Source of the DNA: Escherichia coli | GTDB lineage: Bacteria > Pseudomonadota > Gammaproteobacteria > Enterobacterales > Enterobacteriaceae | Strand: one strand, 5' to 3' | DNA: 64,000 nt | NCBI RefSeq assembly: GCF_045037415.1 | Contig: NZ_CP173438.1 | Shown: positions 1-64,000 of the stretch, piece by piece | How the letters are laid out: each line of letters begins with the position of its first letter | Numbering within the stretch: the stretch's first letter is position 1 | The notes under the pieces: model-generated | Told to the model about the DNA's origin: nothing | The model's database searches: none | What the model saw: the letters and a program-made list of their open reading frames with translations, nothing else | Translations under genes and position numbers: made by a program

Positions 1-266
1 ATGTAAACAAAAGCGGCAATAAATGTTGCCGGAAACAGTGGTGGTGCGGTTGGTAGAGTAAAGTGTTTACGCTGTATTCGACATGAATAAGGCGCACTCT
101 GTCAACAACCTGACCGTCTTTCAGGTGATGATGCTTTATTGCCTGAGTTTCAGTTCAAAATGTGATCTGCCACGTATTTTTATCCGGAAGAAAAATTTTC
201 CATTGTCTCCCCTGTAAAGCTGTGCTTGTATAAATATTGTTAAACACAAAACCAACAAGGTCCCTA

Positions 267-365
267 ATGACTACTTCCATGTTCAACGCAAAACTACTAC
301 CAACTGCGCCATCCGCCGCAGTGGTCGTCGTGCGTGTGGTGGTGGTCGTCGGCAATGCGCCGTAG
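267..365 (+). CDS. ivbL: ilvB operon leader peptide (32 aa, Val-rich)
   Basis: Hand translation MTTSMFNAKLLPTAPSAAVVVVRVVVVVGNAP then TAG; run of Val codons directly upstream of ilvB, as expected for a Val/Leu attenuation leader. Confidence 0.85.
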   Translation: MTTSMFNAKLLPTAPSAAVVVVRVVVVVGNAP

Positions 366-388
366 GGACTGGAACAACACACGATTCC

Positions 389-427
389 AAAACCCCGCCG
401 GCGCAAACCGGGCGGGGTTTTTCGTTT
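389..427 (+). terminator. ilvB attenuator / intrinsic terminator
   Basis: GC stem ccccgcc (393-399) pairing with ggcgggg (411-417), followed by T-run tttttcgttt; lies between leader stop and ilvB start. Confidence 0.75.
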
Positions 428-470
428 AAGCACCTCCCGGAAAGTCGGCCCAGAAGAAAAGGACTGGAGC

Positions 471-2159
471 ATGGCAAGTTCGGGCACAACATCGACGCGT
501 AAGCGCTTTACCGGCGCAGAATTTATCGTTCATTTCCTGGAACAGCAGGGCATTAAGATTGTGACGGGTATTCCGGGCGGTTCTATCCTGCCTGTTTACG
601 ATGCCTTAAGCCAAAGCACGCAAATCCGCCATATTCTGGCTCGCCACGAACAAGGGGCGGGGTTTATCGCCCAGGGAATGGCGCGCACCGACGGTAAACC
701 GGCGGTCTGTATGGCCTGTAGCGGACCGGGTGCGACTAACCTGGTGACCGCCATTGCCGATGCGAGGCTGGACTCCATCCCGCTGATTTGCATCACTGGT
801 CAGGTTTCCGCCTCGATGATCGGCACCGACGCCTTCCAGGAAGTCGACACCTACGGCATCTCTATCCCCATCACCAAACACAACTATCTGGTCAGACATA
901 TCGAAGAACTCCCGCAGGTCATGAGCGATGCCTTCAGCATTGCGCAATCAGGCCGCCCTGGCCCGGTGTGGATAGACATTCCTAAGGATGTGCAAACGGC
1001 AGTTTTTGAGATTGAAACACAGCCCGCTATGGCAGAAAAAGCCGCCGCACCCGCCTTTAGCGAAGAAAGTATTCGTGACGCGGCGGCGATGATTAACGCC
1101 GCCAAACACCCGGTGCTTTATCTGGGTGGTGGTGTGATCAACGCGCCTGCGCGAGTGCGTGAACTGGCGGAGAAAGCGCAACTGCCTACCACCATGACTT
1201 TAATGGCGCTGGGTATGTTGCCAAAAGCGCATCCGCTGTCGCTGGGTATGCTGGGGATGCACGGTGTGCGCAGCACCAACTATATTTTGCAGGAGGCGGA
1301 TCTGCTGATTGTACTCGGTGCGCGTTTTGATGACCGGGCGATTGGCAAAACAGAGCAGTTCTGTCCGAATGCCAAAATTATTCATGTCGATATCGACCGC
1401 GCAGAGCTGGGCAAAATCAAGCAACCGCATGTGGCAATTCAGGCGGATGTTGATGACGTGCTGGCGCAGTTGATCCCGCTGGTGGAAGCGCAACCGCGTG
1501 CAGAGTGGCACCAGTTGGTGGCGGATTTGCAGCGTGAATTCCCGTGTCCAATCCCGAAAGCGTGCGATCCATTAAGCCATTACGGCCTGATCAACGCCGT
1601 TGCCGCCTGTGTCGATGACAATGCGATTATCACTACCGACGTGGGTCAGCATCAGATGTGGACCGCGCAAGCCTATCCGCTCAATCGCCCACGCCAGTGG
1701 CTGACCTCCGGCGGGCTGGGCACGATGGGTTTTGGCCTGCCTGCGGCGATTGGCGCGGCGCTGGCGAACCCGGACCGCAAAGTGTTGTGCTTCTCCGGCG
1801 ACGGCAGCCTGATGATGAATATTCAGGAGATGGCGACCGCCAGTGAAAATCAGCTGGATGTTAAAATCATTTTGATGAACAACGAAGCGCTGGGGCTGGT
1901 GCATCAGCAACAGAGTCTGTTCTACAAGCAGGGCGTTTTTGCCGCTACCTATCCGGGCAAAATCAACTTTATGCAGATTGCCGCCGGATTCGGCCTCGAA
2001 ACCTGTGATTTGAATAACGAAGCCGATCCGCAGGCTGCATTGCAGGAAATCATCAATCGCCCTGGCCCGGCGCTGATCCATGTGCGCATTGATGCCGAAG
2101 AAAAAGTGTACCCGATGGTGCCGCCAGGTGCGGCGAATACTGAAATGGTGGGGGAATAA
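471..2159 (+). CDS. ilvB: acetolactate synthase I large subunit (562 aa)
   Basis: ATG start; ThDP-enzyme sequence (GIPGGSILPVYDAL..., GDGSLMMNIQE motif); length and position before ilvN match ilvB. Confidence 0.95.
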   Translation: MASSGTTSTRKRFTGAEFIVHFLEQQGIKIVTGIPGGSILPVYDALSQSTQIRHILARHEQGAGFIAQGMARTDGKPAVCMACSGPGATNLVTAIADARLDSIPLICITGQVSASMIGTDAFQEVDTYGISIPITKHNYLVRHIEELPQVMSDAFSIAQSGRPGPVWIDIPKDVQTAVFEIETQPAMAEKAAAPAFSEESIRDAAAMINAAKHPVLYLGGGVINAPARVRELAEKAQLPTTMTLMALGMLPKAHPLSLGMLGMHGVRSTNYILQEADLLIVLGARFDDRAIGKTEQFCPNAKIIHVDIDRAELGKIKQPHVAIQADVDDVLAQLIPLVEAQPRAEWHQLVADLQREFPCPIPKACDPLSHYGLINAVAACVDDNAIITTDVGQHQMWTAQAYPLNRPRQWLTSGGLGTMGFGLPAAIGAALANPDRKVLCFSGDGSLMMNIQEMATASENQLDVKIILMNNEALGLVHQQQSLFYKQGVFAATYPGKINFMQIAAGFGLETCDLNNEADPQAALQEIINRPGPALIHVRIDAEEKVYPMVPPGAANTEMVGE

Positions 2160-2162
2160 GCC

Positions 2163-2453
2163 ATGCAAAACACAACTCATGATAACGTGATTCTGGAGCT
2201 CACCGTTCGCAATCATCCGGGTGTAATGACCCACGTTTGTGGCCTTTTTGCCCGCCGCGCTTTTAACGTTGAAGGCATTCTCTGCCTGCCGATTCAGGAC
2301 AGCGACAAAAGCCACATCTGGCTACTGGTCAATGACGACCAGCGTCTGGAGCAGATGATAAGCCAAATCGACAAGCTGGAAGATGTGGTGAAAGTGCAGC
2401 GTAATCAGTCCGACCCGACGATGTTTAACAAGATTGCGGTGTTTTTTCAGTAA
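2163..2453 (+). CDS. ilvN: acetolactate synthase I small regulatory subunit (96 aa)
   Basis: Starts 4 bp after ilvB stop; ACT-domain-like sequence [39 protein letters not shown]. Confidence 0.93.
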
Positions 2454-2461
2454 GTGATTTT

Positions 2462-2500
2462 CTCGCCTGGATGGGATATTTACATCCGGGCGAGCTTATA
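2462..2500 (+). terminator. putative intrinsic terminator after ilvN
   Basis: Inverted repeat ctcgcctggatg / catccgggcgag (one G-U wobble) immediately after ilvN stop, followed by a moderately U-rich tract. Confidence 0.45.
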
Positions 2501-2890
2501 TTCTGCAACTCAAATTATTCAGAGTATATATTCGTCCATTGAAGACAACATTGATTTCTTATTCATATCATCAGGCCAATTCACTTCACGGCCCCAAATA
2601 CCTGGAGCAGTGTTGATAGATTTCTCTAAAAACTCATCGTCAAAATTCATAAAGCTATTAATCCATAACCATAATTTGTTATTTGTCATATGCAATGCAT
2701 TTGTAGCACTCTCTGTCGTTATCAGGTTAAAGGTGTCAATAATATTTGTACTGTCTAATGATTCATAAACAATACAGCGAATGGTGGCGTATGTGGAATG
2801 GTGATTTTGCGCAAAAAAAGCTATACCTTGAATTTGTTCCCAGTCGTACTCTTTATATTCAGGCTTAGTATGTTTGTAGAATGGGTAGTG

Positions 2891-3379
2891 CTACCAGAAG
2901 GTATAGGTCGATTTATGACTCATATCATTAAGAATATAATTACAAATATAGACCTTTCCTGTTTTTCTATTAAAACGAATTGGGTAATGTCGCGGGGCAA
3001 AGATAAAATAATTTAGGATAGCAGCAAAAACAAAAGACATGAAAAAAATTGCGCAGTAAGCAATATGTAGCAGTAACTCAGAGTCTGCGCGGTATCTCCA
3101 CGTATCTAAGTATCGTTCGAAGTTAAATATAATGTCATATATAAAGAATAAAACAGAGCCAAAACATAAAATAACGATAGGTAAAAAAAGAACGATGCTC
3201 AGAATGTTCATGCCATAAAATGACGTGTAGTTTCGTGTTATCTCACAGTAGTTGTCATTAATATATGTTAATTTATCACTGTTTGATAACTTCTCACTAT
3301 TGCTTTGTGTTCTTTTGTTTATTTCATTAATGAGTCGTGGAACAAGAGTTTGTTTTATTAAGTGAGGGTGAGTGTGCAT
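2891..3379 (-). CDS. hypothetical small membrane protein in AT-rich ilvN-uhpA spacer
   Basis: 162-aa ORF with two hydrophobic helix-like segments in a strongly AT-rich 1.4-kb spacer; no recognisable family. Confidence 0.3.
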   Translation of the reverse strand: MHTHPHLIKQTLVPRLINEINKRTQSNSEKLSNSDKLTYINDNYCEITRNYTSFYGMNILSIVLFLPIVILCFGSVLFFIYDIIFNFERYLDTWRYRADSELLLHIAYCAIFFMSFVFAAILNYFIFAPRHYPIRFNRKTGKVYICNYILNDMSHKSTYTFW

Positions 3380-3862
3380 ATCTGCTCCTTTTTTACAGAC
3401 AATATCACGCAGGGATTTTTTTGTACATTAATCGGTGGGTTTTATTATTAAAATGTAATAATGAAGCAGGCATGCTTGTCATACTTCAAGTTGCATGTGC
3501 TGTGTCTGCGAAATATTCGACCTTTCAGGATTAGTGCAAGCGTTGTTCAAAACGTCACTGCGTTTTTTCCTGCAGCGCGAATTATTTCGAGTATGGTTTT
3601 TATACTGAACTAATAATTTATAATTATACAAACAATCAAACTATAAATATAGAATATACATTTTACTTATTCAAAATGGATACTAACAAGGTATTAATGC
3701 CGCCAGCATTTTTAATGGTTAGTCGATATACAAGTCCTTGAAGGCATCACTTCTTTCCACAAGCAACAAGAGCGCAGCTTTTGGCAGTAACCGCTCAAGG
3801 CTTGAACAACATCGCGCTTATCGTTAAGGTAAGCGCGTTTTATTACCCGCCAGGACAAGACC

Positions 3863-4453
3863 ATGATCACCGTTGCCCTTATAGACGATCACCTTATCGT
3901 CCGCTCCGGCTTTGCGCAGCTGCTGGGGCTGGAACCTGATTTGCAGGTAGTTGCCGAGTTTGGTTCGGGGCGCGAGGCGCTGGCGGGGCTGCCGGGGCGC
4001 GGTGTGCAGGTGTGTATTTGCGATATCTCCATGCCTGATATCTCCGGTCTGGAGCTTCTAAGCCAGCTGCCGAAAGGCATGGCGACAATTATGCTCTCCG
4101 TTCACGACAGTCCGGCGCTGGTTGAGCAGGCGCTTAACGCGGGGGCGCGCGGCTTTCTCTCCAAACGCTGTAGCCCGGATGAACTCATTGCTGCGGTGCA
4201 TACGGTTGCCACTGGCGGCTGTTATCTGACGCCGGATATTGCCATTAAACTGGCATCTGGTCGCCAGGACCCGCTAACCAAACGCGAACGCCAGGTGGCA
4301 GAAAAACTGGCGCAAGGAATGGCGGTGAAAGAGATTGCCGCCGAACTGGGCTTGTCGCCGAAAACAGTACACGTCCATCGCGCCAATCTGATGGAAAAAC
4401 TGGGCGTCAGTAACGACGTTGAACTGGCGCGCCGCATGTTTGATGGCTGGTGA
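3863..4453 (+). CDS. uhpA: response regulator UhpA (NarL/FixJ family, 196 aa)
   Basis: Receiver domain ([10 protein letters not shown]...) plus C-terminal LuxR-type HTH ([40 protein letters not shown]); followed by uhpB/uhpC/uhpT. Confidence 0.95.
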
Positions 4454-5955
4454 TGAAGACGTTGTTCTCCCGTTTAATTACCGTTATTGCCTGCTTTTTT
4501 ATCTTCTCTGCCGCATGGTTTTGCCTGTGGAGTATCAGCCTGCACCTGGTTGAGCGCCCTGATATGGCGGTGCTGTTATTTCCGTTTGGCCTGCGGCTAG
4601 GGCTAATGCTGCAATGCCCGCGCGGATACTGGCCGGTGCTACTGGGTGCGGAGTGGCTGCTGATTTACTGGCTAATGCAGGCGGTCGGTTTAACCCATTT
4701 CTCCTTATTGATGATCGGTAGTTTACTGACGTTATTGCCCGTGGCGCTGATCTCGCGCTATCGCCATCAACGTGACTGGCGCACCTTGCTGTTACAGGGT
4801 GCGGCGTTAACGGCGGCAGCGTTGTTGCAGTCGTTGCCCTGGCTTTGGCACGGCAAAGAGTCGTGGAATGCGCTGCTGCTGACTTTAACTGGCGGCCTGA
4901 CGCTGGCCCCGATATGTCTGGTGTTCTGGCACTATCTCGCCAATAACACCTGGCTGCCGCTCGGCCCGTCACTGGTTTCTCAGCCAATCAACTGGCGCGG
5001 GCGACATCTGGTCTGGTACTTGCTGCTGTTTGTTATCAGTCTCTGGCTCCAGTTGGGATTGCCAGACGAACTGTCGCGCTTTACGCCATTCTGTCTGGCG
5101 CTGCCGATTATCGCGCTGGCCTGGCACTATGGTTGGCAAGGAGCGCTGATTGCGACATTGATGAACGCCATCGCGCTGATCGCCAGTCAAACCTGGCGCG
5201 ATCATCCGGTGGATTTATTGCTCTCGCTGCTGGTGCAAAGTCTGACAGGGTTGTTACTGGGCGCTGGCATCCAGCGGTTGCGTGAACTTAACCAGTCGCT
5301 GCAAAAGGAACTGGCGCGCAATCAGCATCTCGCTGAACGGTTGCTGGAAACCGAAGAGAGCGTGCGCCGCGATGTGGCGCGAGAGCTGCACGATGATATC
5401 GGTCAGACCATCACTGCTATTCGTACTCAGGCTGGCATTGTCCAGCGGCTCGCGGCGGATAACGCCAGCGTGAAACAGAGCGGGCAGCTCATCGAACAGT
5501 TGTCGTTGGGCGTTTACGACGCGGTGCGCCGCTTGTTAGGGCGGTTACGTCCGCGCCAGCTGGATGATCTCACCCTGGAGCAGGCCATCCGCTCACTGAT
5601 GCGGGAAATGGAGCTGGAAGGGCGCGGCATTGTCAGTCATCTCGAATGGCGAATCGATGAATCAGCGTTAAGCGAAAACCAGCGCGTGACGCTATTTCGC
5701 GTCTGCCAGGAAGGGTTGAACAACATTGTGAAACATGCCGATGCCAGCGCGGTCACGCTGCAAGGCTGGCAGCATGATGAGCGGTTAATGCTGGTGATTG
5801 AAGACGATGGCAGCGGTTTACCGCCAGATTCCGGGCAACACGGTTTTGGCCTTACCGGAATGCGCGAGCGCGTAACGGCGCTGGGTGGCACATTGACCAT
5901 CTCCTGCCTGCACGGCACGCGTGTCAGCGTTTCTCTACCTCAACGTTATGTCTAA
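4453..5955 (+). CDS. uhpB: sensor histidine kinase UhpB (about 500 aa)
   Basis: ATG at 4453 overlaps uhpA stop (TGATG); multi-pass membrane N-terminus then histidine kinase core ([13 protein letters not shown]...); GTG at 4450 is an alternative start. Confidence 0.92.
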
Positions 5956-5964
5956 GGTTCGATG

Positions 5965-7284
5965 ATGTTGCCGTTTCTGAAAGCGCCTGCCGATGCGCCA
6001 TTAATGACTGATAAACATGAAATTGATGCCCGCTATCGCTACTGGCGTCGGCATATTCTGCTGACCATCTGGCTGGGTTACGCGCTGTTTTACTTCACGC
6101 GTAAAAGTTTTAACTCCGCCGTACCAGAAATCCTTGCTAACGGCGTGCTCAGCCGTAGCGATATTGGCCTGTTAGCGACCCTGTTTTACATTACCTACGG
6201 TGTGTCGAAGTTTGTCTCCGGCATTGTCAGCGATCGCTCAAATGCCCGTTATTTTATGGGGATAGGGCTTATTGCCACGGGCATTATCAACATTCTGTTT
6301 GGCTTCTCGACGTCGCTATGGGCGTTTGCCGTGCTCTGGGTGTTGAACGCCTTTTTCCAGGGCTGGGGTTCACCGGTGTGTGCGCGTCTGTTAACCGCCT
6401 GGTATTCTCGTACCGAGCGCGGCGGTTGGTGGGCATTATGGAACACGGCGCATAACGTCGGCGGCGCACTCATTCCCATTGTGATGGCAGCGAGCGCGCT
6501 GCATTACGGCTGGCGTGCCGGGATGATGATTGCGGGTTGTATGGCGATCGTCGTGGGGATTTTTCTCTGCTGGCGGCTGCGCGATCGCCCGCAGGCGTTA
6601 GGTTTACCGGCAGTTGGTGAATGGCGGCACGACGCACTGGAGATTGCTCAACAACAAGAAGGGGCAGGGCTGACGCGTAAAGAGATCCTCACCAAATATG
6701 TGTTGCTGAATCCGTATATCTGGCTGCTTTCGTTTTGCTATGTGCTGGTCTATGTGGTTCGGGCGGCGATCAACGACTGGGGCAATTTGTATATGTCCGA
6801 GACGCTGGGCGTCGATCTGGTCACGGCGAATACGGCAGTGACAATGTTTGAACTGGGCGGATTTATCGGTGCGCTGGTAGCGGGTTGGGGTTCGGACAAA
6901 CTGTTTAACGGCAACCGCGGGCCGATGAATTTGATTTTCGCCGCCGGAATTTTGCTTTCAGTCGGCTCGCTGTGGCTGATGCCATTTGCCAGCTACGTGA
7001 TGCAGGCAACCTGCTTCTTCACCATTGGTTTTTTTGTCTTTGGCCCGCAGATGTTAATCGGCATGGCGGCGGCAGAGTGTTCCCACAAAGAGGCGGCAGG
7101 GGCGGCGACGGGGTTTGTCGGCTTGTTTGCTTATCTTGGTGCGTCGCTTGCTGGTTGGCCGCTGGCGAAAGTACTCGATACCTGGCACTGGAGCGGATTT
7201 TTTGTGGTTATCGCCATCGCCGCCGGGATTTCCGCACTGCTGTTACTGCCCTTTTTGAACGCCCAGACACCGCGAGAAGCGTGA
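5965..7284 (+). CDS. uhpC: MFS-family sugar-phosphate sensor UhpC (about 439 aa)
   Basis: Organophosphate:Pi antiporter-like MFS sequence paralogous to the downstream uhpT product; second ATG chosen, first ATG at 5962. Confidence 0.92.
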   Translation: MLPFLKAPADAPLMTDKHEIDARYRYWRRHILLTIWLGYALFYFTRKSFNSAVPEILANGVLSRSDIGLLATLFYITYGVSKFVSGIVSDRSNARYFMGIGLIATGIINILFGFSTSLWAFAVLWVLNAFFQGWGSPVCARLLTAWYSRTERGGWWALWNTAHNVGGALIPIVMAASALHYGWRAGMMIAGCMAIVVGIFLCWRLRDRPQALGLPAVGEWRHDALEIAQQQEGAGLTRKEILTKYVLLNPYIWLLSFCYVLVYVVRAAINDWGNLYMSETLGVDLVTANTAVTMFELGGFIGALVAGWGSDKLFNGNRGPMNLIFAAGILLSVGSLWLMPFASYVMQATCFFTIGFFVFGPQMLIGMAAAECSHKEAAGAATGFVGLFAYLGASLAGWPLAKVLDTWHWSGFFVVIAIAAGISALLLLPFLNAQTPREA

Positions 7285-7421
7285 TGCATCTCACCTTTTC
7301 ACTTCATATCCGGCAAAACTAAGAAATTTTCCAGGTTTTGCCTGGACGCTATCTCAGGCCTGATTTGCTGCTGATTTTTACAATGCATGCCTCACGCAGG
7401 TATTCATTTCAGGAGTAACCC
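7285..7421 (+). promoter_or_regulatory. uhpC-uhpT intergenic region, expected UhpA-dependent uhpT promoter
   Basis: 137-bp spacer with a good Shine-Dalgarno (aggag) before uhpT ATG; promoter role inferred from known uhp regulation, individual sites not verified. Confidence 0.4.
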
Positions 7422-8813
7422 ATGCTGGCTTTCTTAAACCAGGTTCGCAAGCCGACCCTGGACCTTCCGCTCGAAGTGCGGCGCAAAATGTGGTTCAAAC
7501 CGTTCATGCAATCCTACCTGGTGGTCTTTATCGGCTACCTTACGATGTACCTGATTCGCAAGAACTTTAACATCGCGCAGAACGACATGATCTCGACCTA
7601 CGGGTTGAGCATGACGCAGCTGGGGATGATCGGCCTGGGCTTCTCCATCACTTATGGCGTGGGTAAAACGCTGGTTTCTTACTACGCCGACGGCAAAAAC
7701 ACCAAACAATTCCTGCCGTTCATGCTGATCCTGTCTGCCATTTGTATGCTGGGCTTCAGTGCCAGTATGGGCAGCGGCTCGGTTAGCCTGTTCCTGATGA
7801 TTGCCTTCTACGCCTTGAGCGGCTTTTTCCAGAGTACCGGCGGTTCATGCAGTTACTCCACCATCACCAAATGGACGCCGCGTCGTAAACGCGGGACATT
7901 CCTCGGTTTCTGGAACATTTCTCACAACCTTGGTGGTGCAGGCGCAGCAGGTGTGGCGCTGTTCGGCGCAAATTACCTGTTCGATGGTCATGTCATCGGC
8001 ATGTTTATTTTCCCGTCGATTATCGCGCTGATTGTTGGTTTTATCGGTCTGCGTTACGGCAGCGACTCCCCGGAATCTTATGGCCTCGGCAAAGCTGAAG
8101 AGCTGTTTGGCGAGGAGATCAGTGAAGAGGATAAAGAGACAGAATCTACCGATATGACCAAGTGGCAGATCTTTGTTGAGTATGTGCTGAAAAACAAAGT
8201 GATCTGGCTGCTGTGCTTCGCCAACATTTTCCTCTATGTGGTGCGTATTGGTATCGACCAGTGGTCAACTGTGTATGCGTTCCAGGAACTGAAACTCTCT
8301 AAAGCGGTGGCGATTCAGGGCTTTACGCTGTTTGAAGCTGGTGCGCTGGTCGGTACGCTGCTGTGGGGCTGGCTCTCTGACCTGGCGAACGGTCGCCGTG
8401 GCCTGGTGGCCTGTATCGCGCTGGCGCTGATTATCGCCACGCTCGGTGTGTATCAACACGCCAGCAACCAATATATCTACCTGGCTTCTCTCTTTGCGTT
8501 GGGTTTCCTGGTCTTTGGCCCGCAACTGTTGATTGGCGTGGCGGCTGTTGGCTTTGTACCTAAAAAAGCGATTGGCGCTGCCGATGGTATTAAAGGCACC
8601 TTCGCTTACCTGATTGGTGACAGCTTTGCCAAGTTAGGTCTGGGAATGATTGCCGATGGGACGCCGGTATTTGGCCTTACCGGCTGGGCAGGCACCTTCG
8701 CCGCGCTGGATATCGCCGCGATTGGTTGTATCTGCCTGATGGCGATAGTGGCGGTGATGGAAGAACGCAAAATCCGCCGCGAGAAAAAAATTCAGCAGTT
8801 GACAGTGGCATAA
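7422..8813 (+). CDS. uhpT: hexose-6-phosphate:phosphate antiporter UhpT (463 aa)
   Basis: MFS organophosphate antiporter sequence; 463 aa; SD aggag upstream. Confidence 0.95.
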
Positions 8814-8831
8814 ACGTAACTGGTGACTTTT

Positions 8832-8859
8832 GCCCGGCATGACGCCGGGCTTTTTTTTA
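8832..8859 (+). terminator. intrinsic terminator between convergent uhpT and ade
   Basis: Perfect stem gcccggc / gccgggc with 5-nt loop followed by eight T residues. Confidence 0.8.
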
Positions 8860-10626
8860 TTATTCCGTGACTTCCAGCGTAGTGAAGGCAAACTTCTCAC
8901 CATCAAACAGCCCCTGACTGGTTAGTTTCAGCGCGGGGATCACTGGCAGGGAAAGAAACGCCATCTGAATAAACGGCTCATCCGGTAACGGACCGCATTC
9001 ACGGGCGGCGGCTTTCAAGGCGTCAATTTGCTCCGCCAGTGACTGCGCCGTGTCGGTGCTCATTAGCCCGGCAATGGGCAACGGTAGATGACTTTGTACC
9101 TGGCCGTTACGGACCACGCACAGCCCGCCGCCATCCTGAATCACCTGATTGACCGCCAGCGCCATCTCTTCTGCGCTACGACCGATCACCACAATATTAT
9201 GGCTGTCATGGCTGACCGTCGCCGCCAGCGCACCTTCATTCAGGCCAAAGCCGCCGAGCAAACCACAGGCCGGAGCCAGTCGTTGTCCGTAACGCTCAAG
9301 AACGGCAATAAAGCACACATCATCGCGATCAAAACCGTTTTCGCTGTAGACGCTGGAGCGGGAGTGCGTGATCAGTTCGTTATGGATTACCTCAATAACG
9401 CGATAGCGTTTTCCGGGGGTAAATTGCAGGGCAAAGTCACTGGCGGAAACTGGCTGGCGATCAATGGTATTGCCATATGGCGGGGCGGATTGTGCCAGTC
9501 TCGCCGACTCTTCCGCCTGTAAGGTTTGTGCATCGATCGGCTCGCCTTTCACCAGTACCTGCTGCACCGTGACCTTACGCGCATCGCTCAACAGGACGAT
9601 ATCGGCCTGCTTGCCGGGTGCCAGTAAGCCGAGGTGATTCAGACCAAAATGGCGCGCCGTCGACCAGCTGGCTACGCGATATGCCACATGCAGCGGTACA
9701 TTGTGTTGTTCGATCAGGCGGCGAATTAAGGCATCGATGTGTCCTTCATGGGCGATCTCCCACGGGTTACGGTCATCGGTACAGAGCATGCATTGCGGGC
9801 TGTTAAATTCGTTGATCAACGGTGCCAGCGCGTTGAGATTGCGGGCTGCGGACCCTTCACGGATCATCAATGACATGCCGAGTTGCAATTTCCGGCGTCC
9901 TTCTTCCAACTGATAACTTTCGTGGCAGTTTTCAATACCCGCAGCAATATAGGCGTTAAGTTCTTTACCACCCAAACCCGGGCAGTGACCGTCCAGTGTC
10001 AGGTGGCGAAATGCGTCCAGTTTATCGAGCAGCGCATTCTGCCCGCTAATTACGCCAGGGTAGTCCATCATTTCTGCAAGGCCGGTAACCTGCGGATGGT
10101 CCCGCCAGGCGAGCATCTGTTCAAGGGTAAAACTGGCACCATTAACATCGCAGCCTTCCAGGGCGGGTACGCAAGAGCTGACCTGTAAGTACTGGTTTTG
10201 CCTTGCCTGTTCGGCACAGCGGGCAAACCAGGCGAATCCGGCTTCTCCCATCACGTTGACGATTTCATGAGGGTCGCAAATAACGGTCGTCAGGCCGCGC
10301 GGCAGGGTAGCAGTTTCAAAGGTGACCGGCGTCATCATGCTGGATTCAATATGCAGGTGAGCATCAATAAACCCTGGCACCGCCGTTGCGCCGCGGGCAT
10401 CAATCCGCTGCAAAGCCGGAGCATCAGCGTATTCTGCGCCAACACCGGCAATGTAACGTCCTTTAATCACAATTGGGCCGGAAATTTCTCCGCCATTGAT
10501 CAGGTCGAGAATAGAGACATTATCAATAATATAATCGGCAACAGCGTCTCCACGGGAAACGGCTAACAATTCCTGGTATTCAGCCCGGCTAATGTGATGA
10601 AATTTATGGTTAATAGAATTATTCAT
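8860..10626 (-). CDS. ade: adenine deaminase (588 aa)
   Basis: Amidohydrolase metal-binding motifs ([15 protein letters not shown]...); length and position next to uhpT match E. coli ade (yicP). Confidence 0.93.
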
Positions 10627-10800
10627 ATTTTTCTCATTTTGATTTTATCAATTTGATTATTATTTATCATAAAGAAACGTCGCGAGATTATTAAAGAATA
10701 TCCATTAATGTGCAATTGAAATGTGATAATTATCACTGAACCGTTGTTGTCATTTGTTTTACAAAAGCAAGGGATTAAATCTCCTCCAATGGACAAAAAA

Positions 10801-12135
10801 ATGAATAATGACAATACCGATTACGTGAGTAATGAATCAGGGACGCTTTCGCGATTATTTAAACTACCTCAGCATGGGACCACCGTCCGCACAGAATTGA
10901 TTGCGGGGATGACCACTTTTTTAACCATGGTGTACATCGTTTTTGTGAACCCGCAAATCCTCGGCGCGGCACAAATGGACCCAAAAGTGGTGTTTGTTAC
11001 CACCTGTTTGATTGCCGGTATCGGCAGTATTGCGATGGGGGTATTTGCTAACTTACCCGTGGCACTGGCTCCGGCAATGGGCCTGAACGCCTTCTTTGCC
11101 TTCGTGGTCGTGGGGGCGATGGGTATCTCCTGGCAGACCGGGATGGGCGCGATATTCTGGGGCGCAGTTGGGCTATTTTTGCTCACGCTGTTTCGTATCC
11201 GGTACTGGATGATCTCCAACATTCCATTAAGTTTACGTATTGGTATCACCAGCGGAATCGGATTATTTATCGCCTTAATGGGATTAAAAAATACTGGCGT
11301 TATTGTCGCCAATAAAGACACCCTGGTGATGATTGGCGATTTAAGTTCTCACGGCGTGTTGTTAGGTATTTTAGGGTTTTTTATTATAACTGTGTTGTCA
11401 TCACGTCATTTTCATGCCGCGGTGCTTGTTTCTATTGTGGTGACGTCTTGCTGTGGATTATTTTTCGGTGATGTTCATTTTAGCGGTGTCTATTCCATTC
11501 CGCCTGATATTAGCGGCGTCATTGGTGAAGTGGATTTGAGCGGTGCGTTATCACTTGAACTCGCCGGTATCATTTTCTCCTTTATGCTGATCAACTTATT
11601 TGATTCATCAGGGACATTAATTGGTGTGACTGATAAAGCTGGCTTAATAGATAGTAACGGTAAATTCCCCAATATGAATAAGGCGCTGTATGTTGATAGC
11701 ATCAGTTCGGTGGCGGGTGCGTTTATCGGTACCTCGTCTGTTACCGCCTATATTGAAAGTACTTCAGGTGTGGCTGTCGGTGGTCGCACGGGGCTGACTG
11801 CGGTTGTTGTCGGCGTTATGTTTCTGCTGGTTATGTTCTTCTCACCGCTGGTGGCGATGGTTCCTCCTTACGCAACCGCCGGAGCGTTAATCTTTGTTGG
11901 CGTATTGATGACATCGAGCCTGGCACGCGTTAACTGGGATGATTTTACCGAATCGGTGCCTGCGTTTATTACCACGGTGATGATGCCCTTTACGTTCTCG
12001 ATCACCGAAGGGATTGCACTAGGCTTTATGTCGTACTGCATCATGAAAGTGTGCACCGGGCGCTGGCGCGATCTGAACCTGTGTGTGGTGGTGGTCGCAG
12101 CTCTGTTTGCACTGAAGATTATTCTGGTGGATTAG
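10801..12135 (+). CDS. adeQ: adenine permease, NCS2/AzgA-like (about 444 aa)
   Basis: Multi-pass membrane protein beginning MNNDNTDYVSNESGTLSRLFKL...; ORF track extends to 10723 via a GTG that I regard as a spurious N-terminal extension; ATG at 10789 also possible. Confidence 0.88.
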   Translation: MNNDNTDYVSNESGTLSRLFKLPQHGTTVRTELIAGMTTFLTMVYIVFVNPQILGAAQMDPKVVFVTTCLIAGIGSIAMGVFANLPVALAPAMGLNAFFAFVVVGAMGISWQTGMGAIFWGAVGLFLLTLFRIRYWMISNIPLSLRIGITSGIGLFIALMGLKNTGVIVANKDTLVMIGDLSSHGVLLGILGFFIITVLSSRHFHAAVLVSIVVTSCCGLFFGDVHFSGVYSIPPDISGVIGEVDLSGALSLELAGIIFSFMLINLFDSSGTLIGVTDKAGLIDSNGKFPNMNKALYVDSISSVAGAFIGTSSVTAYIESTSGVAVGGRTGLTAVVVGVMFLLVMFFSPLVAMVPPYATAGALIFVGVLMTSSLARVNWDDFTESVPAFITTVMMPFTFSITEGIALGFMSYCIMKVCTGRWRDLNLCVVVVAALFALKIILVD

Positions 12136-12187
12136 TAACTGGCGAGGGTTTCCAGATATCATGAGTTCTGATTACGCAGGAGAACTC

Positions 12188-12640
12188 ATGATCTGGATAA
12201 TGCTCGCCACGCTGGCGGTAGTGTTTGTGGTTGGTTTTCGGGTGCTGACATCCGGGGCCAGAAAAGCGATTCGCCGTCTCAGCGATCGGCTGAACATCGA
12301 TGTCGTACCCGTGGAGTCGATGGTCGATCAAATGGGAAAGTCAGCCGGTGACGAATTTTTACGTTATTTGCATCGCCCGGATGAGTCGCACCTGCAAAAC
12401 GCCGCGCAGGTGTTGCTCATCTGGCAAATTGTCATTGTCGATGGTAGCGAACAGAACCTGCTGCAATGGCATCGGATTTTACAAAAAGCCCGCCTTGCCG
12501 CGCCGATTACCGATGCTCAGGTCAGACTGGCGCTGGGTTTTCTGCGCGAAACCGAACCTGAAATGCAGGATATCAATGCTTTTCAGATGCGCTATAACGC
12601 GTTCTTTCAGCCTGCCGAGGGCGTTCACTGGCTGCATTAA
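12188..12640 (+). CDS. yicN: DUF1198-like small protein YicN (about 150 aa)
   Basis: ATG at 12188 preceded by SD aggag; single N-terminal hydrophobic helix; the upstream ATG at 12161 lacks an SD. Confidence 0.8.
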   Translation: MIWIMLATLAVVFVVGFRVLTSGARKAIRRLSDRLNIDVVPVESMVDQMGKSAGDEFLRYLHRPDESHLQNAAQVLLIWQIVIVDGSEQNLLQWHRILQKARLAAPITDAQVRLALGFLRETEPEMQDINAFQMRYNAFFQPAEGVHWLH

Positions 12641-12644
12641 AACC

Positions 12645-12718
12645 GCTTCGTCTTATCAGCCTACAGACCGCGCCTGACCTGGTGGGTGGATAAGGCGTGT
12701 ACGTCGCATCCGGTATCG
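12645..12718. repeat. REP-like extragenic palindromic element
   Basis: Contains tcttatcagcctaca and ggataaggcg...cgtcgcatccgg, resembling E. coli REP consensus; lies between yicN and the toxin-antitoxin insertion. Confidence 0.55.
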
Positions 12719-12755
12719 GAATTGACAGTAGGTGAACGCATTATCTACGTTCTAT

Positions 12756-13079
12756 TTACAGCAGCACCTCCAGCCCGTGTTTTTGCACAATGCTGAGCAG
12801 TTTTAATGAAATGCCATTGGGGCGTTTAGCGCCACTTTCCCATTTTTGTACAGTTGAAACGCTGGTATTGAGATAGTGAGCGAAGACGGGCTGACTCACT
12901 TTTAATTTTTCCCGCAGTGCTTTTATCTCAACAGGTTGTAAGTCTTGCACGCTGGTCAGGCAGGCTTTGTCAAAAGTACGCATCGTTTCGGCAGAAATAG
13001 CATCGACTCTGGACAATCCAGCCGCTGCGCTGTGAATAGCTTCAAATGCAGGACTTTTAAATTTAGTTTTTGCAGTCAT
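12756..13079 (-). CDS. HTH (Xre/NadS-like) DNA-binding antitoxin candidate (107 aa)
   Basis: C-terminal HTH segment (SQPVFAHYLNTSVSTVQKWESG); 17-bp overlap with the upstream toxin-like gene. Confidence 0.7.
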   Translation of the reverse strand: MTAKTKFKSPAFEAIHSAAAGLSRVDAISAETMRTFDKACLTSVQDLQPVEIKALREKLKVSQPVFAHYLNTSVSTVQKWESGAKRPNGISLKLLSIVQKHGLEVLL

Positions 13080-13422
13080 AGCAGATCTCTGTCAGTTCTT
13101 TAGTGTTAATCATTGCTGTCAGTTGGGCTTTCGTCAGGAAGGCATAATGCTTTGCAAGTTCACGAAACCCAGCCAGTTCCTGACTATTAATGTTCGACAT
13201 ATCCTGTTTTGCATATAAAAACGTGTAAAACCAATTGCTTCCCCCTTTCGCCAGAATAATTGCACGCTCACGATTTCGGTGAAGGCGCTTTTTAAAAACG
13301 CCACCACCAAGTACATCAGCTTTACCTTGTTCCGTTTCTAAAATGGCCCGGCACAACTCTTCATCTGTTATTGCATGAGACCTGGCTTCCCTTGCAAACC
13401 ATTTGGTTTTAAACACGCGCAT
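13063..13422 (-). CDS. RelE/ParE-superfamily toxin candidate (119 aa)
   Basis: Small basic protein MRVFKTKWFAREARSHAITDEELCRAI... typical of RelE-like toxins paired with HTH antitoxins; toxin-first order as in HigBA-type pairs. Confidence 0.65.
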   Translation of the reverse strand: MRVFKTKWFAREARSHAITDEELCRAILETEQGKADVLGGGVFKKRLHRNRERAIILAKGGSNWFYTFLYAKQDMSNINSQELAGFRELAKHYAFLTKAQLTAMINTKELTEICYDCKN

Positions 13423-13649
13423 ATCGTTGAGATCCTGTTATTAAAGTATATCACCAAGTGCAATACTTTATCCCTTATTCCCAACCTAATCGCGAAAATG
13501 CATATCACCTTGCCCTATGATTTTTATTTCTTCGAGCAGCCTCGAACTTTTCCCACAACACCGTAAAAGTTGCAAAAACGTTAAATACGTCACACATTTC
13601 AATGTTAAAGTGGTCGGCTTTCCCTCTGAAACATGCCACGGGTAACACC

Positions 13650-14840
13650 ATGAGTGAATTTATTGCTGAAAACCGCGGCGCGGATGCCATCACCCGACCG
13701 AACTGGTCAGCCGTTTTCTCGGTGGCATTTTGCGTTGCCTGTCTTATTATCGTTGAGTTTTTGCCCGTCAGTTTGTTGACGCCAATGGCCCAGGATTTAG
13801 GCATTTCGGAAGGGGTTGCCGGGCAATCGGTGACCGTAACCGCTTTTGTGGCGATGTTTGCCAGTTTGTTTATTACCCAGACCATTCAGGCCACTGACCG
13901 CCGCTACGTTGTCATTCTGTTCGCCGTTTTGCTGACGCTTTCCTGTTTGCTGGTTTCCTTTGCCAACTCATTCAGTCTGTTGTTAATCGGTCGCGCCTGT
14001 CTGGGGCTGGCGCTGGGCGGATTCTGGGCGATGTCGGCGTCGCTGACCATGCGTCTGGTACCGCCGCGTACGGTGCCGAAGGCGCTGTCGGTGATCTTCG
14101 GCGCGGTTTCTATTGCGCTGGTGATTGCCGCGCCGTTGGGCAGTTTTTTAGGCGAGCTTATCGGTTGGCGCAATGTCTTTAATGCGGCGGCGGTGATGGG
14201 CGTGCTGTGTATTTTCTGGATTATCAAATCACTGCCTTCGCTGCCAGGCGAACCTTCGCATCAGAAACAAAATACTTTCCGCTTATTACAACGTCCGGGA
14301 GTGATGGCCGGGATGATCGCCATCTTTATGTCCTTTGCCGGACAGTTTGCTTTTTTCACTTATATTCGCCCAGTGTATATGAATCTGGCGGGATTCGGTG
14401 TTGATGGCTTAACCCTGGTGCTGCTGAGTTTTGGTATCGCCAGCTTTGTCGGGACATCGCTTTCGTCGTTTATTCTCAAACGTTCGGTGAAACTGGCCTT
14501 AGCGGGCGCACCGTTTGTGCTCGCCCTGAGCGCGCTGGTACTGACGCTGTGGGGAAGCGATAAAATTGTTGCTACTGGTGTGGCGATTATCTGGGGGCTG
14601 ACCTTTGCTTTAATTCCCGTTGGCTGGTCAACGTGGATCACTCGCTCACTGGCCGATCAGGCAGAAAAAGCCGGATCTATTCAGGTGGCCGTTATTCAGC
14701 TTGCCAATACCTGCGGTGCGGCAATCGGCGGTTATGCGTTGGATAACATTGGTCTGACTTCGCCGCTGATGTTGTCCGGCACATTGATGTTGCTGACTGC
14801 ATTGTTGGTGACTGCAAAGGTGAAAATGAAGAAATCCTGA
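13650..14840 (+). CDS. nepI: MFS purine ribonucleoside efflux pump NepI (396 aa)
   Basis: 12-TM MFS sequence; start at ATG 13650 ([13 protein letters not shown]...); ORF track start 13602 is likely an extension. Confidence 0.88.
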
Positions 14841-14880
14841 TATCAGGTAAAGAAGCGTTGGTCAGTGGTTGTTGCCGTTC

Positions 14881-15174
14881 TTACATATCCGGGCATTCTA
14901 CCTTACCCAACGCTTCCCAATAATTGCTCTGATTATTACGTTCCATCGCTACGATGGCTTCGCGTATGTGTTGTTTATTGCTTTCATCAGACAACATTAA
15001 CTTTTCCCACGCTTCATCTGATAACGATGCCTGCGGGGTACAAATTTTACGTAAATCTTGCAATACCGTGGTTTTCTCTTTTGCCGACTGTAGGGAACTG
15101 AATGGCGACTCGGCCTGAGAAATGGCTGGAAAAATCAGGAATATGGTAATCATGAGTAGCATCGTTGGCTTCAT
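14881..15174 (-). CDS. yicS: small secreted protein YicS (97 aa)
   Basis: MKPTMLLMITIFLIFPAISQA signal peptide; ATG at 15174 verified on sequence. Confidence 0.8.
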   Translation of the reverse strand: MKPTMLLMITIFLIFPAISQAESPFSSLQSAKEKTTVLQDLRKICTPQASLSDEAWEKLMLSDESNKQHIREAIVAMERNNQSNYWEALGKVECPDM

Positions 15175-15395
15175 AGCGGCAACCTTCTGCAAATGTGCAT
15201 CGAATGAAGCATAAGTGTAGTTTGCTTTTGCCGCTCTCATCATGCTGTACGAAAGGTGTTTGCGTGGTCAGTAAGAAGTGCCAGACTTTATATTCCACTT
15301 TTATTCCTTTTTATTCTTATCGATAGCGTTTCGTTTTTTAAACTGCAGCGACCTTACCGCTATAGTCAGGTAATCATTAATAAAAGGATAAAAAA

Positions 15396-16214
15396 ATGAA
15401 ACTGACAACACATCATCTACGGGCGGGGGCCGCATTATTACTGGCAGGAGTTCTGCTGGCAGGTTGCGACCAGAGCAGTAGCGATGAAAAGCATATTAAA
15501 GTTGGCGTTATTAATGGCGCAGAACAAGATGTCGCGGAAGTCGCTAAAAAGGTAGCAAAAGAGAAATATGGCCTCGATGTTGAACTGGTAGGATTTAGCG
15601 GTTCGTTGCTACCGAACGATGCGACAAATCATGGCGAGCTTGATGCGAACGTCTTCCAGCATCGACCCTTTCTTGAACAAGATAATCAGGCGCATGGTTA
15701 TAAACTGGTAGCGGTGGGAAATACGTTTGTCTTCCCCATGGCGGGTTATTCCAAAAAAATCAAAACCGTGGCGCAAATAAAAGAAGGCGCGACAGTGGCG
15801 ATCCCCAACGACCCGACTAACCTTGGTCGTGCGCTTTTACTGCTGCAAAAAGAGAAGCTAATTACTCTGAAAGAGGGAAAAGGGTTATTACCTACCGCGT
15901 TGGATATAACCGATAATCCACGCCATTTGCAGATAATGGAGCTGGAAGGGGCACAGTTGCCACGTGTACTGGACGACCCGAAAGTGGATGTAGCGATTAT
16001 CAGCACCACTTACATCCAGCAAACAGGACTTTCTCCGGTTAACGACAGCGTATTTATTGAAGATAAAAATTCGCCGTATGTGAATATTCTGGTGGCACGG
16101 GAAGATAATAAGAATGCAGAAAACGTGAAGGAATTTCTGCAATCTTATCAATCACCCGAAGTCGCTAAAGCGGCAGAAACCATCTTTAACGGAGGCGCGG
16201 TGCCTGGCTGGTAA
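15396..16214 (+). CDS. nlpA: lipoprotein 28, methionine-binding NlpA family (272 aa)
   Basis: Lipobox LLAGC after signal peptide; MetQ/NlpA family sequence. Confidence 0.92.
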   Translation: MKLTTHHLRAGAALLLAGVLLAGCDQSSSDEKHIKVGVINGAEQDVAEVAKKVAKEKYGLDVELVGFSGSLLPNDATNHGELDANVFQHRPFLEQDNQAHGYKLVAVGNTFVFPMAGYSKKIKTVAQIKEGATVAIPNDPTNLGRALLLLQKEKLITLKEGKGLLPTALDITDNPRHLQIMELEGAQLPRVLDDPKVDVAIISTTYIQQTGLSPVNDSVFIEDKNSPYVNILVAREDNKNAENVKEFLQSYQSPEVAKAAETIFNGGAVPGW

Positions 16215-16217
16215 TTC

Positions 16218-17141
16218 TCACTCATGCCGCGCCGGACGATTTATTTTTCTGGCGCGGCGGCGGGAATCCATTGAAATCAAAATCACCGATGACAGAATCA
16301 GCAGCGTTCCCAGCCAGTCCGGCAATGTGAAGGTGATCCCCAGCAACAGCAAAGAGAGCAGTGCGCTACTTAATGGTTCTGCACAGCTTAAAATGCTGGC
16401 TTTTGGACCACCAATTAATTGTGCTCCTTTCAGGTACAGACTAAATGTCAGGGACGTACCAATGACCACCAAATAAAAAAACGCCAGAATCAAACTGCCG
16501 TTAACGACAAAGTTTGTCCCTTGTCTGGCATAAAAGGGCAGCAGGATCAGACCGCCAATGAGCATACTCCAGCCGACGACCGGTAACGTGCCATAGCGAG
16601 CAATCAGCGTTGAGGGATAGGTGGTATAGAATGCAGCAGCAAATGCCGAGGCAATGCCCCAGAATAACGCGGCAGGAGAGATCGATAATGACGTCGGATT
16701 ACCGTGTGTCACCAATAAAAAAGTCCCGATCAGCGATGTCAAAATAGCGCAAAAAACCAGGATGCCGGGGCGGGATTTACGCACCAGTGAGAACCAGGCG
16801 ACGATAATAGTCGGTGAGAGGAATTGCAGCACCGTTGCCGTGGCTGCGTTCGATTTTTCGATGGTTAGCAAAAAAGTGAGCTGTACGGTTAGCGCGCCAA
16901 CCACGGAAAAAATCAGTAGGCTAATGGCATCTTTGTGATTGTTAATAATAGAAAAGATTTTATCACCATGAACAAATGATAGCGTCAGCAGAATCAATCC
17001 GGCGAATATCAAACGCGTCATAGTCAAAAACTGCGACGACATCTGGCTTTGCTCCATGATGTATTGCGCGCAGACCCCTGAACTTCCCCACAACACGGCG
17101 GCAATCAGAACGTTCAGCATCCCCTTTCTGGTGGAACCCAT
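16218..17141 (-). CDS. yicL: EamA/DMT-family transporter YicL (about 307 aa)
   Basis: 10-TM DMT sequence; ATG at 17141 ([11 protein letters not shown]...) verified; last recognisable core gene before the island. Confidence 0.88.
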
Positions 17142-17318
17142 TTTTCCCTCTGCATACTGTTTTGTCTTTTCATCAATATACGTTAAGGATACCACTACCG
17201 ATGACGGTGAGGGAGTAGAGTAATCAATCAGTTTTAGTGAATGGAGGAAATAATGACATATAACAATTATTCATATGGTGTTTAAAAAACCTCACTAAAA
17301 ACTCAATATGAAATTTAA

Positions 17319-17816
17319 TTATTTAATGTTCAATAACTCTATGGCTTTAGTATATTCATCAGGAATACCAATTATAAAACAAGGTGCGGTATCGGTAGGT
17401 AGATTTTCTTTGTTATCATCATCCAGAACAGAAATAGAAAACTGTCGTTCAGGTGTTGATGTTGTGGTTATTAAAATGGTTGGATTAGGAAGAGAAACAT
17501 ATGTTGTCTCATTTTTTAGTTTTATTCCTTTGATGTTTTCTTTGTTAATTTTATCAATCGTTTCAATAGAGAAAAAAGAATCATGCCCCATTCGCAGTTC
17601 AATTTTATTATCGTTTTCGAATAAATAAAGGGCATTATTGTTTTGAAACAGATTGAATATATTGTTAGCGCAAGTTTGAGTTGCTAGCCAGGATGCCGCT
17701 GGATGACTCAAATTAATATGTGTGCTAAAGACTTTGACGCGACTACTTCTGTTTTTCTCTTTACTTTCAATTAAATGCCTAGCGCTGTTGGCTGCTTTAC
17801 AAGTTCCATGCCCCAC
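17319..17816 (-). CDS. hypothetical protein (GTG start), possible pseudogene
   Basis: 165-aa ORF in AT-rich DNA; the same frame stays open upstream through a hydrophobic segment with no canonical start before a stop at 17922. Confidence 0.25.
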   Translation of the reverse strand: MGHGTCKAANSARHLIESKEKNRSSRVKVFSTHINLSHPAASWLATQTCANNIFNLFQNNNALYLFENDNKIELRMGHDSFFSIETIDKINKENIKGIKLKNETTYVSLPNPTILITTTSTPERQFSISVLDDDNKENLPTDTAPCFIIGIPDEYTKAIELLNIK

Positions 17817-18411
17817 ACGGCAAAAATAATCTCCTGAAAGGATACTTACAATCAGTATTACACCAATGACGACAGAAAAAATAGTTCCGATGAGTTTGAT
17901 GATGACAATCCTTGTGCAGTGTTATTTTCACCATGGATTATAATGTTATAGTGAAATTATTGCACCTGTAATTTTTCTTTGATTGTTTTAATCATCACAT
18001 TTACGCACTTCTTCATCTTTGTAGCAGGTAAAAGCCATATATGGATGGCTGGTGTCCGGTGCAGATAAAATGCAACTTATTCTTGATAGCTTGAAAAAAG
18101 AGAGGTTTTTTTGAGTGACGGTTGATGGTCGGTGGCAAGGAAGACGTTTTCGTACACTCGGCAAGAAAAATGAATCACTCTGTCATACTACCAGATACAT
18201 CAGCAGGGTCAGGTTGCTCAGAAATAAGCAGGATGGGGATCACTGAAGAGGCATTTTGGCGATCACAGGAGTCGAATATGAGTGTTAATGTTTTGATTTT
18301 AAATGATTAACCCGTGTTGGATAAATGAGTAACCCCCATAAGAACCCCCAAATGACTTTGCGTAAGGGAATGAGGCTAAAATACACAATCGAATCAATTA
18401 TTAGAGCTTTC

Positions 18412-19254
18412 TTATGAAGGTAACACTCCCGGATAGTGTTTCGCAATAATCTCATTCAGCCTGTCAACCAGTTCTGGTTTCCTGAACGTGATGTGTGCGG
18501 AGCCCTTCTTAAAGTATCTGATGCTGAACATCTCATCTTCGTAGTCCTCTTTACCTTGAACAGACTGGGTGTGGTCATCCAGATGAATGGTGATGTTTTC
18601 CCGGTTGTCGGGGATCGGTTTGCCGCTGAACAGGTGCAGCATTCTTTCCAGATCGGCAAGTCGATCGGCCTGTTGCCCGGTGATAAGATGAAACCCCCAT
18701 CTGTCCCACCTTACCAGGTTGTTGACGATAATTTTACTGCCAAACTTGCAGGGGCAATTGGTTTTGTAATTCCAGCTCAGTCCCCTGAAGACGTTGATCA
18801 CCCCCCGCTCAAACACTTCATCTTTGTTCTGGTGCAGTTGTTCAAATGTGCTCAGAATGTTCGCTTCACTGATTTCCGGAAAATTATCGTATTCCAGTGA
18901 TCGGTACCATGTATCACGGGCCTGTGCATCCATTAAGGAAAGCATCCCTGAACGTTGCATCAGGTCACGCCAGATTTCGCGGTCAAGATTCCGGGTAATG
19001 GCTTTCATTGCCGTTTCAGGTTTCTCCATGAGCCAGCATCCGCAGCGAAAATCCTGTTTCATGGCCCAGTCCGGGGCAGTTTTACCTCCGATGCTTTCCG
19101 TCAGCACCGAGATTTCAGCCAGTTGCCGGATAAGTGTGTCGATTTGCAGCAGTGTATTCTTTCGTACAGCCAGAATGTGGCAGATTGAGGTGGAACAGAT
19201 AACGTCCGTATGCCCGTTGACCACTTCCGGACGGGAGACTGTGATTTTAGACAT
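18412..19254 (-). CDS. conserved hypothetical protein at distal end of CP4-like cassette (280 aa)
   Basis: Long ORF co-oriented with the cbtA/cbeA cassette; no family recognised by eye. Confidence 0.5.
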   Translation of the reverse strand: MSKITVSRPEVVNGHTDVICSTSICHILAVRKNTLLQIDTLIRQLAEISVLTESIGGKTAPDWAMKQDFRCGCWLMEKPETAMKAITRNLDREIWRDLMQRSGMLSLMDAQARDTWYRSLEYDNFPEISEANILSTFEQLHQNKDEVFERGVINVFRGLSWNYKTNCPCKFGSKIIVNNLVRWDRWGFHLITGQQADRLADLERMLHLFSGKPIPDNRENITIHLDDHTQSVQGKEDYEDEMFSIRYFKKGSAHITFRKPELVDRLNEIIAKHYPGVLPS

Positions 19255-19350
19255 AATCGATATTCCTTTTTGCAGATAAATGAAAACGCCAGCCCTGTTC
19301 AGGCTGGTGTCAGTGGAATGAAGTCTGGTGAGTGAGATGATGAGTAAGAC

Positions 19351-19548
19351 TCACCGGTTCTGTTGCAGAAGCTGTAGTTGGCGCAGGGTACGGATATCTT
19401 CCCTGGCCTGTTCAATGCAGGGCAACAGTGCTGCTGAATCCGTTCTATCCTCATCGTTGTCGAAGATAATCCCGGATTCACAGTCGATATTGTCCTGCAG
19501 CCACGCAATCAGAATATCCAGCGCCGTTTCTGTCGTTAATGATTTCAT
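19351..19548 (-). CDS. small hypothetical protein (about 65 aa)
   Basis: Start taken at MKSLTTETALDILIAWLQ...; co-oriented downstream of the YeeW-like gene. Confidence 0.4.
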   Translation of the reverse strand: MKSLTTETALDILIAWLQDNIDCESGIIFDNDEDRTDSAALLPCIEQAREDIRTLRQLQLLQQNR

Positions 19549-19565
19549 GTTGTGAATTTCCCTGA

Positions 19566-20054
19566 TTACCAGTCGAAAGTGGGCAGACCCGGCAGACATT
19601 CAGCGCAGGCATCCAGATGAATGAGACTGACGCCATAACGGCGAATGAGCGTGACGATCAGACGACGAAACGTTTTTGACAGGCCCAGGCGTTTAAGTCG
19701 CAGAACCGGGTACGACCACGCATCGGTACGTAACAGATATCCGCTACCGGTAAAATGAATCCATTCTGATTCGCCGAAGTCATTCGTCTGATGTGACAGC
19801 GAGTACAGCCAGGCGTTGTCCTTTGCCGTGATATGCGCGGTACTGCAGCGTATGCCGGTAAGGGCCGCAGATGGTGGCGTGCGCTCTGCTGATGTCCGGT
19901 CAGATTCATCAACAACACGAAGGGAGTAACCGTTATCGCAGACCACGTTAATCAGTTCAGCGAGAGTAACACCATCGACGTCAACGACAATGCGCCCCAT
20001 GTTCAGTGCCTGCACGTTAATGCTGTCGGCTTCCAGCGTCAGGGCCAGTTTCAT
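19566..20054 (-). CDS. YeeW-like protein following the toxin gene
   Basis: ORF overlaps the cbtA stop by 4 bp, in the position occupied by yeeW-type genes in CP4-44-like cassettes. Confidence 0.5.
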   Translation of the reverse strand: MKLALTLEADSINVQALNMGRIVVDVDGVTLAELINVVCDNGYSLRVVDESDRTSAERTPPSAALTGIRCSTAHITAKDNAWLYSLSHQTNDFGESEWIHFTGSGYLLRTDAWSYPVLRLKRLGLSKTFRRLIVTLIRRYGVSLIHLDACAECLPGLPTFDW

Positions 20055-20428
20055 TGTTTCGCCCCCGGATGTTTACCCAGGGTAATGTTATTTACCGTTC
20101 TGTAATTGTCGCGGGCCATCAGGCCGGTTGCCCGGCGGGCCCGGAGGATATCAATACTGTTTATTAACTGAGAACGGGTACAGGCGCTGAATCCCGGCTG
20201 GTCGGTACGTACCAGTGCGTATTTTTCAACGAGAAAGTTCACCGCATCGCACAGTGAAATGCCTGCCTCAATATGCTGCTCAATCACACGTTCATCAGCG
20301 AACGGTGTGTCATTCAGTGTGAGGCCGTAATGCTGGTCCAACAGTCGGGTGAGCAGTGTCTGCCAGATGGTGACGGGAGACGGGCAGCGCGATGCCTCCC
20401 GTACGTGTGTGTCAGGTAATGTTTTCAT
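20051..20428 (-). CDS. cbtA: CbtA/YeeV-family toxin (cytoskeleton-targeting), about 125 aa
   Basis: MKTLPDTH...LLDQHYGLTLNDTPFADERVIEQHIEAGISLCDAVNFLVEKYALVRTDQPGF, as I recall for YeeV/YkfI/YpjF paralogs; ATG at 20428 verified. Confidence 0.85.
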   Translation of the reverse strand: MKTLPDTHVREASRCPSPVTIWQTLLTRLLDQHYGLTLNDTPFADERVIEQHIEAGISLCDAVNFLVEKYALVRTDQPGFSACTRSQLINSIDILRARRATGLMARDNYRTVNNITLGKHPGAKQ

Positions 20429-20474
20429 CTTAAGTTCTCTGTAACTGGTAGTGCTAAAGGTGAGATATTCGGGG

Positions 20475-20849
20475 TTATGAGGTGGTTGCGGGTGCCAGTG
20501 TCGGATAAACAGCCATATAAACGTAACCACAGCTGCCGAGGGTGTCGGCTTCGCAGGTCAGCCCTCTGGCATACAGCGTGACGGTATGCTGATGGCGGGG
20601 ATTCAGTTCACCGCTGGTGAGCATGAGTTCCAGTTGTTTCATCAGCAGCGGAAAGGCCTGGTCCAGATGATACGCATCCGCGTCGCTAAACTGCCCCCTG
20701 ATACCGGCGCGGTCGGCAAGGTAATGCAACTGATTGCCCTCCTGCACCAGACGTGCCCCGAAACAGGGCGTCACGGTGCAGGGGAGCCCCCACCAGGGGC
20801 GGTCGTTGTTGTTGTCGGGATGCGTTGTCCCGGGGTGTGTGTCTGACAC
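20475..20849 (-). CDS. cbeA: CbeA/YeeU-family antitoxin (124 aa)
   Basis: MSDTHPGTT...DRPWWGLPCTVTPCFGARLVQEGN.LHYLADRAGIRG, as I recall for YeeU/YfjZ; directly upstream of cbtA. Confidence 0.85.
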   Translation of the reverse strand: MSDTHPGTTHPDNNNDRPWWGLPCTVTPCFGARLVQEGNQLHYLADRAGIRGQFSDADAYHLDQAFPLLMKQLELMLTSGELNPRHQHTVTLYARGLTCEADTLGSCGYVYMAVYPTLAPATTS

Positions 20850-20928
20850 GATAAAATCCTCACAGAAAATCGGTTAAGAATGCTCCGATGGTGGCGATAA
20901 TTCGGCTCATCAGAATGCCCTTTCTGAT

Positions 20929-21150
20929 TCAGTTCAGGGTAACGCTCATCAGACGGACATACGGACCAAAACTGTCCTTACGGCGTTCAGCAAACACGGC
21001 CAGCACACCGGGAATATCCTGCACTTCACGGCCGGTATACGTATCCGTGCTACCGTGCCAGCGGTATTTACCGGTACAGAACGGAAAAAGACGGGATGCA
21101 GGATGCTGTTGGTGAATACGCATGGCTTCACCACGGGTGATGATTTTCAT
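20929..21150 (-). CDS. DUF987 (YeeT-like) protein, 73 aa
   Basis: Small ORF in the conserved position between the RadC-like gene and cbeA. Confidence 0.6.
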   Translation of the reverse strand: MKIITRGEAMRIHQQHPASRLFPFCTGKYRWHGSTDTYTGREVQDIPGVLAVFAERRKDSFGPYVRLMSVTLN

Positions 21151-21212
21151 AATGGGATACCTCTGAAGACAGAAGATAAAAGTGAAAACAGGTGTGATGT
21201 GGTTGTGACGGG

Positions 21213-21689
21213 TTAAAGCAGACCGTGTTCGGCAAAGGAGAATACCTGGTTGCCACCGACTATCAGATGGTCCGGCACCCGGATATCCACCAGGGCCAGC
21301 GCCTGTACCAGACGTTCAGTGATAAGCCGGTCTGCCTTACTGGGGGTGACTTCACCGGACGGGTGATTGTGCGCCAGCACCACGGCAGCGGCATTGTGGT
21401 ACAGGGCACGTTTAATCACCTCCCGGGGATGGACTTCTGTGCGGTTGATGGTGCCTGTGAAGAGGGTTTCACCCGCAATCAGCTGATTCTGGTTGTTCAG
21501 ATACAGCACCCGGAACTCTTCCCGCTCCAGTCCTGCCATGTTCAGAATCAGCCATTCCCGTGCCGCATGCGTGGAGGTGAAGGCCACACCGGGTTCATGA
21601 AGATGGCGGTCCAGGGTTTTCAGGGCCCGCAGAATGAGACTGCGCTCTCTGGTTGTCATCTCTCCGGGCAGAAAGGAAAGTTGTTGCAT
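21213..21689 (-). CDS. RadC-like JAB-domain protein (YeeS/YfjY-like)
   Basis: JAMM-type motif (HNHPSGEVTPSKADRLIT); start placed at MQQLSF, the ORF track start at 21734 would overlap the upstream gene. Confidence 0.8.
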   Translation of the reverse strand: MQQLSFLPGEMTTRERSLILRALKTLDRHLHEPGVAFTSTHAAREWLILNMAGLEREEFRVLYLNNQNQLIAGETLFTGTINRTEVHPREVIKRALYHNAAAVVLAHNHPSGEVTPSKADRLITERLVQALALVDIRVPDHLIVGGNQVFSFAEHGLL

Positions 21690-21703
21690 TGTGCTTCTCC
21701 GGC

Positions 21704-22183
21704 TCAGTCGATGATGCGCATAATGGCGCTGCATTCAGGATGCTGCAGGGCGTAATCCCGCAGCCGGTAATAATGGACCGTCATGGCATAACACTCCGTA
21801 CGACAGGCATGATGGCTGTACGTCATCAGACAGGCGGCAATACCGGCGGCTTCCGGGCTCATTTCAGCGCGGTTACCGTTCATGGCATTGAACAGTACCC
21901 ATGTTTCGTCATCATCGTCATCCGGTTCGGGTGCCATAAATGCCCCGCCGTTGTTCAGGGTATACAGATTCCAGATACCACCGCAGTAGTCTTCACACAG
22001 ACGGTCCATCCAGCCGAAGACACGGGGCTCCAGGGTCACCCACTGTGGAATGAGGCCAAAATGCTGCGGCCAAAAGCTGATGCGCTGTTCATCAGGGACG
22101 AGGCTGGCAACCAACTGAGGCGGATTATTCTCTGGTGTTGTAGCTGAATAAATTGTGGGGGTATTCTGAGAAACGCTTTTCAT
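21704..22183 (-). CDS. antirestriction protein, KlcA/ArdB-like (YfjX-like), 159 aa
   Basis: Acidic stretch (PEPDDDDDETW) and overall resemblance to YfjX/YeeR paralogs. Confidence 0.65.
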   Translation of the reverse strand: MKSVSQNTPTIYSATTPENNPPQLVASLVPDEQRISFWPQHFGLIPQWVTLEPRVFGWMDRLCEDYCGGIWNLYTLNNGGAFMAPEPDDDDDETWVLFNAMNGNRAEMSPEAAGIAACLMTYSHHACRTECYAMTVHYYRLRDYALQHPECSAIMRIID

Positions 22184-22264
22184 GAGATAACTCCTTAAAT
22201 AACAAATAAAAGTGTGTTTTTCAGGAACGAAAGCTGAATGATTCCCTCACTCAGGGAAACGGCA

Positions 22265-23083
22265 TCAGCGCAGGCTCTCCAGCATCGTTTCTGCCATCAC
22301 CCACAATGCGCGGTTGAGTTTAATATCGGTGTCGATGCTGTGAATGGCCCGGGTATGGATACGTTTTCCTTTTGCACTGCGACCGGAAATCCCGCCTTTC
22401 AGCATATTCTCCTGGATGGTCTGATATGCGCTCCACAGGTCCTTACCGTAATCCTCCCGGCGTCGCGGCGTCAGAATGTCGGCGGTGGTGACGGGCTGAT
22501 GTTCGTCACCATAACGGTAAGTCAGTGCCGCCTGTGCCAGCGCCTGGCGTGCCGGTGGCGGCAGGACCAGCGACTGCATGGCATCACGCTTCTCCTCTAT
22601 CCGGTCAAACACGCCCACCACTTCGTAAGCCCCTTCAATGACTCTGTCCACCACATTTCCCCGGTGCGGAACACGCACTTCCCCCAGAGACTGGCCACAG
22701 ACGCACCCGTTCTGGCAGACGAACCTGAAGTAACCCGGCAGCATCTGATAGCTGGAGGTACCGTCATGAGAGTTGAGCAGAATAATTTCAGGGACATGTT
22801 CTCCGTTTATCTCTCCGGCCCGCCGCAGACGCAGCATGTGTTTGGTGTATTCCCGGCGGCTCTGGTCGCGCACACGGGGCTGGCAGGCGAAGAACGGCTG
22901 AAAGCCTTCCCGCTGCAGATTTTCCAGGACGGTAATGGTGGGAATGTACGCATACCGTTCACTGCGGGAGGTGTGCCGGTCTTCTCCAAAAATACTCGGG
23001 ACGTGGTACATCAGTTCTTCGCGTGTCAGTGGGCGCTCCCGACGGATCTGATTTACATGACCAAAACGACTGGCTAATTGCAT
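22265..23083 (-). CDS. DUF932 (YfjQ/YafZ-like) protein, 272 aa
   Basis: Length and position within the CP4-57-like cassette; family assignment by recollection. Confidence 0.6.
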   Translation of the reverse strand: MQLASRFGHVNQIRRERPLTREELMYHVPSIFGEDRHTSRSERYAYIPTITVLENLQREGFQPFFACQPRVRDQSRREYTKHMLRLRRAGEINGEHVPEIILLNSHDGTSSYQMLPGYFRFVCQNGCVCGQSLGEVRVPHRGNVVDRVIEGAYEVVGVFDRIEEKRDAMQSLVLPPPARQALAQAALTYRYGDEHQPVTTADILTPRRREDYGKDLWSAYQTIQENMLKGGISGRSAKGKRIHTRAIHSIDTDIKLNRALWVMAETMLESLR

Positions 23084-23172
23084 ACTTTGCTCCTTATGAA
23101 TGAATTAGCGGTATAAACGAAAAAGCCGCGTCTCCCGGAGAAGACGCGGCCTGATGGATGAAATGAAGACGT

Positions 23173-23406
23173 TTATTGCCTGAGAATTCCCTCACTGGCG
23201 AGATACGAATTTAGCTGTTTTCCGGCATCAGGTTCAAAATTCCAGCACCGCCAGCGTAGCTGCCCTTCGGCATTGCGGATAACCAGCCGGAAATGCGTTC
23301 CCTGGTCATCTTCAATAAGCACATTGCGGTAAGCTGTTGTGACGGCAACCGCCTGTTCGCGTGAGAAAGGGCCTTCGGGCAATAAAACAGGGTGGCAGTC
23401 CGACAT
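23173..23406 (-). CDS. small conserved hypothetical protein (77 aa)
   Basis: Co-oriented, tightly spaced ORF within the cassette. Confidence 0.45.
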
Positions 23407-23411
23407 ACCGA

Positions 23412-24089
23412 CTATTTTCCGATAAATTCAACGCTGGCGCCGGTGGCATTACCGTCAGCACCAACCGTGACGGTCACTTTGTCGTACGCACGGTCTTCAG
23501 GATTGAATACTTCAAACTCAACCTTATTGCCTTTTACTTCGTAAGAGCCAAAATCAGCGGTTTCTGTTGTTTCCTCGTCATATTCCCGGGCGTATGCCTG
23601 CCGGGCAGCCTGCAGGACGGAATCTTTATTAATAGTGGTCGTCTGTTTCGGGGAAAAACCGGCAAGTGATGTGACAAATTTCGGACAGACCTTCAGCATA
23701 TCACCGCGGGTGAATTCCATTCGTACACCAAATGCCTGTAAAACGGACACATCACGCTCTGCTATGGAGTGAACGGCTTTTTTGACCATTTCCGGCGCCT
23801 GTCCGATTTCCACCTCAACAGCCCTGAATCCCGTCTGCTGATTACACATTTGTGATGTGGGGATCAGGTTACCGTTAATACTGATACGGCTGCCCAGGAG
23901 CGTCTGTACACCATTCGGGCATCCCTGCATCAGGCCAGTAATACCAATCGTGCCATTTTTCAGCATTACCAGCGCCTGACCATCTTCCGTCATGGTCTGA
24001 CACCAGCCGTTTTTGACAGCCCAGTTGCCGGCGGAGGCGGAGAATGATGCCACAGTGAACAGCAGGGGAAAAAGAGCTCTGGTATTCAT
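23412..24089 (-). CDS. secreted hypothetical protein with signal peptide (about 225 aa)
   Basis: Start placed at [20 protein letters not shown] (signal-peptide-like); ATG at 24087-24089 verified on sequence. Confidence 0.5.
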
Positions 24090-24236
24090 GACTGACCTCT
24101 GAAATGAACGTACGGTGTTATTGATAATGATGGAAGGTATGCAGTGACTGTTCAGGGAATGACGTAGCCGTATATTTAGTTTTCTGTTCAACATATTGTC
24201 TCCATACCTGTCGGGACGGCTTTGGCAGGCCGGCGA

Positions 24237-24917
24237 TCACAGGTTAAAGGTGTTGATAAGTTTATGGATGAAAGAGAAATGTGGCAGGGCGGAGATAAAA
24301 CGCTCTTCAGCGACCAGACTGTGGATGTGGCCTCTCCGTTCAAACCGTTCTGATGTCAGGCTGACTGATTTGATATCTGCCAGAGGAAAGACCTGCAGTT
24401 TTCCCTTCTGTAACGCGATCAGATACCAGCTACCGCTGTAATAAATGAGCCGGCAGGGCTCCAGTGACGGATACCATCGCTCAGTCATCAGAGAGATGTG
24501 GATACACTGTCTTATTGCCAGGATGAGTTGCGAGAAACACTCGGGGAACGTTGCAGTGATATCCGGCGCCGGTAGCCAGATAAGGCAGGGAGAGGGCTCC
24601 TGGTTGTCGGTAAGACAGGTTATCAGTCGTCCGTTCCGGAGCGGAAGTATCCGTGCGATCCCGGTATTCTGTATAAAAGAAAGCATTTCAGGGATCGCAC
24701 CTGGGCTGCTCTGTCGTCTGAGACTGTACCGGCCATTTCTGTACTCTAAGTCCAGGTGAACCAGACGCTGATGAAAATCGCGCTGTAAGGTACGTTCTGT
24801 AACACCAAATTCATCTGACAGTGTTTTTAGTGACAGAGATTCTCCGGCCATCAGTCGGCTGATAATGAGTGATAAGCGAACCGCCAGGCGATCATGCCGG
24901 GAACGATTATCAGACAT
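24237..24917 (-). CDS. WYL-domain transcriptional regulator (YfjR-like), 226 aa
   Basis: N-terminal HTH (LSLKTLSDEFGVTERTLQRDF) and C-terminal ...GSWYLIA... WYL-type segment. Confidence 0.7.
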   Translation of the reverse strand: MSDNRSRHDRLAVRLSLIISRLMAGESLSLKTLSDEFGVTERTLQRDFHQRLVHLDLEYRNGRYSLRRQSSPGAIPEMLSFIQNTGIARILPLRNGRLITCLTDNQEPSPCLIWLPAPDITATFPECFSQLILAIRQCIHISLMTERWYPSLEPCRLIYYSGSWYLIALQKGKLQVFPLADIKSVSLTSERFERRGHIHSLVAEERFISALPHFSFIHKLINTFNL

Positions 24918-25119
24918 AGATGTGCACTCCGTAAGAAAACATCTTTTATTTCATGATGTTATTATGCATCATGATGTTGAAAGGATGTGTCGCATCCGAA
25001 TAATCAGAAATAAAATGCAGCAGAAAAAATATTCCTTTAATTATCTGATTTTTAAGCAGGGTTTCATAAAAAGAAGAATGCTTGTTAATCCAGCGACACA
25101 TCCTGTCGGCGTGAGTGTG

Positions 25120-26004
25120 TCAGAACAGACGATCCCACAGTGTGACCAGCAAGTGGATAATGCGGTCCCGGGCCTTACGCAGAAGCTGTAACATCCAGGC
25201 CGGAAAGCTGAATTGGGCAACGGCAGCGTCAAAGCTTTTCCCGATGGCGTCACCAAAAGTTTGTTGTGCGTGTTTCCGGGCCTGTTCAGAGCGGTTTTCC
25301 CCCCGGATATGTGAATAAACTGCGCTGGTTGCCTGTGGTGGCAGTGCGTGGATCATCAGCGACACCAGTGCCGGAAGATTCCAGCCGACAGGTGCGGCAA
25401 CGGAGAGTACCGGAAATGATGAAGGGAACAGGGTTGCCACCCGGGCTGTTACTGTTGCCAGTGAGAGTTCCTGCTGACGGGACGGGCATTTTTCTGTGTC
25501 GTTCCATTCTTCAGCAGGAAACACGCGATCGGCATGGCTGAGAACAAACAGAAAACGCGAGGGATCTGCACCTTCATTCAGTAAAAACTGATGCATGGCA
25601 ATATCGGCAGCATACGCACGTTCATCAGCCCGCAGGATCCAGATAATCAGATCCAGTTCCGGCAGTAACTGACGATAAAGCTCCCGGTATTCCTGATCAT
25701 GCTGCGGTGTCTCACCAATGCCGGGCATATCGACCAGCGTCATTCTGCGTTCACCGAGCTGCAGGGTAAGACGATGAGCCTGGCGGGTGCAGCCGTTCAG
25801 GGGATGCGTGGCGCAGATACGGGACTGAAAAATGGCATTACACAGACTGCTTTTGCCGGTGCCGGATTTACCCATAATGCCAATTACGGGCTCGTAATGA
25901 ATAACACCGTGGAGATGTTCAAGGATTTTCTGGCGAATTTCTTCAGGAAGAAACGTCAGATATGATTTTACTTGTGCAGAGAGGGAAGAATGGCTGAATG
26001 ACAT
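25120..26004 (-). CDS. YfjP/YkfA-like GTPase (294 aa)
   Basis: Walker A GKSGTGKSS and DMPG G3-like motif; first gene of the minus-strand cassette. Confidence 0.75.
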   Translation of the reverse strand: MSFSHSSLSAQVKSYLTFLPEEIRQKILEHLHGVIHYEPVIGIMGKSGTGKSSLCNAIFQSRICATHPLNGCTRQAHRLTLQLGERRMTLVDMPGIGETPQHDQEYRELYRQLLPELDLIIWILRADERAYAADIAMHQFLLNEGADPSRFLFVLSHADRVFPAEEWNDTEKCPSRQQELSLATVTARVATLFPSSFPVLSVAAPVGWNLPALVSLMIHALPPQATSAVYSHIRGENRSEQARKHAQQTFGDAIGKSFDAAVAQFSFPAWMLQLLRKARDRIIHLLVTLWDRLF

Positions 26005-26188
26005 ACCGGTATCCTGTTGATTTCGCTGAACCGGATCACACTAATCCGGTTTATCATTCAGGTAATATGGACGTGAAAAATGATGGAATGTCTGAATTAC
26101 GGACATGATTGTTAAAGTGTAATGGAGTATGAAGTGAGTTTTTCCGAACGGGAACTAATGACATACTGCGGTTTCAGGAGATGAGAGG

Positions 26189-27319
26189 ATGACCGGACGT
26201 AAAAACAAATGTGTCAGAAAAAATTGTAACAATCAGGTTTTCTCAGTAAAAATGGCAGTGGAGAAAAGACTGTGCAGAAAACATTATGAGAGGTTTTGTG
26301 AGCTCAAAAAAAGAAGAGAGCAAAATCCTGTTCACAGATTAAATGAAGCATTGCCAAGAAAGATAAAAGGACCAAAAAGTAAGAAAAAATTAGTAAAAGA
26401 AAGAGAAATCATTAACAGCAGAAAAAAACATAAACAGGAGCAGGGACCATCGCTGACTGAACTTAATAAAAAAGTTCGTGAGATACTGAAAACTCCTGCA
26501 TGGAGAACGCTGGAAACGAGAATTCGAAGAAACGGAATCACATTTAAGTCAAAAGCAGAGTTAGATGCGCTTTCTGAACTTTATGCAATTTATTCATGGG
26601 TTTCATATTGCAAACGGGGCGATAATTATTCTGTGTGGTTTTTGAATTGTCCGGATGTAAATATAAACCTTCATGTGTGCGAATGCCGGTCTTCTGAAAG
26701 CGATTGTTATCTGCCATCTCGTTTTATTATTCTTCCAGCTCCATTAAGGCAAAAAGTAAAAAGAAAATACTCTGCTAATTCGTCTGGGGTACCAGGACAT
26801 AATGATTCAAAAAGTCTTTATAAGACAGTTTTGTCTGTTTGTGGTGGGAAAAGAGAAACCGAAATGTTCTTTTATTCATTGCCAGTAAAGACTAATCATC
26901 ATCCTTACTGGATTAAAAGTGGTGTGGTTAAAAGATTCCCTCCTGTTTTTGGTTTGTTGTTTTATGAACAGGAAAGATTAACAGGAGGTGTTTTTCGTTA
27001 TGTGTTGATAAGATTTTATAATACTTTTAAAGAGAATTTGTTTTTTGTTGAGATTGTATCGTGCTGTTTTCTTGTTGAGCTTTTTCATGATATTGATTCA
27101 TTTTTTATAAATCAACGATTAAGTAAGCTGGAAAGTTTTATAGATAAGTGGAGGGAGGGTAAAGAAATCTGGATAAAAGTATATTTACAACTGATACATA
27201 CTATATTGGGAATAACTGAAACAGAAAAACTCGTCAATCTATATAATTCATTTTTTACTGATAAAGTGGTTCTCTGGGATGAATCAGTAAAAAAAGTTAA
27301 GTGGATTTATGAGAAATAG
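26189..27319 (+). CDS. orphan hypothetical protein, Lys-rich with Cys-rich N-terminus (376 aa)
   Basis: AT-rich ORF; N-terminus CVRKNC...CRKHYERFC suggests a zinc-ribbon; no family recognised. Confidence 0.45.
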   Translation: MTGRKNKCVRKNCNNQVFSVKMAVEKRLCRKHYERFCELKKRREQNPVHRLNEALPRKIKGPKSKKKLVKEREIINSRKKHKQEQGPSLTELNKKVREILKTPAWRTLETRIRRNGITFKSKAELDALSELYAIYSWVSYCKRGDNYSVWFLNCPDVNINLHVCECRSSESDCYLPSRFIILPAPLRQKVKRKYSANSSGVPGHNDSKSLYKTVLSVCGGKRETEMFFYSLPVKTNHHPYWIKSGVVKRFPPVFGLLFYEQERLTGGVFRYVLIRFYNTFKENLFFVEIVSCCFLVELFHDIDSFFINQRLSKLESFIDKWREGKEIWIKVYLQLIHTILGITETEKLVNLYNSFFTDKVVLWDESVKKVKWIYEK

Positions 27320-28817
27320 TACCATTTAACTGAAAGCCACCATAACGTCTTTTTGACTACATTTATGATAATGCGTCTCATTTTGTTTTCGTTTTTTTGT
27401 TCAGGGAAATTTTCCGAACATCAGTGATAATGAGGGTTTTGTTGTTTTTGCTTCTGCAATGTTTGAGGACTGTTCCTGGAGACGATTCGTTGCTTGTGAG
27501 CAAGAGGTGGTCCGCTTTACTGGACAAGTTTTGCATTTGTTGAGTGGTGAAATGGAAGTAAAAAGAGCCCCTTTCTGGCAATGGTTGAAAAAGTCAGTAG
27601 CGTGTGACAGTAAAAGCTAACATAAAGTGATTATCGTATGATTATGACAATGACTTATAACTTTTATGAAAAGAACAACAGAAACTACGAAGCCATAGCA
27701 GATTCCTGAGACCATGTTTTCTGAGGTAGAGAAAATAATTCCAGAGTAAATCTGTTCTGTTTTTAGGACAGAAAACTCCATGTTGGCTGTAAAAGTGAAA
27801 AATTAACACCCAGTATGTATGGAAGTCTGAAGATGTTGAGAATGTCGGTATGATACTATATACACATATTTTACTAAGTATTTTTACTAAGCATTTCAGT
27901 AAGTGTTATACACGTATTTTCATAAACACTTGTAGAAGTGTTTTCGTTAAGCATTGCTATACACATCCAGTTTAGTAAATCTTTACGTTAACTAAATCAG
28001 TTTAATGCTGCTGTAAAACCTTTCTGCTTCAGCAATCAATCTGCTATTCGATTTTACTGATGTTACGTTTAACCTTTCCTGAGATTTCGAGTTTTGAAGT
28101 TAGCATGAGAAAAGTATCTTTACGCTAAATCAACCCGAACTTTCCTGAAGTAATCTGACGTTCTTTTCGATGTGCTTACGACGATTCTGTTAAACGACTT
28201 TCTGGATGTTTTGATAACAATCAGATTGAGGCATTAACGATTCCTGACGTTTTCTTTTCCGTGTAAGGTCATTCTTTTTGTCATGAGGTTTCTTCTTGCA
28301 TTGCGAAAGTGTGATGAACGGTTTTGATATTTTGATTCAGATGAGGTTTACGTTATCGCAGTTAATCGTTTTTATGGTGTGTTGAAAAGTAACGTTTTCA
28401 GGATAAGAAAATCGATTCTGATATTGGTAGTTTTTGTTCTTGTGGTGGGGTTATCTGTAAACAGGTTTTAAGCGCGCTATTCGGCTCTGTGATCGAGTTG
28501 TGTGGTTAAGCTGTAGGTTTGGTGTTGTTGTTGATTTGCATTGCCAGGAAGCGTTCTGGTTGTGTTTCTGGTGTTTTGTTCGAATGTTCAGTGGATCCTT
28601 TCCCTTCTGACTTTTCTCGTCGTCCATGTCGTTTTTAAATCCATTCATGCCGTTGTTTTACGTTTTACTACCGTGTGCAGGATTATCTTTTCGCTGCGGG
28701 ATGGTTTGTTCCGTTCAATCAGGAGCCATTGGTGTTGCTCAATGGTGAAATACCGTAAAGTTTTACCGCGGTGATGAATGATGTGAAGTCAATCCAAATC
28801 AACGGAGATCTCTCATC

Positions 28818-29549
28818 ATGAATCAATCAATACACAATGCTTACTGGTTATCCCGCTTTGAAAGTATTCTCAACAGTGCCCTGGCGCAACACCGTGCCGT
28901 CTCGTTAATCCGGGTGGATTTACGTTTCCCTGAGTATATGCCTGTCACCATCATGGATCCCGATCCGGATTCAGCGGTGATTTCTCGTTTTTTCGAATCC
29001 CTGAAAGCCAAAATCCAGGCTTACCAGCGGAAAAAACGGCGTGCCAACAAGCGTGTGCGCGCAACCACTCTGCGTTATTTCTGGTGTCGGGAGTTTGGCA
29101 AGGAAAAAGGCAGGAAACATTATCACGTGATATTACTGCTCAACAAAGATACTTGGTGTTCACTCGGGGATTTCAGCGAACCGTCTTCGCTGGCGACGAT
29201 GATCCAACAGGCATGGTGCAGCGCTCTGCATCTTGAGTCCTGGCAAGGCGATGGCCTGGTCCATTTTTCCAGGAGGACGCCTTTCCGTAAACCAACATCG
29301 TCTGATGCTCGCCCTTCTTCCGATGATACGCCTGTGCCTGGTGGATGTTCTGAAACCAGGAAGGTTTCAGACAAAAAGTCTGGTGAAGCCGCTGTTCTCT
29401 GGATCAAGCGTGGTGATGTGGAAGCGATGCAGAAAGCCCGGAACAGAGCCAGTTATCTCGTGAAAAATGAAACGAAGTTGCATGATGGTTCAGGTCAACG
29501 TAATTATGGTTGCAGTCGTGGGCCGGGGCGTCTACTGGATGGCAGGTGA
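28818..29549 (+). CDS. YagK/YfjJ-family (inovirus Gp2-like) protein, 243 aa
   Basis: Resembles YfjJ/YagK paralogs (LIRVDLRFPE..., KHYHVILLLN); SD ggag 10 nt upstream. Confidence 0.7.
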   Translation: MNQSIHNAYWLSRFESILNSALAQHRAVSLIRVDLRFPEYMPVTIMDPDPDSAVISRFFESLKAKIQAYQRKKRRANKRVRATTLRYFWCREFGKEKGRKHYHVILLLNKDTWCSLGDFSEPSSLATMIQQAWCSALHLESWQGDGLVHFSRRTPFRKPTSSDARPSSDDTPVPGGCSETRKVSDKKSGEAAVLWIKRGDVEAMQKARNRASYLVKNETKLHDGSGQRNYGCSRGPGRLLDGR

Positions 29550-29876
29550 ACCCTGTAAAACAGCATCCGATGCCTGAGTTTATGCCAACGCCCTTAGCTC
29601 GCTTTCTGAAAAGTCGTCCTGAAGTAATGCAATGGATTGCCATCTACTTCCGTTCGTGACACATAAGTCGAAAAACGTTTGGTTGTTCTGGTTATTTGCA
29701 TTTACTGCCATTCATAGAAATGAACAGATCGATTGGTAGGACTCAAATGTTATAGCGTCTCTCTTCTCATAGTCTGCTTTGTACCAGACGCGGAATCCCC
29801 TAATGCTGGTGTACAGGTTCTGACTCATTTCCTCCCCCACTTTCATCCCGTTATACTGTGAAAAAAGGAGGTAGGC

Positions 29877-30119
29877 GTGAAACTGAAAATGCAGGATTTG
29901 AGGCTGTTTAATATCGTGTTCGAGAGCGATCCTGGCTGGATACTGGATTTCTCTAACCGCACCTTGTCTGCTTTTTTCGATGAAGAATTGAACATTGATA
30001 TTGATGATGAACGTTATCAGAAAGAGGGGGCGTCAAAAGCCAAACGAGTTAGATGCTTGCTGAAACAGGTTGATCGTGAGAACCGCTCTGCGGGTTCTTG
30101 GTGCGCTCTGGCAGTATAA
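29877..30119 (+). pseudogene. possible N-terminal fragment of frameshifted Mrr-like gene
   Basis: 80-aa ORF ending where the downstream endonuclease-like ORF begins in another frame (overlap 30070-30119). Confidence 0.3.
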
Positions 30120-30756
30120 AACGGAATCCATGCCTGAACAGGCTGAACAAAGCCGTAATGACTATCTTGCACTGATTTCCCGCTTAGAAAACGCTGACAC
30201 CGATGAAGCCAAAGGCGTTAAGCCTGTCCAGGCATGGCATGGTGTTGACTGGCATTCACTTATCGCTGAAATGAACGAGATGAAATCTCTGCCGCCACAT
30301 CCACGTGGTTTTCGGTTTGAAGCCTGGCTTGCTGAACTGTTCAGTATCTTTAAGCTTGCTCCTCGTTCGTCTTTCCGAAATACAGGAGAACAGATTGACG
30401 GAAGTTTCCGGCTGAATGATGAATTTTACCTGATGGAGGCAAAGTGGCATCAGAAAAGAACGTCGGCTGCCGACCTCCATGTATTTGAAGGAAAACTCAG
30501 TACCAAGGCAACCTGGACACGCGGTGTTTTTATCAGTTGGATGGGGTTTACGCCTGAAGGCCTGACGGCTTTTGGTAAAGGGAAGCGGGTTATCTGTGTC
30601 AGTGGTTATGATCTTTACCACTCACTGAATCATAGGATCCCTTTACCCGACCTTCTGGATGCTAAAACCCGGCACGCGGCTGAAACGGGAGAGCCCTATG
30701 CTGAGTTCGACCGACTATATGCACTGAAAGACAAACAGTTCGGCACGCTGAAATAA
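30070..30756 (+). CDS. restriction endonuclease-like (Mrr catalytic domain) protein
   Basis: PD-(D/E)xK-like pattern GEQIDGSF...LMEAKW...GVFISWMGF typical of Mrr-type nuclease domains; possibly frameshifted relative to the 29877 ORF. Confidence 0.5.
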   Translation: MIVRTALRVLGALWQYKTESMPEQAEQSRNDYLALISRLENADTDEAKGVKPVQAWHGVDWHSLIAEMNEMKSLPPHPRGFRFEAWLAELFSIFKLAPRSSFRNTGEQIDGSFRLNDEFYLMEAKWHQKRTSAADLHVFEGKLSTKATWTRGVFISWMGFTPEGLTAFGKGKRVICVSGYDLYHSLNHRIPLPDLLDAKTRHAAETGEPYAEFDRLYALKDKQFGTLK

Positions 30757-30770
30757 CGGGTTGGGAAGCG

Positions 30771-31363
30771 ATGACCTGCTCCCCGTTGTTTCACACAAAA
30801 TCGTGTACAGGGTCGAAGTTCTGGCTCAATGTGCTGGCTGAACTGAAAAACAGCGGCCTGAACGATATCCTTATCATCTGTGCAGATGGCCTGAAAGGCT
30901 TCCCAGATGCCATCAACACAGTATATTCGGAGACCCACATCCAGTTATGCATCGTGCATATGGTGCGCAACAGTCTGCGCTTCGTGTCATGGAAGGACTA
31001 CAAAGCCGTCACTCGCGACCTGAAAGAGATTTAATCAGGCACCCACGGAAGAGGCAGGCTAGCAAGCACTAGATAAGCCGACGCTGGCAGGCTAACTGGC
31101 CGAATCTTACTACGTTCTTCGCTTATCTGACGGACATCCGCAAAGTGATCTATACGACAAATGCCATCGAGTCACTAAACAGTGTGATCCGCCATGCGAT
31201 CAAAAAGCGTAAAGTGTTCCCGACAGACGACTCGGTGAAAAAAGTGGTGTGGCTGGCAATCCAGTCTGCGTCCCAGAAATGGACAGTGCCATTGAAGGAC
31301 TGGCGTATGGCAATGAGCCGCTTTATTATCGAGTTCGGTGACCGCCTGAACGGTCACTTCTGA
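30771..31363 (+). mobile_element. IS256-family (mutator-type) transposase remnant
   Basis: Two ORF fragments (LKGFPDAINTVY...LCIVHMVRNS and ...TTNAIESLNSVIR...) match conserved IS256-family transposase segments; internally deleted. Confidence 0.65.
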
Positions 31364-31641
31364 GAAAAGGCATTTACACAGAATCCTAAACAGGTTCCGA
31401 CATTCTTCACTCATACTAAACATCTTGTCACTTGACGCAGGGCTGAAAGTTCTACAACAACGGTATACCAATATGATATTGGTTTACTAAATTTTTTGGG
31501 GATCCATCAGGGAATTTCTCCCTATATTTCCAGACTCCTGTTATCATTTAACCCATTACTGATCCGCTGCCACATATATACCTGCGGCGAGCGATAACCT
31601 AGAGCTATGCTGCATTGTAATGTTCGATCGCTACTGCATGG

Positions 31642-53300: not shown

Positions 53301-53550
53301 TACTGCCAGCTTTGTGGGAAGAGAGGGCTTTTTCCAAACGCTCCAACAGCACCTGCTCGGCATTCACACCATGCAGTTTATTCAGTTTGTGCCAGGCATC
53401 TGGCTGGGTGGCCTTTACCCAATCCATGACATCTTGCGGGTAAAGGGCGCGTTGCTGGTCATAGTGGCAGGAATGGCCTTCTTTCCAGCCATTGTTCACC
53501 AACTGCTCGGTAATATATTGTTCAAAATGCACTTCATGATGTGCAGCCAT
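50314..53550 (-). CDS. hsdR: Type I restriction enzyme R subunit (1078 aa)
   Basis: Helicase motifs: Walker A EHSAGSGKT and DEAH-box variant IIDEAHTS; N-terminal nuclease-type region; start overlaps hsdS stop. Confidence 0.9.
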   Translation of the reverse strand: MAAHHEVHFEQYITEQLVNNGWKEGHSCHYDQQRALYPQDVMDWVKATQPDAWHKLNKLHGVNAEQVLLERLEKALSSHKAGSKTGGTINVLRKGFTIAGCGTIAMGQRKPEDARNEERIARYEHNILRVVRQLKYCPTREWEIDLVFFINGLPVATAELKTDFTQSLESAIAQYKEDRLPVDPKTKRKEPLLTFKRGAVVHFAMSDTEIAMATKLAGENTYFLPFNKGHDGSTSDLPVHINLPGEDGEYPVSYFWQEIAQKDNWLRIFYSFVYVETKEVADSNGKVERKETQIFPRYHQLAAVNKMIDDARQNGAGMQYLCEHSAGSGKTSTIAWTAHDLIRLRSTDGKAVFKSVIIVTDRTVLDSQLQDAVQQLDHQYGVIKAIDREKSSESKSKQLTEALLTGTPIIVVTIQTFPYALEAILTNQSLAQSNFAVIIDEAHTSQTGSTAKGLRAALTLNLSPQELEQMSIEDILTKVQEARAMPKNVSHFAFTATPKHSTKMLFGRPKDPNQPVSDDNLPESFHLYTQRQAIDEGFILDVLENYTHYDTAYKIGENNLDEKRVDSKQARRALARWMSLHPTTVSQKVEFIIKHFKANIAHLLEGEAKAMVVTSGRPQAVKYKLAFDKYIKKHGIEGIQALVAFSGKVPGKDLGDEDSQDPLEIDFDKEYTEYNLNPDTHGADLRHEFEKTEYRVMLVANKFQTGFNQPKLVAMYLDKKISDVEAVQTLSRLNRTYPGKDTTFVIDFVNDPQTILNAFKKYDKGAQLNEVQDVNVIYDIKDILDEQNIYNHQDLELFKQARGKSILGQSPDKKSHAHKKLLAATQRPTDVFNVKLKELVDAANHWDQQYNKAHLAGDEKAANYAESQRSDFTKQREALMRFKSDLARFVKHYSYMAQLIEFGDPELENFAAFAHLLSRRLKGVTPENIDLSALVLEKFKIKYDKEPLPEAFNQVLEPIRPNYNDPADREQAFLADIIRRLNELFGDVGDEPGRRNFANGTITRVTQNPIVVEQIEKHDKSIALKGDLPQAVKQAVVQALLKEGDIARTLLKDPQVMASYVELIFDMMKQGAEQAAVK

Positions 53551-54836
53551 TACACCGCCTCCCTGACGTCTATTTTTCCTGTGACAGCCGCGTTGATCAG
53601 CGATGTGCGGTGTTCTTTTAGAAGATCAATCGATTTATCAGTCTCTTGAATCAGTAAATCAATGTTTATCGTTGCTGCACTCAAGTAATTCGTTATTGTC
53701 TTTTGCTCATCAATTGGTGGGATAGCAATACTTGTATTAGCTAGTGAAGGAATGCTCAGGTTGTAGTTACCTACCGATGTTCTTGACTGAAATGTTAATG
53801 CTTGACGAACAGATAGTGAGTTCATCGCTTCCACTAAGAAGCTAGTATCCACTCCTTGCTTTGGTGTTAACTTTATTAGGTACGACGCAAATAAATACTG
53901 CCCATTTGAATCAAAAAGCGCGCTTTGGCCGACCAGATTAGGGTTACCGTTAGTTCTGATGACTAAAATGTCGCCTCTTGATAAAAGATAAGTTAAAGCA
54001 TCAACATCACTGATATTTGCATATTTGAGATCTTCAAAATCAACATTGGTACTCTTGATGTTTGGTATCCTGAGAACAGGATAGCCAACATCAGACTGGT
54101 TACAGTCTTGAGAGGTTCCATACATAAAGTTGGAGCAAATATGCTTTATCTTTTTGACTTCCCAATGCTTCGGCACTTGCCCAATCCACTCGATGCCAGA
54201 GTCCTGCATCTCCACATTGGGATAGAGCCCCTTTGTGACCACATGGCTGATCAGTGCTTGGCGTTTTTCTTTGAGCAGCTTAATAAAGGTCTGCTTTTCC
54301 TCGATCAGACTGTCGATGCGCTGGGTTTCGCGATCAAGGAATGTGCTAACCTGCTTCTGTAATGAAATATCAATCAGTGGAACAGGTATTTCTAAAAGAT
54401 CACCAGCTGTTAGGTTCTGACGAACTCCTCCACCCAGTTTGTTATAAATATTGGTTAGGTATAGAGCAAAAAAGTACCAGTAATAGAACCTTGGGTAGAT
54501 GCTATTTGAACTCGCTGAAACACGGATGTATGCAGGGCTCATTATTCCTCGTTCATGCACAATCCCCACTCGGCTAGTCTTTATATTTTCAAGATCTATG
54601 AGCTTAAAAACTAAGTCATCTTTTTCAAAAATCTGATAAACAGAGTAATCAGAAGATTGAAGTCCTTGTAAATCGTCTAACGAGCGGTTTATGACACCTT
54701 TCATTGTTAGTGCAAGACGATTAGATTCTTTCATTCCTTGATTGATTTCTTTGCTACTCGTAAATAAACGTTTAGCTGGTACTGAGTTCCATTTCGAGTC
54801 AGATACGAAAGCATCTACTATGTTGCCAGCATTCAT
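53550..54836 (-). CDS. hsdS: Type I R-M specificity subunit (428 aa)
   Basis: Two target-recognition-domain halves separated by conserved coiled-coil-like regions (LQKQVSTFLDRETQRIDSLIEEKQTFIKLLKEKRQALI); start overlaps hsdM stop. Confidence 0.85.
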   Translation of the reverse strand: MNAGNIVDAFVSDSKWNSVPAKRLFTSSKEINQGMKESNRLALTMKGVINRSLDDLQGLQSSDYSVYQIFEKDDLVFKLIDLENIKTSRVGIVHERGIMSPAYIRVSASSNSIYPRFYYWYFFALYLTNIYNKLGGGVRQNLTAGDLLEIPVPLIDISLQKQVSTFLDRETQRIDSLIEEKQTFIKLLKEKRQALISHVVTKGLYPNVEMQDSGIEWIGQVPKHWEVKKIKHICSNFMYGTSQDCNQSDVGYPVLRIPNIKSTNVDFEDLKYANISDVDALTYLLSRGDILVIRTNGNPNLVGQSALFDSNGQYLFASYLIKLTPKQGVDTSFLVEAMNSLSVRQALTFQSRTSVGNYNLSIPSLANTSIAIPPIDEQKTITNYLSAATINIDLLIQETDKSIDLLKEHRTSLINAAVTGKIDVREAV

Positions 54837-56815
54837 TACGCCACCTCATTCAGCAGAGCCTGAATGCGCGCTTCACATGCTTTTAGCTCACGATCAATCA
54901 CACTCAACTCGCGTGGTGGCACGTATTGGTAGAAATAGCGGTTAAAGTTAATTTCATAACCGACAATGCCCACTTCGCCGTCTTTTTCATCACGCACTGA
55001 GTGATCAATAAAGGCATCCGGTACATGTGGCAGCACCTCTTGTGCGAAGTAATCTTCAACGTCGCGGTCAAAAGGAATGCTTTCGGTGTCTTTGAGTTTA
55101 GGGTCGGCGATCACTTGGCCTTTTTCATCCAGTGCAGGCTCAAATTGCGGATCAATTTTTACAAAGTGCGCAGTTAAGGCCGTAGCCAGTGCTTTTGAGC
55201 ACTTACCAAAGTCACCCTTATTGTTATTCTTCTTAACCGCCAAACGTGCCCATTCATAAGGCTGAAGGCCAAGGTTATCGGTGAGGTATTGTACCCATGC
55301 CGCTTGTTGCTCTGGTTTGAGTTTTTTAAACGTATCTTGCTGCACAAATGCAGCAATGCCCGCAGCGGTAATATCTAGTTTGGCACGCAGTGGACGCTGA
55401 ATGGTGACTTTACGGTAGGCAAAATCAGTAGTCTGGAAGATCTTACAGTTGTCACTGGCTTCAAAGCCATCGTACGCACGGACAATATCGTCAATCTGTT
55501 CATCACTCAGGTACTTGCGCTTATCGCCTTGCGATTTACGCATGGGAGTCCAAATATCTGCCAAGTTAATCAGTTGCACCTGATTCTTGCGTCTTGGCTC
55601 TTTATGGTTAGTCAAAATCCAGATGTAGGTGCCAATGCCGGTGTTGAAGAACATATCGGTTGGCAGGGCAACAATCGCTTCGACTAAGTCTTGTTCTAGC
55701 AGCCAACGGCGGATTTCTGATGGGCCTGAGCCTGCATCGCCATTAAACAGTGGCGAGCCAGAAAGGACTATACCCACTCGGCCACCACCATTTTCTGGCG
55801 TTTCCATTTTTGATACCAAGTGCAGTAAAAACAGCATTGAACCATCAGAAATACTCGGCAGGCCTGGCCCAAAGCGTCCGGCGTATTTGAGCTGTTTGTG
55901 CTCACGTTCTACTTCTTTCTTGGCTTTTTCCCACTTAATGCCAAATGGCGGGTTGGCAAGGCCGTAGTGAAACTTGTCGGCACGTAACTGATCGTCTGAT
56001 AAGGTGTTGCCTTGCTTGATGTTATTGGCATCAAAACCGCGGATCATCATATTGGTCAGCGCCATGGCATGGGTCGCGGGGTCGAGCTCTTGACCAAAAG
56101 GCACGACTTTAGCGCTGCTGCCCATTTCTTCAATTTGGCTAATGGCATCGGAAAGGAAACCGCCCGTGCCACAGGTTGGGTCATAGATGGTGCGGATCAC
56201 ACCCTTTTCACTAAAGATATCTTCATCCGCCGCCAGCACCAGTTTGGTGGCAAGACGCACGGCATCACGCGGGGTCATAAATTCCCCGGCCTTTTCATTA
56301 ACCGAACTGGCGAACTTTAGAATCAGCTCTTCATAAGCATCTGATAATACGCGGTCAGACACTACATCAGGATGCAAGTCGAGGTTGGCAAAATGGTTTA
56401 CCATGCGATACAGCAACTTGGCTTTTTCCAGATCTTCTATGGTTTGACCAAATTTAAACTCATCAAAGATGGTACGAACGTTTTTGCTGAACTGGCTGAT
56501 GTAGTGTTCTAGGTTGTCGCCGGTGTCTGACGCGCCTAAGGTTTCTAGGCTATATTCACTGGTGTTGTAAAAGGCGAATCCCGCAATTTCTGGCAACACT
56601 AAACCAAGGTCTATGCCGGATTGTTTTTCGGCCAGATAGAACTTACGAACTTCCTCACGGGTGGGTTCTAACACGCATTCAATACGACGCAGTAGCAAAA
56701 ATGGCAGGATAATCCGCGCAAAATCGGTGTGTTTGAAATCACCCCATAAATCATCTGCCATACGCCAAATAGCACTGGAGAGTTTGGCGCTTTGTTCTTT
56801 GTCTTGTAAGTTCAT
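54836..56815 (-). CDS. hsdM: Type I R-M N6-adenine DNA methyltransferase subunit (659 aa)
   Basis: SAM-binding DPTCGTGGFL and catalytic NPPF (GLANPPFG) motifs; unusually long for HsdM. Confidence 0.9.
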   Translation of the reverse strand: MNLQDKEQSAKLSSAIWRMADDLWGDFKHTDFARIILPFLLLRRIECVLEPTREEVRKFYLAEKQSGIDLGLVLPEIAGFAFYNTSEYSLETLGASDTGDNLEHYISQFSKNVRTIFDEFKFGQTIEDLEKAKLLYRMVNHFANLDLHPDVVSDRVLSDAYEELILKFASSVNEKAGEFMTPRDAVRLATKLVLAADEDIFSEKGVIRTIYDPTCGTGGFLSDAISQIEEMGSSAKVVPFGQELDPATHAMALTNMMIRGFDANNIKQGNTLSDDQLRADKFHYGLANPPFGIKWEKAKKEVEREHKQLKYAGRFGPGLPSISDGSMLFLLHLVSKMETPENGGGRVGIVLSGSPLFNGDAGSGPSEIRRWLLEQDLVEAIVALPTDMFFNTGIGTYIWILTNHKEPRRKNQVQLINLADIWTPMRKSQGDKRKYLSDEQIDDIVRAYDGFEASDNCKIFQTTDFAYRKVTIQRPLRAKLDITAAGIAAFVQQDTFKKLKPEQQAAWVQYLTDNLGLQPYEWARLAVKKNNNKGDFGKCSKALATALTAHFVKIDPQFEPALDEKGQVIADPKLKDTESIPFDRDVEDYFAQEVLPHVPDAFIDHSVRDEKDGEVGIVGYEINFNRYFYQYVPPRELSVIDRELKACEARIQALLNEVA

Positions 56816-56882
56816 TGATACTACCTAAATGAAGTTAAATCGTTAAAAAAATCAGTGTATTGTTTGGTTATTATTTTGCGTT

Positions 56883-57389
56883 CTAGCTAAAGATGGCTTG
56901 CCAACGGCAAAATGCAGAACGATGTCTGTCGGTCCATTGGGTGCAAATAACATAGGTTTTTTCATCTCGCTGGGCCACTTTAGTGGTGGAGTAGCGGTTT
57001 CGCTCTTTGGCATCTTTGGCTGCACTGCGAATGTCTTCTGGCCGTGATGATTTAGCCAGTTTGAGCACGGGGAATGACAACCCAAAAATGTTGCGACAAT
57101 AGGTTAGCTGCGTGAGGTTTTCTATTTCACTCAGTGGTAGAGCATGTTCAACCAAGTCTTGGATAGCTTCGGTTATCTCTGCATTGCTGATATTGTGTTG
57201 CGTTTGTGCAACTTCCCGTGTCTCTACTTCATTTTCAAGAGCAACAGAAAACGGAAAACCTTTGGCTTGAACGGATTTAGCTAAAAAGACGTTAATAGCC
57301 TGCTCAATAGGTAAGCCCAACTCAGCAAAGATACTCGTGGCTTTTTCAAGCAGTTGAGGGTCTATATTGGTTGCCTTCATATGACTCAC
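56883..57389 (-). CDS. RelB/DinJ-like antitoxin-fold N-terminus fused to unknown C-terminal domain (168 aa)
   Basis: N-terminus LLEKATSIFAELGLPIEQAINVFLAKSVQAKGFPF resembles DinJ-type RHH domains; about 80-aa C-terminal extension unrecognised; 67 bp upstream of hsdM, same strand. Confidence 0.55.
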   Translation of the reverse strand: MSHMKATNIDPQLLEKATSIFAELGLPIEQAINVFLAKSVQAKGFPFSVALENEVETREVAQTQHNISNAEITEAIQDLVEHALPLSEIENLTQLTYCRNIFGLSFPVLKLAKSSRPEDIRSAAKDAKERNRYSTTKVAQRDEKTYVICTQWTDRHRSAFCRWQAIFS

Positions 57390-57652
57390 AAAACCTACAA
57401 ATTGTAATTTTTGTATCCTATAGGCTTTGCATTTTCACGGCTAGCAATAAAGTCAAAAAATGAGAAATAATTGATCTTAAAAAACTTAAAACAGGCTAAC
57501 AAATCAGCAGTTACACTTGTCATGCCCTGCTAGTGAGAGGATCTTATCACTTTCGATATTGATGCAATCAGGTGCCGCGATAGAGGAAGCTTGGTCAGGT
57601 AATGGTGCCAACTTACTGATTTAGTGTATGATGGTGTTTTTGAGGTGCTCCA

Positions 57653-57928
57653 GTGGCTTCTGTTTCTATCAGCTGTCCCTCCTGTTCAGCTACTGACGGG
57701 GTGGTGCGTAACGGCAAAAGCACCGCCGGACATCAGCGCTATCTCTGCTCTCACTGCCGTAAAACATGGCAACTGCAGTTCACTTACACCGCTTCTCAAC
57801 CCGGTACGCACCAGAAAATCATTGATATGGCCATGAATGGCGTCGGATGTCGTGCCAGTGCACGCATTATGGGCGTTGGCCTCAACACGGTTTTACGTCA
57901 CTTAAAAAACTCAGGCCGCAGTCGGTAA
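57653..57928 (+). CDS. insA: IS1 InsA (91 aa)
   Basis: Zinc-finger N-terminus CPSC...CSHC and HTH; IS1 InsA sequence. Confidence 0.9.
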
Positions 57929-58083
57929 CCTCGCGCATACAGCCGGGCAGTGACGTCATCGTCTGCGCGGAAATGGACGAACAGTGGGGCTATGTCGGGG
58001 CTAAATCGCGCCAGCGCTGACTGTTTTACGCGTATGACAGGCTCCGGAAGACGGTTGTTGCGCACGTATTCGGTGAACGCACT

Positions 58084-58350
58084 ATGGCGACGCTGGGGCG
58101 TCTTATGAGCCTGCTGTCACCCTTTGACGTGGTGATATGGATGACGGATGGCTGGCCGCTGTATGAATCACGCCTGAAGGGAAAGCTGCACGTTATCAGC
58201 AAGCGTTACACTCAGCGCATTGAGCGACATAACCTGAATCTGAGACTACATCTGGCAAGGCTGGGCAGGAAGTCACTGTCGTTCTCAAAATCGGTGGAGC
58301 TGCATGACAAGGTCATCGGGCATTATCTGAACATAAAACACTATCAGTAA
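58084..58350 (+). pseudogene. insB: IS1 insB, C-terminal part downstream of a premature stop
   Basis: Only the C-terminal 88 codons form an ORF; upstream insB frame contains TGA where I recall TGG in canonical IS1. Confidence 0.7.
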
Positions 58351-58366
58351 GTTGGAGTCATTACCA

Positions 58367-58594
58367 CTATTTTAATGGATTGTTAATCTTTGCATATTCA
58401 AACGGGCTGATACATTGTTCTCTGTTCGCATCCAGAAAATCTGCCCACCACTGTAGCATAAGTCGACGTTCTTCCAGATGTTCGGCTTTATGGATATACG
58501 CAGCACGTACACCATTACGCTCCTGATGGCTCATCTGACGTTCAGCCGCTTTATCTCGTGCTGTTCTGGTCTCAATACTTCCATGCCGTTGCAA
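58367..58594 (-). pseudogene. tyrosine integrase C-terminal fragment (P4-like), truncated by IS1
   Basis: 75-aa ORF ...YIHKAEHLEERRLMLQWWADFLDA... parallels the C-terminus of the integrase at 63036 (YNHAQYLDGRREMMQWYADYIDS); abuts the IS1 right end. Confidence 0.7.
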
Positions 58595-58762
58595 TTACCT
58601 CTTAAACCATTCCTTACCATTTTCATGTCTTCGATAAGAAATCTTCATCATGCATGATCGATTTTGTCGATCGATTCGATCGAATTTTCTCTTTTTACCC
58701 TGTCTTTTGCATGGTTTTAAAATAAGCAACCTTCTTTATCGTGTGGGTAAGAACCAACGGAG

Positions 58763-59518
58763 ATGATTGAAATGAAAAAGGTTATTGCTGTTTCAGCGCT
58801 TGCTATGGCGGGCGTATTTTCAGCCCAGGCTCTGGCTGATGAGAACAAAACTGGCTTTTATGTGACTGGTAAAGCCGGTGCTTCAGTTGTGGCTCAGACT
58901 GACCAGCGCTTCCGTCAGGACTTGGGGGAGGATGTTTATAAGTATAAGGGCGGCGATAAGAACGATACTGTATTTGGTGAAGGCCTTGCGGTGGGCTATG
59001 ATTTTTATCAACATTACAATGTTCCTGTGCGCACGGAAGTGGAATTCTATGGCCGCGGAGCTGCGGACTCCCATTATACACTGGATACATGGCATTCTCC
59101 GATGGGGAATGGTGGTCGGGAAGACACACAGAACAGGCTCAGTGTGAATACCCTGATGGTGAACACGTATTATGATTTCAGAAACAGCAGTGCATTCACT
59201 CCATGGGTATCTGTTGGCCTAGGTTATGCACGAGTACATCATAAGGCGACATATACTGATACCTCCAGGAATGAATCTGGCGAGATAAGTGATATTTCTG
59301 AGTTACATTACTCGGGATATGATAACAATTTCGCATGGAGCATTGGGGCCGGTGTTCGCTATGACGTAACCCCGGATATCGCTCTTGACCTCAGCTATCG
59401 CTATCTGGATGCTGGTAAATCCTCCCTGTCTTACAAGGATGCAGAAGAGGATAAATATAAATCAGAAGTTGACGTTAAAAGTCACGACATCATGTTTGGT
59501 GTGACTTATAACTTCTGA
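58763..59518 (+). CDS. outer-membrane beta-barrel protein with signal peptide (about 248-251 aa)
   Basis: Signal peptide KKVIAVSALAMAGVFSAQALA, alternating-hydrophobic strands and C-terminal ...GVTYNF typical of OM beta-barrels; ATG 58772 with SD ggag is an alternative start. Confidence 0.7.
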   Translation: MIEMKKVIAVSALAMAGVFSAQALADENKTGFYVTGKAGASVVAQTDQRFRQDLGEDVYKYKGGDKNDTVFGEGLAVGYDFYQHYNVPVRTEVEFYGRGAADSHYTLDTWHSPMGNGGREDTQNRLSVNTLMVNTYYDFRNSSAFTPWVSVGLGYARVHHKATYTDTSRNESGEISDISELHYSGYDNNFAWSIGAGVRYDVTPDIALDLSYRYLDAGKSSLSYKDAEEDKYKSEVDVKSHDIMFGVTYNF

Positions 59519-59692
59519 CGACACTGCTCCTGAGCGATAATTACACATATTCAGTAATTAAGATATTTATATATCTTCTGCAACTAAACAGAAATACCCT
59601 GCAGTAATATATCGCAGGGTCATTTGTTTCACAGGAGATTTCTGGTTTTTATTATGTTATTCTCTTTATAATAATATTACCGATATATTCCG

Positions 59693-61195
59693 ATGAATAT
59701 CAGAAAACTGTTTTGTCCGGGCAACACACCCCAGATTTTATTGTTTTTATTCTTTTTTATTGTTTCTGTAATAACCACAATTGCATGCGGATACACTGAG
59801 AAGAATGCCACAGGAAATGTGCTGCTTCTGTTTCTCCTTCTTCTCCTTGCACACAGAAATACCCTCACATCCATTACAGCGCTGTTATTTCTGTTCTGTT
59901 GTGCACTGTATGCGCCTGCCGGTATGACGTACGGTAAAATCAACAACAGTTTTATTGTCGCGTTGTTGCAGACCACAACTGATGAGGCAGCGGAGTTTAC
60001 CGGGATGATTCCTGTTTATCATTTTCTGGTCAGTGCCGCGATTCTGGTATTCATGGTGATTTTCTGGCGGACACATCACCGTGGTCACCGTAACTGGCTG
60101 GCACTGCTGCTGTTCGTATTATGCTCAGTAAACAGCTGGCCGTTGCGGATGGTTAAAGGAACTGTTGTGGGGACAACTGACACATTGCGTGAAATGCAGC
60201 ATTATAAACAACTGAGTCAGCACGGGGCTGACAACTGGAAAATCCTGCCGGGAACACCGTTATATGACACGATTGTGATTGTCACTGGTGAGAGTGTGCG
60301 CAGGGATTATATGTCGGTATATGGCTATCCCGTGCCAACCACGCCGTGGCTGAATACAGCTCCCGGTTTATTTATTGACGGCTATACATCGGCAGCAGCC
60401 AGTACCGTACCTTCCCTGAGCCGGACACTGATTTATGACTATGAGCAGAACCCTGATTCCGGCAACAACGTGGTGGCGCTGGCAGCAAAAGCAGGATACA
60501 GCACATGGTGGATATCCAATCAGGGAAAACTGGGAGAGCATGACACACGCATCTCTGTTATTGCTTCTGATGCGGAGCATACCGTTTTCCTCAAGAAAGG
60601 CAGCTTCGCTTCCCGTAAAACGGATGACATGTTGTTGTTACAGGAAACAGAACGTGCGCTGGCGGATAAATCCTCTCCGAAGGTGATTTTCCTGCACATG
60701 ATTGGCTCTCATCCGAATCCGTGTGACCGACTTAACTCCTGGCCGAATTATTACCTGGAGCAGTATCCCCGAAAGATTGCCTGTTACCTCGCCAGCATCA
60801 GTAAACTGGATAACTTTCTCGGTCAGCTTGATGGTATCCTTCGCCGGCATTCCCGTCATTTCGTCATGCTTTACTTTTCTGACCATGGGCTGTCGGTCAG
60901 CGACAGTGCTAATCCTGTTCATCATGATGGTCATGTGCAGGGAGGCTACAGCGTTCCCCTGATTATTACCGCCAGTGACATCACGTCTCATCAGTCCGTC
61001 AGCAGAAAAATCAGTGCCCGTCATTTCGCAGGTATTTTTCAGTGGCTGACCGGCATTCGTACTGAAAATATACCGCCATTCAATCCGCTGACAGACGAAG
61101 ATAATGAACTCATTATGGTTTTTAACGGAGACAAGAATGTACCGACAGACAGTCTTGAGTCACAACCTCTGATTCTTCCGGGCAAGGGAAAATAA
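59693..61195 (+). CDS. sulfatase-family phosphoethanolamine transferase candidate (500 aa)
   Basis: N-terminal multi-TM region followed by a periplasmic sulfatase-like domain (IVIVTGESVRRDY, HMIGSHPNPCDRL); EptA/OpgE-like architecture. Confidence 0.7.
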   Translation: MNIRKLFCPGNTPQILLFLFFFIVSVITTIACGYTEKNATGNVLLLFLLLLLAHRNTLTSITALLFLFCCALYAPAGMTYGKINNSFIVALLQTTTDEAAEFTGMIPVYHFLVSAAILVFMVIFWRTHHRGHRNWLALLLFVLCSVNSWPLRMVKGTVVGTTDTLREMQHYKQLSQHGADNWKILPGTPLYDTIVIVTGESVRRDYMSVYGYPVPTTPWLNTAPGLFIDGYTSAAASTVPSLSRTLIYDYEQNPDSGNNVVALAAKAGYSTWWISNQGKLGEHDTRISVIASDAEHTVFLKKGSFASRKTDDMLLLQETERALADKSSPKVIFLHMIGSHPNPCDRLNSWPNYYLEQYPRKIACYLASISKLDNFLGQLDGILRRHSRHFVMLYFSDHGLSVSDSANPVHHDGHVQGGYSVPLIITASDITSHQSVSRKISARHFAGIFQWLTGIRTENIPPFNPLTDEDNELIMVFNGDKNVPTDSLESQPLILPGKGK

Positions 61196-61559
61196 GAGTA
61201 ATGTTCATCACCAGGTTATGTACGATGAGTTTTCCACTGTTTATAGCAATTATCTTGCTAATAACCAGACAGGAGTAACCAGACCAGACCAACCGAAAAC
61301 ACCGGGGAGGTGATTACCCGCTGGCAGAGGAAATCCGGTTTTTTTTGATGTCAGCCATAACGTGTTTGACAATAAAGCATTATGAAAGGGTGTTAATGAG
61401 TCCATGGGATAATTCATAAAAATAATTTACTGTGTTGTCCTTTTCAAAAGAAATATTCAGAAGATAACCCCTGGCTGACAACCAGGGAAAGGGGACATTA
61501 ACAGTGTTATTATTGGTGGATAAATTATTACTTGTGTGCAGGATACACTAATGCGATAT

Positions 61560-64000: not shown

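Follow-up and report, generated by a model that had tools for sequence, protein, structure and literature searches.

The selC tRNA gene of enterotoxigenic E. coli is said to be the site of a pathogenicity island that carries tia, reportedly described by Fleckenstein et al. in 2000. IS1 elements are usually bordered by a direct duplication of the target, in most cases of 9 bp. When insertion sequences are found without such duplications, this is usually ascribed to recombination between two insertion sequences or to an adjacent deletion (PMC11708052). In PMC8764528, with reference to Garcia 1994, the afa-3 cluster is described as flanked by IS1 and as moving by IS1-mediated recombination, and afa/dr genes have been placed in GI-selC of the ST131 strain EC958 (PMC8764528). 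A literature search combining tia, selC, and IS1 returned nothing specific to the joint described here.

In the window, i.e. the whole stretch of 64,000 nucleotides that was analysed, an IS1 copy stands next to the remains of an integrase gene in an island at selC. Our main reading, to which we assign a probability of roughly 0.8, is that this non-autonomous, mosaic IS1 is a rearrangement joint within the island, and that its right end has been fused to an integrase relic that was already truncated. The IS1 would have been fixed at the end of a module encoding a type I restriction-modification system and a RelB/DinJ-like protein, and an IS1-dependent event would have fused its right end to the 3′ end of a truncated leuX-type integrase, beyond which tia and a phosphoethanolamine (PEA) transferase gene follow. 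Such an event would leave no 9-bp duplication. The founding event may have been an intramolecular replicative transposition, giving an adjacent deletion rightward from the fixed IS1, or a homologous recombination with a second IS1. The DNA lost would be that between the IS1 and the 3′ end of the integrase, not the 5′ part of the integrase. Later the IS1 would have acted as portable homology, with afa/dra or multidrug-resistance cargo present in sister genomes between two chimeric IS1 copies inside the same flanks. The anatomy, the geometry, the counts across genomes, and the mosaicism are shown; the mechanism of the founding event and the order of the single-IS1 and two-IS1 states are inferred.

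The Genomic Island at selC

Positions 1-44481 and 44481-49913 of the window are 99.99-100% identical to the chromosome of E. coli strain IPCEC48, and the region 57000-59600 is 100% identical in strains 219, IPCEC48, and IPCEC42. A genomic island of about 46 kb, reaching from setC to the tRNA-Sec gene (selC), starts at about 18.5 kb and runs to the end of the window; selC itself was placed immediately outside the window by means of strain 219. Going inward from selC the island encodes an integrase, a TPR protein, a PEA transferase, and Tia, followed by the integrase stub and the IS1. Past the IS1 come the RelB/DinJ-like gene, hsdM, hsdS, hsdR, RhuM, and MobI. The genes that frame the joint are:

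56883..57380, minus strand: antitoxin-like gene of the RelB/DinJ family, with which the conserved type I restriction-modification module to the left of the IS1 ends
58772..59518, plus strand: tia, invasion outer-membrane protein (from the annotation), the first gene of the right-hand module
63036..64000, minus strand: the selC-associated island integrase, intact and cut by the window end (annotated in strain 219; the "first" integrase, as against the "second" one named in an earlier note on this DNA)

With strain 219 the island (18543-64000) shares 99.99-100% identity, and the core genes next to it, from ilvB to yicL (1-17170), only 94-97%. Thus, the same island is found in different chromosomal backgrounds. 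The stretch encoding HTH, MobI(A/C), RhuM, HsdRSM, and the RelB-like protein (46400-57389) may resemble the integrase-less cargo and mobilisation half of an IncA/C-mobilisable genomic island.

Some further features of the island were observed. At 42934-46028 a unit of about 1548 bp is tandemly duplicated when compared to IPCEC48 and strain 219. It consists of ISEc45, a member of the IS110 family, and an IS66 fragment of about 96 bp, and the two ISEc45 copies are identical. The annotation of IPCEC48 places an open reading frame for the heat-stable enterotoxin EAST1 (astA) within a transposase remnant of the island; by collinearity with L017:32574-32639 in that annotation it corresponds to about 30950-31030 in the window. 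Finally, three GATC (Dam) sites, part of a repetitive GATCGAT motif, occur within 26 bp (58656-58681) at some 90-115 bp upstream of tia, and this cluster could be a candidate methylation-sensitive regulatory region.

Structure of the IS1 Copy

The IS1 has the length expected for the family, imperfect terminal repeats of about 23 bp, insA, and an insB′ in the -1 frame that extends to 58350 and is reached through an A6C motif:

57598..58365, plus strand: IS1 element of 768 bp, mosaic, with a nonsense mutation in insB; full-length matches to other IS1 copies are 93-98% identical
57598..57620, plus strand: left terminal inverted repeat, variant GGTAATGGTGCC, with A at position 4 and G at position 8 (other copies GGTGATGCTGCC)
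58343..58365, minus strand: right terminal inverted repeat, starting GGTAATGACTCC, matching the left repeat at 20 of 23 positions
57653..57928, plus strand: insA, intact, 91 codons, from the list of open reading frames and their translation
57902..57912, plus strand: A6C motif TTAAAAAACTC for the programmed -1 frameshift, which is also given in the reference annotation
58018..58020, plus strand: TGA nonsense codon in the insB′ frame where the canonical codon is TGG; InsAB′ would end after about 120 of 232 residues
57589..57597: left 9-bp flank, gcttggtca, with which the conserved RelB/DinJ-hsd module ends
58366..58374: right 9-bp flank, actatttta; the junction here cuts the natural stop codon of the integrase stub

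The TGA divides the insB frame into two open reading frames, 57847..58020 and 58084..58350. Position 423 of the element is a G, giving the TGG codon, in all 18 other IS1 copies sampled. A canonical isoform with the codon of the window, which the earlier note had named as a refutation, is thus not the case. The exact 61-mer with the nonsense A was found in only nine of 8093 IS1-bearing E. coli records. The identical sequence of strain 219 is annotated by NCBI as a pseudogene, with the wording [quoted passage not shown]. The stop in insB is a genuine, rare nonsense allele.

Judged from its sequence, this IS1 is non-autonomous, i.e. without an InsAB′ transposase of its own. It has kept insA and both ends, the left repeat with two substitutions in the outer 8 bp, and other IS1 copies could in principle act on it in trans. 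Such copies are present in the near-identical strain IPCEC48, where three places match the region of the 61-mer. Within the window neither a second IS1 copy nor a paralogue of the PEA transferase gene, which would be a sign of a cointegrate, was found.

The 9 bp on the two sides of the element differ, and no duplication was detected when either end was shifted by up to 4 bp and lengths of 6-14 bp were allowed; the best match was five of ten positions. The direct duplication usual for the IS1 family is thus missing here, and this reflects an IS1-associated rearrangement rather than decay. The earlier note, made from the letters alone, had already pointed to the missing duplication and to the in-frame TGA in insB. 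Both observations hold, the former also with redefined ends. It had further called the copy "probably immobile", which is overstated given that insA and both ends are retained.

A Fixed Left Junction and a Variable Right Junction

The left junction, gaggaagcttggtca joined to GGTAATGGTG, is present in 75 of the 76 complete E. coli genomes that have the left flank, and in ten out of ten further distinct contexts found by exact-protein lookup in public assemblies. Each IS1 copy at this junction carries the private left-repeat variant GGTAATGGTG. The A at position 4 and the G at position 8 are common to all 19 copies sampled at the RelB-side left junction and are absent from IS1 copies at other junctions, which carry the usual GGTGATGCTG. 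No left flank free of IS1 came up among the complete E. coli genomes; PLSDB plasmids yielded only a 67%-identical relative from Photobacterium, and a 28-mer scan of the GTDB representative genomes yielded no match. This speaks against the main reading, and so does the missing reciprocal junction described below.

On its right side the fixed IS1 is joined to no fewer than 11 different sequences, in none of which gcttggtca recurs. They include the integrase stub with tia, the neighbourhood of a YagK-family (inovirus Gp2-type) gene, a cytochrome b562/IS3 region, a sucrose-utilisation (porin/hydrolase) region, a BREX cluster, a pheV island, and several cargo regions. One invariant and one promiscuous end are the expected product of repeated IS1-driven adjacent rearrangement or of recombination between IS1 copies. 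In one assembly (L026:1-4742) the junction of the RelB-like gene and the IS1 is fused rightward to a BREX cluster (BrxA, BrxB, BrxC), so that two defence systems are found there, one on each side of the IS1.

The 3′ end of the integrase also looks like a local IS1 hot spot. In various genomes four or more distinct IS1 junctions are clustered within about 45 bp of this AT-rich end, and the junctions at L009:6231-6998, L010:3326-4093, and L011:3348-4115 all map to 58366-58410 of the window. One of the junctions is inverted, another lies in a full-length leuX integrase and is accompanied by a 17-bp deletion, and none of them has a target-site duplication.

One of the two ways in which the joint may have been founded is that the IS1 fixed on the RelB side transposed replicatively and intramolecularly into ACTATTTTA at the 3′ end of the integrase, giving an adjacent deletion. 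We rate this as somewhat short of an even chance. It would explain why one IS1 end is invariant and the other promiscuous, and missing duplications often go back to adjacent deletions (PMC11708052). The right flank starts exactly where the continuity of the uninterrupted site starts. When 5426 genomes were queried with a synthetic reciprocal junction, in which the terminator and ACTATTTTA are followed by the IS1 left end, there was no exact case and so no simple-insertion ancestor duplicated at ACTATTTTA; the query turned up other IS1 junctions a few bases away. The genome of strain GON1437 further contains, after its left IS1 and after an inverted IS1 about 1 kb off, the 9-bp sequences aatatataa (L005:3092-3100) and ttatatatt (L005:4933-4941). 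These are mutual reverse complements and are the footprint expected of an intramolecular replicative inversion by IS1 at this locus. Against this stands that in present-day sequences the outcome is inseparable from that of recombination between IS1 copies. The window copy is also devoid of transposase now, though the TGA, with its nine records, probably postdates the joint.

Cargo and Mosaicism of IS1 in Sister Genomes

The window contains a single IS1 and is no composite of the afa-3 or Tn9 kind, where two IS1 copies bracket a cargo. In sister genomes the outer flanks of the window bracket two direct IS1 copies, with the following between them:

GON1437: a 14-kb afa/dra adhesin region
Iso00225: a 7-kb TEM-1/catA1/IS26 region
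2009C-3133: a 27-kb Tn21-type mercury/integron region
ETEC1738: a 22-kb Tn21-type mercury/integron region
OkiPb01676: an IS-rich lld segment

The differences between the IS1 copies fall in blocks and not at scattered sites. The window copy equals the left copy of GON1437 at positions 1-196 and 298-538, TGA included, and the right copy at 247-265 and 573-768. A single crossover between this pair is not sufficient to produce it, as the patch at 247-293 needs an additional conversion tract. The single IS1 of strain MEW is identical to the left copy of Iso00225 up to about position 600 and from there on to the right copy. MEW and the window have the same flanks, with no difference in 1153 positions, whereas their IS1 copies differ at 19 of 768. 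This combination of block-wise differences and invariant flanks shows that homologous recombination or gene conversion has taken place among the IS1 copies at the joint.

The TGA allele is found in the single-IS1 genomes 219, IPCEC48, and IPCEC42, and a TGA-bearing IS1 occurs at the same left junction in GON1437, JCH8249, JCH767, and MSB1_8B. In GON1437, the only one of these four whose cargo was inspected, the TGA copy is the left member of the afa/dra pair and the second IS1 lies at the right junction of the window. From the distribution we infer that the single-IS1 state is probably older than the state with cargo, since different cargoes share the outer flanks and the single-IS1 block is also found at leuX.

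The other way in which the joint may have been founded is RecA-dependent recombination between two separately inserted IS1 copies, either as a deletion between direct repeats or as integration or resolution of an IS1-bearing molecule. Taking these variants together, we regard this as a real possibility that stays a little below even odds. The clear IS1 mosaicism at the locus and the two-IS1 composites with the same outer flanks are in line with it, and so is the repeated targeting of the integrase 3′ end at independent junctions within about 45 bp (L009, L010, L011). The afa-3 cluster, too, is reported to move by IS1-mediated recombination (PMC8764528). Speaking against it, neither of the parental simple insertions has been observed, nor has any parental arrangement of the joint been seen directly, and the mosaicism may stem from later gene conversion and not from the founding event.

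A more far-reaching and tentative reading, which we hold to be possible rather than probable, is that the IS1, permanently attached to the restriction-modification/RelB-like block, acts as a portable recombination adaptor. It would shuffle the block among tRNA-linked islands (selC, leuX, pheV, and a BREX neighbourhood), again and again docking and losing IS1-bounded cargo such as afa/dra adhesin operons and multidrug-resistance regions, and the window would represent an empty dock.

The Integrase Relic and Its Truncation

To the right of the IS1 lies the remnant of a second integrase gene:

58367..58549, minus strand: what is left of a P4-like tyrosine integrase of the leuX type, its final 60 codons and the stop; a partial CDS in the reference annotation
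58544..58549: breakpoint of the integrase 5′ truncation and old junction to the tia upstream region, where homology to full-length integrases stops; identical in strain 165

In the 421-residue leuX integrase of SMS-3-5 the stub corresponds to residues 361-420, with 92% identity. The stub retains the region of the catalytic tyrosine (AAYIH); the HGFR box and everything upstream of it are gone. In the sequence of strain 219 it is annotated as a partial integrase without an N-terminus. A functional P4-like integrase has about 400 residues with an arm-binding domain and the R-H-R-Y residues, of which only residues 361-420 are left here. It would also adjoin a tRNA attachment site; no tRNA was found in the window, and the breakpoint of the stub is followed by the upstream DNA of tia. 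The DNA homology to the full-length leuX integrases of SMS-3-5, FDAARGOS_1289, and Res13-Lact-PEB20-37-A extends from 58366 to about 58548 and then ends, and in two population searches the matches of full-length integrases end at this same breakpoint. Full-length integrases end in NNPLKQ and a stop. The stub ends in NNPLK and a stop, owing to a CAG to TAG point change (ACTG to ACTA), and the IS1 junction divides the natural TAA stop of the integrase after its first base.

The earlier note had counted 75 integrase codons beside the IS1. That a truncated integrase adjoins the element is correct; the 75-codon frame (58367..58594, minus strand) is a mechanical open reading frame with a TTG start, in which homology to integrases is confined to the final 60 codons, from 58367 to about 58549.

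The same note had proposed that the 5′ part of the integrase and the intervening DNA were lost in a single adjacent deletion mediated by IS1. This would account for the missing duplication and for the position of a truncated integrase directly beside the IS1, and is nevertheless very improbable because of the orientation of the gene. The stub is read from the minus strand, and it is its 3′, C-terminal end that abuts the IS1, with the junction in the natural stop codon. The missing N-terminal part of about 360 codons would lie about 180 bp off, on the far side towards tia, where upstream DNA of tia is found, and a scan of the window detected no IS1 sequence on the tia side of the stub.

Comparison with other genomes points the same way. 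Strain 165 has the same stub with the same breakpoint and tia, and has no IS1 there; its uninterrupted site reads cccgggatgatt followed directly by ACTGTTTTAATGG. Leftward of the stub in this strain, cccgggcatttgcccgggatgatt, joined to ACTGTTTTAATGG, is a terminator-like hairpin, with a PEA transferase pseudogene before it. The genomes with an intact gene (FDAARGOS_1289, Res13-Lact-PEB20-37-A) have leuX, a full-length integrase, the hairpin/terminator, and the PEA transferase pseudogene, which also speaks for a truncation independent of the IS1. The sequence is continuous across the IS1 insertion point in 1772 genomes. The junction between the stub and the tia upstream region occurs in 829 genomes by megablast and in 1006 by blastn, and that between the IS1 and the stub in 44 genomes only. 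SMS-3-5 has the block of IS1 and stub in a form identical to that of the window; the two part only beyond about 58628, further into the tia-like region. Since the same breakpoint occurs without IS1 in strain 165, and since the older junction is found in 829-1006 genomes and the IS1 junction in 44, the truncation is independent of the IS1. It is an older, separate event, and the IS1 of the window did not truncate the integrase. What remains of the proposal is a rearrangement linked to IS1: the terminator hairpin and the PEA transferase pseudogene that are found 3′ of the integrase elsewhere are missing from the window, where the RelB/hsd module is in place. In genomes without IS1 (strain 165, FDAARGOS_1289) the right flank runs on leftward into this very DNA, as would be expected if the joint arose by adjacent deletion or by recombination between insertion sequences. 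The loss thus lay on the other side of the stub and not in the 5′ part of the integrase.

The last alternative, that a former duplication decayed by point mutation or that the IS1 ends were set wrongly, is conceivable as a general possibility only and is rejected as having a negligible probability, as no shift or length brings the flanks beyond five matches in ten positions, as they are conserved to 99.9-100% from genome to genome, and as the uninterrupted site reveals the left flank to be unrelated, foreign DNA.

The stub is a relic of an older leuX-type island. The PEA transferase pseudogene of the IS1-free genomes (L008:5498-6682) is 91.6% identical to the intact PEA transferase gene of the window (60006-61179), and is convergent with the stub. 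This repeated adjacency, a PEA transferase followed by an integrase convergent with it, suggests that two related islands once lay in tandem. After tandem accretion of islands, the 5′ part of the integrase and the attachment site may have been lost.

Significance

Public records already carry annotations of both the IS1 copy and the integrase stub, and what happened here is textbook behaviour of insertion sequences that implies no new biology. The value of the analysis is mainly corrective. A truncated integrase beside an insertion sequence without duplication tempts one to tell a story of one event, and the strand geometry together with the population comparison show that there were two unrelated ones. 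As a modest practical point, some clinical E. coli lineages have afa/dra adhesins or resistance regions at this IS1 joint of the selC island, and an eye for the single-IS1 state helps to interpret island variation in genome surveillance.

Comparison with Known Systems

Like other IS1 copies that lack a duplication, the one in the window is a 768-bp element with terminal repeats, insA/insB′, and the A6C site, and it joins unrelated DNA. What sets it apart from typical copies of this kind is a nonsense codon of its own in insB, a left repeat substituted at two of its outer 8 positions, and its fixation at one specific junction across many genomes.

When the stub is compared with the leuX-type P4-like integrases of tRNA-linked islands, the region of the catalytic tyrosine motif is the same and the last 60 residues are 92% identical. 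Unlike these enzymes, it has lost about 360 N-terminal residues, comprising the arm-binding and core-binding domains and the HGFR box, has no tRNA gene beside it, and is non-functional.

With respect to the IS1-flanked afa-3/Dr cluster, GON1437 shares the IS1 junctions of the window and carries afa/dra between them, whereas the window has a single IS1 and no afa/dra. IS1-bounded resistance regions, of the Tn9-like or Tn21-derived type, are found at exactly the outer flanks of the window in Iso00225, 2009C-3133, and ETEC1738, whereas the joint of the window carries no resistance genes. Like the tia island reported from enterotoxigenic E. coli such as strain H10407, the DNA of the window contains a selC island of about 46 kb with tia, and is itself 99.99% identical to E. 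coli IPCEC48.

Follow-up and report, generated by a model that had tools for sequence, protein, structure and literature searches.

A tia-type adhesin gene and an OpgE-like phosphoethanolamine transferase gene travel together on an Escherichia coli selC island

The window analysed here, a stretch of 64,000 nucleotides from Escherichia coli, carries an outer-membrane protein (OMP) gene that, judged by its sequence, is the known E. coli virulence gene tia, followed by a gene for a predicted phosphoethanolamine (PEtN) transferase (Table 1). The pair is a known locus, already annotated and described, and nothing there suggests a new kind of system. We consider it likely that the two genes form a cargo cassette of a selC island, in which two separately functioning envelope genes, tia and the PEtN transferase gene, travel together. 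Positions 58600-61300 are 100% identical to strain 219, for which RefSeq annotates both genes, and the stretch is matched at 100% in at least 11 RefSeq E. coli genomes, where the genes are named 'tia' and 'phosphoethanolamine transferase'. A 'sulfatase ORF-tia' core was already described in SE-PAI and PAI-0 (PMC7371111), the same 1503-bp PEtN transferase gene is carried by GIselC17584/1 together with a type I R-M system (PMC6174562), and a genome-wide association study (GWAS) of bloodstream infection flagged island-borne 'putative opgE' genes near pap (PMC8946752).

Table 1 Features of the tia-transferase locus and its island (positions in the window).
Feature	Position	Strand	Remarks
selC 3'-end direct repeat	18261..18276	n/a	16-bp, exact; distal boundary of the ~46-kb island
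P4-type integrase C-terminus relic	58367..58549	-	NCBIfam integrase domain, 4.8e-8; PGAP pseudogene
Promoter-like site upstream of tia	58694..58723	+	TTTACC-18-TAAAAT, 9/12; consensus match only
tia allele	58772..59518	+	248 aa; 8-stranded outer-membrane beta-barrel adhesin/invasin, Hra/Tia/Hek family
Hairpin	59597..59629	+	CCCTGC-11 nt-GCAGGG, then TCATTTGTTT; conserved; candidate weak terminator after tia
Promoter-like site, best of the region	59628..59655	+	TTCACA-16-TATTAT, 10/12; 38 nt upstream of transferase ATG
YjgX-type (OpgE-like) PEtN transferase, predicted	59693..61195	+	500 aa, intact ORF
YhbX-like PEtN transferase relic	61200..61406	+	decayed; last ~69 codons, two in-frame stops
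TPR-repeat protein, function not assigned	61560..62603	-	347 aa by PGAP
P4-type tyrosine integrase, selC island	63036..64000	-	continues beyond the window end

The pair occupies the integrase-proximal part of a tRNA-selC genomic island, which bears out an earlier description of the two genes as island-borne. Core genes (ilvBN, uhp, ade, setC) fill positions 1-17717, outside the island, whose distal boundary is marked by the repeat of the selC 3' end. At the other side, tRNA-Sec (selC) lies about 0.5 kb past the window end with the integrase adjoining it. An integrase relic immediately upstream of the OMP gene is found in many islands, and H10407, Ec-050, 33E and SB0258h1 carry the same relic. 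We considered whether this relic marks a second att site and hence a tandem island. The idea was dropped, since the stretch from the relic to tia contains no copy of the selC 3' end, the only repeat of it being the one at the distal boundary. The TPR gene often joins the integrase-proximal cassette as its third gene. When the whole window was scanned against Rfam, no match came up.

The OMP encoded here shares 231 of 248 residues (93%) with the H10407 prototype of Tia, with 17 substitutions and no gaps, and its gene occupies the same genomic position, in the selC island beside the integrase relic. Identity to the pap-linked and other island alleles is lower, at 62-68%. The first-pass annotation of this DNA, which did not recognise here the tia locus already published for the selC island, had called two adjacent plus-strand genes. 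Both open reading frames (58763..59518 and 59693..61195) exist, and only the start of the OMP gene had to be corrected. It is most likely 58772 rather than 58763: a GGAG at 58759-58762 precedes the ATG at 58772 by 9 nt and leaves no spacing at all to the ATG at 58763, and 58772 is the start used by PGAP and by the 248-aa Tia of H10407. A secreted beta-barrel had been predicted for this gene, in agreement with what we find. A signal peptide can be read from the N-terminus MKKVIAVSALAMAGVFSAQALA/DE (AQALA/DE cleavage motif), the C-terminal residue is Phe, the Pfam domain OMP_b-brl is matched at 6.8e-22, and the AlphaFold model (pLDDT 89) contains 8 long strands and finds NspA, OmpA, OmpX, Ail and OmpW in Foldseek. 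Tia would be exported by Sec and inserted by BAM as an 8-stranded outer-membrane barrel, and its long surface loops may bind host heparan sulfate proteoglycans and thereby support adherence and invasion, by homology with the Tia prototype and Hek. Both of these bind heparan sulfate proteoglycan (PMC2553418), and it is from the 93%-identical prototype that we infer a host-binding function for the window's allele.

The downstream gene had been described as encoding a membrane-anchored enzyme of the sulfatase family, and both sequence and model agree. The protein matches the Pfam domains Sulfatase (PF00884, 9.1e-37) and EptA_B_N (4.3e-5), and five hydrophobic segments in residues 1-155 represent N-terminal membrane helices. 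The predicted structure (pLDDT 90) has a periplasmic domain with an alkaline-phosphatase/sulfatase fold. In Foldseek it aligns over its full length with MCR-1 (9nww) and NmEptA (5fgn), and with the catalytic domain of EcEptC (6a82) at a target-normalised TM-score of 0.73. The catalytic threonine and the metal ligands, which had been singled out as the residues on which the assignment turned, are all present: E200, T238, H335, H340, D397 and H398 do not vary among 52 homologues with 21-92% identity, and conservation of H411 is at least 90%. HMMER alignments place T238 on the EcEptC nucleophile and on Thr285 of MCR-1, and pair E200 with E246, H340 with H395 and D397/H398 with D465/H466 (MCR-1 numbering). 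From what the enzyme family does, five helices would hold the transferase in the inner membrane, while the periplasmic sulfatase-fold domain, with a full set of Thr nucleophile and Zn ligands, would load PEtN from phosphatidylethanolamine onto T238 and then hand it to an acceptor at the periplasmic face.

The nearest characterised relative of the transferase, by sequence comparison, is OpgE, not EptA or MCR. OpgE of K-12 is its reciprocal best paralogue in BLASTP (232/225 bits, 31% identity over 483 residues), whereas the YhbX-type, EptC, EptB and EptA proteins reach at most 123 bits, with 92 for EptC, 57 for EptB and 45 for EptA. Identity to EptA/MCR, EptB and EptC (CptA) is 22-25%. The earlier label of an EptA/OpgE-type enzyme was right as to the class of the protein, with OpgE as its closest K-12 paralogue. 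The transferase also falls below the cut-offs of the NCBIfam models for EptA (57.9 against 561 and 37.7 against 660), MCR (19-33 against 1075-1250), CptA (108.3 against 404) and EptB (52.8 against 493). Since CptA is the top NCBIfam match, an EptC-like assignment was considered and rejected: genuine OpgE also matches CptA best (85 bits), because the library contains no OpgE model, and direct BLASTP puts OpgE clearly nearest.

We favour a glucan or glycan as acceptor because OpgE is the reciprocal nearest characterised paralogue. Osmoregulated periplasmic glucans, for example, would be the most likely candidate, and lipid A a less likely one. The substrate of OpgE itself is periplasmic glucan rather than lipid A (PMC3818809), but 31% identity is too low for its substrate specificity to be transferred. 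It seems unlikely that the transferase modifies lipid A or the LPS core instead, as EptA, EptB, EptC and MCR do, altering resistance to cationic peptides and polymyxin or phage adsorption through a lower surface charge. Such an activity would be in keeping with the common superfamily and fold, with the intact catalytic set and with the EcEptC catalytic domain as best solved-structure match by sequence (1e-17). Some database homologues bear the label 'lipid A phosphoethanolamine transferase', which is an automatic name. According to PMC2553418, moreover, LPS masks PagN, a related adhesin, so that LPS changes could matter for the OMP family of Tia. The curated EptA, EptB, CptA and MCR cut-offs, all far above the scores of the transferase, and the BLASTP ranking of OpgE before EptC, EptB and EptA argue against it. 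So does the frequency of the gene: among 5426 complete E. coli genomes, 1447 (roughly a quarter) contain it at nearly full length, a spread that would be hard to reconcile with an unnoticed colistin-resistance phenotype. The first-pass suggestion that the pair acts as a module that modifies LPS or affects phage adsorption or resistance to polymyxin is not supported: the OMP is the known Tia, and the transferase scores far below the EptA, EptB, CptA and MCR cut-offs.

The pairing of the two genes is conserved beyond the window. In all seven sampled E. coli loci (selC, pheV and pheU), an OMP gene precedes the transferase gene on the same strand at a distance of 151-212 nt, and the same order recurs in one Salmonella island and two metagenome contigs with 47% (OMP) and 57-58% (transferase) identity. 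Across the sampled E. coli loci, which include the transferase copies of the pheV and pheU islands, the OMPs are 62-68% identical as against 92-96% for the transferases. Probably, tia and the transferase gene form an old cassette held together by shared ancestry, with a fast-diversifying adhesin and a conserved enzyme, an obligatory biochemical partnership being less likely. Functional coupling could nevertheless be what has kept the genes adjacent for so long, at 47%/58% divergence. The transferase might act on Tia itself by protein O-PEtN modification, as Neisseria PptA does on pilin and Campylobacter EptC on FlgG, or on the envelope around Tia, and so tune display, adhesion or antigenicity. 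We regard this as improbable, even though the same-strand adjacency holds in every sampled island with a YjgX-clade gene and in varied island contexts, and H10407, which is without a YjgX-type gene, still has a YhbX-like PEtN transferase in its cassette. The core gene opgE, too, adjoins the gene for another 8-stranded barrel, ompX. Very improbable is the broader proposal that an 8-stranded barrel and an OpgE-clade enzyme are repeatedly paired (Tia/Hek-YjgX, ompX-opgE and, with a YhbX-like enzyme, H10407) as a functional partnership, in which PEtN on the adhesin or envelope would tune display, host binding or immune recognition.

Several observations speak against such a partnership. In H10407, leoCBA separates tia from the YhbX-like gene and thus from any transferase. 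In Providencia, the Tia homologues belong to the core genome, where they lie between metJ and rpmE and have no transferase gene close by, and PEtN transferase homologues of at most 52% identity (in E. lignolyticus, Erwinia, an IncI-like plasmid and other contigs) have no OMP neighbour. Nor does the H10407 transferase read well as a non-orthologous replacement of the YjgX-type enzyme: an intact YhbX-like gene stands there at the position of the window's YhbX-like 3' relic, and this relic suggests an ancestor with both paralogues, followed by deletion and rearrangement. HB101 and DH5alpha are K-12-derived laboratory hosts of E. coli, and the yjgX of K-12 is a pseudogene. When expressed by themselves in one of these hosts, Hes (PMC5539235) and PagN (PMC2553418) gave their phenotypes. 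The sequence between the two genes likewise favours independent function, with a hairpin and a separate 10/12 promoter-like site. The terminator scan did not call the hairpin because its loop exceeds 8 nt, and the pap-linked alleles have a stem of 8 bp and a better T tract. The region of the promoter-like site is conserved in other islands according to an intergenic alignment, in which the row of strain 33E was left out.

We find it extremely improbable that the transferase gene is without function and in decay, carried along as a passenger in the way of K-12 yjgX. Truncated or frameshifted yjgX-type copies do exist in K-12 and many other strains. Reading of the sequence before the transferase ATG at 59693 reveals no obvious Shine-Dalgarno motif, which makes the expression level uncertain. 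Against this, the 500-aa frame is full length, every catalytic residue is kept and the model is of high confidence, and the conservation of the transferase across islands, while the adjoining OMP diverged, points to purifying selection. The K-12 pseudogene is 91.7% identical to the window gene at the nucleotide level across 78% of the gene, and we propose that the transferase is the functional version of yjgX. The literature on yjgX deals only with the pseudogene of K-12, which served as a negative control or as an integration site.

Since it carries tia, an established virulence-associated gene, the selC island of the window is a tia-type pathogenicity island, one that lacks leoCBA. The YjgX-type transferase rides by adhesin genes (tia, hek/hra, pap), and to identify its acceptor would fill a small gap in what is known of the E. 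coli envelope.

The closest known counterpart of the locus is the tia-PAI at selC of ETEC H10407, with which it has in common, besides the 93% identity of Tia over all 248 residues and the same 8-stranded barrel class, the selC island, the upstream integrase relic and the downstream TPR gene and integrase. The two differ between tia and the TPR gene, where H10407 has leoCBA and an intact YhbX-like transferase gene, whereas in the window tia is followed directly by the YjgX-type transferase gene and then by a mere YhbX-like relic. The same two-gene unit by a tRNA-associated integrase is found in SE-PAI (JQ994271), PAI-0 of E. coli IBS28 and GIselC17584/1. Like GIselC17584/1, the window's island also has a type I R-M system. 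In SE-PAI, shiA and subAB2 surround the pair and the island sits at tRNA-Phe, while the window's island is at selC and has neither shiA nor subAB2 in its gene content. Among the adhesins that work alone, Hes is a member of the Hra/Tia/Hek/Hra2/Hes family, to which Tia belongs, and PagN a more distant relative. The yjgX pseudogene of K-12, in the KpLE2 element at leuX, resembles the window copy in lying beside a tRNA-associated integrase, but has lost its 5' end and the upstream OMP gene and contains a frameshift and an internal stop, whereas the window copy is intact. OpgE (YbiP) of K-12 is alike in architecture. The window enzyme is 27 residues shorter and island-borne rather than core, and opgE and ompX are convergent, whereas tia and the transferase gene are co-directional. 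With the LPS transferases EptA/MCR, EptB and EptC, the enzyme has fold, membrane topology and catalytic residues in common.

The two adjacent plus-strand open reading frames of the first-pass annotation are both present, at 58763..59518 and 59693..61195. The start of the first most likely lies at 58772, since a GGAG at 58759-58762 lies 9 nt upstream of this ATG and both PGAP and the 248-aa prototype Tia use it. By sequence, the gene is tia. The encoded protein is identical to Tia of ETEC strain H10407 at 231 of 248 residues (93%) without gaps, and H10407 tia is located in the selC island of that strain, adjoining the same integrase relic. The proposed secreted beta-barrel is borne out by a signal-peptide-like N-terminus and a match to Pfam OMP_b-brl (6.8e-22); the C-terminal residue is Phe, and the closest solved sequences are Opa60 and NspA. 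In the AlphaFold model (39 homologues, mean pLDDT 89) a low-confidence signal peptide precedes eight long strands, and Foldseek matched it to the 8-stranded barrels NspA, OmpA, OmpX, Ail and OmpW. Hra-family proteins (Hra1, Hra2, Tia, Hek, Hes) mediate adhesion, invasion, haemagglutination and autoaggregation (PMC5539235), and heparan sulfate proteoglycan is a ligand of both Tia and Hek (PMC2553418). Given the 93% identity, the allele in the window would act as the prototype does.

The second gene is predicted to encode an intact YjgX-type phosphoethanolamine (PEtN) transferase. The protein contains the Pfam domains Sulfatase (9e-37) and EptA_B_N (4e-5), with five membrane segments within residues 1-155 by hydropathy. 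Its AlphaFold model (pLDDT 90) aligns over the full length to MCR-1 (9nww) and NmEptA (5fgn), and to the EcEptC catalytic domain with a target-normalised TM-score of 0.73. This agrees with the membrane-anchored sulfatase-family enzyme first proposed. In an alignment of 52 homologues (21-92% identity), E200, T238, H335, H340, D397 and H398 are invariant and H411 nearly so; in HMMER alignments, T238 falls on the nucleophile of MCR-1 and EptC and the other conserved residues on metal ligands. Thus, the catalytic Thr and metal ligands, whose loss the first-pass annotation had named as evidence against its reading, are retained. The gene shares 91.7% nucleotide identity with K-12 yjgX, a truncated, frameshifted pseudogene at leuX, and 1447 of 5426 genomes have a copy that spans at least 80% of its length. 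Our literature search turned up no work on the function of an intact enzyme of the YjgX type.

Among K-12 paralogues, BLASTP ranked OpgE first (232 bits, 31% identity over 483 aa, a reciprocal match), followed by YhbX (105 bits), EptC (92 bits), EptB (57 bits) and EptA (45 bits). The protein scores far under the cut-off of every curated NCBIfam model. Its top hit, CptA, reflects the make-up of the library, since real OpgE also scores best on CptA (85 bits). OpgE adds PEtN to osmoregulated periplasmic glucans (PMC3818809); at 31% sequence identity, this acceptor cannot be assigned confidently to the YjgX-type enzyme. There is no specific support for an EptA- or MCR-type lipid A role. The specific roles first suggested, in modifying LPS, in phage adsorption and in resistance to polymyxin, are unsupported.

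By megablast, at least 11 of 5,426 complete E. coli genomes match the region 58600-61300 from end to end at 100% identity, and there RefSeq names the genes "tia: invasion outer membrane protein Tia" and "phosphoethanolamine transferase". One of these, strain 219, has the order HsdRSM, RelB-like gene, IS1, integrase relic, tia, PEtN transferase, TPR protein, integrase, tRNA-Sec, core yicJ and yicI; therefore, the window contains an E. coli selC island. The integrase and tRNA-Sec beyond the TPR gene in strain 219, and the repeat of the selC 3' end, also uphold the label "island-borne". Mean G+C is 46.5% in the island versus 49.7% in the flanking core. Many unrelated islands (H10407, Ec-050, 33E, SB0258h1) keep the integrase relic upstream of their OMP (outer-membrane protein) gene, but no tRNA-derived repeat accompanies it. 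The TPR-repeat gene is kept between transferase and integrase in selC, pheV and pheU islands; its product has only weak matches, to SctY-like chaperone and PrsT models.

Features of the selC island and its setting in the window
Feature	Coordinates	Strand	Remarks
Core genes ilvBN through setC	1-17717
16-bp exact copy of selC 3' end	18261-18276		Far island boundary
Remaining island, CP4-57-like backbone	~18100-47000		YeeU/CbtA toxin-antitoxin pair, antirestriction protein, DUF932, Gp2-family proteins, H-NS paralogue, RhuM and MobI(A/C)-like genes; many IS interruptions (two ISEc45 copies, IS66, IS21, IS256)
Complete type I restriction-modification (R-M) system (HsdR, HsdS, HsdM)	50314-56815	-	Upstream of the pair
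165-168 aa protein, N-terminal RelB/DinJ antitoxin domain	56883-57380	-	Beside R-M system; no obvious toxin partner
IS1 copy	57653-58350	+	Internal stop flagged by PGAP; parts R-M module from integrase relic and tia
Integrase C-terminal relic	58367-58549	-
tia	58772-59518	+
Hairpin	59597-59619		T-rich tail
Promoter-like site	59628-59655		10/12
YjgX-type PEtN transferase	59693-61195	+
Relic of YhbX-like PEtN transferase, last ~69 codons	61200-61406	+	46% identity, two in-frame stops
TPR-repeat protein	61560-62603	-

Each of the seven E. coli loci examined that carry a near-full-length transferase (at selC, pheV and pheU, some beside pap) has a gene for an Hra-family OMP on the same strand, 151-181 nt upstream of the transferase. 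At these loci the OMP shares just 62-68% identity with Tia, whereas the transferase is 92-96% identical, a pattern that fits a conserved enzyme next to a surface protein that diversifies rapidly. This order recurs in two metagenome contigs and in a Salmonella island, where identity is 47% for the OMP and 58% for the transferase. A Salmonella island variant (L009, 7873-9357) has a split sulfatase-domain gene ~2 kb downstream of the Tia-like OMP, and sister contigs lack it; this suggests that the transferase decays and is lost in Salmonella islands too. Providencia Tia homologues, core genes between metJ and rpmE, show no pairing, nor do transferase homologues of at most 52% identity, which have other neighbours. 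One such sister clade (L018/L019/L035; 48-52% identity, ~1955 member sequences) has no OMP partner and is flanked by a DUF2569 gene and by hok/exclusion genes on an apparent IncI-type plasmid backbone. In the K-12 core (L027, 3451-5598), opgE lies directly beside ompX, convergent with this gene for another 8-stranded barrel, so that a small barrel OMP and a transferase of the OpgE clade occur together a second time.

Tia and the transferase could be obligatory biochemical partners, a reading we consider improbable. The two genes are separated by a conserved hairpin and by the region's best promoter-like site, and H10407 Tia has no YjgX-type neighbour. The laboratory hosts HB101 and DH5alpha derive from K-12, where yjgX is a pseudogene. 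In HB101 or DH5alpha, the family member Hes and the more distant relative PagN each give their phenotype when expressed alone (PMC5539235, PMC2553418). For these reasons we favour linkage by descent, in which tia and the transferase would form an old integrase-proximal cassette.

In H10407 (L025, 24080-31279), homology to the window ends exactly at the tia stop codon and restarts 35 nt past the stop of the YjgX-type gene; the interval from tia to the TPR gene holds leoCBA and the gene for a YhbX-like transferase. This 557-aa transferase shares 65% identity with K-12 YhbX and just 27% with the YjgX-type protein. The relic directly after the YjgX-type gene occupies the position of the intact YhbX-like gene in H10407. 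The island ancestor probably carried both paralogues.

The initial observation and protein-class calls were correct; what was noticed is the known tia locus, where an uncharacterised transferase gene is the usual neighbour. SE-PAI, like PAI-0 of strain IBS28, is described with a "sulfatase ORF-tia" unit as its core (PMC7371111). A GWAS linked the urinary portal of entry to "putative opgE" genes carried on islands close to pap and integrases (PMC8946752). In GIselC17584/1 a type I R-M system neighbours a 1503-bp PEtN transferase CDS, and YjgX or YhbX transferases were present at every integration site analysed in that study (PMC6174562).
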